Of a DNA stretch of 64,000 bases, positions 1 through 64,000 are shown piece after piece. Made by a program: the position numbers and the translations under genes. Each line of letters opens with the position of its first letter. The stretch's first letter is position 1. Origin of the DNA: Yuukianura sp. NJ FZ-2021 (Eukaryota); NCBI GenBank assembly GCA_046563655.1, contig CM102290.1:5952001-6016000 (forward strand). The letters run 5' to 3'. The notes under the pieces were generated by a model, which was not told where the DNA came from, searched no databases, and was given only the letters and a program-made list of their open reading frames with translations.

Positions 1-96
1 AAATAAAACGTTTTTTCGCTTTCAAGTTGGCGACATTGTATTTTTGCACCGTGCACGAAGGCAGCATGGAAAGTTCGTAGCGGGCGATATTCTCAC

Positions 97-1320
97 CGTG
101 AGTAATCGCCTCTTCGCATCGTTTATGGTTTCTACCACCCTTTCCTCAAAAATTGCAGACGCAAACAGTTCTGTGATGAGCACATTTGCTTTTGTTTTCA
201 TATCGTTTGCTCGTCCCTTCCCAATGCTAAGTTTGAACGATGGCTTTCAAATCAGGGTAATTCGATTGCTTAAATTATTCTCCATAATAACATCTCTGGC
301 AACTTGGACCAACCACGGCACTTCCTGAAATATTTAAGAAAAAAGTCAATATGGTTGATAGGAAATCGTTCTATTTTTAGTTTCATGAAGAAATTTTCTT
401 TAGAAAATTCTCTAACCTAACCTAAGTTTTACGCACAGAAAACTTTCAAAATTTATAATTGCTTAACCCTGACATCCTCAACGAACGCTAACGAGACAAT
501 TATTTTAACGTTATCGCATGCTGCCACCCCCCTACCACTGGTTTGGGCAAAAACTTTAATTTGAGTACGAAGTTGGAACTAAACGCTGGTAGAAATAGAA
601 CAAATATTTAGCATTCGTGTTAAGGAAATTAATATTTCTACATAACCGAACACCTTTACGGCTTAAGTTTGCTTTTTGAATTTGTTTTTGACATTTGAAA
701 GAGCATTTGCTGACCTCCTCATGAACCTAATTTTAAATACGTACAATATTTTTGAGTCAAATTATTAAATTTATGAGAGCCTTTTAAAATGACTGTCCTA
801 TTGTCGCAACGAGTGGAGAGGCGCTTTGCTATTTTTCGCTCAACTTTCCTTTCACACGAAGTACTAAGCCTTATGTTTGGGTTAAAGGTTAAACTAACCT
901 AACCTAACCTATTTTGCTATTTTATCGAAATATTTCCACTATGTCTGTATCTCAACATGCCTCTGCTTTGTCATACTCTTAAAGAAACCTTACCTCACAT
1001 GCGTAAACGTAATCTGCTCCTGCTTTTGCTGCCATCATTGCTAATAGGCCACATCCCGTCCCAATATCCAGAACGACTGCTTTCTTGCCTGATTTGTGAA
1101 GCGATGCAATGCACTGTATGATTGCTTCATAGTATTTGGCATTCTGGGCATAAAGTTTTTTAATACTTTAATTTATTGTAAAGAATTAACGTAAAAGTGT
1201 AGGGGTGATTACTCTGTCATGGTCATGGAGCATGTCCCAATACGCGCTCTGTACGACACAAAATGGATCATTTTCTATGTCCAGTCCGCTCATCATTCTG
1301 CGCAGTATTTCGAAGTCCAT
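97..1320 (-). CDS. PRMT7: Protein arginine N-methyltransferase 7-like (5' exons 1320-1213, 1143-994, 324-97; probably continues beyond the window start; in-frame TGA at 249-247)
   Basis: Spliced translation gives SAYWDMLHDHDR|NAKYYEAI...VVLDIGTGCGLLAMMAAKAGADYVYACE|EVPW...KANVLITELFASAIFEE, matching the PRMT7 SAM-binding motif I, post-I and double-E loop. Introns are GT-AG. Confidence 0.8.
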
Positions 1321-1484
1321 TCTTTTCTCGGTTAGTACCGACGACTTTGAAAGACATAAAGTATCTCCCTCGCCGACTGACCCTAAACAAACAAGACCAC
1401 CGCTTGCTACTTAATATCGGTAAAGTTGTGAGCTTTGTGGGAAACTATTTGATCATCAATATTTTATATTTTGTGTGAAGCAAG

Positions 1485-1722
1485 CGCCTTTTCTGCCTAA
1501 TTAGCAGACATGAGAAAAATATTTACTAAAAACTGGCAAAATATTTAAATATTAAATATTTTTTGTCAAAAACTCCAAAATATTTACTTATTTAACATTA
1601 GGGGCATGGGAAATTAAATAAATATTTAGTAACAAAAAAGCCCAAAATATTTAAATTCTTAACATTATAAGCATGGTGACTAAATATTTTTTGTCATGTC
1701 TGCTAATTAGGCAGAAAAGGCA
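1485..1722. mobile_element. Short MITE-like inverted-repeat element
   Basis: gccttttctgcctaattagcagacatga at the left end is the reverse complement of tcatgtctgctaattaggcagaaaaggc at the right end. Similar AT-rich interiors occur near 56330-56485 and 63513-63620. Confidence 0.6.
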
Positions 1723-2073
1723 GGCAGAAAAAGTTTTGAACTACTGGTTTGAAGGTTTTGAAATTCCGGACGTTGATGCGATTTTATGGAATACATTCTT
1801 CTTATACCAATTATCGACATCTTTGTTCTGGTGTAACAGAAAAAATCACTTACCTAAGCTAAGTTGTTCTGTGAATAGAATAGGTTTTGAGTGTTGTTCA
1901 CTTACACAGTTGTATGTCTGAACTAAACTGGATTACTGCAACCGCAGTCGGAATCTCGGAATCAAACTAGACAAACGGATCTACCCCTAATTTCAGAAAA
2001 CCAAACTTCATTTGTTCCTATTCTTAATTAGTCAGCATTGCAGGCATGAGTCATGTTACTGCTCAACTCTGTG

Positions 2074-2506
2074 CACAGTGGGGTCAATTCATACAAACAA
2101 CGACAAACGTTTCGGGGGAAAGAAATTAAGTGTTGAAAAATACACAATTATGGAGGCAAAACAGTCGCTAAATTAATGACATAGCAACTGTAAACACTGC
2201 ACGGTATCAATTTTTATTCGTCGTGACCTAGGTGACCCCCCATAGGCCGAACTTTTCACCAACTTCAAAAATCAGTTAAAAATACTAAATTTGTAAAGTG
2301 GCGCCAAGTGGTGGTCGGACTTGGTACGTGATGCTATCTAGTTTTTATTGCGATATTTAGGTTATCTGTAGGTAACGGACATTTTTAGACGATTTGATTT
2401 TTGTGAATCCTGATTTTGGCATTCATTTTTAATGTAATTTCTAAAAATCAACTTAACGTTTCCCCTGACAACCGTGGCGCCTGTTTGAAGCAACGGCCCC
2501 ACTGTG
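2074..2506. mobile_element. Non-autonomous Transib-like element with RSS-heptamer ends
   Basis: Termini CACAGTGGGG...CCCCACTGTG; 5-bp TSD CTGTG at 2069-2073 and 2507-2511. Confidence 0.75.
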
Positions 2507-2717
2507 CTGTGTACTAACTTTATGACTGTGGATCACTTTATGGAAAGAGAGTTGCCTAAAATGAAGGAAGAGACCGGCAAACATTGGTCGGATTGTAAAG
2601 AAAAGGTCCGGTCGTTTTTTGAAGCAAACTTTAATCACAACGTTGATGTTGACATGACAACTCATTCGGTTGAGAGAATGCAATAGTGAACAATGTAACA
2701 ATATTGTTTCTTTCAGC

Positions 2718-2913
2718 CAGTGTTGGTGGATATCCACTTTTCTGGCATTTCATCCACGGCTGGATATCCAGTGGAAAAAATGGACGAAATGGATGAATTC
2801 AAAGGGGCTGAGGTTGGCCCGCGGGGTTTGAATTAATTAAATACAAAAAGCTTAAATAATTCAAAATAACCGTAAAAAGACGAAGGAAATATCGTTTTTG
2901 TACGAGTTTTAAA
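2718..2913. mobile_element. Left-end fragment of the hAT-like MITE family also seen at 2953-3813
   Basis: cagtgttggtggatatccacttt...catttcatccacggctggatatccagtgg is near-identical to the sequence starting at 2953. Another related left end lies near 63697. Confidence 0.6.
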
Positions 2914-2952
2914 TAAATAAACCGGTTGTAAACCGCCCATAATGATAATAGC

Positions 2953-3813
2953 CAGTGTTGCTGGATATCCACTTTTTGCACATTTCATCCACGGCTGGAT
3001 ATCCAGTGGAAGAAATGGACGAAGTGGATGAATCCAAAGGGGCGGAGCTTTGCTCGTGGGGCATGAATAATTAGAACATAAAGAGCAGAAACAAAACAAA
3101 AACGCTACAAAACAACTTCAAATATTGCTAAAGTTAGTTCTAATAGTCCGGCCTGGATAGCTCAGTGACTATATTCTTTATTGGTCGTTTGAGTTAAGCA
3201 ATTGCGCTAGGGCGAGGAGCTTGGATGAGTGACCACCATGGCCTTGTCTTTCCTTGAGCTAGGTTTTTCAGCCTAGCACCGGCATATGCGAGTGTCTCCT
3301 AGTGTGTTTTTCCCTGTGGTACTCAGAGACCAAAAGGTTTTCCACTAGGCGTAGTGCGAATGCAGGACACTCGCCCCTGTCCATCGTCCAGTTAGTAGAA
3401 GCAGAGTAAAGACTCAACGAAACCTGGACGGCTCCAGTTAGTAGAAGCAGCGTAAAAACTCAACGAACACTGGAGGGACAGGGCAGGAAGGGGGACTTCC
3501 CGGTAACGGGAGCCGGCAATAGCCTTCGGGCCTGCAGGGCGGGTAACCTCGAAAGAGGTTGGACAAGATTAAATAAAAAAAAAATAAAAAAAAATAAATA
3601 GTTCTAATAACAAAATCAATCAAGCAAAAGCGATTTATATAGTCAATTAAAGTATTTAGTAATATTTAATTTAAATTTATTTAAATTCGCGCTGAATTTT
3701 TAAACTCAGCTTATTTCTTCAATCCACCGTCCAATAGGACCCCATTTCTTCCACTGGATATCCAGTGGATGTGGCAATTAAGCCACTGTACGTTTAAGCA
3801 TCCAGCAACACTG
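2953..3813. mobile_element. hAT-like MITE
   Basis: 14-bp TIR cagtgttgctggat/atccagcaacactg; 8-bp TSD ATAATAGC at 2945-2952 and 3814-3821. Confidence 0.8.
3146..3598 (+). mobile_element. SINE with a composite tRNA-like/5S rRNA-like head, structured body and A-rich tail
   Basis: tRNA A-box-like TAGCTCTAGTG; 5S A-box-like GAGTTAAGCA and C-box-like CTTGGATGAGTGACC; A-rich tail; 11-bp TSD TAGTTCTAATA at 3135-3145 and 3599-3609. Confidence 0.75.
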
Positions 3814-4659
3814 ATAATAGCGAAGCAATAGGGTAGTTTTCTAAAACAAACTGAACCCCCCCCCCGAAGGAGTGGGTGTTTGTTCCCCCACTTTCTCGCC
3901 TTCCCCGGGGAGTGGGGGTGTTGGAACAGGCATGTAATATTTTATTATAATTAATATTCAAATTTTAATTAAGTCAAACTCATCATGCACAGGGGAACAT
4001 TTAACTTAGAAGCCTAGATTGTGTTCTGCCCCAAGTTCATGGTCATTGTCAAACATACATTTTTAGCTTACGGTTCATTTTCTTACATTTGAATTCAGTT
4101 CTTCTTTTGCCGTCTCTCAGAACGGTCACCTTGCATTTCATAACCATTAAATAAACTAGTAAAGCATTCTTCTGGTTTGTCTGTGCTTCTCCTCATTCAC
4201 TAAGGTCAAGGGTCAACTAACATCAGTGATCAACTGCCAATTCAGTCTGATCAGTTTGCTCTCCCAAGCTCAGTCACAGGGGGTGTGTTCCCCCACTTTC
4301 CCGCCCCACCGCCCGGGGGAGTGGGAGTGTGTTCTCCCGACTTTCCCACCGCACCCTCCGAGGGAGTGGGGGTGTTCCCCCCACTTTCAAGCCCAATCCC
4401 TCCGGGGAAGTGGGGGTGTGTTCCCCCACTTTCCCGTCCCACCCCCCGGGGGAGTGGGGGTGTGTTCTCCCGACTTTCACGCCCCACCCTCCGAGGGAGT
4501 GGGGGTGTTCCCCCCACTTTCAAGCCCAATACCCCCGGGGAAGTGGGGGTGTGTTCCCCCACTTTTCCGCCCCAGTAGGTTCTGAGATAATTAATCCGGA
4601 CAGACAGACAGACGGACGGACAGACAAACCACTTTTATAATAATCGCTTCGCTATTATA

Positions 4660-5228
4660 ATAAATCGGTTGTAAACCGCACATACTGATGATAGCTCAGA
4701 AATAAGGGGTTGCCTCCCAGGGGGGTGGGGGTGTCCCGCCACTTTTCCGCCCCCCCCGGGGGGAGTGGGGGTGTTCCCTTCACTTTTTTGCTCCGCACCC
4801 CAGGAAGCGCGGGGGTGTGTTTCGCCACTTTCCCGCCCGTCCGGGGGGAGTGGGGATGTTCCCCTCCACTTTTTCGCTCCGCACCCCAGGGAGCGCGGGG
4901 TGGGTACCCCGGGGGAAAGGTGGTGGTTCCCCGGGGGGAGAGGGGGTGGGTGCCCCCATTTTCCGCCGTGACGTGTGACGCGTGACAGGTGACAAGTGAC
5001 GTGTGACAGGTGAAAAGTGACAGGTGACAAGTGAGATGTGACAGATGAAGTGTGACAGGTGACAAGTGAGATGGGACAGATGAAGTGTGACAGGTGACAA
5101 GTGAGATGTGACAGATAAAGTGTGACAGGTGACAAGTGAGATGTGACAGATGAAGTGTGACAGGTGACAAGTGAGATGTGACAGATGAAGTGTGACATGT
5201 GACAGTTGAGTCAACTGCGTAATAGACT
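4660..5228 (-). mobile_element. HINE family 1 copy, 5' half missing, joined in tandem to the previous copy
   Basis: Starts at the ctattat|aataaatcggttgtaaaccgc junction; G/C-rich block and 35-bp GTGACAG-based minisatellite at 5020-5200. Confidence 0.65.
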
Positions 5229-6205
5229 ATTATAATAGTGAAGCTATTATGATAAAAGTGGTTTGTCTGTCCGTCCGTCCGTCCGTCCGTCTGTCTGTCC
5301 GGATTAATTATCTCAGAAACTACTGATCCGATTTGATTCCGGTTTTCACCAGTGATGATGTCATGACCCGGGCTTGGTCACTATTTAATATGACCCCGGG
5401 TGTCAACTCCATCCGGGTCAAAGGTCAAGGTCAACCGGTTTCATCCCCGGTAACATGGAAAATGACCTCTACAAAAGTTGTTCGTCTCATCGAGGGGAAC
5501 AACTTTTGTGTACATCAAGTAACCCTAGGTCAACTCCTTCCGGGTCAAAATCGATTTTAAGGTCATTCGTAATGCAAGTGTGGGTAAAAAAAACTGCTTG
5601 TGAGACTGGAAATGCAATTGGCATGGAAGTTGGTTCTCTGCTTAGCAAAAAATCTATTACGCAGTTGACATATACACTCTACACACTCGTGCACTGCGTC
5701 CACCGGGTATCACCTGTCACTTGCCGAGTGTCACCTGTCACCTGTCACTTGCCGGGTGTCACCTGGCACCTGTTAATTGCCGGGTGTCACCTGTTACATA
5801 CCGGGTGTCACCTGTCACTTGCCGGGTGTCACCTGTCACGTGCCGCGTCACCTGTCATCCTCAAGTGTCACTTACCGGGTGTCACCTGTCACGTCTCACC
5901 TATCACCTGTCACTCCTCAGCTGTCACGGCTCACCTGTCAAAACCCCCTGGGGGGCGGGAAAGTGGGGAGAACACACCCCCACTACCCCGGGGGGTGGGG
6001 GCGGGAGCGTGGAGGGGAACACACCCCACGCCTCCTGGGGTGCGGAGCAAAAAAGCGGGAAAACACACCCCCACTCCCCCGGCGGGGCGGGAAAGTTGGG
6101 GGAACACACCCCCGCTCACCCGTGGAGGGGGGGGCTTCAGTGTGATTTACAAAACTTTTCTATTCTTCGCTATTATCATTATGGGCGGTTTACAACCGGT
6201 TTATT
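5229..6205 (+). mobile_element. Full-length HINE family 1 copy (non-autonomous Helentron)
   Basis: 5' subTIR hairpin ataatagtgaagctattat, then GTCC/GTCT microsatellite, conserved core, GTCACCT minisatellite, 3' subTIR cttcgctattat, terminal hairpin gcggtttacaaccgg and T-rich end. Confidence 0.8.
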
Positions 6206-7158
6206 TAAGATCCAATTGTGCAGAATGTTTATTTTCATATTCTGCAGAAGCTGATATTGTCTAGTTCAGAGCTTTGTATATGTTGCCAATTCCATTTGCT
6301 TCAAACTTCAAAATCGGTTTCAACTTGTTAGTAACTATATATGTTAATAATTTAAATGAAAACTATTTGCAGCAATTTGAGTTTTTAGAGATTTCTACAA
6401 GTTATAACTTTACGTACTTCCGGTTAGGTTCGGCAGCCTACATTAGAAAAAAGAATTCTGTTAGGTACACTAACCTAGGATAGTTAGCCTAAATTAAAAA
6501 TTTAAGTCTGCAGCCAACATAGTATCATAAATACAAAAAAAACTAACGTGAAATCGAGCTTTCGCAGTCTTCAAACAAAATCGTAACGGAACTCGCCGCC
6601 ATCTCTGTTTTAGTCTTCTGGAGATGCATGTCTTGGACATGCTGAAGAAGACTGTTGATACGACTTTGTCCGTCTGTCCGTCCGTCACACTTTTTAGGAC
6701 CCTTTCCACTGAAACAAGCCCCATCGACGTCGGGGGGTTATGTATGGCTTAAGAGTTTTTAGTAGTTCTACATTGCACTTAAATATTAAATTAACAACGT
6801 AGAAGTCGGCGGCTTAACGAAAACGCTTTGACTTAGTTTCCACTCAAAGTATTTATAAACAACGGGGTTTTGATCTGGTCATTTTCTGACAGTTAGTCGA
6901 ATTACGTTGTTAAGTTAAGCCTAGTTGGAAGGTAGAAATTCCGGCTTAAATTCTTAATACGTAAACAGTATTTCGCAGGGTTCAAAGCCTTTGCAAGAAA
7001 TTTTTATAATTATGATTTTGAACAAGGGATATTCGACTCCACAACTTATGCACTTACTTTAACACATGGTGCATGTGTTTGAAACGATTTTGATTTAAAA
7101 ATGCTATATTCGACGCCTGCCCCTCAACGTCCAATTTTGTGCACACTTATAAGTAGAT

Positions 7159-9699
7159 ATATAACAACATCTCTCCGCCATCTTCATTCAACTTAACATC
7201 TAATTACAACCTGACGCGTCAAGAACAAAAATCAACACAGTGGAACTGTTCTAAACTGGTGCAATCTAAACTCGCCGACGGTGACATCCGTGGATCCATC
7301 CGAGTTCTATGTTCTGACGACTGTTCTGCCCCGGATGACTCCTCTACTATTGATGCTCTCAACCAACTACACCCGACTCACCCAATGCCTATCAACTTCC
7401 CGAACCCACCACCTCAAAAAGACAACATCATCGAAGACTGTGACATCCTAAAATCCATTTCTTCATTTCCAAACGGTTCCTCGGGTGGCCTTGACTCCCT
7501 TCGTCCGCAAATTCTAAAGGAGCTAACATCAAAATCTTCTGGCGATGCAGGTTTAACACTTCTCTCTTCCATCTCTAAGCTGTGCAACCTCATTACCAAT
7601 GGATCTCTGCCTGACGACATCCGACCAATCTTCTTTGGCGCTTCTCTAATTGCGATACAAAAGAAAAAGGGTGGAATCCGGCCAATCGCCATCGGCCTGA
7701 CGTGGAGACGCCTTGCATCGAAACTGATCCTGTCTCGTTCGATGAACATTATCACGTCCGTCTTGAGCCCAATTCATGTAGGGATCGGCGTCAAGAACGG
7801 AGCCGAAGCCGTCGCCCATGCTGCCCGGATATACTGCAACGCCAATCACTCATCGCCGAAAGTTCTCGTGAAATTAGATTTTAGTAATGCGTTCAATCTC
7901 CTCCGAAGAGACGAGATGCTGAACACCGTGAAATACCATCTCCCGGATTTCTTCAATTTTGTGTCTCAAGCTTATTCCATCGAAACTGACTTATTCTACA
8001 ATGAGAACTGCATCAAATCAAAGTTAGGCATCCAGCAGGGGGATCCCCTAGGACCTGCACTTTTCGCCTTAACCATTCGTCCACTGGCCTCATCTTTAAC
8101 CACCGAATTCAATTGTTGGTACTTGGATGACGCCAATCTCGCTGACTCTCCAGATGTAATTCTTGAGAATCTCAAAACGATCCAATCAAATGCCCCATCA
8201 TTTGGACTACACCTCAACATGAAGAAGTGTGAAATAGTTATTCTATCTGCTGACAACGATGAAAGAAAGTTGATTTCCAGCGCCTTCAAAGCACTTTCTC
8301 CTGAACTTGTCCTTCCTGAGAAAGACCAAGCGGAACTCTTTCAAAGATTCTTCAAGACGCATTCTCAAGTTGAAGACTTCAAAACACTCTCTTCAAAACT
8401 ATCCTCCCTGCCTGCCCATGTAGCATTTTTCTTACTGTGGGCCTCATTATCAACTCCAAGAATGTTATACTTCCTTAGATGTTCTCCATCATTTCTGGAA
8501 ACGGACCTTCTTTTAGAGTATGATTCAGCTCTACGCACCGTACTGGAATCCATCCTCAACTCAAGTTTGACTGAAGAGGCATGGTGTCAATTTTCACTGC
8601 CGGTGAATCAAGGAGGCTTAGGTGTTCGTCATGCTTCGAACTGTGCTACTCTCTCGTTTTTGGCTTCAGTTCATAGTTGTGCCGAGCTCATCTCTGCCTT
8701 TCTTCCGAGTCATCTATCGCCATTTGACACCTCAGTGGACATCGCTTCTCTCAATTGGTCCGAACTGGGTTTTGAGACACCTCAATACGGGAAAGTCCAA
8801 AAGCAATGGGAACAGCAGATTTTCAAACAAATTTACTCCTCTCTACTCGAAAACTCGTCTACTCAAACCGACAAAGCCCGTTTGCTCGCTGGTTACGCCC
8901 CTCACTCTGGTGACTGGTTGAATGGTATTCCATCTTCTCCTCTGGGCACTCTCCTAACCGATGAACAATTCCGAATCGCCTGTTCAGTTCGGTTGGGAAC
9001 AGAAATCTGCCAACCCCATCGTTGCCACTGTGGAACTTCAGTTCTGAGTGATGGACTACATGGCCTAAGTTGTACTAGAAGCGCCGGAAGACAATCAACA
9101 CATGGTTCTGTAAACGACATCATCGCAAGATCACTTCGGACAGCAGGGATACCTTGCATGAAAGAACCTTCTGGCTGTTCCAGAACTGATGGAAAACGAC
9201 CTGATGGAATTACTCTCATTCCTTGGAAATCCGGTCGCTCCCTTGCCTGGGACTTTAACTGCCGTGACACCTTAGCTGCGTCCTACCTAGCAACATCATC
9301 TTCCGTTCTTGGTCATCCTGCTGCCATTGCCGAAATCCATAAGCATGACCTCTACCGTGACCTTGACCATCGATTTATTGTTTCCATCATTGCAGTCGAG
9401 ACAACTGGAGTCTTCGGGGAAGAAGGCCGACGTCTACTCAATTCCATTGGACATCGCCTCTCAGAAGCCACCGGTGACAATCGAGCAACATCCTTCCTCT
9501 TTCAACGAATTAGCCTTGCCATCCAAAGAGGAAATGCCACTTCTATATTATGAACCCTACCGTCAGGAAAAGAACTCTACGAAATCTACATGATTTAAAC
9601 ATTTTTTCAATACTTCTTTAAATATCTCAACCTGCCTCTGGCAGGTGTAAGTTTTTTCAGTTCTGTTGTGTTAAATAAAGAAATTTTATGTTGTTTAAG
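7159..9699 (+). mobile_element. 5'-truncated CRE-clade non-LTR retrotransposon
   Basis: 14-bp TSD ACTTATAAGTAGAT at 7145-7158 and 9700-9713; an empty copy of the same site is visible near 10279; AATAAA near 9674 but no poly(A) tail. Confidence 0.85.
7160..9553 (+). CDS. Reverse transcriptase with C-terminal zinc-knuckle-like motif and restriction-like endonuclease (CRE/CZAR-type ORF, N-terminus missing)
   Basis: GIRPIAIG, LDFSNAFN, QQGDPLGP, YLDD; C-x-C...HGLSC; RPDG...WD...ETTG endonuclease. The frame is open back to the 5' junction. Confidence 0.9.
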   Translation, partial: YNNISPPSSFNLTSNYNLTRQEQKSTQWNCSKLVQSKLADGDIRGSIRVLCSDDCSAPDDSSTIDALNQLHPTHPMPINFPNPPPQKDNIIEDCDILKSISSFPNGSSGGLDSLRPQILKELTSKSSGDAGLTLLSSISKLCNLITNGSLPDDIRPIFFGASLIAIQKKKGGIRPIAIGLTWRRLASKLILSRSMNIITSVLSPIHVGIGVKNGAEAVAHAARIYCNANHSSPKVLVKLDFSNAFNLLRRDEMLNTVKYHLPDFFNFVSQAYSIETDLFYNENCIKSKLGIQQGDPLGPALFALTIRPLASSLTTEFNCWYLDDANLADSPDVILENLKTIQSNAPSFGLHLNMKKCEIVILSADNDERKLISSAFKALSPELVLPEKDQAELFQRFFKTHSQVEDFKTLSSKLSSLPAHVAFFLLWASLSTPRMLYFLRCSPSFLETDLLLEYDSALRTVLESILNSSLTEEAWCQFSLPVNQGGLGVRHASNCATLSFLASVHSCAELISAFLPSHLSPFDTSVDIASLNWSELGFETPQYGKVQKQWEQQIFKQIYSSLLENSSTQTDKARLLAGYAPHSGDWLNGIPSSPLGTLLTDEQFRIACSVRLGTEICQPHRCHCGTSVLSDGLHGLSCTRSAGRQSTHGSVNDIIARSLRTAGIPCMKEPSGCSRTDGKRPDGITLIPWKSGRSLAWDFNCRDTLAASYLATSSSVLGHPAAIAEIHKHDLYRDLDHRFIVSIIAVETTGVFGEEGRRLLNSIGHRLSEATGDNRATSFLFQRISLAIQRGNATSIL

Positions 9700-10319
9700 A
9701 CTTATAAGTAGATGCACATAAATGCCGAATTGCGCAGTTTTAGTCGCTGGGTAACGGACGTTGTTATTTCAAAATTTGTGCATACTGCACTACATCTTTT
9801 AGAATGGTGATTACATCCGTATACTTGTGCATTTACATAAACAGATTTAAGGGCATTCTAATCTTGTGCATCAAAATAATTTTCAAGAGAATGAAAACTT
9901 TTCAGAACTCAAGTTGCACAACAATTTTGTGCAAACGGTTTTTTCACATTTTGGTGTAATTGTTCACAAGAAGGTCGCACATCTGCACTGAAAATTATGA
10001 GCGACGTTTCGTTGCATAAATCTCGTGAAAACGGTTTCTTAACGTTTTTCTTCAACGGGTTTGCAGACAGCCGGTCAAAAGCCGTATCAATTGCCAATTC
10101 CCTCCAGAAGACCAATGCTCAACCCGATTTGAAGATAAGCCCGATTTGATTTTAAATAGCGATATTCGACCCTATAACTTATGCATTTAATAAATAACAC
10201 AATGTGCATTTATTTGAACCGATTTTGATTCAGAAAAGCTGTATTCGACCCTTGGCCCTCAACGTTCAATTTTGTGCACACTTATAAGTAGATGCACATA
10301 AATGTCGAATTGCGCAATT

Positions 10320-10535
10320 GAATGCCTTCGCGGAACAAGGGGCAAACTGGAAATCCTTGTTTTGACGTTTTTTCCCCAATTTTCAAACAAACAAAATCAG
10401 GCGAAAAAACGGTTTTTCAGACCGATTTAGCGGTTTTTTTTGTCCGATTTCAGCGGAAAAACCAAAACACAACTCGTTACCCATAGAAACTCAAATTGCA
10501 ATTTGCAGTTTGCCCCTTGTTCCGCGAAGGCATTC
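10320..10535. mobile_element. MITE with ~30-bp TIRs and apparent 4-bp AATT TSD (Sola1-like, tentative)
   Basis: gaatgccttcgcggaacaaggggcaaactg / cagtttgccccttgttccgcgaaggcattc, flanked by aatt on both sides. Confidence 0.65.
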
Positions 10536-10756
10536 AATTATTCTGACGCTGTGCAATGGACGTTGCTATTTTAAAATTTGTGCATACTGGAGAACAACTG
10601 CACATACATCGGAATAATTGTGCATTTACATGAACAGATTTAACGGCATTCTAATTTTGTGCATACTTGAGAACAATTTGATGTAAAAATGTTGTGCTTC
10701 AAAGGATTTGAACAGAGTGAAAACTGAGCTTTTGAACCACATTTTTATGCAAACGG

Positions 10757-12080
10757 TTTTTAGTCTTCTGGAGACGCACGTCTACGACGTGCTGAAGAAG
10801 ACTATTGATACGACTTTGTCCGTCTGTCACGTTTTTTAGTACTCATTGCACTGAAACATTAGCCCCATCGCAGTCGGGGAGTTATGTACGGCTCAAGTGT
10901 TTTCAGTAGGTCTACATTGCACTCAAAGTGTTAAATTAACAACGTAAAACTTGGCGGCTACTTTACGTACCCGCAGTATCGTGGCTCCGCAAACCTGTTT
11001 TGGTTTCGATTGCACTCAAACTATTTATACACAACGGAGTTTTGATCTGGTCACTTTCTGGCACTATGTTTAATTACGTTGTTAAATTAAGACTGATCAG
11101 AGGGTGGAAAATCCGGCTTAAATGTTTAATATGTGAATAGTGCATAGCATGGGTCAAAATTGCACTTAATAGAAATTTTCATAATTTCGATTTTCACAAT
11201 CGATATTCGACCCCTCACTCCAGCGTTTCTTTTTGTGCATGTTGCACACTTATGACCAATAGGGATACACAAAACGTTGAATTGTGCATTTCCATAAACC
11301 AATTTTGATATTCTATATTCTATATAAAAGGTATATTCGACCCCTGCCCCTCAACGTTCTATTTTGTGCACACTTATCAGTAGATGTACATAAATGCCGA
11401 ATTGCGCAGTTATTTTGACCCTGTGCAATTGACGTTGCTATTTGTGCATACTGGAGAACAGCTGCACATACATCTTATAGAATGGTTATTAGATCCGAAT
11501 ACTTGTGCATTTACATGAACAGATTTAAGGGCTTACATAACCTAACCTAATTTTGTGCACACTTTAGAACAATTCGATGTGAAAATATTGTGCATAATAT
11601 CAAAATAATTGTGAAGAGACTGTAAACTGTTCAGAGCTCAAGTTCAACAACATTTCAATGCAAACGGTTTTTTCACATTTTGGTGCAACTCTTACACAAA
11701 ATAGGACCTCACATCCGCACAGAAAACTTTGAGCCACGTTTTGGTGCATTACTAACTCTATGAAAACGGTTTCTTAGTTCTTCTAGTTTTGAAGCAAGCG
11801 GGTTTAAGTCACATGAATTGTCAACACCCTCCAGAAGACCTATGCTCAACCCTTGAGCATCGCCCTACCTTGTTTCACATTTTAGTGTAATTCTGTACAA
11901 ACACGCCCCAAATCTGCACTGAAGATTATGAGCGAAGTTTCGTTGCACAAGTCTTGTGAAAACGGTTTCTTAACGTTTTTCTTGAACGCGTTCGCGGATA
12001 GCCGGTCTAAAAGCCGTATCAATTGCCAACTCCCTCCAGAAGACCAATGCTCAACCCTTGAGCATCGATCTACCTTGTTT
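10757..12080 (+). mobile_element. HINE family 2 copy with duplicated 3' end
   Basis: 5' tttttagtcttctggag plus GTCC repeat; two successive 3' modules ctccagaagac + hairpin atgctcaacccttgagcat near 11829-11861 and 12033-12065. Confidence 0.7.
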
Positions 12081-12943
12081 CAATTTTTGACTGTAAATAA
12101 TTAAATTCATTTGGAGGTAACGTGTAACTTCGGCCTTGTCAATTTTCAAGAACTGCCTCCATTATATCTAGAAAGCAAAACAGTGCAAATTAGGAATTCG
12201 AAGCGGCTTTGATAAAAACGTATTTCCTACAGAACACTTCGGTAGCACGTCGTATCATCGAATTAATTACTTCGAATAAATTACTGGGAAACGAATAACT
12301 TCGAAAGGTCATTTACTGCGAAAGGCGCTTTACTTCGAAGACCGACTACTACAAGTCGAATTACTGCGACGGTCGAAGTACTGCGAAAGTTGAATAACTG
12401 CGAAAATTGAATTAACTGCGAAACAAGGTTACCACTCTGATATTATATTATAAACAGTGATTAGAGGTTTTGGCTAGGTTATGTTATGTCTGTATTTCAT
12501 TTGTTGTAATTCAACTTTCGCGGTAATTCAACATTCGCCGTAATTTGATTCTTAGTACTTTGCTTTCGAAGTAAAGTACCTTTCGCAGTAAATGATCTTT
12601 CGAAGTAATTCGTTTCGCAGTAATACGCTTCGCAGTAATTCATTGGATGAAATGGAACACAACACTTCTTTTTAAACTCACATTGCCCAACTGCAATCCA
12701 ATTCACAATGTCTGCCTACACTGAACTTAGCCAGTATTTGAAACTTGGACAATATTTTAACGTTTGCCCATACAATCTGGTCCGTATGAAATCAAAACAG
12801 TGGATAATTGAACTTGTTCCACACCGCATACTCCAGAAAGTAAATCTAACACACCCATTACTTCGCAAAACTGAGTACATCGTGGCTCAATCCATTCCGT
12901 TACAAGCTATAGCAAAACGTAGTCACCCTTTAAACTTTGCCGC

Positions 12944-13544
12944 TGAAAGGATATGGCCCAAAACCCTATCAAAACGGTACCCGGTGCGATTCGAATGAAA
13001 TTTTAATCAGTTGTTAGGGTCGATGTTGGGATCATTTGTGCAAATTTTCAGCCCCCTAGAAACGATAGGTCACGGGTCACGGGGGGTCGAAGGTCACCAT
13101 GTCATCCTATGACAACCCCATGCAAGTAGCATATCGTTGGAAAGATCTTGATGTCCTGATTCAGAAAATGTATATATCTCAATATCTATGACGTAAGACA
13201 ACGAAGTTATGGCGCCAAAAGTCCAATGGTGTGAAATTCGGAAGCGGGCGGACTAGCGACTTCGAATTTCTGGCGCCATAACTTCGTTGTCTTACGTCAT
13301 AGATATTGACATGTATACATTTTCTGAATCAGGAGATCAAGGGCTTTCCAACGATATGCTACTTGCATGGGGTTGTCATAGGATGACATGGTGACCTTCG
13401 ACCCCCCGTGACCCGTGACCTATCGTTTCTAGGGGGCTGAAAATTTGCACAAATGATCCCAACATCGACCCTAACAACTGATTAAAATTTCATTCGAATC
13501 GCACCGGGTACCGTTTTGATAGGGTTTTGGGCCATATCCTTTCA
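12944..13544. mobile_element. Foldback/MITE forming a ~600-bp near-perfect palindrome
   Basis: Arms of ~275 bp (tgaaaggatatggcccaaaacc... / ...ggttttgggccatatcctttca) around a ~50-bp centre; a related diverged copy lies at ~55330-55861. Confidence 0.8.
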
Positions 13545-14568
13545 CTTGGCGTCCTCACAGGCTTTGAAATCTACTCGGAACTACTTTGGAATACCGACTA
13601 CACTGTGACTACATTACTTTTGTTAACGGATTTCTCAAACTTGAGCACGACACACGTTAGTTATACTAAAAAACTATTTCAGATTAAAATATTTCTTAAA
13701 ATTGAATTGGAAACACTAATTTATTTCTTCAACAGGCAAAACATTTGGTGATAAAATTTGTCGTGAACAGATTGACAACGTTGTTTACTTCTATGTCCAC
13801 TTTTTCAAATTATCGTTTTACCCTGTTTGTTTATGTGCCAATATTCGTTAGTTTAGCCGCATTTACTGACTTGTTCTTCATAGGTTTAATTATGCGTGTA
13901 ATTTCAATTTTAATTGGTAGCAATATTAGCGCAGTAGTTTTGGTAAGCGTTGTGGTAACTGTAACAGGAAATTTTGTTGTATTTTGGGGTTTATTTAGTA
14001 TGCTTTGTATTCTTTAATTGCTCACATCCATTCAGCAGTGGCTGAAGACGCTAGCCACACTTCAAGAGTCGTGTACAAGTGGCATTCAAAAGCAGAAATT
14101 TCGTCAATTGTACAGAGCAATGCAGCCCAAGTTGCCATAGACGATGATTTAGTAATGTATACGGTTACTTCTGCGCTACATTGGTACAGTTTTTACGCTG
14201 ATTCCTAATCGACCCAATTATTACTGCGTATTATGTATGTATTTTACGCAGCAATTGCATGTACTGCAAGTCAAACGCGGAAGCAATGCTGCATAAGTGA
14301 ATGCCTTTGACATAGTGAAATTCCGTGGAATATCTCGTTATTGAAACATAGTGTAGAAAGTAGTGATGTTCTGTTATGCATAGAAACTATACTGTTTCTC
14401 CATACAGCAGGAGTAAGCATAACGACATTAATGTTTCACTTCTGAAACCGCGGGGCGAATCTCACATTGAGAATGGATGATGCAACGAGCTGTGTTGACC
14501 GTTGCTCAATCTTTTGTTTCAACTTTTGTTTAAACTAGTTTGTACATAGTATTAGATTAGAACACGAC

Positions 14569-15100
14569 ATGGCCCGGAAAAACTTTTCTGTCGTGTTTTT
14601 CTTTCAAGAGAATCGATACTCCCTTGTGCCATCAAACTGGTTAATTGACACTGAAGAAGGACTTGAAGTAGCATGGCCTGGAAATAAAAAAACAAAGCTC
14701 TACTGATTCGTACTACGGAAAGTCTTCCTGACGACAATTGGAAAAAATACCCAGTTCACTTTATCAAATCGTACGGTGAGGAGATAACATAGATTAGACA
14801 TTTTAGTATGCAAGTTAGCAAAATGCACTTAGGACCAACTTAATAATTATATGTTATCCCAATACAGATTCATATGATAGGGGATGTAAATGCTGCGACT
14901 TTGAAGAACTCAAAATCACTAGAAATCATCGACTCAAGCGACGATCTTGGACCCTCGAGACAATCATCTTTTCAAAACATCGCCCCTCCTGTACCAACAA
15001 CATTCCAAATTCTTCCGTCGGCTGTGGCAACGATTGTCCAAGACCAAGAGACAGACTCCGCCCCGACTACAACTCCGACAGCTGGTTTATTTTCTGGTTA
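14569..15100 (+). pseudogene. Frameshifted fragment of a transposon-associated protein (resembles the N-terminus of DUF4806-type proteins)
   Basis: MARKNFSVVFF...LVPSNWLI...AWPG / frameshift / PDDNWKKYPVHFIKSY followed by a GT donor; family call is from motif memory only. Confidence 0.35.
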
Positions 15101-15622
15101 GTTCTTGAAAATGTATATATCTTAGTAATCTCATTAGATTTTAAACACTTCTACGTTAAGTAACTCATACGGTACAAAACAATTAATTGTCACTTTTGCA
15201 TTGCATTTCTTAGAATTAGTTAAACTTCATAATTGTTATGCTAATCTAGCACTGTTAGAATAAATTCAATGTACGATTTACGTTGAGTTTGCAATAAATA
15301 AAATGTACAAACCAAATCTGTGACGAAGCTGTGTGTAAACAACGCGTTATTTGTGTGTTTTGAGTGCTGTATCAGCATTGATTACTAGGTGAAGCATTTC
15401 GACTTATGATTTCATCATGGAATACATGCTGTGGGTGTGAGCGATGTGAGGAAACGGGATGCACCATTTACACGGAATTTACACGCGTGTAGATTTACAC
15501 TACTTTAACTTCATGTATTCGTCACTTCCAAGTAGTTAGGATTTGCCGTGTAAACTTGGGGCAAATACTCAAATTTTACTCATGACAAACTCTTAACTCG
15601 ATCAGTATGTAATCATCGTGTA

Positions 15623-16048
15623 ATGGCAACTTGGGAGGTATTTAGTGCAATTTTTCATGACAAGCAAAAGTGGTGGATTCAAATGGCTTATTGCATAGAC
15701 ATACTTGCTATCATTTCGTTTTCATTTGCAATATTCAAAAGCAACTGGCAAGCAAACCCTGTGATACCACTCATCTTCACAATGATGGATATCATAGCAT
15801 TTACTAGTGGGTTTGTCATTTGTCAACAAGCTGTAAATCTTAGAGCATATTCTGAGCGTTACTACACTTCAAAAAACAGTAGGAATTTAGCACGTACAAA
15901 GTATGAGAATAGCTTTAGGAGATCCTGCAAACCAATTGTTGTAACCGTTGGTGACCTTTTTACAATTTCAGAAAAAGATTTCTGCCTTGAAACATACGGA
16001 AATATTGTTCTTAACACTACGATTAGTCTTTTCTTAACGTTTCACTGA
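15623..16048 (+). CDS. C-terminal part of a gustatory-receptor-like 7TM chemoreceptor (5' part missing or disrupted; possible N-terminal remnant from 12708)
   Basis: Several hydrophobic segments and terminal RSCKPIVVTVGDLFTI...IVLNTTISLFLTF, which resembles arthropod GR-like C-termini. Confidence 0.5.
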   Translation: MATWEVFSAIFHDKQKWWIQMAYCIDILAIISFSFAIFKSNWQANPVIPLIFTMMDIIAFTSGFVICQQAVNLRAYSERYYTSKNSRNLARTKYENSFRRSCKPIVVTVGDLFTISEKDFCLETYGNIVLNTTISLFLTFH

Positions 16049-16323
16049 ACCGTTGCAACACATTGTAATGTAATTGAGTATTAGTTATTATAAAGTTCTC
16101 TTCAGGCTCTCCTACACTTTTTGATTGAAACGTTACAAACATTTGGAATTATTTTTTCATGGGCAATTATATATAGTAACTGACCTCAATGTAGCAATGA
16201 AACACCTTTGTAACAGCAAACAGCTTCTCAGCAACATTGATTACATTTAAAAAAATTGAAGTTTAACGCCGGAGAACGTAAGTTATCATGCCGATCCACT
16301 TTGAGCAGATATTCATTGTTTCC

Positions 16324-18565
16324 TCACAGGTAGACAATGTTATTATGATAGTTAGGAGATACTACGAAAAAGCCAACAAGGTCGTTGAATGTGGGACGAA
16401 GCGAACGATCCTGGTGCCAACATTCGTTCATTTTGTTGTAACTAAAATAAAACAATATTTTCAAAACCTTCAAAAATTTGAAAAATATATGTTGTAAAAA
16501 AATTCTACGAAAACAGTTTATTACATTTGTTCAGACGCGTGTACAGGTTGTGGTGGTCTCACACCAGATTTCAATAGGACAAGGAAATCTCTTGACCAAT
16601 TGTGGCTACCGTATGGGATGTCTCCCATTGAATAAATTTCCCAAACCGTGATGCCGAAAGACCACACGTCGGATTTCGTTGAGAACTCTCGCCGCTCCAG
16701 TGACTCTATGGCCATCCATCGCCATGGCAACGGTTCTTCGCCAGTTTTTACATAGGTGTAGGCCTGTAGAGTGCGCGAAAGGCCAAAGTCAGTTATGCGT
16801 ATTGTTAGGTCATTGGCTACTAAAACATTCCTAGTTGCCAAGTCAGAATGAATTATCTAAAAAATTAGAGAGAATACGCAATATATTTAAAGCAAAAAAT
16901 AAAATCAGAACAATCCAATCAAGTTACTTTTTTGTTCTCAGATATTCCAATTGCACTGGAAATTTGGAATGCCGCCCATTCTGATTGCATAACATTTGTA
17001 ATGTTTAGTTGCTTCGAGTTGTTCGATTCATTTCTAAAAAGCATAAAAATTTGCAATCTTAGTGACCATACATTACGCTGAAGGTTATAGGTTAGAATTT
17101 CTTAAATTACTCTATTACTCTTGCAATTCTGTCGAATGCTTCGAACTGCGAAGCAATTTCTCAAGGCTTCCGTTGTCACAAAATTCCAGTGCTAGATACA
17201 CCTCACCACGACTGATTTTGCGCGTAGAAGCTCCCACAAATCGAATGATATTCTGGTGCTTACCAATGTGAATCATTAATTTGATTTCCGACAGAAGACT
17301 GTTCAAGTCCTGTTTCTGACGGTGCCTGTCCACCCCTGGCCCTAATGACTTTATACTTTTAAATGCTACAGTTTCCTCTTTGTCTTCCAGCTTCACGAGC
17401 CCTTTATACACAATTCCAAATTGTCCTTCCCCCAAAACAGTCGAGCGATCTGAAAATTGGCCTTAAGTGACGAATATGGCAACTTGAGTTAAATGCATTA
17501 GCTTTACCAATTTTCATCGCAAATGATGGAAGCTCGTATGAAGCGTCGTACGGGAAACCTTCGTAAAAGGTTTCTGTTTCGTTTTTGTCATGGACTTGTG
17601 CAGTATGTCCATCTTTGAATTGCAGCCACTCATCAGTCGTAAGTACTGAATTGTTCTTCTGTCGTATCTGAAACAATAGTGTCGGAAGGTCGTAATATGT
17701 TAGTTAGGCAAATGTGTTATTACAGTTTTTCTTAAAAGAGGATTATACTACAACATTACACAAGTAACGAAACTTACTTTGTACCCGCAAAAGGCGCCTA
17801 GGAGTACTGCGGCGCCGACAAATGCCGGGATAACAAAACTCAAAATGTTGATTGTGTCTGTCTTAGTGTCAGATACACTACGATGTATCGGCAAGTAAAC
17901 CACAAGACGAGTGGTAAAATTTTTCCTTGTGTTCTCATCAAACCTTACTTCACATGTGTAGTTGTCTCCATCCGCTTCTGAGACATTGTGAATATCAAGC
18001 CGACCGTCCCCGAAACACTGAAACCTACCATCCGTACAATTGACTAACACTTCTCCTTTGAACCATTTGACTGTCATGAATGCGGAGACATGGACAGCGT
18101 TGCAAAGAAAGTGTGCAGTTTGTTCTATTGCAACAGGTTCCATCTTTTGTTGCTCTGAAACAATAAGTTCGACAAGAAATATTTAACTTCAAAGTTGCTA
18201 CGGCAACCACCAATCTACAACTAATCTACAAGTATAATAAACAATTTGTTTGTTTGTTTACCCACCTTGCTTAACTTTTTCATTAATAATTCTTTGCGTT
18301 TTTACCTGTTACAACAAGATGTACATGTTGCGTTACTCTTCCACATATTGTTTCCGCAGAACATGTATAGACTCCTGCCTCTTCCATTGTTGGAAATTTT
18401 ATAATCAAATCCAAATTCTCATTGAAGTTAGAGGCGGCAATAACCTGCCCCGCTTTGTTCCACAGCTTGAACGGTTTCCAGGGTGCCCGAATTTCACAAG
18501 GCAGGTTACTCACTTCAAACTGCGTGAGAACGACAGTTCTATTTTCCAACGGTAGCGGATTTGTA
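16324..18565 (-). CDS. Ig-domain receptor tyrosine kinase (PDGFR/VEGFR/FGFR-like), multi-exon; 5' exons uncertain
   Basis: Two Ig domains (W...GVYTC; KWFK...DGDNYTC), TM ILSFVIPAFVGAAVLLGAFC, GEGQFG, VAFK, HQNII, HSDLATRN, DFG, LPWRWMAIES, SDVWSFG, and last exon CWHQDRSLRPTF. Confidence 0.85.
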
Positions 18566-19192
18566 CCTAAGAAACACAGCTCAAAAGATATGTGGAGCAG
18601 TGTAAGAAGAAACATTTGCGGGTAAGCAGATATAAAGCAGAGTGTTGATTTTTTTCTAAAATAATGATTTTTTGGTTTAATCAATATTTGATTTAAATCA
18701 GGTACAGAATTTTAGAAAGTGCCTCAGTGCTAGAAAAACGAAAAATAAGTTGAAATTTGCAGGAACGAAATATGCTTAAATTCGGTACCTCACTTTTTCG
18801 GTACCTCGGAGTTTTTTTTTGTTGATAATTTTTCATGTATATATTTTTTATATGAGAGATGATATTAATAAAGTATATGATTTTTTAAATTTGCAGTTTG
18901 CTGATGTGGTTTTTAAATCGTAACACATTGAAACACCAAATCAACACATTGCTTACACTCACAAATTCAACCAGTGTACGTCACTTATTGAAATTTCAAA
19001 ACGTATCACTTCAACGTCCCATTCAAATTGATCTGTTTGGATTTAGCCTCAAAGTTTTCGAAACGCGGTTGATATTTTCCAAAATTTCAAGAACTTATAC
19101 AAAATCAGCTGTATTCGCTTATTGAAGGGAAGAATTAACTCAACGTTAAGCTCGCGGATAAGTAAAGTTAACTACAGGACGGTCGAGTTTGA

Positions 19193-19870
19193 AGCCCAAT
19201 TTATACTTTTTTTCCTTTTCCCGAGGAAAAAAGCCGGGCAAAGTTGCCTTGGGAATTTTTTGAGTTTCACCAATTTATACTTTTCCTCTCAACTCTCCCT
19301 CAACAATTTCCCTGGGATTTTCTCACACAAATGTTGACCTTTGTCCTGGAGAAAGTATAAATTGGTAGAGGAAAAATGTGTGTAAGTTGTCTTTGTCGAG
19401 AGAAAAAAGGAGACAATCGCCTTGACAAGTGTCCGAATCAGACAGTTGTCAAGGCAATCAAAGTCTGATAGTGATAATCAACGCTTTCCCGGGAAAAAAG
19501 TAGGATTGAGTTTAACTTGGAAAACGCGAGGAGAAAACAAAGCTATGGAAAAGCATATATTGTTTTCCCTATAAAATCCTTTTCCCTCGCGTCCCCCGGG
19601 AAACGGTTTTCCATCGAGGAAAAAAAGCATAAATTGCGTTTCCCATTCGTTGCCAGGGAAATTTTCGTACGTATCATGTAATTTGGTCTCAAGTAAAAAG
19701 GTCGCAAACGCAGAGGTCGGCAATTGTATATGGGCTATTTCTTTCGGTTAGGTTAGGTTTCTAATGCTAAGGCTAGGTTAGGTTTGCCGACCTTTGCCTT
19801 TGCGACCTTATTACTTGCGACCAAATTACATGGAATCTTTCCCTGAAAAATGGCGAGTATAAATTGGGCT
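19193..19870. mobile_element. PIF/Harbinger-like MITE with a nested smaller MITE (~19670-19837)
   Basis: TIR agcccaatttatact/agtataaattgggct with 3-bp TGA on both sides. The nested element has catgtaatttggtc/gaccaaattacatg ends and TTAGG repeats in its centre. Confidence 0.65.
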
Positions 19871-20249
19871 TGAGAGGTTATATATATGCGAAATGCTCGA
19901 CATAATTACTAGAGCATATACAATAAATTTATCGTGCATCTAAGCAACTGTACAATTCAATTGATCACGTTGAATATTAAGACGAGGTTGAAGCGATAAA
20001 TTATGAAATAAAAATGAATATTTGAGTAGACCAGTTGTTTAATTAAACGTTAAAAACCAAATCAACAAACTGCACAGCAAAAAGAAATGAACTAGTAGTT
20101 ACAACAGAACGTTCTATTAACTTACACAGCGAAAAGGCAGCTACATCTTCATTTCTGTTTACCGTGTTTATTCCAAACCCGTAAACTGTAAACGTCTTTG
20201 CTACGTACACCAATTTCAGGAATCTGAAATTACGCCCCACTTTAACTTC

Positions 20250-21059
20250 TCATCTTGCATTCCCCGTCGCTCTTGTTTCACTGTTAAGTATTCTGAAATA
20301 GAGCAAGTCGGTAAAAGTTATTATAAACTTCTCTGCCCGTACAACCGTTAACGTCGATCCTGGTATTTCTACCATGGAAACGTCTGTATTTTCCATAACA
20401 AAAGTATTTCCCGGTGTTTTCTTCAAAACATAACAGTGGGTGCCTCGACGCCTAGGGATGAACCAAATGTTACCGTACACATCCGTCATCGTTAATGAAG
20501 GAATGGACTCTTTTGGTTTGAAAGGGTGTGTAATGTTTTGAATTTGCTGCGAACGGATGTCAAATAGCATTACAGAAAATTCTTTTTGAAATTTAGTGAC
20601 AAAAAGGATTGCAGAGCATTTCCGCGTCAGTATTGGGTCAAATAATTTAGAGACTTTATGTAACGGAAAATTTATTACTGTATGTCTCCGTTCAGTTCCT
20701 ACACTAATTTGATTTAATGTTCCATCTTCTTGCATCAAGTAAACGTCCCCGTCACAATCGCCATCAGATGGAAGTGAGAATTGTATTGGTAAATTCAACG
20801 GCGAAGCTTCCGTAAAGTTAGGAACAAGGGAAAAGAGAGACGATGAAACAGAATATTTTGAGGGTTTCCTTGTTATGATCGTCGCACTTCCTGGATAAAC
20901 TTCAGTGGCTAAGTAGTATATTGTATCATTGCCGTCAAACGAAGGCTGATCTACAAATGTTATACGAGGATCATGACCCAACTGTTCACTAGCTATTGGA
21001 TGTATTTTTAAGTAATTTAAATAAACCAGTTGGAAAGTAAAACTCAAGAATCTGATCAT
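20250..21059 (-). CDS. Unknown ORF, possibly an extracellular N-terminal exon of the RTK
   Basis: Long non-repetitive ORF with a hydrophobic start (MIRFLSFTFQLVYL) and N-x-S/T sites, on the same strand as and upstream of the RTK; no recognisable domain. Confidence 0.4.
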   Translation of the reverse strand: MIRFLSFTFQLVYLNYLKIHPIASEQLGHDPRITFVDQPSFDGNDTIYYLATEVYPGSATIITRKPSKYSVSSSLFSLVPNFTEASPLNLPIQFSLPSDGDCDGDVYLMQEDGTLNQISVGTERRHTVINFPLHKVSKLFDPILTRKCSAILFVTKFQKEFSVMLFDIRSQQIQNITHPFKPKESIPSLTMTDVYGNIWFIPRRRGTHCYVLKKTPGNTFVMENTDVSMVEIPGSTLTVVRAEKFIITFTDLLYFRILNSETRATGNAR

Positions 21060-21440
21060 TTTAGAAGAAAAAAACTTAGAAGTAACGTAGGTAATGTCAG
21101 AATTGTACAATTGAAATGTAAACTGTAGTTTACTTGCTGAGTATAAATATGTTAATGCTGAAGAAGCATGAAGCATTCGAAAAAAAAAATAAAAATGAGG
21201 TTGACCATATTTCCGTTGATGCAATTCCGCTTGCATTTGTCATTGCAAGATTTCGTTTACTTAGAACTCGCCTGAAGGAAGGCTTGAAGGAAGTGAGTAG
21301 TATTTATTTCCTATGGACTATGACCCTAGGACCCCGCGTTGAGGTCAGAGGTCAACCTAAATAAAAATTGGGGAAATGTTTGCGTTGACGTCTGACTTCA
21401 ATGAGTCAGGTCATAGTCCACAGGACAAAAAAGAGTTCCC

Positions 21441-22348
21441 CATAGAGTTACAAAAACAATTCGATTTTTTTTCCTTTAACTAGTGGACATAAGTCATTTT
21501 TTCAACAAAATTTTTGAAGCATCTACAAGCCAGGTTCACACAAACTATGAATTGCAGGTGTCATTTTTTAAAATTTCGAAAATTATTCGCGAATTCACGA
21601 AAAAGTTAAATCTAGGGTTTTGTTTTTGAGAAAAACTATCAACCCTAATCTGTGATCCTGGAAAATGCGACTAGTAGTGGTGTGGACGCAGAGAGTAACT
21701 ATAGATTAGTTAATTTAACGTTCAAATTTACTTTAGGTGTGTTTAAGTACTGGAAACTATTTGGAAGTAGGGGAGATTTTATTTTACAGCAGAGTTTAAA
21801 TTGGAAAATTGGAAATACTATGGATCTAACACTACTGACCTCTGAAAATTATAGTTTTTTATACAAGTGTTACGAATAGTAGTTGGGTTTAGCTTAATGG
21901 TTTCCTGACTGGCAATGTAATGAAACCTAATCTTACAGTAAGTATTGTCTAATGACCAATGGAAATTTTTTATCGAATTTGTAGTTGCTTAAGATATTTA
22001 AATGTAATTTTATTCAAATCAGCTGCGCAACCCATTAAGAATAACTTTTTGGGTTGATGAGCCATCTTCTTGACACACCACTTGTCAAAATTACTGCCAT
22101 AACATACATGGACAGATATTTTTTTTTCTAGAAAACCAACTTTACACAATTTTGACAATTTTAGAACTTTTCAGAAATTAACGCTTCAATTTCATTTTTA
22201 TCGTGAGAACCGGGCTTAAACTGCAGATGAAAGCTGTTTTTATCCGCTCTGATCCGCTCTAGAAATGCTTCAAAACTTTTGTTGAAAAAATGCAGTATGT
22301 CCACTCTAGTTAAAAGAAAAAAAATCGAATTGTCTTGGTAACTCTATG
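21441..22348. mobile_element. P/hAT-like MITE (CATAGAG termini), copy 1
   Basis: Termini catagagtta.../...taactctatg; 8-bp TSD gagttccc/gacttccc (7 of 8 match); ends shared with 33776-34612. Confidence 0.75.
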
Positions 22349-22600
22349 GACTTCCCTCGTCATTCTGTACTTCGTACACTTGAATTTCTGTACGAATTCA
22401 CACTTGAATTTCTGTACTACGAAAATTTTCGAGTCCCGATTCTCAAAAAAAAAATGGGAAGAGGAGACCCTTGGGGTTTAAAAAAAAAATTTTTTTTTGC
22501 TCCAAACGTTACAAAAACGTAGAAAAAACGAGAAAAAATTTTTCGAAAATTTTGACCAAAAAACTTGGAAAAAAGTTTCGCTGCCCCAGAAAGGAGGTTA

Positions 22601-25600
22601 ATATAAACCGGTTGTAAACCGCGCATAACGAAATAGCTCAAGCCAAAAGACGGTTTACCCTCAGGTGGGGAATGTGGAATTACCCCCGGGTGAGTGGGGG
22701 TAGGTGCCCCCCACTGTTCAGCCCCCTCAGGGGAGTGGGGGTGTGTTCCCCTCACTTTTTCGCTCCGCACTCCAGGGGGCGTGGGTGTGTGTTCCCCACG
22801 CTTTTTTTCTCTGCAACCCAGGAGACGTGGGGGTGGGTCCCCTCACTTTTTCGCTCCCCAGGGGGAGTGGGGGTGTTCCAGCCAATTTCCCGCCTCCCAG
22901 GGGAAGTGGGGGTGTTCCCCGCACTTTTTTGCTCCGCTCCCCAGAAAGCGCGGGGGTGTGTTCCGCCACTTTTCCGCCCTCCAAAGAGAGTGGTGGTGTT
23001 CCCCCGCTTTTTTGCTCCGCACTCCAGGGGACGTGGGGGTGGGTTCCCCCACTTTTTGCTCCGCACCCCAGGGAGCGAGGGGGTGTGTTCCGCCACTTTT
23101 CCGCTTCCACCCCCGAGTGAGAGGTGGTAGGTTCCCCGGGGGAGAGGAGGTGTGTTCCCCAGGGGAGAGGTTAGGCTAGGTTAGGTTAGGACGTTAACCT
23201 AACCTAAAACGAGGTGTGTTTCCCGGAGGAGAGGGGGTGGGTTCGCCGGAAGAGAGGAGTGGGTTCGCCGGGGGCAAGGGGTGGGTTCCCCTGAGAAGAG
23301 GGGGTGGTTCCCCGGGGAGAGGGGGTGCGTTCTCCACTTCCTGACTCCCCATGGGGTGCAGCAGTGACTTCAAACAGAGATGTGGAGAAGCGGTGGGATC
23401 CGGATGAAGCAACAACAGAACGACTGGATAGGCGACACTGGACACAGTGCATGAGTGTGTATATGTCAACTGCGTAATAGATTTTTTGCTAAGCAGAGAA
23501 CCAAGTCCCTCGCCAATTGCCTTTCCAGTCTGACATGCAGTCTTTTTTTACCCACACTTGCATTACGAATGACTTTTGAAATTGATTTTGACCCGGAAGG
23601 AGTTGACCTAGGGTCACTTGATGTACACAACACACATGGGGGTGGGTTCCCCACTGTTTTGCTCCGCACCCCAGGGGGCGTGGGGGAGCGTTCCCCTAGT
23701 TTCTCACGCCCATCCCCCGGAGAAGCGGGAGTGTGTTCCCCGGGGGAAAGGTGGTGAGTTCCCCGGGGGGAGAAAGGGTGGGATTTCCGGGGGAAAGGTG
23801 GTGAGTTCCCCGGGGGGAGAGGGTGGGTTCTCCGGGGGAAGAGAGGGTGGATTCCCCGGGGGAAGAGGGAGTGGGTTTCCCAGAAGAGAGGCGGTGGGTT
23901 TCCCGGAAGAGAGGGGGTGTGTTCCCCGGTGGAGAGGGAGTGGGTTCCCCCGGCGTGTGGGGAAGGTTTCCCCGGAGGTGTGAGGGTGGGTCACCCGGGG
24001 GTATGGCGCGGTCCTCAACGCTTCCCAGCAAGCAGGACGTTAATATGAAAAAAAGTTGACCTTTGACCCGGAAGCAGGTCACTTGGGGTCATTTGATGTA
24101 CACAAAAGTTGTTGGTCTCGATGAGACGAACAACTTTTGTAGAGGTCATTTTCCATGTTACCGGGGGGTAGAACCGGTGACCTTGACCTTTGACCCGGAA
24201 GGAGTTGAGCCACCGGGATAATATTTAATAGTGAACAGGTTGGGGTCATGGGATGTTGATTGGTGAAAACGGGAACCAAATCGGTCCAGCAGTTTCTGAG
24301 ATAATTGAGCTGGACAGACGGACAGACGGACAGACAGACAGACATGAATCAGATTATTAAATAGTTTTCGCTATTTAATAAACCGGTTGTAAACCGCCCA
24401 TACTGATAATAGCGAAGCAATAGGCCCCCCGAAGGGGGTTTGTTCCCCCCACTTTCCTGCCTCCCCCCCGTTGGAAGTGGGGGTGTGTTTTCCCCACTTT
24501 CCCGCCCCCCCGGGGAGTAATGGTGTGTTTTCCCGCTTTTTTGCTCCGCACCCCAGGATGCGTGGGGGTGTGTTCCCCCCACTTTCCCGCCCCCCCCCCG
24601 GGGTAGTGGGGGTGTGCTCCCCCTCACTTTCCCGTCCCCCCCAGGGGGTGTTGACATGTGAGACGTGACAGCTGAGGCGTGACAGGTGACAGGTGAGACG
24701 TGACAGGTGACACCCGGCAAGTGACACGTGAGGGTGACAGGTGACACGTGAGGGTGACAGGTGACACGTGAGTGTGACAGGTGACACGTGAGTGTGACAG
24801 GTGACACGCGGCAAGTGACACGTGAGGGTGACAGGTGACACGCGGCACGTGGCAGGTGACACCCGGCAAGTGACAGGTGACACCCGGCATGTGACAGGTG
24901 ACACCCGGCACGTGATAAGTGACAGGTGACACCCGGCACGTGACAGGTGAGAGGTGACATCCGGAAAGTGACAGGTGACAGCTGACACCCGGCAAGTGAC
25001 AGGTGACAGCTGACACCCGGCAAGTGACAGGTGACACCCGGAAAGTGACAGGTGACACCCGGAAAGTGACAGGTGACACCCGGAAAGTGACAGGTGAGAG
25101 GTGACACCCGGAAAGTGACAGGTGAGAGGTGATACCCGGAAAGTGACAGGTGACAGCTGACACCCGGCACGTGACAGGTGAAGTGACAGATGAAGTGTGA
25201 CAGGTGACAGTTGAGTGTGTTAGTCAACTGCGTAATGGATTTTTTGCTAAGCAGAGAACCAAGTCCCATGCCAATTGCCTTTCCAGTCTCACAAGCAGAG
25301 TTTTTGTACCCACACTTGCATTACAAATGACCTTTAAAATCGATTTTGACCCGGAAGCAGGTGACCTAGGGTCACACATTACACACAAAAGTTGTTTGTC
25401 TTGATGAGATAAACAACTTTTGTAGAGGTCATTTTCTGGGTTACCAGGGATGAAACCGGTTGACCTTGACCTTTGACCCGGAAGGAGTTGCCCCACGGGG
25501 GTCATATTCAATAGTGAATAGGTCCGGGTCATGACATGGTCACTGGTGAAAACCCGGTTGAAATTGGTCCAATAGTTCCGGAGCAAATCGTTCTAATGTT

Positions 25601-26701
25601 TTCCGGGACAGACAGACAGACGGACAGACAAACCTCTTTTATCATAATAGCTTCGCTATTATAATAAACCGGTTGTAAACCGCCCATAATGATAATAGCG
25701 AAGATAGGGCCCCCCAAGGGGGTGTGTTCCCCCCACTTTCCCGCCCCCCAGGGGAGTGGGGATGTTCCCCGCACTTTTTTGCTCCGCACCCCAGGGAGCG
25801 CGGGAGGTGTTCCCCCCAATTTCCCGCCCCCCAGGGGAGTGGGGATGTTCCCCGCACTTTTTTGCTCCGCACCCCAGGGAGCGCGGGGTATGTTCCCCCC
25901 ACTTTTCGGCCCCCCCCCGGGTGAGTGTGGGTGTGTTCCCCCCACTTTCCCGCCCCCCCAGGGGGTGTTGACATGTGAGACGTGACAGTTGAGGAGTGAC
26001 AGGTGACAGGTGAGACGTGACAGGTGACACCCGGCAAGTGACACGTGAGGGTGACAGGTGACACGCGGCAAGTGACACGTGAGTGTGACAGGTGACACGC
26101 GGCAAGTGACACGTGAGTGTGACAGGTGACACGCGGCAAGTGACACGTGAGTGTGACAGGTGACACGCGGCACGTGACAGGTGACACCCGGTATGTGACA
26201 GGTGACACCCGGCAAATGACAGGTGACACCCGGCAATTAACAGGTGACAGGTGACACCCGGCAAGTGACAGGTGACACCCGGTGGACACAGTGCATGAGT
26301 GTGTGAAGTGTATATGTCAACTGCGTAATAGATTTTTTGCTAAGCAGAGAACCAACTCCCATGCCAATTGCCTTTCCAGTCTCACAAGCAGAGTTTTTTG
26401 TACCCACACTTGCATTACAAATGACCTTTGAAATCCATTTTGACCCGGAAGCAGGTGACCTAGGGTCACACATTACACACAAAAGTTGTTTGTCTTGATG
26501 AGATAAACAACTTTTGTAGAGGTCATTTTCTGGGTTACCAGGGATGAAACCGGTTGACCTTGACCTTTGACCCGGAAGGAGTTGCCCCACGGGGGTCATA
26601 TTCAATAGTGAATAGGTCCGGGTCATGAGATGGTCACTGGTGAAAACCCGGTTGAAATTGGTCCAATAGTTCCGGAGCAAATCGTTCTAATGTTTTCCGG
26701 G

Positions 26702-26752
<51 letters not shown>

Positions 26753-27890
26753 TCTTCTATAATAATAGCTTCGCTATTATAATAAACCGGTTGTAAACCG
26801 CCCATACTGATAATAGCGAAGCAATAGGCCCCCCGAAGGGGGTTTGTTCCCCCCACTTTCCCGACCCCCCCCCCCGGTGGAGTGGGGGCGTGTTTCCCCC
26901 ACTTTCCCGCCCCCCCCCGGGGAGTAGGAGTGTGTTCCCCCCACTCTCCCGCCCCCTCCCCAGGTGGTGTTGACAGGTGAGACGTGACAGCTGAGGCGTG
27001 ACAGGTGACAGGTGAGACGTGACAGGTGACACCCGGCAAGTGACACGTGAGGGTGACAGGTGACACGTGAGGGTGACAGGTGACACGTGAGTGTGACAGG
27101 TGACACGTGAGTGTGACAGGTGACACGCGGCAAGTGACACGTGAGGGTGACAGGTGACACGCGGCAAGTGACACGTGAGTGTGACAGGTAACACGCGGCA
27201 CGTGGCAGGTGACACCCGGCAAGTGACAGGTGACACCCGGCATGTGACAGGTGACACCCGGCACGTGATAAGTGACAGGTGACACCCGGCACGTGACAGG
27301 TGAGAGGTGACATCCGGAAAGTGACAGGTGACAGCTGACACCCGGCAAGTGACAGGTGACAGCTGACACCCGGCAAGTGCCAGGTGACACCCGGAAAGTG
27401 ACAGGTGAGAGGTGACACCCGGAAAGTGACAGGTGACAGCTGACACCCGGCACGTGACAGGTGAAGTGACAGATGAAGTGTGACAGGTGACAGTTGAGTG
27501 TGTTAGTCAACTGCGTAATGGATTTTTTGCTAAGCAGAGAACCAAGTCCCATGCCAATTGCCTTTCCAGTCTCACAAGCAGAGTTTTTGTTACACACACT
27601 TGCATTACAAATGACTTTTAAAATCGATTTTGACCCGGAAGCAGGTGACCTAGGGTCACACATTACACACAAAAGTTGTTTGTCTTGATGAGATAAACAA
27701 CTTTTGTAGAGGTCATTTTCTGGGTTACCAGGGATGAAACCGGTTGACCTTGACCTTTGACCCGGAAGGAGTTGCCCCACGGGGGTCATATTCAATAGTG
27801 AATAGGTCCGGGTCATGAGATGGTCACTGGTGAAAACCCGGTTGAAATTGGTCCAATAGTTCCGGAGCAAATCGTTCTAATGTTTTCCGG

Positions 27891-27921
<31 letters not shown>

Positions 27922-28590
27922 GGACAGACAAACCTCTTTTATCATAATAGCTTCGCTATTATAATAAACCGGTTGTAAACCGCCCATACTGATAATAGCG
28001 AAGCAATAGGCCCCCCGAAGGGGGTTTGTTCCCCCACTTTCCCGCCCCCCCAGGGGGTGTTGACAGGTGAGGCGTGACAGGTGACAGGTGACACCCGGCA
28101 AGTGACAGGTGACACCCGGCAACTGAGAGGTGACAGGTGACACCCGGCAGGTGACAGGTGACACCCGGTGGACACAGTGCACGAGTGTGTAAAGTGTATA
28201 CTATGCCAACTGCGTAATAGATTTTTTGCTAAGCAGAGAACCAAGTCCCATGCCAATTGCCTTTCCAGTCTCACAAGCAGAGTTTTTGTTACCCACACTT
28301 GCATTACAAATGACCTTTGAAATCCATTTTGACCCGGAAGCAGGTGACCTAGGGTCACATATTATACACAAAAGTTGTTTGTCTTGATGAGATAAACAAC
28401 TTTTGTAGAGGTCATTTTCTGGGTTACCAGGGATGAAACCGGTTGACCTTGACCTTTGACCCGGAAGGAGTTGCCCCACGGGGGTCATATTCAATAGTGA
28501 ATAGGTCCGGGTCATGAGATGGTCACTGGTGAAAACCCGGTTGAAATTGGTCCAATAGTTCCGGAGCAAATCGTTCTAATGTTTTCCGGG

Positions 28591-28625
<35 letters not shown>

Positions 28626-31167
28626 GACAGACAAACCACTTTTATCATAATAGCTTCGCTATTATAATAAACCGGTTGTAAACCGCCCATAATGATAATA
28701 GCGAAGAATAGGGAAGTTTTGTAAATCACACTGAAGCCCCCCCCCTCTCCAAAGGTGAGCGGGGGTGTGTTCCCCCAACTTTCCCGCCTCGCCGGGGAGT
28801 GGCGGTGTGTTTTGCCGCTTTTTTGCTCCGCACCCCAGGAGGCGTGGGGGTGTGTTCCCCCCACTTTCACGCCCCCCCCTTTCGGGGTAGTGGGCGTGTG
28901 TTCCCCCCACTTTCCCGCCCCTCCCAGGGGGTGTTGACAGGTGACACCCGGCAAGTGACACTTGAGGGTGACAGGTGACACGCGGCACGTGACAGGTGAC
29001 ACCCGGAAAGTGACAGGTGAGAGGTGACACCCGGAAAGTGACAGGTGACAGCTGACACCCGGCACGTGACAGGTGAAGTGACAGATGAAGTGTGACAGGT
29101 GACAGTTGAGTGTGTTAGTCAACTGCGTAATGGATTTTTTGCTAAGCAGAGAACCAAGTCCCATGCCAATTGCCTTTCCAGTCTCACAAGCAGAGTTTTT
29201 GTTACCCACACTTGCATTACAAATGACCTTTGAAATCCATTTTGACCCGGAAGCAGGTGACCTAGGGTCACATATTATACACAAAAGTTGTTTGTCTTGA
29301 TGAGATAAACAACTTTTGTAGAGGTCATTTTCTGGGTTACCAGGGATGAAACCGGTTGACCTTGACCTTTGACCCGGAAGGAGTTGCCCCACGGGGGTCA
29401 TATTCAATAGTGAATAGGTCCGGGTCATGAGATGGTCACTGGTGAAAACCCGGTTGAAATTGGTCCAATAGTTCCGGAGCAAATCGTTCTAATGTTTTCC
29501 GGGACAGACAGACAGACAGACGGACAGACAAACCACTTTTATCATAATAGCTTCGCTATTATAATAAACCGGTTGTAAACCGCGCATACTGATAATAGCG
29601 AAGCAATAGGGCCCTCCGAAGGGGGTTTGTTCCCCCCACTTTCCCGCCCCCCCCGGGGGTGTTGACAGGTGAGGCGTGACAGGTGACAGGTGACACCCGG
29701 CAAGTGACAGGTGACACCCGGCAACTGAGAGGTGACAGGTGACACCCGGCAGGTGACAGGTGACACCCGGTGGACACAGTGCACGAGTGTGTAAAGTGTA
29801 TACTATGCCAACTGCGTAATAGATTTTTTGCTAAGCAGAGAACCAAGTCCCATGCCAATTGCCTTTCCAGTCTCACAAGCAGAGTTTTTTTTTACCCACA
29901 CTTGCATTACAAATGACCTTTGAAATCCATTTTGACCCGGAAGCAGGTGACCTAGGGTCACATATTATACACAAAAGTTGTTTGTCTTGATGAGATAAAC
30001 AACTTTTGTAGAGGTCATTTTCTGGGTTACCAGGGATGAAACCGGTTGACCTTGACCTTTGACCCGGAAGGAGTTGCCCCACGGGGGTCATATTCAATAG
30101 TGAATAGGTCCGGGTCATGAGATGGTCACTGGTGAAAACCCGGTTGAAATTGGTCCAATAGTTCCGGAGCAAATCGTTCTAATGTTTTCCGGGACAGACG
30201 GACAGACGGACAGACAGACAGACGGACGGACAGACAAACCTCTTTTATCATAATAGCTTCGCTATTATAATAAACCGGTTGTAAACCGCCCATAATGATA
30301 ATAGCGAAGAATAGGGAAGTTTTGTAAATCACACTGAAGCCCCCCCCCTCTCCAAAGGTGAGCGGGGGTGTGTTCCCCCAACTTTCCCGCCTCGCCGGGG
30401 AGTGGCGGTGTGTTTTGCCGCTTTTTTGCTCCGCACCCCAGGAGGCGTGGGGGTGTGTTCCCCCACTTTCACGCCCCCTTTCGGGGTAGTGGGCGTGTGT
30501 TCCCCCCACTTTCCCGCCCCTCCCAGGGGGTGTTGACAGGTGACACCCGGCAAGTGACACTTGAGGGTGACAGGTGACACGCGGCACGTGACAGGTGACA
30601 CCCGGCAAGTGACAGGTGACAGGTGACACCCGGCAATTAACAGGTGACAGGTGACACCCGGTATTTGACAGGTGACACCCGGCAATTAACAGGTGACAGG
30701 TGACACCCGGCAAGTGACAGGTGACACCCAGTGGACACAGTGCACGTGTGTGTAGAGTGTATATGTCAACTGCGTAATAGATTTTTTGCTAAGCAGGGAA
30801 CCAAGTCCCATGCCAATTGCCTTTCCAGTCTCACAAGCAGAGTTTTTTTTTACCCACACTTGCATTACAAATGACCTTTGAAATCCATTTTGACCCGGAA
30901 GCAGGTGACCTAGGGTCACATATTATACACAAAAGTTGTTTGTCTTGATGAGATAAACAACTTTTGTAGAGGTCATTTTCTGGGTTACCAGGGATGAAAG
31001 CGGTTGACCTTGACCTTTGACCCGGAAGGAGTTGCCCCACGGGGGTCATATTCAATAGTGAATAGGTCCGGGTCATGAGATGGTCACTGGTGAAAACCCG
31101 GTTGAAATTGGTCCAGTAGTTCCGGAGCAAATCGTTCTAATGTTTTCCGGGACAGACGGACAGACGG

Positions 31168-31198
<31 letters not shown>

Positions 31199-32383
31199 AA
31201 CCACTTTTATCATAATAGCTTCGCTATTATAATAAACCGGTTGTAAACCGCCCATAATGATAATAGCGAAGAATAGGGAAGTTTTGTAAATCACACTGAA
31301 GTCCCCCCCCCTCCAAAGGTTAGCGGGGGTGTGTTCCCCCAACTTTCCCGCCCCGCCGGGGGAGTGGGGGTGTGTTTTCCCGCTTTGTTGCTCCGCACCA
31401 CAGGAGGCGTGGGGGTGTGTTCCCCCCACTTTCCCGCCCCCCAGGGGATGTTGGCAGGTGAGACGTGACAGCTGAGGCGTGACAGGTAACAGGTGAGACG
31501 TGACAGCTGAGGCGTGACAGGTGAGACGTGACAGCTGAGGCGTGACAGGTGACAGGTGACAGCTGAGGCGTGACAGGTGACAGGTGAGACGTGACAGCTG
31601 AGGCGTGACAGGTGAGACGTGACAGGAGGCGTGACAGGTGACAGGTGAGACGTGACAGCTGAGGCCGTGACAGGTGAGACGTGACAGCTGAGGCGTGACA
31701 GGTGAAACGTGACAGCTGAGGCGTGACAGGTGACAGGTGAGATGTGACAGCTGAGGCGTGACAGGTGACACCCGGCAAGTGACACGTGAGGGTGACAGGT
31801 GACACGCGGCAAGTGACAGGTGACACGCGGCACGTGACAGGTGACACGCGGCACGTGACAGGTGACACCCGGCAAGTGACAGGTGACAGGTGACACCCGG
31901 TATTCGACAGGTGACACCCGGCAATTAACAGGTGACACCCGGCAACTGACAGGTGACACACGGTGGACACAGTGCATGAGTGTGTAAAGTGTATAATGTC
32001 AACTGCGTAATAGATTTTTTGCTAAGCAGAGAATCAAGTCCCATGCCAATTGCCTTTCCAGTCTCACAAGCAGAGTTTTTTGTACCCACACTTGCATTAC
32101 AAATGACCTTTGAAATCCATTTTGACCCGGAAGCAGGTGACCTAGGGTCACACATTAAACACAAAAGTTGTTCCCCTCGATGAGATGAACAACTTTTGTA
32201 GAGGTCATTTTCCCGGTTAACAGGGATAAAACCGGTTGACCTTGACCTTTGACCCGGAAGGAGTTGCCCCACGGGGGTCATATTCAATAGTGAATAGGTC
32301 CGGGTCATGAGATGGTCACTGGTGAAAACCCGGTTGAAATTGGTCCAATAGTTCCGGAGCAAATCGTTCTAATGTTTTCCGGG

Positions 32384-32438
<55 letters not shown>

Positions 32439-33239
32439 TCTTCTATAATAATAGCTTCGCTATTATAATAAACCGGTTGTAAACCGCGCATACTGATAAT
32501 AGCTCAGAAATAAGGGGTTGCCCCCCCCCGGGGGATGGGAGTGTTCCCCCCACTTTCCCGCCCCTCCAGGCGGAGTGGGGGTGTTTCCCCCACTTTCTTG
32601 CCCCACCCCCAGAGGGTGAGGGTATTCCCCCCACTTTCCCGCCCCACCCCCAGGGGAGTGAGGGTGTTCCCTCCAATTTCCCGCCACCCAAGGGGAGTGG
32701 TGGTGTTCCCCACACTTTTTTGCTCCGCACCCCAGGGAGCGCGGGGATGTGTTCCTTCCATGGGGTGTCGCAGTGACTTCAAACAAAGATGTGGACGGAG
32801 GAGGGGTGGGATTCGGATGAAGCAACAACAGAACGAATGAATTAGGCGACTCTGGACACGTGTATATGTCAACTACGTAGATTTTTCGCTAAGCAGAGAA
32901 CCAACTCGCCATGCCAATTGCCTTTCCAGTCTCACAAGCAGAGTTTTTTTTAGCCACACTTGCATTACAAATGACCTTTAAAATCGATTTGGACCCGGAA
33001 GCAGGTGACCTAGGGTCACACATTACACATAAAAGTTGTTGCTCTCGATGAGACGAACAACTTTTGTAGAGGTCATTTTCCATGTTACCGGGGATCAAAC
33101 CGGTTGACCTTGACCTTTGGCCCGGAAGGAGTTGACACCCGGGGGTCACATTCAATAGTGACCAAGCCCGGGTCATGACATGATCACTGGTGAAAACCGG
33201 AATCAAATCGGACCAGTAGGTTCTGAGATAATTAATCCG

Positions 33240-33291
<52 letters not shown>

Positions 33292-33326
33292 AACCACTTT
33301 TATCATAATAGCTTCGCTATTATAAT
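22601..33326 (-). repeat. Head-to-tail tandem array of 10 HINE family 1 (non-autonomous Helentron) units
   Basis: Junction motif cttcgctattat|aataaaccggttgtaaaccgc (slightly variant at the first) at ~24378, 25664, 26782, 27964, 28667, 29564, 30270, 31232 and 32468. Each unit has a conserved ~450-bp core, GACA/GACG microsatellite, and variable GTGACAG and G/C-rich blocks; unit length is ~0.7-1.8 kb. Confidence 0.85.
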
Positions 33327-33637
33327 GGGCCCAAGGTAAACAGAATACTACTAGGTAGTGCGAATGGAAAGTTTGTTTGGTTGCCATGTGGAAAAAAAAT
33401 GACGTCACTCGCTGAAAAATACCGGAATTCTGCCCATTAATGATGGTGTTCTATAGAAACCCGTAAGACGCATCTTGTTTACATAGATGCCAGCGGGTTT
33501 CAACTTCACGATTACGGTAATTTTTCAGCGGGTGACGTCACAAACAAAAATTGTGTTGGTTGCTATGGGCGCCATTTGCAGGGGCTGGTGAGGGCCTAAA
33601 AATGTAGGGCCTAAAGTGCTGAGGGCCTAATTTATCG

Positions 33638-34924
33638 TAGCAGGTCATAGCCGCCAAACCAAAAGCCGCCAATCAATAGCGGCCAATTTCTAATGCCGCC
33701 AATTCCTTAGCCGCCAATCTTAAAGCGGCCAATTTCTAAATGATTAAAGCCGCCAATGGGTAAAGTCGACAAAACCATAGAGTTACCATGACGATTCGAT
33801 TTTTTTTCCTTTAACTAGAGTGGACATAAGGCATTTTTTCAACAAAACTTTTGAAGCATTTACAAAGCGAAAAAAAAAAACGTTTTCATCTTAAGTTTAA
33901 GCCAGGTTCACACAAACTATGAATTGCCACACGGTGAGGCAATGTTGGGACTTACTATGGATGGATTGCACTATGTGACAACGTCTGTGCTTATATACTT
34001 AATTAATTAAATGCATTAAATAATTAATTATCATATTGTAGCAATGCCACAAAAGTGTACACCGCTGGGGTACAATTTTCGCTCGTTAACCCTTACTGCA
34101 GCACAAAAGGTATTCAAAATACCGGTATTCCCGCTTTGTCAAATTCAAAAGTTTAGACACATCGAAAGTACATTTTGTATTTATATTTAATAATCACCAA
34201 TTTTAAGTACGATTAGCACTAATAAGCGAAATTTTTATCGAATTTGTTGATTAAGATATTCAAATGTAATTTTATTCAAATCATCTGCTCGATCCTTTAA
34301 GAAGAAGAAATGTTTGGGTTGATGAGCCATTTTCTTGACACACCACTTGTCACAATTACTGCCAAAACATACATGGACAGATTTTTTTTTCTAGAAAACC
34401 AACTTTACACATTTTTGACAATTTTAGAACTTTTCAGAAATTAACGCTTCAATTTCATTTTTTATCGTGAGAACCGGGCTTAAACTTCAGATGAAAGTGG
34501 TTTTTATCCGCTCTGATTCGCTCTAGAAATGCTTCAAAAATTTTGTTGAAAAAATGCCTTATGTCCACTCTAGTTAAAGGGAAAAAAATCGAATTGTCAG
34601 GGTAACTCTATGGACAAAACTAAAAACTGGTTTTAATTTAATCTAGGTAGGCTATTTAGGTTGTGTTATACTTGATTAACGTACGTTAGGTTTGGTTAGG
34701 TCACGTTAATGTGAGTTACCACGTAGGGTGATTACCTTAAGTTATAATCAGCAGTTTCTAATTTTGTCGGCTTTAATCACTGGCGGCTATTGACGTTGGC
34801 TGCTTTAAAATAGGCCGCCAAGGAATTGACGGCTTTAGAAATTGGTCGGTTTAGGATTGGCGGCTTTAGAAATTGGCCGCTATTGATTGGCGGCTTTTGG
34901 ATTGGCTGCTATGACCTGGCACCC
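33638..34924. mobile_element. MITE with gccgccaa subrepeats, host of the nested P/hAT-like MITE
   Basis: gtagcaggtcatagccgcc... / ...ggctgctatgacctggcacc inverted ends. Confidence 0.55.
33776..34612. mobile_element. P/hAT-like MITE (CATAGAG termini), copy 2
   Basis: Termini catagagttacc/ggtaactctatg; perfect 8-bp TSD GACAAAAC at 33768-33775 and 34613-34620. Confidence 0.8.
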
Positions 34925-34941
34925 TAATTTAGGTTAGGTTA

Positions 34942-35406
34942 TGCTGGATTCACATTACACCCGCAACTTGCAGACTTTCTGCTAGTTGCAAGTTGTCACA
35001 GTTTTCTGCTTTCTGCGAGTTGCGTGTTCACACTGGACCTTTTCTCGAGTCCCGAATGATAAGGAAAGTTGCGGGGAGACGCTTCAAAGGAGGCACATCC
35101 AAAGTGGCGTTCATATGTGAACACTTTCACTTTGGGAATAGGGGAAAACATGCAGTTTCTGCCTTTCAGCTTCGTTTGACGAAGCTCACAAAATCTTGTC
35201 TGCGCAACCCTTTTGGAGCAGATTTTCTGCCGCAGTTTTGTGAGTGTGAACAGAAGCCGCAACTCCTTTCGGTAGAAAAAGCTGCCCGCAACTTTTGATA
35301 AAATTTTCTGCACATTCCAATTTCTAGTGTGAACGACGCGCATCAGCAGAGACCACCCAGAATTCGAGCAGAAATCTGCGAGTTGCGGTGTAATGTGAAT
35401 CCAGCA
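34942..35406. mobile_element. PIF/Harbinger-like MITE
   Basis: TIR tgctggattcacattacac / gtgtaatgtgaatccagca; TSD TTA. Confidence 0.75.
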
Positions 35407-35760
35407 TTAGGGCCTAATGGCGTGCTGCGATTTGAATCTGAATCTGACACGGATTTCGTCCACGCCTGACGCTCATGTTTTCCAAATTCAAAAAAAAAAA
35501 AAGAAAGCGCGGGAGGGGAAAAGTCGATCTGGGTATTGCAATTTGTCAATTTGCCAAATGATGAAATTTGACAACGAACAAAACAAGCAGAAACGAAAAA
35601 ATATGTGGCGAAACACAAATGAATTAAGATTTAAAGTGGATTAAAGTTAAATAATTAGTAAATTATGCCGGGCGCTAGTTTATCCAAAACTGAAATCATA
35701 TTTGTAATAATTACAAAATTTTCTCCCTATTTCTCTTTCCTCTTTGAAAAAAAAAAATTC

Positions 35761-37307
35761 GAAGAAGCCAGAACAAGAAGTACACCTATTTTTATGTCTC
35801 AAAATTTAATTGTTTATTTTTTGGTGCATCTTGGTTTGAACCGAAATTTTGTTTCGAAAAACTACAGTTCACAAATTACGTCACCCAAAGGAGGGGAATG
35901 TCCGAATGAAAGGGAACCCGTCTTCACCTAACGTGGACGAATCGTCCCACCGCAAAAGTTTAATCAAAATTTTGAATTATGAAATTTTGAATTTTGAGAT
36001 CAGAGTTTTTCACTGCCTGCCTGACAAAAGGTTTTACTATCCAGTAAAAAATGGGTTTTTGACATTTTTGACAAAACAAAGATCACCGAAAAAGGGAAAT
36101 CTGGGTTTTTAGCAGGTGTTGAAAATGTCACATCGCGACATTCACGAATTTTGGACAACTATAGAACCGCGACGTCATTTCCAGTCGCAGTCGAAAGTTG
36201 GCATTGCGTGTCGTGAATGGCAACATTTTCACGAGAATACAGATTTTATTGCCAGCTGAAGTCACGGCGACACATATGGAATTATGACACTTTTCTCGCT
36301 CCCATCCGCAATTTCGCGTTAAGAATGTGGCCATTCGCGAGGCAACATCTATTAAAATATATATAGCTCATGTTTAAAGTTTATAAATTTATATAGCAAA
36401 TTTGATGGTCACACCGTTCAGCGCGATAATGGGCGAATTTCGTCGCCGATTTTTGGTCGTATGCTTATCCGATATCACATAACGTATTGCGAAAGTAGTC
36501 ATTCGTGAAGTAAGATTTTACTACAATAAATATAACAACAGATCATGCAGTTCCATAATGCTCTTGCGCTTGCTATTGCTTAAAATTCGCTGATGTCGCC
36601 ATTCTCTACCAGCGGCGCCAAATTTCACGTGCGACCGGAAATGTTTTCACAATAATTGCGTTACCTTCCTTAACCCCCGCAGACATCGGTTTAACATTTT
36701 CTTCCAAATTCGCGTTTGGCAACATCTGAGATTTTCGCTAGATTAATATATTACTAGGTTTGGCATTTGGACGATTCGTCCCGGCTTAGGTTACTCTATT
36801 TCACGGCGTTTAAACTCTCGGGCTATCTGATTTTTTTTCTCCAAATTCAGAGTTTTTTCTGATTGGTTTTACTTTTCAATATTTACGTTTCGACCAGCTT
36901 CTATTGCGACCATTTCACATTCAGACCTTTTCATATTGCGACGCATGCACTTGCGATCTTACTACTTTTCGATCTTTTTCTCTTAGACCATGCTTCCTGC
37001 GACTTTATTGCGACGTTATTGCTTCCACCCAAATTATTTCCACAATATTGCCAGCTACGTCCTTTTTCTTGCTGTCTTGTTTTGGCCCGCTCCACATAAA
37101 TTCAATGCTTACGTTTCGAAACAAGCTTCAAAATTTTGTTACCATTTTGTAAAATAGAAAACCCCCGTACTCCAAAAGTAAAGGGTTTTGCGTGTTGTGC
37201 GTGGTACGTGAATGTTATTTTTCAATCCGTTCCCAAAATCTCCTGGGTAACAGAATTAGAAAATTAAATAAAATAAAAATAGGTGTACTTCTTGTTCTGG
37301 CTTCTTC
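35761..37307. mobile_element. Element bounded by 35-bp inverted repeats
   Basis: gaagaagccagaacaagaagtacacctatttttat and its reverse complement ending at 37307; no clear TSD. Confidence 0.5.
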
Positions 37308-37774
37308 TACTGTAGATGGCTAAATCCATGATTCTTTTTAGTATAAGTTTGTCCAACACATTTGAGAGTGGCGAAATGCCAAACTGAAGTGACATTGGAC
37401 TTCTTTTTTCTTTTTCAAAAATTTCTTCACAAGAGCCATCTCGTGTTCAAGTCTACAACTAATGTTTACCAATCGTCCTCATGCTTGTTACATTCGCAAG
37501 AGAATACCGTTATCTACCGTCACAGGATTTTCTATTGATATAATTTATATTGAAACTTTATTGAAAATAATTTGATTCATTTCGACTTTGAGTACCTTTT
37601 GGATACTACCTTGATATTATTATAACGACAGAGGTAAGGAAGATTCAATAAATGTCAAGCTACATTCAGAACTGAATCAGAATTCCTTGCTAAGAACTTT
37701 AAGGAATGATAATCTGTGTTTTATAGTTCACCTGAGCGGCCAGAAGACAGTGCGACTCGCACTGTGCGAATGTG

Positions 37775-40700
37775 ATGCCGCAAGACGAGATACATCCTTC
37801 CGTTTATTATGGCCGTAGCCCATCGGTTGTCAATTTCAGTCCACCACCGCCGTCACTCGATTCGGATAGTAGTACAGACGAAGAAGAAGTGGAAGCTCTC
37901 GCCAGCGCCTTGTTGCCTACCAATTGGCTCCCACCTCTCCCAGTTGAGACTGATTCGGAGTTCATGTCGTCTTCATCTTCTCCTACATCTACGACCACCA
38001 CAAGCGTCAGTACTGAGAGCGTAGATATCGAACTAGCTGCTGCCGAGGTCGATCTGGAACAAGCGACTACAGAGGAACTTCAGGAAAACTCGATCCTGGA
38101 CGACTCAGACCTTGAGGATGGAGGCTTGATTGGGATTGAAGTACCACCGCTTGAACTGCCACTTCCACCGCCTTCCCTTGAAGGAGACGTTGATGAGGAT
38201 GGGTCGGGAGTAGGAGACTTGTGGCGGCCATATCTAACAGTCTCTTCCTTGTCATCTTCTCCGCCACTGTCTTCAATTTCAGAGCCAACTGTAGAAGAGA
38301 TATGCTTCATCGCTGATGCCGAGGAGGAGCAGTTACGTCTTGTCGCCCATCCTCAACCGGATGACGAAATGGAAGTTAGACTAGTCAATATGCCGAGATG
38401 GAAACTTGGGGTCTCTCCTGTTCTTGATTATCAGGTTGTGGCCTACGATGTAAGTACGTCTTATCCTCATGTCACTTAGTAATTAGAGTCAAAAGTAAAG
38501 CTTGCTTAACAACCGTTGGCTTTATGATTTTGTTTTTAGGAAGCCTACGAAACACTTGAGGGAAACATGAAAGTTTTTTATGACGACCCGAAGAACAAAG
38601 AGAAATACAAATCGTCTCTGCGGAATATCGTTGCTCTAAAGATGGACTTTGCAGTTGTCAAAACTCCAGATGGACAGTACAAGCGCGTTCGGATCCTCCA
38701 TCTCGCAGAAGATGAAGAGTGGGAAACTGACTCCGAATCGGACGGTTGGGAAGACTTGCCGGATGACGAGACGGCTCCATCCTCCGGAGGTACTGTTTAG
38801 TAAAATTAAGCATCCAATTGACAAGGCAGCTCAACTATTTTGTTATTTTCTTAGATACTAACTCTGGAATTGACTTGGCAGCCGTTCAAAGGAGCTCTGA
38901 CGATAATAGCGTGGGCTTTGACGTTCGTATCCTGGACACTAGTACGAACGGCAACATTAAATTGCCACATGAGTCCCTGGAATGGTATCTTCTTCAACGA
39001 AACTTCTGTCACTTGCCTTATCGCGTAAGCCACATTCAAATACATTTCAAAGTTAACTTTCAACTTTGGATTTGTTTTTGTTGATTTGGAGAAGACCAGG
39101 GAATTTGGCTTGACCGACTCGGAAATCTTCGTCCATCTTTTCGAATTTTTCGACACTTGTTACGACGTCTTATCCCAACACGACTTTTTGTTCAAATGCT
39201 GTGTGAACTACTTGAATGAAAACGGAGTTCCCTTCGTTACTCTCAAAACACCGAATTCGGATAAGTCAGGAAACTCCATGATCTACATCAGAATCATCAA
39301 GGAACTCCCACCTCCTTGCGTTCCGCCGGTAATTCATCACATAAGCTACGTAATATCGGCGTACAACGTGCACTGAAATATCCTATCTCTGCCTCTGAGC
39401 GTTTCATTTTTTCTTTTTTTTGGATTTGGTTCCAACAGACAACAGATAACGCGCACGCTTACAATGCGATGAAATCGTGAAGTACTCAATAAGCTAGGAT
39501 TCGCCCCGAATAAATAGTGTCGATTTAAATTAATTTTTGTTCGTGGGTTACTTAGGTACACGAAGTGGCTGAAGAGGTGATGATCGTCCACACTGAACCC
39601 AATGGAGAGATGTTTTTACACTTCCAGGATATGGCGATCGTGGATTTGTTCATGACAGTGTCCAACGAAATGACGGAACAGAGGTACTTGGAGGGAAAAG
39701 CCAAGGGACTTCCTCCGCTGGACTACGACACTCACTACCTCGCTCCGTATGACACGACTTACTATCGATGTGTCATCGGAGGACCAATTTCTGATGGAGT
39801 TGACAGCGTAAGTCAATCAACCTGTTTGTGTACTGTCCACTGCAGACTGCAATACTAATGTGCGTCGAATTTTGTAGGTGGAGGTTTATTTTATTGATTA
39901 CGGTAACCATGCCGTCGTGGAAAAGAGTCAGTTAGTACGTTGCTCTGACGTTGACGAACTGCTCGACGTCTTTCCAAAGATTGTAAGTACAAACCTTATG
40001 TTCACCTATCTTCTAACAAAGCTCACCTGTGACCTAACTTTTATCAACGTCAACGTGGCTATTGTGCGGTACTAATTATAAATCTTACAAAGCTTGATTT
40101 GTCTCACAGGCTGTACGAACGCATTTGGCAAACGTGGGAAGTGTGAACTGGGATTTGGTTTTTACAAACTTCAAGGAAAAGACGCATGTCCTCGAGGTAA
40201 GGAATTCCGTACTTAAAATTCAGAATGGTTGGTTGTGGCTGGAAGGATTGTCGTGTTTTATCATTCTAGACATTGACACCTCTGACGAAAACGGATCTTC
40301 CATATGTGGACCTCATGTGCCCATTTCAGACTGATCTGCGCCGGTTTTCGGAAATCTTGCTTGAAATGCGTTATGCCATTCCGTGGTCAGCTCCGCGTCT
40401 GGATCCGCCGAAAACATTTCCTACAATTGTGGCCCAGAACCAATTTCGTGCTGCACGGATTCCTATGGGGGAGATGAATTGGGGATCGTCTGATGACAAG
40501 GTGGTCAAGGCTGAGCCCGGAGCCATTCTGGACGTGGTGTTGTCAGCCCTGGAGGGAAGTCGTTTCCTTGTAAGACCGCAAACGCAACTATAGCCTCGTG
40601 ACTCCAGCTGACTTGGCAACAGAAAGAACTGACACACTGATTGTGTTTTCTTAGGTGAAGCCGGTCGGTGCTTCTGATAAGTTGAGGAAGCTGTCCAAGG

Positions 40701-42118
40701 AAATTGACAACTGCGAGTCGTTGGCGTACATTGCCCAACTGACGTAAGTATTCGTACCTTTCAAGTCTTCTGCTAGGCATGGAGTGCAGTATGTTGACCT
40801 TTTCACTAGCAGTTTGTTGGTGTTTCAGACATGAGGAGTATAAAACGATTCGCTGGAGTAACATGGACCTTGGATCCACACTAATGTACTGTGCATTTCC
40901 AGACCTAGAAATTCTGAAGAGACCACGACACCAGGAAAACAGCTTTTCCAGGTAACACACTTGGGCAAGTCAGCAAATGCCAGACCCCTCCCTGGGGTGG
41001 GGGAGTGGGGGTGTTAAAAAAAAATTTTTAATTTTTTTTTTTTTTTTTGGGAAAAATGGCGGGAGCTGGTTTCAAAATCGCGCCGCTAGGCGCGAGAACT
41101 TTTGAATTTTTGGGCCTGAAAATCGTGTGGGCGTTCCACATTGAGCGAAATTAGCTAAACATTGCGGCGTTCGGCGCGAGAAAATTTTTGATTTCAACAC
41201 GCAAAAATTGTATCGGAGAATTACGAGAAACAGATTTTAATTGATTTGAACACCCAGAAAATTATTTTGGCATCCGTCAAGCTCTAATCGGGGATCCAAA
41301 TGAGGAAGCGGCATCTGAAAACACGATAGCAAGGTAATTTGCGCCGAAGGCTCAACGAAAATTTTGAGTTTTAGTTAAAAACTCACTTTCGGGGACGCTG
41401 TCTGTAGGTTTTTGGGGTCTTCACACGTCAAAAACAAATATGTAGTGCCGTATCAATGCAAATTTGTCGAAATTCTGGGCTGAATTAGTTAACCGAAGGA
41501 ATTCGCGCCGGAGGCGCGAGATTTTTCGGAATTTGGCTGTAAAAGTCGTCAAATTTGACGAAATTCATACGTAGGCCCCTCAATTTCCGACAAAATTTGC
41601 AGACCCCTCCCTGGCGGCTCTCGCCGCCAGACCCCTCCTACATAGGCTGTTGCCCAAGTGTGCCAGGTAAAGGTCAAAGGTCAGTGAAGGTAAACTTTTA
41701 AGTCATAAATTGGATTGGGTCTTTGCAGGGTGAGAGTTCTTAACAACAAGCTGGACTCTGGAAAAATCCTGGTGCTGAATGTGGATTTGGGATACATTTT
41801 TTCTACAGAGGAGTCCAAACTACATCCACTCCCATCCCAATTCCTTACCCTTCCTGCACAGTCGGCCCAGCTTGTCATCAACAGTACGACAACATTCAAT
41901 TTAGTTACTTTAATAACTCCAAGACTTGCAAATAGTTTTAATACAAGTATTCATTTGCGGCAGATGGAAAGACGGAAGACTGGACAGGAATTCCGGAGGT
42001 GTCTTATATGTCCCAAAGGTTCCTGGTCCAAGTAGAGGAAGTTGACAAAGAGGCCAAGCCGTTTGGACGATGTGTCATCACGGGCAAACTGTTTACGAAG
42101 AAACAGCTGCACAAGTAA
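37775..42118 (+). CDS. Multi-Tudor-domain protein (about 12 exons) with acidic low-complexity N-terminus
   Basis: Extended-Tudor motifs: YLAPYDTTYYRCVI...VEVYFIDYGNHAVV; RVRVL...VLNVDLGY...LHPLPSQFLTLPAQ; DGQYKRVRIL. GT-AG introns; stop TAA at 42116-42118. Confidence 0.75.
40956..41662. mobile_element. TIR element (P/hAT-like) inserted next to a splice donor of the Tudor gene
   Basis: 13-bp TIR cacacttgggcaa/ttgcccaagtgtg; 8-bp TSD CCAGGTAA at 40948-40955 and 41663-41670. Confidence 0.8.
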
Positions 42119-42550
42119 TTGACATTTTAGGATTGATATTATTTGTTTTTGGTCATTATTATAATAATTTTAAGAAAATTGTTTTTTGTTTGCTTCCGCT
42201 TGCTTAGAAAGACTGGAGAACTTGTGCCGGGAGGTGTGAACGATTGCCAAAGTTTGACTGCTGAGGAAGCCAAGGATGTCATTGTGGGTATGAAACCATT
42301 TTAGTCTAATTAACTAAACCTAACTTATTAATTAATCTGGGTTACGTTAAGGTAAACTAGAATTACAATTTAACTCTCGTCTGTGCTGCAGGGAGTGCAA
42401 TTGGTCGGCAGTATTTTCCTCGGTTGGGTAACTTCAATAATGGAGATACCGGGAAATACAAGAACTGATGCTGGGAAGTTCAAGATTTTGTACTACACTT
42501 GTTGGATTTATTAATTATTGATTTGCCTAGTCTTTTGTAAATTAGTGAAG

Positions 42551-44688
42551 TTAGGATTTAAAAAGGTTGAATCTGGCGGCAGTTCGTCGGGATAGATTAT
42601 TGGCCTGGATGTTTTTGAGACTAGACTGAATCTCATCGTAAGATGGGAGAGTGGACAGGTTGCCGAGAGCTGCAACGGAAGGTTTACTGCTCAACAGTCG
42701 TTGGGCCACACGCTCTATGTCTTCAGCAGTCACTTTCTCTGGAAAACACAGGACATTTTAGTTGCAATATTGATATATACTATAAATAAATATACTAATT
42801 AACATAAATGTGTCCAAGTAACCGATGGCTTTGATGTACTCGTCCGGTGGTTTGTAGACTCCATGTGACAGGATTTGTCTTCCGATGTCCTCAAATACAA
42901 TTGGACGAGACTCCAAGTTCATCAGGAGCATCGAATGCAGTTGAGTCTTTGACCTCTGCAACACAAACCAAAGCGTTATTTCAATCACTACATTATTTAT
43001 ATTAATTACTACGTTATTTATATTATATAAAATATAAATTAATGACAAGTTTACCTGAAGTTCTTCATCCTCCACTCCACCAGCCATGTCCACCAACTGC
43101 TTCACAAAGACATGGACCAAGTTCTTCAAGTAATTGGGTGGTGAGCTTCCGTAGATTGTGAAGATCCCAGAGTCGACGTAGGAGCTGTTGTAGGCCGTCG
43201 CACTGTTGGCCCACCCATACCTAAGTGTCAAACGATTGATAATTAAGTAATTAATTAGGTAATTAGTTAGTTAATTAGTAAAGTGTGATGTTGTACTGAT
43301 TGAGAAGGTTCCTGTAGAGTCTGGAGTACATGCCTTTCCCTGGTCCTCCCGCACTGAAAGAACCCCCACCACCCATCAAGATGTTCAGGACGCAAGTAGG
43401 AATGAAGTCTGGATGGCTGAAGGGTACCGATTCCAGCCCAATCGCCAAATGAGCCAACACGGGAACCGGCAATGGCCCAGAGTTGAACGTCCCAAAGTCC
43501 TTCTCAACCTGGAAGCCACAAAAGACTAACAATCGTGCCACCATTTGATGACTTTATAAACTGACTGACCTTGACCATCCCCCCAGAGTACTTGGCCACA
43601 CTTTTGTCTGGAGAAATTGGCGTGTCCTTGCCCCTGAACTCTTCCGTGTTCCATGTTGAGGTGGGAAAAGTAAAAAATTCTTTGCTCAAATCCACAATCT
43701 CGTTGTGTTCCACTCCAACACCAGCCACCACAATGTTTGTGGGTGTAAAGTAAGTTTGCATGAAACGGAGTAGGTCGTCTCTATGGATGGACCCAACGTT
43801 CTCTAGTGGACAGTAGCGTGTCAAGCCCAGTGTTTGGTTACCCCAAGCAGCCCGGTGGATCAGTTCTGTGAGTGTCATTTCTTGCTCTGGCCGAAGCTCC
43901 ATGTCCTCTTGTTCGTACATGATGGACTGTCGAATCTCACTCATCATACTCTGATCAATAATTGGATGCAGAATGGTCTCTGCTAGGAGTTTCAGCATCT
44001 TTTCCATCCCCCTTCGCTCAGCCGATATTGCATAGACTGTGGTGTCTCTACAAATGAAGTACATGACCGTGTCAACATTTTGAAAGTTACTACGATGCCT
44101 TTCAACTCAATTAATGATTTGAACTTACCTGGAACACTGACTGTCACAAATTCCACCGTATTCTTCCAGGGCCTTGGTGATCTTCTGTCGTGATTCATAG
44201 CACTTGGATGGCTAGAACAAGGTAAAAGAAACAATTAATTCTGTGGGTTTACTGCTAACTACGTTGAATTTTTCCTAGCAAACAGGCATGGCACTTACGG
44301 AAAATCCAAGTTTTTCGATAAATTGAGAAGTGCCAGATGTAAATCCCTTTTCGAATCTACAACCAGTTGAGATTGCTATTCCGATCGTGGAGTACTTCCC
44401 AAACCGCGGTTGAGATGCAATACGGAGTCCATTGTCCAGCTGAGTGAGTTGTGTGTCATAGTACTTGGACGTTTTGTCCTTGGCGTACACTGGCTCACCG
44501 AATCCGGGCAGAGGTTGATCAAGATTTGTGACGACAGCGTTTGGGTTAGTCTGCGGTCGAGGATGAAGAGGAATCGGGTTATCGACGGTTGTGGAGATCT
44601 TGTCAACTGGAGCAGTGACTGGAGTGGGGCGTGTCTTCTTGCTAGTGGAACAGAAACGGGTAACCAGTGAACGAGGTGTCCGAATCAT
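42551..44688 (-). CDS. PMPCA: Mitochondrial-processing peptidase subunit alpha (multi-exon)
   Basis: Arg-rich presequence; [16 protein letters not shown]; degenerate HxxEH ([11 protein letters not shown]); glycine loop [38 protein letters not shown]. Confidence 0.95.
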
Positions 44689-45269
44689 CTTGAGCTTTCT
44701 CTAACTTCACAATGATATAATTACTAATTCAATCCAATTTAGACGATTAAATTCTATTAGAGCAGCTACTAAAGACTTTGCCAAAGATGAAAGAGACAAT
44801 TTGTTAGATTTGTACATAAGATATAGCAAAGTCCACCACCCACCCTCTCAGGTTTTAGTTACACCCGACCATTTGATACATTGGTGGTGTGGAAGAAGGT
44901 GTGTCGGTGGGTTTCCGCTTTTAAGAAATAACTTTTAAAAGTAATTCAAATCCTTGAAAACTTATCCCGCCAACTCAAGTTACTTTACATAAAGATGAGA
45001 CTGTTGCGAACAAAAGTTTTGATTCCAATAAGAATTGGTGGAACGACTTAGCATAAGCATAATCTCATCAATAAGCATAATCTCATCAAAGCATATCTCA
45101 CTCAATCTTGAGTCTTGACTTATGTAGTAGGTTATTTAAGTAATAATAATTATCAATCAAAATCAAACGCATGTTAAGTTGAAACTTAATTAGTTAAATA
45201 ACAGTGAACAATTAAGTTAACCATTTGGTTCTTTGAGTTTTAGCTACGCCAGCTTTTCAGGAACACTAA

Positions 45270-47064
45270 TGCCCAGTTCGTCCATTGCAGGTTAAAATTG
45301 CGCTAAACTGAGTTTAGCTAAACTCAGTTTACTTTTTAAACTGACGGTTAACTTTTGTTGGTTCAGCCAACCAACCTTTCGAAAAGTTGATCTCCGTTTA
45401 GTTAAACTCCGGTCAACTCGAGGTTAACTCGCGAGTAGCTGGCAACATTGCACAAATCCAATTGTGCAAGTGATCTGATTGGCTGAAACACGAGCACCGC
45501 GAAAATTGAACAGTTTGTTTACAAATTTCAAATACAATTTTGAACTTCCAAATTGAGGTTTTGTTTGTGGTCTCCACTGAATTGACACTAGTATTGGTAG
45601 TTATATTCTTGTTTCAATTAGTTTCTAGTTTTGATTAATTATCAATGGAGACACAGAAACGAAAGAGAGGGCCTAACTTTTCATCTAAGGACAGGGAGAT
45701 ATTGATTGATATAGTTGTGTCAAAGTTCAAAGAGATTATCGAGTGCACAAAAACAGATTCCGTTACGTCAAAGCAAAAATCTGAAGCATGGAGTGAGATC
45801 TCCCTTCAATTCAATTCTGTGGCCAGTGTACATCGTACAGCGGATAACTTGAAGACTTTGTACGATAATTTGAAAAAGAAAACCAAGAAAACTGCTGCCA
45901 GTGACAAGGTCAAGCGTTATAAAACTGGAGGTGGAACAGATGAGACTGAACTAGATTCCACTGATGAAAAACTTTTGGCGATTCTTGGGCCAAAGGTAAC
46001 CCCCCTCAACAATCCTTTCGACTCGGACGCTGTTTACAACGGTGAAGCCTTTGATACAGGTAAACTAGTGAATTTCTAACGTTATAATGGCAAATTTCAT
46101 CACTTATTCAAATGTGTTTGATATATTTAGCTCTAAACATTATTTTTGTCTTTTAATTTGCAGAAACTCCGGTATTTGATGCCGTCGAAATCGAGGAGGT
46201 ATTGGGACAAGACTCTCAAGCAGACAGCGTTGCTCTGACATCGATTACTGCAGTGGCTGAGGATAAGACGAACGTCCTCACAAATCAACTTGTACTTTAC
46301 AGTACTGATGCTCGTCCTTCTACATCCAGTTCAGTGGTCCAAAACAACACGCCAAACCTAAGCTCAACTACGAAGTTATGGAGCAACTGCTGGAAAGGTA
46401 GACGTCGTCCTATCCTTAAAAAGGGAACGCTGACTGAGAAGAAGGTTGATGCGACAACTAACGTTGGGGAACTAGCTCTAACCAAAAAGCATTACTATGA
46501 GCGACTACTTGAAATGGCTGAAGTGGAGCACAACGCAAAACTTCGTATGTTGGAAGCGAAAACTGAATTTTATTTGAAAAAGTTGTAAATATTCAAAGGT
46601 AGTGTCATTTGTACTTTAAATTGTAATATTAACAATCTCAAGTAAAGTGATCTCATATTAAGGCTGAACGTCGTGTCGTATTCGCAGTACCCTCTTGATA
46701 CTAGAGTAATTGTAGTGCAGAACGTTAATTATAACTTCTACTAGAACTTATTATTTACAAATTAATCAATTATTGATTACGTTCTCAGCTTACGTGTTTT
46801 GTATGTTGTAAAACTGAAGATATTGGAGATAGGATGCTGGAGTTGTTTTCAGTTTCACTCTTTTTTTTACTTTTTTACTCTGGTTAAACTCCTGGTTAAC
46901 TCACTAACCGAGGAAATTCGGCCGGTTAAATTTGAACTCCGTTTAAGGAAGTTTAACGGAGTTTAACTTTTAACCGGCGTTGGCTGAACCCAAAAAACTT
47001 AACTGGAGTTAAAATTGCCGTTTAAACTCAGTTAAAATTTAACCTGCAATGGACGAACTGGGCA
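45270..47064. mobile_element. PIF/Harbinger deletion derivative carrying only the Myb/SANT gene
   Basis: TIR tgcccagttcgtccattgcaggttaaa / tttaacctgcaatggacgaactgggca; TSD TAA at 45267-45269 and 47065-47067. Confidence 0.85.
45645..46588 (+). CDS. Myb/SANT-like DNA-binding protein (Harbinger second ORF); exons 45645-46059 and 46164-46588, 279 aa
   Basis: KRGPNFS..D..IL...IIECTKTD..T...K..AW..I...FNS...R....LK..YDNLK...KTGGG and a C-terminal coiled coil; the phase-1 intron keeps the frame. Confidence 0.85.
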
Positions 47065-48400
47065 TAAGTCGAGCAAGTAAGTGGTTGGGGGACTTATAAA
47101 GTGGTAAGTGGTCTGGAAGTGGTTGGTTCGGAGGTCGTGAAGTGGTAGGTGGCCAACCAAATGGTAAGTGGTCGGGAATTGGTAGGTGGTCGGAGGTGAA
47201 GTGGTCATGAAATATTCCCTTGGAATTTACTGTCTATGCAATTCTGCTAATTCTTATCTGTGCAGTCTGAAGTTAAGTTACACATTTATTTTCATACTTT
47301 TCTTGTTTTGGACTTGGACAATAATGGTAAAGTGGTACTTCCAGTGGTACAACTGGATAGAAATTTCAATTCATTTATGTTGGAAGAGGTGGAAACTGGT
47401 GGCCATTATATTAAAAATTTGCGTGCGTTGGGGGCGGTGGTGGGTCTTTGAGGGGGGAGGGGGCAAGCGTCTTGCTTTCCCTCCTTTTTTCGCGAGGTGA
47501 AGCGTTGGATGAACGACAGGGGCTGCTTCCTCTCCTCTCCACCTTCTCCTGCCTTCAGTCGCAACCACAACACCGTCCGGGACGCACGCTACCATCACCG
47601 GCTCCTCAACCGACCAACACCTCAACACGTCCAGTATCAAGTACTGGTCACCGCCACCGATACTTCCAGCACATTCCAGTCAACAGTTTCACTCAATCAG
47701 TCTTCCAAAACAACTCAAAATCGTAAGTTCTCAAAAGAGAAAAACAGTTTTTACACCTGTAGTGTTACTAACTAGTCTTCAGTATGGGGTGTGTCCAAAC
47801 CCAGCAGTTTGGCTTTTGAGAGAGAAGATGCAGTTCCACGTCAAGGCTCGAATGCCTTAAGATGGGAGTGAGAGACAGTGGACTCATGGGTTGATAAAAT
47901 GGTTATTGGTTAATTTGGGTTAATTGTAAAAATTAGATTAATTGAGTGTGTTCTGAAAGATATTGTGGTGTAGTTTGGATGATGAAAAAAGATGGAAGGA
48001 GACGTTGGAGCTGATGTGGGTTTGGACACCCATTTGAGTATAAACAGACAAAGCAGGAGGAAAAGCGTCTCTAACCTACCGGCATAGAGGCCGGCGGGAA
48101 GGTGACTAGATTTTTAAGGACGATAACGACTGAGATTGGAATTGAAAATTTCAATTTTTACTGCATTCAATTAGTATTTGGAATTAGTAGTAAGGTAGAG
48201 GACTGCGCGTGCAGAGTTAGTAAGCGATTGACTGTTGAGCTTGAGCTAAAAACTACAGGCGGAGTACTGCCATGCTTGCTCTCTTTTCCGCGCGGGTTAT
48301 TTGTTTTTTTTTTCCTGGAGTTGACTATTTCAGGCTGGCATTTTTTATGCAACTCTTACTGTTTTTAATTTTTGGTTTGAATTTTGTTCATAGGAAAGCC

Positions 48401-49123
48401 ATGCCTAAGAAAGATAGTGCTAATGCAAAACCGCGTGGTCGTATGACTGCATACGCATTCTTTGTGCAGACTTGTCGAGAGGAGCACAAACGGAAACACC
48501 CCGAAGAAAATGTCGTCTTTGCCGAATTTTCGAGGAAGTGTGCCGAGCGCTGGAAGGTAAGAGTACAGATGAAAGTAGTATTAAATACGTTGTTATTGGT
48601 TGTTTAAAAACATTTGAATTGTTTTTGTCTTCCAGACCATGGTGGAAAAGGAGAAGAAGCGATTCCAGGACATGGCTGATCGGGACAAGCAGCGTTATGA
48701 GCATGAGATGCAATCGTATATTCCAGTGGCCGGAAGTGGAAAGGGCCGTGGAAAGAAGGCCAAACAAGCCAAGGACCCCAACGCTCCGAAGCGTTCCCTC
48801 TCCGCCTTCTTTTGGTTCTGCAGCGAGGAGCGTTCGAAAGTGAAGGAAATGAATCCGGAATTCGGAGTCGGTGATGTAGCCAAAGAACTTGGACGGATGT
48901 GGGCCGAAGTCACGCCCGAGACGAAGCGCATCTTTGAAGTAAAGGCTGAGCAGGATAAGGCCCGCTATGCTCGGGTAAGTCAATTGATCTCTGACCTTTT
49001 AGAACTTTCCTAAGTTTTGTTTTGATTTTGCAGGATATGGCGGAGTACAAGGCCAGGATTGAGGGAGGTCATGCCAATCATGACGATGACGACGAAGAGG
49101 AGGAAGAGGATGAGGACGAGTAA
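48401..49123 (+). CDS. Dsp1: HMGB/DSP1-like double HMG-box protein (exons 48401-48556, 48636-48974, 49034-49123)
   Basis: [25 protein letters not shown]...[27 protein letters not shown], and an acidic tail. Confidence 0.92.
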
Positions 49124-49683
49124 GGGACTCGGCCAAATGAGTACTCAAGACGTGTGTTACTAGTTCAGGTTCCCCTTCCCAGTACTTAGACAGGTTAATC
49201 GGAAATGTTGATTTTAAGACACAATGTTGCTAATAATTTAAGCTAATTTAACTCAGTTAGGTTAAGATTTTTTCCCTACGTTTTTTAAAGGCAGACAGGG
49301 GAGCCCTTAATGTTAAGTTTTCCTCACGAAGCAAAAGTAAAAGGAATGTTTGGGCCTTCAGCCCCTTACGTTCCGAACGAACTTTGACCCCGAGGGTGGG
49401 GCATTTCGGACTAACAATTAATTGTTTATATTTTATAAACAAGGGGGGTCAAGGGGCCCTTGAATAAAAGGTTTTGTTACACAAATCTCTTGAGACTGTT
49501 TCTTGTGTGACGACACTTTGTTTGGCATGTGTTCAGTTTGAGATTGAGGTCACGGTCTCTGATTCATCCTAACTACGATGTGTTCTCTGATTTGGTGTCC
49601 AGTTCACTCTAACGCTGGAAGGAGAGAGGACCACTGTCCAACAAATATCAGTTTCAGCGTCATCTGAGGCAGTCACGGTCACA

Positions 49684-51290
49684 ATGTCAACTGTGACGAA
49701 GTTCTACAACTGTCGACTCCTGCGTCAACATGACCTTGTGGAAGATGAACTCTGGATACAAGGAAAAACGATTATCAATCCGGAGACGTATTTTTACGAA
49801 TCCAAGAAACTGGCTGACTCTTCGATTGATTGTGGAGGCGCAATCATAGCTCCAGGGTTCATCGATGTCCAGATAAACGGTGAGATCAACGGTCATCAAC
49901 TAACTAATTAACTAGTTAACTAATTAATACTATTCTTTCTCCTTAGGTGGATTCGGGGTTGACTTTTCCTATGACATTGAGGATGTGAGCAGCGGACTGT
50001 TGAAAGTTGCCAAAGGAATTCTCTCCCACGGTGTGACGTCCTTCTGCCCCACCCTAGTCTCTTCGTCTCCTACTGTTTATACCAAGGTTTCCTGTTTTAA
50101 GAAAATTCCTAATTTTTAAAATTCTGAAAAGCCTGCTCGTGTCGACCTTAACAAATATGACAAACCTTGGTTTTGGTTCATAGGTGCTGCCATTTCTGAA
50201 AAAGAGAGATGGGGGAGTGAATGGTGCGGAGGTGCTTGGAGCCCACGTCGAAGGTCCCTTCATAAACACAGAGAAGAAGGGAGCTCATGACGCTGCAGTG
50301 CTGCTGGAACCACGTGAAGTGGGTGACCTTGACCTTACTAAAATTTTTGTGGTATAAACTGCTTGATATCTAGGGAATGGCTTCAGTGGAAGGAGTGTAC
50401 CAACACTTAGATGCTGTGGCTATTGTGACAATTGCCCCTGAACTACCGAGGGCAACTGAGGTCATCCAGGAACTGACCAAGAGGGGGATCATCGTATCCT
50501 TGGGTAATCCACTCAAATTACTTTTAATTACAATTACTTAGACTTTTAAAAAACAATGACTGAACGTAGGGCACTCGATGGCAACAATTGCCGAGGGAGA
50601 AGAAGGTGTCCGAAGTGGGGCCACATTTATAACACACTTGTTCAATGCCATGCTACCTGTAAGTAAATTGTTGATTAATTAAGTTTCAATTAATTGCTTG
50701 GTCTTGTCTTAAGTTTCATCACCGTGACCCTGGTCTTGTGGGTCTGTTGGCTTCTGATCGCATCCCAGCCGAGACGAAGCTCTTTTACGGAATCATTGCT
50801 GATGGCAACCATACGCATCCCTCCACGACACGAATTGCGTACAGAGCCAATCGTGAAGGGATTGTGTTGGTGACGGATGCCTGTTCTGCCATGGGTCTCC
50901 AAGATGGTGTCCATCACATTGGTCAACAGGCGATTGAGGTCAGAGGAACGAAAGCAGTCATCAAAGGGACAGATACGCTATGTGGTAGTGTTGCGACCAT
51001 GACCTCATGTCTCACCTACTTCATGACCACCACAGGTAAAGTCTTAACACACGTAACAGTCTATGACTACGAACATTGCCACTGCCTCATGATGAGTTTG
51101 AATTTACCCAGACTGCGGAATTGTGGAAGCTCTGGAGGCAGTGACACTTCATCCTGCCCAGCTCATGCGAATTGACAAGCACAAGGGAACTCTGGCCTTT
51201 GGAACGGATGCTGACTTTGTCCTGCTGTCACCGAAGGATTTAGAAGTCCAATCTACGTGGATAGGAGGGCAGTGTGTATATCCACAGTAA
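49684..51290 (+). CDS. AMDHD2: N-acetylglucosamine-6-phosphate deacetylase (multi-exon)
   Basis: [77 protein letters not shown]. Confidence 0.95.
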
Positions 51291-51518
51291 ACAGACTCCA
51301 GATGTGCTTCCTCGACTTTTGACTGACCGGGAAAATTCGAAACATTTGTCGACCTTTGCAACTTTTACGTTATGAAATCATGCTGCTCAAACTTTAAATA
51401 AAAGTTTCTTGACGCTTTGAGCATTTGAATTTTGGGATTCACTCGTTGAGTTGGTTTAGAATTGAAACCTTTATTTTCGAAAAGATAAAAGAAATTACAG
51501 ACCACTTTCCGATCAACC

Positions 51519-52222
51519 TCACTTGGATTCTGCATTCAAAGTCTGAAGGCCTTTATAGCTGGCGACTGGGACATAGGTCACGATGGTGTACAACTTGTGG
51601 ACTGAGTCTTCGTCATCGTTTCGTCGGCGTTCCAGCTTGATCCGAAGTCGGAAGGGGACGTTTCTGCAATCAAATGAAAATCATTACTAACATATTGCTC
51701 AAAATCCAGCTCTCATAACTAATTAGTGATTCCGATTAATCGTAGATGATGTAAATTGTCATTGGTCTCCAACCGGAGCTTAAATTAAACTTAAAGCTCC
51801 AGATGATTGTCATCCAACGTTACTTTTGGTGGGATTTCAAGACTATAAACCGTTCGTTCGTGTTTACGTTCTGCCACCCCACCAATCCAATACCACGTTA
51901 TTTATTTCGATTGTTGCAGTACTACGATCGTTACCTTAGAAAATCAAATGGACTTAATCACGTTCTTAATGAAACGTAATCATTTGGAAATGGAAACCTA
52001 CCGAACTCCTCGAGACCAGACTTGCTTGTTGACGTTTTCATCAATTCGAACGTCTTCGGTTCCCATTTGCTGCTTTGCGAACAAGCGGATTTCCTTAACC
52101 GCTCTCGGTGCTCTTCCCTTGAACTTTACTCCATGGAGTCTCTTGTGTAGGTTGATCGTGTACACTCGACTCAGCACTTCGTTCATCGTGGACTTTTTCT
52201 TTTCTCCCTTCTGTTTGGCCAT
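51519..52222 (-). CDS. RpL31: 60S ribosomal protein L31 (two coding exons)
   Basis: [26 protein letters not shown]...[33 protein letters not shown]. Confidence 0.95.
51754..51886 (-). ncRNA. Candidate intronic box H/ACA snoRNA in the RpL31 intron
   Basis: On the minus strand: hairpin ttggtggg...cccaccaa, H box AAAGTA, hairpin cgttgg...ctggagctt/aagctccgg...ccaatg, then ACA plus 3 nt; ~133 nt. Confidence 0.75.
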
Positions 52223-53099
52223 CTGAAATCGGATAAAGGAAACAAATCAAACACTTTTCAGATGTACTGGAGAAAAACTGGAAAGGAATGGGAGCAATGA
52301 CCTTTGGTGCTTATGGAGTTGACCCTTACCTCGATTAGTAATTAAGAACGAACTTAGGATGGAACGATAATCTCCTGTAAAAGGTTCCTCGTGGTCGTGG
52401 TCCTCACAGTTTCTGAACTGAGGGAGTGCAGAAGTGGTTTTTTCTTCAACTCTCGTCTTGCAGTGGAGATGGCCGGCTAGTACCCGCATCATCGAAAAAA
52501 ACATGACTGTGGTGCGGCAGTTGGGTGCGGCAATTAGTTTTTCTCACTTTTACACAGTTAATTTGATAAGTAACTTTAGTAGTTTGTAGTTACTAAGCCT
52601 TAAAATATTTAGTAGCTAGATTCACTTCATCTTCTGTGAGTTTGGAACAAATAAGCTAATTACAATTGAAGATTAACTGCAAATATACAGAATTCGATTA
52701 AATATTTCTCTAGGTGCGGCTGAAGTTTGGCTGATGTACACCTCTGTTTTGCTAGAAAGTATTTTCTGACTTGTCACAATTTTGCTAATGCTTAAGCCTC
52801 CGCATCGAGTCAATTTTTATTAGTCAAATAAAAAAAATCGTAAGAAATAACCACCGTTGTGAATGTGTTAACCGTATAATTTTGTGGATCGCTGCTTCAG
52901 AAATCCAACATCGGCAATTTGAGTGAGAGCGAGTGAACGAAAACTTGGTTGGGTCTCCTAACAACATCGGCAAGCCGATCCAAAATTCCCCGATCTGAAC
53001 CGAGCCTGGCACCCAGGCTCGACTCTCTTGTGTACGGAAGCTTAAAAGTGCCAACTCGCTTCCCGATTACCTCCTCCATAAGGAATACATTGGAGTTGA

Positions 53100-53637
53100 A
53101 CTGCGCGGTACCCAGTACTCGGTGCGCGGTTCCCAGTACTCGGTTCCCGGTACCCGATGCGCGGTTCCCAGTACCCGATGCGCGGTTCCCAGTACCCGGT
53201 GCGCGGTGCCCGGTACTCGGTGCGCGGTTCCCAGTACTCAGTGCGCGGTTCCCAGTACTCGGTTCCCAGTACCCGGTGCGCGGTTCCCAGTACCCGGTGC
53301 GCGATTCCCAGTACTCGGTTCCCGGTTCCCACTACCCGGTGCGCGGTTCCCAGTACTCGGTGCGCGATTCCCAGTACTCGGTGCGCGGTTCCCAGTTCCC
53401 ACTACTCAGTACCTGGCCCTCTCACGCTTCCCACTTCCCAGTACTCAGTGCGCGGTTCCCAGTACTCGGTGCTCGGTGCGCGGTTCCCAGTACCCGGTCC
53501 TCGCTTCCCAGTTCCCAGTGCGCGGTCCTGATTTCCCAAGATTCATTTCTCGAGATTCATTTCTCGAGATTCATTTCTCGAGATTCATTTCCCAAGATTC
53601 ATTTCTCGAGATTCATTTCCCAAGATTCATTTCTCAA
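53100..53637 (+). repeat. Minisatellite arm: ~21-bp gtgcgcggttcccagtactcg units followed by 14-bp gattcatttc(tcga/ccaa) units
   Basis: Visible tandem repeats; reverse-complement counterpart at 54779-55245. Confidence 0.85.
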
Positions 53638-53916
53638 GAATATTCGACACTTTACTCAAAACCCGTGGTGGAAAATTCCAAAAAGTGAAATTAATCTAAT
53701 GAATGAATTTTGAAAAAAACGATTACCAGAATATTACCAAAAGAAATTCAAATTAAACAACTTCAATTTTAAATCGCAGTTCAAAAAAGCACAAAACGTT
53801 TAGTGAGTCACGCGAGTATTGTTAAATTTAAAGTGTACAGTATTCCTCAACTCTGAACAAATATGAAATTTAACATGCCGGCATGTTAAATTTCAAAATA
53901 CGGACTCAAATGCTGG

Positions 53917-54611
53917 CTACGGGTTCAGGAGACAACTGCTGGAGACAAGGATGGTTGCGGTTCGGTTCTTGCTACAGGTGTGTCTTCGGGTGTGACTAGA
54001 AGAATAAAAAGAATTCGATATTACTGGGGTAGCTCTCGCGATCTTTAATATGGCGACGTGGGAATTTGAATGATGAGATATCTTACCCACTCGGAAGTAA
54101 AATTTCATTTTCGACCACGTTATCCCAGTAAGCTCCTTGCACTGCGTTAACGTCGTCCTCGGACTAATGCCTGCAGATCTGGCCTCACGAAACTCGTTGA
54201 TTAAAAAATCATCAAATCCCAGGCCACCAACTTCTTCCGGGTCCAACATGAGCCGACGTGATGCAGTGATTAAATCCTGAATAGTGTTTTGCTTGTTCAT
54301 AACTACAGAGCGAATTGAATTGTATCTCCTGGTGATCCTGCCTCCGCCCGCACTCGTAACTACTCCGACCATGATCTAAATTATTTCAATCTGAGGAGTA
54401 TGTGGTTTTGATGAGAAAATAAATAAATTACTACCTTTACATTGCCTCCAGGCACGGGCCTTCTACGCACCTGCCGACCCTGGTTTGCCGTTCCTTGTAT
54501 CCCTTGCCGGCAAGGGATACTGAGGTTTCTTGGAATTGGCGTACAACAAACATGGCAGAAGTTTAAACAGTTACTCACGTCGGATCGACAACGATTATTC
54601 GTACAAGACAT
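53917..54611 (-). CDS. Small unknown gene with an N-terminal Cys cluster (zinc-ribbon-like), lying between the inverted minisatellite arms
   Basis: Exons 54611-54435 and 54375-53917 join in frame across a GT-AG intron; starts MSCTNNRC...NFCHVCCTP. Confidence 0.5.
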
Positions 54612-54778
54612 TATTGAAATCTTTAAACAAAAAGAACACAGCTGTTGCTCGACGGACACTTTGATTACTACCTTGGCGTGGAAGAAAACCCTCGACTTTC
54701 TGCACATTTGGGCAAAACTAGAATTCGAATTTGGACTCGTTTTGTTAACCTAATTTCTATGTGTTAGGTAACAAATAA

Positions 54779-55245
54779 ATCTCGAGAAATGAATCTTGGG
54801 AAATGAATCTTGGGAAATGAATCTTGGGAAATGAATCTTGGGAAATGAATCTCGAGAAATGAATCTCGAGAAATGAATCTCGAGAAATGAATCTTGGGAA
54901 ATGAATCTCGAGAAACGAATCTTGGGAAATGAATCTCGAGAAATGAATCTTGGGAAATGAATCTTGGGAAATCAGGACCGCGCACTGGGAACCGCGCAGC
55001 ACAACTGGGAACCGCGCAGCACAACTGGGAACCGCGCAGCACAACTGGGAACCGCGCAGCGACAACTGGGAACCGCGCAGCACAACTGGGAACCGCGCAC
55101 TGAGTACTGGGAAGCGGGTACCGAGTACTGGGCACCGCGCACCGGGTACTGGGAACCGCGCACCGGATACTGGGAACCGCGCATTGAGAACTGGGAACCG
55201 CGCACCGAGTCCTGGGAACCGCGCACTGGGCATCGAGTACCGAGC
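54779..55245 (-). repeat. Inverted minisatellite arm matching 53100-53637
   Basis: gaaatgaatc(tcga/ttgg) 14-mers, aaatcaggaccgcgcactgggaac junction, then ctgggaaccgcgca units. Confidence 0.85.
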
Positions 55246-55249
55246 AGTG

Positions 55250-56208
55250 CACAGTGGTACCAATGCCGTTGCTCGCTGGGAAAAACTAATTTTTAGGATG
55301 AAAATAATATATCGCTGTTGTTAAGTTTTGTTGTTAACCATTTATTCGGATTGATACCTGTATCATTTCTCCAAATTTTCAGCCCCCTAGAAACGATAGG
55401 TCAAGGGTTACCAGGGGTCAAAGGTCACCGTGTGATCCTATGACGACCCTATGCAAGCAGTATATCGTTGGAATGGGCTTGATCTCCTGATTCAAAAAAT
55501 ATATATATGTTGCTATTTGTGACGTAAGACAACCGAAATATTATGTCCTGAAGCAAAATCGGAAGTTGTACCCGCCCCCTTATTGCCGTCAGGGCTCAAT
55601 ATTTCGGTTGTCTTACGTCATAAATAGCAACATATATATATTTTCCGAATCAGGAGATCAAGCCCGTTCTATCGATATGCTACTTGTATGGGGTCGTCAT
55701 ATGATGACATGGTGACCTTTGACCCCCCGTATCCCTTGACCTTTCGTTTCTATGGGGCTGAAAATTTGCAGAAATGATCCAGGTATCAATCTTAACAACT
55801 GGTTAAAATTTCATTCAAATCGCGCGTTTGATAGTGTTTTGATAGTAAGTCAGACCCTTCATTTATACTATAAAGTACCCGGCTTTGAAGGGCAATTGTG
55901 AATGGTTAACTCAAAAGAGGAAAAAAAGGGAATCACACAAGTTAAGGCACCCCCTGAAGATCACTTTAAAAGATTAAGATTCCAGATTCGATATAGGATG
56001 CGCCAGGACGGTCGAAGTTCTGATCCCCCCTGAAGAAGAATAGGAAAACTGGAACTTTAAGGGACTGTAGTACCCACATCATAAGGGCTATACCTGAACC
56101 CTTTGGCAAAAAAAAGCTGTACCAATATAGTTTGCTTAGGGTACCTATATCAGTCAAAAATGATGACTCCGATAAATACCAGTTATTCGGGTCATTGGTA
56201 CCACTGTG
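55250..56208. mobile_element. Non-autonomous Transib-like element containing a nested foldback (~55330-55861)
   Basis: 16-bp TIR CACAGTGGTACCAATG / CATTGGTACCACTGTG; 5-bp TSD CAGTG at 55245-55249 and 56209-56213. Confidence 0.8.
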
Positions 56209-56984
56209 CAGTGGGAAGTGATTTGGCCCTTTTACGCTTCCGTACTTGTGCGATACACCCTGGATCGCTATCTTGGCTCGTTCACATAGTAGACAGGCCA
56301 AAAATATAGTTCCCACGCCTGTAATGTAAACAAAATCAATATTTTGGGCATATTTATTACTAAATATTTATTGATTTTTCAATGCCCTTAATGTTAATTA
56401 AGTAAATACTTTGAGGTTTTTGATGAAAAATATTTAATATTTAAATGTTTCGCGGGTTTTTAGTAAATAGTTTTAGCATGTCTACAGATGTGGTTTTGCT
56501 TTTCCATAGCTCACATATGTTTGTAAACACTGTTGTCACTTCGCATACTGAATTCAGGGTGAGGTAAGGTTTAATGAGCGCCATTGTAGCCGCAAAGAGT
56601 AACCGCCGACTGTCATCTTGGGTGGCAATGCTTGCGCGGCAATATTTGTAGCCGCCTGTGAGAAGATTCGCCTTGTTACCATTTAGTTGTGAGTGCTATA
56701 GCTGTGGAGTGATATGCTAAATAATGGTGGCAACATTGTTTGAGAATTTAGTTACCTACTAGATAGATGCAATTGAACTACACTGGCATGGCGTAATGAA
56801 TACCTCAACCTAACCTAATCTCACTAATCACAATTGTCCTGTATCAAGGGAACTAAATCTGAATTCATTGAATGAAGCGATAGGGAAGGGTGCCAGTTTG
56901 ATGTTTTATACTGTTTCATTAAGCGTTGTTAGGTTTTATAAGTATATATCGGATTCTTTCTTTCCCAAAATCCCAAAAATCGGA

Positions 56985-57449
56985 AAAATTTTACTTTAGC
57001 CGGGTAACTCCGATTTTGCTAATTTTTTTTTCAGTGATACCCCATGGACCATGAAAATAATAATTTTTTGCTACGCTCTCAAAAACTGAAATTTTGCCAA
57101 ACGTTTGAATGTTTGCCGCACCACGTGCATTTGGCATAGGGGTGCGGCAGAAACCTAACTTAGAAATACATAATCAATGTATACGATTCAGTACAATGAA
57201 CTTTAAACAAACCTAACCTAACCAAACCCAACCTAACGTAACTTAATAACTTCATTCTAAACCCTATCACAAAAATGTACCGCACCCCTATGCCAATCGC
57301 ATGTGGTGCGGCATACTTTCAAACGTTTGCCAAAATTTCAGTTTTTGAGAGCGTAGCAAAAAATTATCATTTTCATGATCAGTGGTCCATGGGTTATCAC
57401 TGGAAAAAAAATTAGCAAAATCGGAGTTACCCGGCTAAAGTAAAATTTT
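56985..57449. mobile_element. Palindromic MITE with AACCT-repeat centre, nested in further inverted-repeat elements
   Basis: Long arms ttttactttagccgggtaactccg... / ...cggagttacccggctaaagtaaaa; outer inverted pairs near 56925/58015 and 56583/58225. Confidence 0.7.
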
Positions 57450-59269
57450 ACCCAAAAATCTTTCTTTCAATTCTTCCTAAAAATGCCAAAAATCTTTTTA
57501 AAAAGATTGTGCATTTTAAAGAAAAATCAGGGTGAAAATCAACATAATCAACTAAATCTTCATTATCTTCATTGCCAAACACAAACACGGATTGTCTCGA
57601 TAGCTCCCAACATTTTTTGACGCAAAATTTTAGTGTTCGTATTCAGTTTCGTAAGTTTGGAATTCACGAAATTGAAGATACGCAAGGCTCAAATGGTGAA
57701 AACTGGGGAAAAGCTTAGTATTTTTCTAATTTGGGCAACGTTTTGCCCAAAAAAAAAAAGAAATTTTGACATTCACTCTCGTAAATGTTGGGAAAATGCC
57801 CAAATTCTTTGTAAAATGTCAGAAAAGTGCCCGAATTCTTTGTAAAGATTCTTTCTTATTTAAAACATGAAAATCTTACTTATCATTGCTTATTCTTACG
57901 TTCAAAAACGTTCAAATCGCTTATCTCGAACTTCTACCCCGATCAAGTTTAGTCACTCGACTCGTTAGTAAGAAAATCTTCAGAATCCGATGTAATATTT
58001 ATAAGGCACATGACAATAGTAGGCAATTAAGGTTTTTTTTTGTTGGTTTATGTTGTATTTCGAGACCTAATTCTAAAGCAGCGCCGTTGCCAGCATTATG
58101 GCACGTGCGGCTAAAATATGGTGGCTACAAGGCAAATTTTTCCACACAGGCTGCAACTATTTTCACAAGCGCAAGCGTAATGACCTTATTGTAGCAAGCC
58201 AAAATGGCCTCACAGCGGCTACACCGTGTAGCTACAGCTCGTTAAACCGATTGCGGATTCCAGCAACCCGTTCGTTTCGGCCCCACAATTTTTAAAATGT
58301 TCCAGAAAATCTTTGGGTTGGGTTAGTTGACCCCATGATGTCAAAGAAATTATTTTTCTATTAAGTTTCCATGAAAATGACCTTCGGAGTGGTCACAGAG
58401 GTCATGGACGTCATCGGGACGATGAAAATCGTCGTTTCGTCAAAAAATGTGAAAAAACTTTATTTTGGTTTGACGTTCAAATTGACGTATGACCCCCTGG
58501 AGAGGTCACAGGGTCATAGGTCAGGGGACAAAAAATGATCACCTAATCAAGCTGATTAACTTTAGTAGAGGTCATTTTTGAGGTTGTCTGGAACCATCAT
58601 CACTTCAGCTCTGCATTTAAAATTTTCTGTAAGGCCGAACCGAACGGATTGGTACGATCTAACAGTTAAACCTTGCCTCAACCCTGAATTAACTCAACGG
58701 CCAACAACCATTGTTTCCTATCATCTCTCACAATACGGAAGAGGATACCCCAGATCCCAGAAGTTACAGTCGAGTGCGAGTCAGCAGGCGTACGGAAGGA
58801 GAAGAAGAGCGTAAGAACGATCTAAATTTAATCAGTACAGTTTGCAAACTTTCACTGTAAGTCCGTCACTTATTTCTGGAGGTCATGTTCGGTTTACTTT
58901 TTAGGCCATCATAGGAGCGAGACAGGGAAGGACTTTTGGACTCTAACAGCGATATTTCATCAACTCAACTAATCCTAAATGTGTCTAACCTCTAATGAAA
59001 AGGAAAGTCCTGAAGTTCCAAATATAAAACAAGGTTCATTACCAGTTAAACCCGGCTACTGCCCAAAGTGTCACTTGCGACTCCCATCCGAAGCACGAGT
59101 AGAAGAAAGGGAAGACGAACTCGAGTTTGAACGGATAGGTCAAGAGTTCGATCAGGCTTTGCGTGAAGCTGACGTCCTTGCACAGGCTCTGCTTCATTCT
59201 CAGGGTGACATTTTTGCATTCGAAGAAGAGCCTGAATCTGAGGAGGCTGACGACGACGACGAGCCTCAG

Positions 59270-60925
59270 ATGAACGGCTCTTCTGGAGCGGCTGCTTACC
59301 GCAGTGAAGACGAGTTTGAAGACTTCACTGCCAGGTTTGTGAAAGTCACATTAGTCGATGCCGGGTGATTTGCAGTTATCCGACCCGAGTTGAAACGGGG
59401 AGGTGGGGAGTGAGGAGTGGGAGGACTCCTCCCACTCCCCACTCCCCATCATAGGTTACCATGGTTAAAACGGGGAGTGGGGAGGTGTGGGGAGTGGGGA
59501 GTGGGAAGTGGGGAGGAGTGGTGAAATGTTACAAAATCAAACTTAACCTGTTTCATTGGCACAGCCTAACCTACAGACGAAATCACTAACATGTGCTTTA
59601 CCAAACCTAACTCCGCGCCTCCGGCGCGGGCCATTGAACAAAACGCATGACGGAAATTAGCCTTCAATCTCAGACTTATCCGTAATGCGTTTGTTCAATG
59701 GCCCGCGCCGCAGGCGCGGAGTTAGGTTTGGTAAAGCACACATTAGAGTTTTCATCTCCTCCCCACTCCCAGTTTCAACAATGATAATATAGGACGGGGA
59801 GTGGGGAGGAGTCCTCCCCACTCCTCCCCACTCCCAGTTTCAACAATGTTAATATAGGACGGGGAGTGGGGAGGAGTCCTCCCCACTCCCAGTTTCAACA
59901 ATAATGTTAATATAGAACGGGGAGTGGGGATGAGTCCTCCCCACTCCCAGTTGACGGGGAGTGGGGAGGAGTCCTCCCCACTCCCAGTTTCAACAATGGT
60001 AATATATAACGGGGAGTGGGGAGGAGTCCTCCCCACTCCCTGTTTTAACCATGGTAACCTATGATGGGGAGTGGGGAGGACTCCTCCCCACTCCCCACCT
60101 CCCCGTTTCAACTCGGGTCGGATAACTGCAAATCACCCGTCGATGCCCTATTAGATTTTCCGCTCCCCTGTTCCGGACTACTTAACTAAAACCTATTTGT
60201 TTTAGATCGGCTGGAAATGCTGGAATGGGGCTTGGTTCAACAGAAAGTTGATCATGCTTCGTACCCTTACACCACTACTGCAGCATCGGGATCTCAAACA
60301 TTGCTCTACTAGTGGCCACCGGACCCGGTGCAAGTGGTAATATCTGTTGCCTGTTAGACACCGAATGCGATGTCAACGTACGGCTGGAAATGCGAGTTAC
60401 AGCAAGCGAGTGCAGAAAACAGTTTTCTAAGCAAATGACTTCCGTCTTGACGTCGACAACATTGTACGGCTAACTTATGAATCGAAATATGGACGTAATG
60501 CACTAGCTCAAATCCTAGCGTTAATTGAAAATTTTGGTGTCCAGACTCAGCATACTTACATCTGTGACCACCATAAGAATGATGATCCAGACGGCTCGTG
60601 TCCGAGCCAAAGACTCAGATGAAGAAGGAACGGAAAACCAAGACGAAGGGCCTGATGTTGATCTGTACCCAAGTTGCAAAGTCAATTCACCTTCGTCGCT
60701 ACAAAAGCACTTTACAGATCTCGACTCGTCCCGGCCTAAACAAGGCTCAACTTGCGGATGTAAAAGTCCATCATCCTCATCCATTACTTTCTAACCCGTA
60801 TTGAGTGTCATCTTGTACTATAATTTCCAATTGTTCCAGATCCCCCTGACGAAGCACTTTCAAGACGATTCCCGGTGAATGAGAAGGAGATCATCACATA
60901 CTTCATCTACACCGTCAAGTCTGGT
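59270..60925 (+). pseudogene. SAP30: SAP30 (Sin3-HDAC subunit) homolog with many frameshifts (pseudogene or assembly errors)
   Basis: Pieces in shifting frames: MNGSS...; CCLLD...AGNASYSKRVQKTV; HTYICDHHKN; DSDEEG...PDVDLY; LRRYK; STRPGLNKAQLAD; PVNEKEIITYFIYTVK. Confidence 0.8.
59363..60138. mobile_element. Mutator-like (MULE) non-autonomous element in a SAP30 intron
   Basis: ~115-bp TIRs starting gggtgatttgcagttatccgacccgag; 9-bp TSD GTCGATGCC at 59354-59362 and 60139-60147; internal ggggagtggggaggagtcctccccactccc hairpin repeats. Confidence 0.85.
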
Positions 60926-61078
60926 TTCGCAATAAGTTGGACAGTAACAATCCTCAACAGACTTCCGGATCAGCCCCCAAGGAAGACTACTTGGACAGAT
61001 ACTAGAAGCATGCAGAAGAGGTTAATCTGTAAGTTTATTCAGCAGGTCCAATTGTGGGTATAAATTATAAATCATAAT

Positions 61079-62457
61079 CATCGTCCGAAACTATCGTGTA
61101 CTAATTTCTGGAATTTACAGTGCGGTATCAATAACCTTAGAGCGGAAAATGCATCAAAAATACAATTAATTTTTTGAATTAAAAAAATTAAAAAAATAAA
61201 TTGCAAAAGTTTTTTTCTTAAATTTTTTAATTTCCGGTTAAGAAATGTTGTTCAACTGTTAAAGTATAAATACCGCTCGAAAGCAAAATGGCGGCCACTG
61301 CAAATGCAATATGCAAACAATGCCACAATGCTGAAACAATTTGGTGGAACCAATTACCCTAAACCTACTTTAACGTTACATATAGGTAATACATTTAATC
61401 TGAGCTGATTTTAGCGACCGCTAGGTGTAGCGCTTGCTAGCTACGCTCCGACCATCAACTTCAACTAAACCCCATTTTCGCAATTAACAACCTATATTAC
61501 AGTAGTAAAAAGTGAATATACTCATTTTGAGTGTTTTAACGACTGCTAGGTGCACCGCTTGCTAGCTACGCTCTGACCATCAATTTCAACTAAACCCAAT
61601 TTTCTCAATTAACAACCTATTTCACAGTAATAAGAAGTGAGTATACTCATCTTGAGCTGTTTTACCGGCCGCTTGGTGCACCGCTTGCTAGCTACCCTCC
61701 GACCATCAAGTTCAACTAAACCCTATTTTCGTATTTAACAACCTATTTACTTGTAATACAAAGCGAACATATTCATGATGTTAAAGCGTAGCTAGCAAGC
61801 GGTGCATGTATATCACTAAAGTTAAGAGAATACATCTATAAGTTTTATAAAACGTGTAGAAAATGTTGTAAGCGTAAAACCGTATTTATTGTAAATGTTG
61901 ATGTTAAAGCGTAGCTGAAGTAAGCGGTGTGCATGTAGCGGTATCACGAACCTTAGGTCAGAATACATGATCATAAGCTTTAGGCAACATGTAGAAAAAT
62001 TTTTTAAATGTAAAACCGTATTAATATTACTGTTGATGTTAAAGAAGTTTAGCAAGCAAAAGCGGTGCATGCAGCGGTCACAAAAACTGGCTTAAAGCAC
62101 ATGTATTAACTTCCTGTTACAGGTTCTAACGATTGTTATACGACAAGCGTGAATGTATATCGTTAATCGCGAAGTTTTGATTGGGCGCATAACAGCCGCC
62201 ATTTTGCTTTCGAGCGGTGCTTAAAGTAATTAGCGGTACTTTAGCAATCCGGAAGAAAAAAAAATTTCAAAAATTAAGAAAAAAATTTTTTTTATCAAAA
62301 ATTAATTATTTTTTAAATTTTATTAATTTTATTTAATTTATATTTAATCTGTTTTTCATCGATAACCTGTTAATGCAACACACTGTAAATTCGAGAAATT
62401 GAGTATAGCCTCCAAAGGGTGGATATACAGAGTCGTACACGATAGTTTCGGACGATG
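61079..62457. mobile_element. P-like non-autonomous element with internal ~122-bp repeats
   Basis: 23-bp TIR catcgtccgaaactatcgtgtac; 8-bp TSD ATCATAAT at 61071-61078 and 62458-62465. Confidence 0.8.
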
Positions 62458-63765
62458 ATCATAATCTTAAATTCACTCATGTTTTTCTTAGTTAGGTAAC
62501 CACTGTAGAACGTTAAGTAGCAAAAGTTAAGTACCTTGTTTATCCGCGTATAACTCGCGCGTTATCTATTGTTTTTCGGTCCCGGGATGAAACTGAAAAT
62601 ACTAAAAATTTATTTCTAATCTTGGATTAGGATCTGGAAAACACTTTGTCGTATAGTATGAAAGCGAGAACTGGATCTTTTTATTCACTAATAAACCGGC
62701 TGTAAATCGAAAATAATAATAATACCGTCCAGTCATTTACCAACAAGAAAAATCGGGTCTGACTATTCCCTGACCGTAAACAATTTTTTCCCTCCAATTC
62801 TGTTTACGCCTTCTCCAGTTTTTTGTTTTAGAAAAAAACATTTTGTTTGTTGAACGTTGGGGGTGTGTATTGTGTACAGGTATAGGCTTCCTGCGACGAA
62901 GTCGCGGTGTTATATTCTTTTTAAAGTTGGCAGTACTCATTACGTCCTCTTTTGTAGGGTTTCTCCCATCCTTAGTATTTGGTAAGATTTGCTCACTTCA
63001 GATTATAGTTATGTTTATGACGTTTACTCAACACGCATTTCTGAAAAAATTCTTTCAGAATCGTGTTCAGAATACTCTTAATTAGTCTAGAAACTGATTT
63101 ACGTGCAAACTTCGGGAATTTGTTTCTAAAAGGAAGTTTTTTTTTAAATCGGGCTTTTGATTTTTGGTAATTTTTTGTTAGTTATTCCTTCTGGATGGTC
63201 CATGCGGTAGTGTTTGCGGTGGCAAGGGGTGAATACGTAGCGATATCGTGATTTGAGTGAGTGGGAGCAAATATTACAACTTCTTAATTCATTAAGTTTA
63301 GGACGAGTTAGCGGTTGAATGGAATAGACTCCTCAATGTCCCATCGTGTCGTCGTATCTGTGGAATAGTGCCACTTCATTGTAAGAATCTCAATACCAGC
63401 CATCGGCACTTCTTCTAAAGATCTTTACGCTGCCGATCTTTTCATATAAGGCAACAATTCAATCTTAATCGTTCAATTTACAAAACTCCCAGTACTAACC
63501 GTTAATTACTATACATGACAGAAATATTTACTAAAAACCAGTGGAATATTTATTTAATATTTACATTCAAAATGCCAAAATATTAATGCAAATATTTACG
63601 AAAAAAATGAATATTTAGATAATTATTGCGGGAATCGATGAGAGTTTTGTTTGAAATTGCTGATTCCAATTTCTTGAGTACTTTAGATCCATTTCCATTG
63701 TTGGTGGATATTCACTTTTTTAGCATTTCGTCCAGCATATATCCACTGGATAAATCCGGATGAAA

Positions 63766-63934
63766 TGGTTCCAGGTAATTTGGTCGGAATTGGATTGGTC
63801 GAAAACGCAGAGGTCGGCAACCCTAACCTACCCCTTGCATTAGAAGGATTAACCAAACCTAACCTAAATCCCATATATACCTGCCGACCTCTGCCATTCC
63901 GACCAATTCACTTCCGACCAAATTACCTGCTACG
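63766..63934. mobile_element. Short MITE with AACCT centre (related to ~19670-19837)
   Basis: caggtaatttggtcggaa / ttccgaccaaattacctg inverted ends; shared acgcagaggtcggc motif. Confidence 0.6.
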
Positions 63935-64000
63935 GGATGAAATCCATTTTCCGATGAAAATTGAGTCTTGTCCGGAAGAAATCAAAAAAATCCGGATATA

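Follow-up and report, generated by a model that had tools for sequence, protein, structure and literature searches.

Tandem arrays of Helitrons as such are already known, the original accounts reportedly being those of Pritham and Feschotte 2007 and Xiong et al. 2016. Those ascribed to rolling-circle replication include bat Helibat, plant centromeric Helitrons, and Helitron-1_DPe on the Drosophila Y, as these sources present them (PMC7492417, PMC12628747, PMC5148889, 10.1101/2021.06.02.446622). In the model of Xiong et al. 2016, as relayed in PMC12628747, an array carries many 5' ends, a single 3' end, and truncated units of one origin; circular Helitrons with precise head-to-tail joints have been demonstrated experimentally (PMC4778049). 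For three tandem Helitron2-type copies in Metarhizium acridum, the account in PMC5148889 weighs insertion into the end of another copy against rolling-circle replication of a circle, and describes the detection of joined ends for FoHeli1. In the two-step scheme outlined by McGurk and Barbash 2018 (PMC5932611), site preference gives rise to tandem dimers, and unequal exchange then leads to expansion and to higher-order repeats.

Non-autonomous Helentron-type rolling-circle transposons (HINEs) are characterized in PMC4067079 by subTIRs of 12-15 nt, the 5' subTIR lying a few nt from the 5' terminus and the 3' subTIR tens of nt from the 3' terminus, by a palindrome near the 3' terminus, by insertion at TT without target-site duplication, by a lack of coding capacity, and by an autonomous partner that has the same termini and encodes Rep, helicase, and endonuclease. 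An inverted-repeat partner of the 5' subTIR, a microsatellite, and central tandem repeats are described as features of the DINE-1 and Cg_HINE type.

We analyzed a stretch of assembled sequence 64 kb in length (hereafter the window) and confirmed that it contains a 10.7-kb end-to-end chain of non-coding rolling-circle transposon copies. As a preliminary description had proposed, the ten units lie head to tail in a single orientation, on the minus strand; the lengths given there were matched by our recount, and its bounds of 22601-33326 are close to the recomputed 22603-33323 (Table 1). Judged from its layout, the region is a cluster of HINEs, an assignment made earlier that agrees with the schemes drawn in PMC4067079 and PMC7492417.

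Table 1. Coordinates of the array, its units, and related copies in the window. Unit lengths are counted without the single T that separates units.
Feature	Coordinates	Strand	Remarks
Array	22603-33323	-	U1 at high-coordinate end, U10 at low end; single T between successive units
U1	32468-33323	-	856 nt; outer subfamily
U2	31232-32466	-	1235 nt; inner unit
U3	30270-31230	-	961 nt; inner unit
U4	29564-30268	-	705 nt; short inner unit; paralogue of U6 (98.6% identity)
U5	28667-29562	-	896 nt; chimera
U5 5' subTIR	29551-29562	-	
U5 5' hairpin	29544-29562	-	
U5 (GTCY)n	29502-29529	-	
U5 core	29120-29503	-	
U5 leader and TGTCACC minisatellite	28934-29119	-	
U5 G-rich minisatellite	28707-28933	-	~44 nt period
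U5 3' subTIR	28695-28706	-	
U5 palindrome	28673-28685	-	CGGTT-TAC-AACCG
U5 terminus	28667-28672	-	GTTTAT
U6	27964-28665	-	702 nt; copy of U4 from the same unequal exchange as U5
U7	26782-27962	-	1181 nt; paralogue of U9 (4 core differences)
U8	25664-26780	-	1117 nt; mosaic; own 3' type ccctatcttcgc
U9	24378-25662	-	1285 nt; U7-like inner unit
U10	22603-24376	-	1774 nt; third subfamily, composite
Duplicated two-unit block	27329-30675	-	30675-28935 vs 29076-27329
Separate full-length (solo) copy	5232-6204	+	973 nt; U1-like core with U2/U3/U5-type 3' module
5'-truncated copy	4660-5231	-	U1-type 3' end
Core-less family member	2917-4658	-	1742 nt; downstream of second head-to-tail junction

Each unit is laid out as a series of modules, with 12-bp subTIRs, a 5' hairpin, a (GTCY)n microsatellite of 24-56 nt, a core of ~385 bp, two internal minisatellites (tandem repeats detected by TRF), and a 3' palindrome. 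A perfect 12-nt subTIR pair, ATAATAGCGAAG/CTTCGCTATTAT, is present in eight of the ten units: ATAATAGCGAAG stands at the 5' end of nine units, at a distance of 0-3 nt from the terminus that varies with the assignment of the terminal T/ATT, and CTTCGCTATTAT near the 3' end of eight, the U1 copy matching at 10 of 12 positions. U10 instead carries a shorter covarying pair, AAATAGC (5') and GCTATTT (3'), still mutually complementary. All eight inner units (U2-U9) have the start of the 3' subTIR 40 nt from the end, and in each of the ten units 6 nt separate the palindrome CGGTT-TAC-AACCG from the end. By itself this palindrome folds weakly (-4.7 kcal/mol, z = -1.9; 10/200 shuffles as good), and the 5' hairpin gives -4.3 kcal/mol with z = -4.7 (0/200 shuffles as good). 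The open reading frames inside the array are repeat translations, of which the longest (417 aa, 26623-27876) is without a Pfam match, and positions 21000-35000 match no Rfam family. No Rep/helicase gene was found among the 14 of 76 listed open reading frames of the window that were scanned. A reverse transcriptase at 7157-9553 is the only mobile-element enzyme in that set.

As described in PMC4067079 and PMC7492417, DINE-1 of Drosophila and Cg_HINE of the Pacific oyster share with these units the 12-nt subTIRs and a 5' hairpin built from a short inverted repeat, a left module ended by a (GTCY)n microsatellite, then a variable segment and central tandem repeats, and a right module of ~60 nt or less with 3' subTIR and palindrome, likewise without coding capacity; Cg_HINE_10_13 and Cg_HINE_11_12, as depicted, even have the two consecutive repeat arrays. 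However, the internal repeats are short here (7-nt based and ~44 nt) as against 140-180 nt in the HINEs described, and the elements portrayed in those two articles are dispersed and single whereas whole elements form an array at this locus. Three subTIR/palindrome motifs of the array had no occurrences in two supplementary files of PMC7492417.

Successive units are joined by a 39-nt sequence, CGGTTTACAACCGGTTTAT-T-ATAATAGCGAAGCTATTAT, identical at eight of the nine array junctions; the exception, U9|U10 (24376-24378), has a diverged 5' end, AAATAGCGAAAA, that exceeds three mismatches. A search of the window allowing up to three mismatches returned nine matches, the eight exact ones all inside the array and the ninth, with two mismatches, outside it at 4640-4678, against 0 expected by chance and none in 100 shuffled controls. 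Folded as a single strand (-13.8 kcal/mol, z = -4.3; 1/200 shuffles as good), the junction would form a stem from the 3' subTIR of one unit and the 5' subTIR of the unit that follows, with the 3' palindrome left in the loop. Each junction reads as the sequence expected of a circular transposition intermediate. The two outer 5' flanks in the window both end in ATT, the four outer 3' flanks continue after GGTTTAT with TT, TT, AT, and TA, and no target-site duplication is visible at the flanks of the array or at the solo copy. With just these flanks to go by, the termini cannot be fixed to the base, so that a precise circle-type joint and insertion at the terminal T fit the junction equally well. 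Since the window holds 12,809 TT/AA dinucleotides, random TT insertions would almost never hit a resident terminus exactly.

The units are not clones, and several subfamilies are represented, as had been suggested: compared over the 5' half of the core, U1 and U10 reach only 79-84% identity with the inner units. The motif cgatttgctccggaac, reported as an inner 5' variant, is indeed carried by U2-U9 but by neither U1 nor U10; an 11-nt block is missing from the 5' region of these two. Four 3'-end types were recovered at the positions given earlier, and U10 adds a fifth; over 150 nt, identity between the two main 3' modules is only 54-70%. Nevertheless, the notion of ten different variants overstates the diversity, because the cores of the eight inner units form mosaics with 95-100% identity, and the length differences among U2-U9 stem almost entirely from micro- and minisatellite copy number, without different unique sequence. 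The inner core is near constant at 383-385 nt and the inner 3' end measures 40 bp, while the TGTCACC tract ranges over 147-574 nt, the G-rich tract over 56-264 nt, and the 5' end plus microsatellite over 55-83 nt. Every unit has its own combination of modules and repeat counts. U1, which is without a TGTCACC minisatellite and has the 3' end type ...ttatttctgagctattatcag, shows in its 5' core half 94.6% identity with the solo copy (5232-6204) and 82.8-83.7% with the inner units. Among the inner units U2 diverges most, with 12-18 differences in the core alignment of 385 columns; it has a 5' variant, TATAGAAGACG, in common with U8 and a 3' type in common with U3 and U5. U7 has a long TGTCACC minisatellite (538 nt including the leader). 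In U10, a 5' part from 24376 to ~23632 comprises the terminus, microsatellite, core to about position 318, and 23-nt C-rich repeats, and a 3' part from ~23631 to 22603 begins again within the core near position 275 and reaches the 3' terminus; core positions ~275-318 are therefore present twice.

Recombination through the conserved core, which the preliminary description had envisaged, is supported by four-gamete incompatibility (core alignment columns 231 and 373 carry all four allele combinations) and by module reassortment. The nearest relative of U8 changes three times along its length, its 5' end and 3' core half being U2-like (98.2%) and its 5' core half identical to U4-U7; U4-U8 are in fact 100% identical in this half, though their 3' modules differ. 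A two-unit block is duplicated with 97.0% identity over 1757 aligned columns (28 mismatches, 7 gaps) and a period of ~1.6 kb; it spans two junctions, and its breakpoints lie inside TGTCACC minisatellites, away from element termini. An out-of-register duplication of several units, whose breakpoints bear no relation to element ends, is what a higher-order repeat evolving by unequal exchange would show. U5 is U7-like over positions 1-540 (7 substitutions and one 12-nt microsatellite indel) and U3-like over positions 541-896 (97.2%), the 3' part of U3 being the apparent donor, and U5 together with U6 can be derived from a single unequal crossover, given the chimeric U5 and the 98.6% identity of U4 and U6. 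Six core-site differences between U5 and U7 fall inside the block taken as duplicated, so that at least one further conversion event is needed.

Three further copies at 2.9-6.2 kb show that array-type sequences recur in the window. A second head-to-tail junction at 4658-4660 joins two different variants, the truncated copy and the core-less copy, the latter housing a nested element with terminal inverted repeats at ~2955-3810. The U2/U3/U5 3' type is 96.7% identical to the solo copy over the last 60 nt, and one of the two main 3' modules is 91.5-94% identical to an opposite-strand copy 17 kb away; the U1 3' type has its match, at 91.7% identity, in the truncated copy that ends at 4660. With U1 and U10 in other subfamilies and two 3' types recurring at 2.9-6.2 kb, the comparison indicates that the array is not the product of one ancestor. 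Outside the array, the proposal of several founders would rest on these three extra copies, and ectopic gene conversion from dispersed copies into a once-uniform array could mimic it.

The reading that we favor, with a probability of roughly 0.6, is that a few founders were joined end to end at the transposon terminus and were then subject to unequal exchange and gene conversion. The founders would have been a few different family members placed precisely end to end, at minimum one of U1 type, one of U10 type, and inner-type units with at least two kinds of 3' module. The joining would most likely have been done by an assumed Helentron transposase, which makes its cut and its new joint at the 3' terminus of the element itself: it would either have used the terminus of a resident copy as insertion point or have integrated a circular copy with joined ends beside or into a resident copy. 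The array was later remodelled and enlarged in place by homologous processes: an out-of-register exchange between the TGTCACC minisatellites of U7 and U3 yielded U5 and U6, gene conversion or further exchanges made the inner cores homogeneous and brought 5' ends, cores, and 3' modules into new combinations, and slippage in the micro- and minisatellites accounts for most length differences.

Had the array instead grown by ten separate insertions at resident ends, unit order would be a record of insertion history, as was first proposed. The complete ends on all units, the identity of eight of nine junctions, the interleaving of several 3' types, two of them matched outside the array, and the second heterogeneous junction at 4658-4660 would all suit such growth. 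However, the 1757-nt duplication crosses two junctions with breakpoints inside minisatellites, U5 combines U7-like and U3-like parts, and U4-U8 share an identical 5' core half beneath differing 3' modules. With U5 and U6 the products of one exchange, the sequence of units does not document ten successive insertions, and with the outer units the most divergent and the center the most uniform, there is no age gradient along it. Serial insertion is accordingly quite improbable as the origin of the whole array; insertion at the element's own end is a reasonable candidate only for the few junctions between different subfamilies. Amplification of a single local element, whether as a one-step rolling-circle concatemer or by unequal crossing-over from a dimer, with differences arising later by mutation, slippage, or conversion, would explain the 95-100% identity of the inner cores, the length differences in repeat copy number, and a junction equal to that expected of a circle, and has precedent in the arrays attributed to rolling-circle replication in PMC12628747, PMC5148889, and 10.1101/2021.06.02.446622. 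We consider it unlikely for the array at large, since the 5' core halves of U1 and U10 are 16-21% different from those of the inner units, both outer units lack the 11-nt block, the two main 3' modules are dissimilar while one closely resembles the distant opposite-strand copy, the U1 3' type recurs at 4660, and divergence is mosaic rather than star-like; restricted to the inner eight units, a single ancestor could still hold. An assembly error, in which dispersed copies or two haplotypes would have been erroneously concatenated or given a spurious duplication, is very improbable. The family is locally abundant, and 97% identity of the duplicated block is also possible between two haplotypes of a polymorphic genome, but no two units share the same set of modules and repeat counts, none of the nine junctions of the array is incomplete, a tenth lies elsewhere in the window, and unique flanks border the array on both sides. 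This reading is further disfavored because assemblers usually break at such repeats and seldom build ordered heterogeneous arrays.

Compared with described tandem Helitron arrays, the locus likewise consists of whole elements head to tail, with a junction that corresponds to the joined ends of a circular intermediate. Those arrays are, as reported, mostly of truncated units from one family, with many 5' ends and a single 3' end or with inner copies cut at the 3' side, whereas ten 3' ends, nine canonical 5' ends out of ten, and at least three mixed subfamilies are found here; a truncated rolling-circle concatemer does not fit the ten 3' and ten 5' ends and the subfamily mixture. Helentron-type elements make no target-site duplication. 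The elements treated by McGurk and Barbash 2018, as presented there (P, hobo, R1, jockey, and similar), leave such duplications between copies, and the double-insertion signature of PMC5932611 is therefore unreadable here, although the two-step model as outlined fits the mixed founders and the U4-U5/U6-U7 block; the main text of that article makes no mention of Helitron, DINE, or INE-1. The fungal Helitron2-type tandems pose the same alternative as the present array, but in the account of PMC5148889 they are autonomous, number three copies, and are reported without mixed subfamilies or later recombination.

End-to-end joining followed by reshuffling in place is a known way for transposons to begin becoming satellite DNA. 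We tentatively raise the possibility, itself rather doubtful, that the Helentron transposase prefers a resident 3' terminus or head-to-tail joint, with its subTIR stem and palindrome loop, as insertion site, and so stacks subfamilies end to end. If so, a terminus-preferring transposase would yield arrays of full-length, still mobilisable elements as a substrate for unequal exchange, and dispersed HINEs would have a transposase-directed path to satellite DNA without a rolling-circle concatemer.

Ten tandem units, designated U1 to U10 from the high-coordinate to the low-coordinate end and all read on the minus strand, make up an array of elements resembling HINEs (Helentron-associated interspersed elements, which are non-autonomous). 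The head-to-tail arrangement noted in the preliminary description is borne out, and the unit lengths (856, 1235, 961, 705, 896, 702, 1181, 1117, 1285 and 1774 nt for U1-U10) agree with the earlier figures. Units start with ATAATAGCGAAGCTATTAT and end with CGGTTTACAACCGGTTTAT, one T separating neighbours; the 5' start of U10 is diverged (AAATAGCGAAAA). When the window was searched with the 39-nt junction at up to three mismatches, nine matches were returned, as against none in each of 100 shuffles. Eight of these are exact and correspond to array junctions, the remaining one (two mismatches) lies at 4640-4678, and the joint between U9 and U10 is too diverged to match at this threshold. GC content is 0.50-0.54 across the array vs 0.35-0.40 in its surroundings.

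Coordinates of the array, related copies and neighbouring features (window positions)
Feature	Position	Strand	Remarks
Ten-unit HINE-like array	22603-33323	minus	all units in one orientation
Second cluster of the array's HINE family	2917-6204		comprises the next three entries
5'-truncated HINE copy	5231-4660	minus	joined head to tail with the core-less member by the same junction as in the array
Core-less family member	4658-2917	minus	differs from the truncated copy
Full-length copy	5232-6204	plus	5' end abuts the broken end of the truncated copy, head to head
Nested element, ~850 nt	2955-3810		terminal inverted repeats tgttgctggat.../...atccagcaaca
Partial second copy of nested element's end	2715-2866		83.7% over 153 nt
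Two direct copies of a ~0.9-kb element	21440-22351, 33775-34615		flank the array; 91% identical over 392 nt
Inverted pair around the right flanking copy	33626-33718/34841-34933		15-nt GCCGCCAAT-type repeats
Open frame, 798 aa	7157-9553		reverse transcriptase domain (RVT_1, E = 9e-17)
Long open frames	52897-55324	both	short repeated peptide motifs (e.g. ...GARFPVLG...)
Orphan 3'-terminus-like sequence	62691-62709	minus	CGATTTACAGCCGGTTTAT, 2 mismatches to the HINE end

Each unit opens with a 12-nt subterminal inverted repeat (subTIR), ATAATAGCGAAG, whose first 8 nt are predicted to pair with nt 12-19 in a hairpin (-4.3 kcal/mol, z = -4.7, 0/200 shuffles as good), and continues with a (GTCY)n microsatellite, 24-56 nt long. 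Then come a core of unique sequence, a leader, a TGTCACC-based minisatellite with higher periods of 21-56 nt, and a G-rich minisatellite with a period of ~42-46 nt. At the 3' end, the inverted subTIR partner CTTCGCTATTAT is separated by 10 nt from the palindrome CGGTT-TAC-AACCG, after which the unit closes with GTTTAT. The subTIR pair is perfect in eight of the ten units, and the 3' copy of U1 matches at 10/12 positions. The pair of U10 is shorter (AAATAGC/GCTATTT) and still mutually complementary, a covariation which suggests that pairing of the element ends matters. At the junctions, the 3' subTIR is predicted to pair with the 5' subTIR of the next unit in a stem of 12 bp whose loop contains the palindrome hairpin (-13.8 kcal/mol, z = -4.3, 1/200 shuffles as good). 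The longest open reading frame of the array matched no Pfam family, and a search of 21000-35000 matched no Rfam family.

This layout matches that published for HINEs, which are non-autonomous and partner Helentrons. HINEs carry subTIRs 12-15 nt long, microsatellites or tandem repeats and, close to the 3' end, a palindrome, and they prefer TT targets (Thomas et al. 2014, PMC4067079). In oyster HINEs, the subTIR, an inverted repeat and a GTCY-type microsatellite form the left flank; central repeats follow, in some cases as two arrays, and the right flank (~60 nt) contains a subTIR and a palindrome (Vojvoda Zeljko et al. 2020, PMC7492417). Our subTIR and palindrome motifs do not occur in the available part of that paper's supplementary text, and the four papers returned by a full-text literature search with four terminal motifs look unrelated (primers or similar), as judged by titles and abstract openings. 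Because no Rep/helicase gene was found in the window, the units are linked to Helentrons by structure only.

The array had been described as ten different variants, which overstates the diversity of the inner units (U2-U9). Their core (383-385 nt) and 3' end (40 nt) are constant in length, and it is the 5' end with microsatellite (55-83 nt), the leader with TGTCACC tract (147-574 nt) and the G-rich tract (56-264 nt) that vary. U2-U9 thus represent one core type in which the repeats vary in copy number and the end modules come in a few alternative forms.

Several observations indicate that the array grew and was reshuffled in place. Over 385 aligned columns, the inner cores are separated by only 1-18 differences, and the 5' core halves of U4-U8 are 100% identical. 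Among the matches listed by self-BLAST (megablast at 95% with culling), which include at least five long pairs, a 1757-nt block at 30675-28935 recurs at 29076-27329 with 97.0% identity. The block extends from the U3 minisatellite through all of U4 into the U5 minisatellite, and its copy from U5 through U6 into U7. U4 and U6 are 98.6% identical, U5 positions 1-540 differ from U7 by seven substitutions and one 12-nt microsatellite indel, and U5 positions 541-896 are 97.2% identical to the end of U3. On the simplest account, the TGTCACC tracts of U7 and U3 would have undergone a single out-of-register exchange in a ...U3-U4-U7... precursor, yielding ...U3-U4-U5-U6-U7.... Six of the differences between U5 and U7 are clustered in the core at sites where U5 is like U3, U4 and U6, and an additional conversion event must therefore be assumed. 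U8 is a mosaic: it shares its 5' end and its 3' core half (98.2%) with U2 and its 5' core half with U4-U7, and has a 3' type of its own. All four allele combinations are present at core columns 231 and 373 (2/21 pairs of informative columns are incompatible), and in 60-nt windows the inner units almost always have their nearest relative within the array. Unequal exchange, module reassortment and repeat-number change have thus occurred within the array. A second clean duplication around U7-U8-U9 could not be reconstructed: U7 and U9 are paralogous, yet no simple block model fits.

Such growth could in principle have started from a single ancestor of the whole array, but the evidence is against this. 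The 5' core halves of U1 and U10 are only 79-84% identical to those of the inner units, both lack the cgatttgctccggaac segment, having ggattaattatctcagaa-type sequence in its place, and the TGTCACC minisatellite is absent from both. Several array parts are, moreover, closer to copies outside the array. The 5' core half of U1 is 94.6% identical to the separate full-length plus-strand copy, and the 3' module (the alternative 3'-end sequence) of U2/U3/U5 matches that copy at 96.7% when the last 60 nt are compared and at 91.5-94% when the last 150 nt are. Its identity to the 3' modules of U4/U6/U7/U9 is only 54-70% over the last 150 nt. The end of the truncated copy is matched at 91.7% by the U1 3' type and at 75% or less by all other types. 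Different family members are also joined by the same junction in the second cluster, at 4660/4658. With U1/U2 and U9/U10, unlike members are precisely joined at at least three places in 64 kb, which, given 12,809 TT/AA dinucleotides in the window, random insertion at TT cannot explain.

For the initial end-to-end placement of unlike elements, we infer three routes that would yield the observed joint. A transposase whose nicking and joining take place at the 3' terminus of the element may target a resident terminus; a circular copy in which the ends are joined may recombine with a resident copy through the conserved core, giving a tandem pair and chimeric units; or read-through of internal 3' ends may move a composite of neighbouring elements in one piece. 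Circles with joined ends have been shown for Helraiser (PMC4778049), and joined ends for a Helitron2-type element (PMC5148889). The window data fit all three routes alike. Both outer 5' flanks end in ATT and the four outer 3' flanks after GGTTTAT are T, T, A and A; these six flanks do not separate a circle-type joint from insertion at a terminal T, and the termini are approximate at base level. The earlier interpretation, an ordered record of repeated self-targeted insertion and/or core recombination, is partly supported: several subfamilies were joined and recombination through the core is supported, but the order of units is no record of ten insertions, the array having also grown in place by unequal exchange.

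U10 is itself composite. Its first ~745 nt comprise the 5' end, microsatellite and core to ~position 318, together with C-rich repeats of 23 nt and a number of G-rich ones, after which the core restarts at ~position 275 and runs on to the 3' end. It may be either two units of the same subfamily fused by a cross-junction deletion or one unit with an internal duplication. At 23168-23208, a short inverted repeat of TTAGG-like pentamers (ttaggttaggttaacg / cctaacctaacc) breaks the 23-nt C-rich repeats, and its motif ttaacgtcct is found again where the first half of U10 has a break (~24025-24035).

In the second cluster, no remainder of the truncated copy's core was found beyond 6204. The nested element lies within the core-less member, between the 3' subTIR and the palindrome, and its end recurs, as the partial second copy, immediately downstream from where the HINE terminates. 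The ~0.9-kb elements flanking the array have inverted ends of ~90-140 nt; they were rejected as its cause, being 250 and 448 nt away and having nothing in common with the units. BLAST detected no other element parts near the orphan terminus. The 798-aa open frame, ~1 kb from the second cluster, is probably a retrotransposon, and the frames at 52897-55324 indicate an unrelated tandem-repeat tract of two blocks in opposite orientation. Protein domains encoded in the window (Ig, HMG-box, Myb/SANT-like, peptidase M16) look metazoan, and a homologue search with the peptidase M16 exon returned three hits of 43-48% identity, all from JGI sources.

For rolling-circle elements, the conversion of transposons into satellite DNA is usually attributed to replication concatemers. 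HINE-like SGM elements are reported to be the source of a satellite in Drosophila guanche. Tandem Helitron arrays are known and usually ascribed to rolling-circle replication, as summarised in other papers (PMC7492417, PMC12628747, PMC5148889 and the preprint 10.1101/2021.06.02.446622); those summaries stress truncated units and a single 3' end, unlike the present array. For three tandem fungal copies, insertion into the end of a different copy has been weighed against rolling-circle replication (PMC5148889), and the two-step model of McGurk and Barbash has insertion-site preference produce dimers which unequal exchange then expands (PMC5932611). No description of a full-length, mixed-subfamily HINE array was found in the open-access literature, bioRxiv supplements excepted.

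The locus clearly exemplifies a known process, in a somewhat unusual form, and is no new kind of system; being one locus from one window, it serves as a good example and is no surprise. An early stage of satellite formation is readable in it, with complete units of several subfamilies joined at a perfectly conserved terminus and a two-unit higher-order repeat already present from one identifiable unequal exchange. Should heterogeneous full-length junctions turn out to be common across the genome, they would favour the view that Helentron transposases direct insertion to element ends, for which this array would be a simple test locus.
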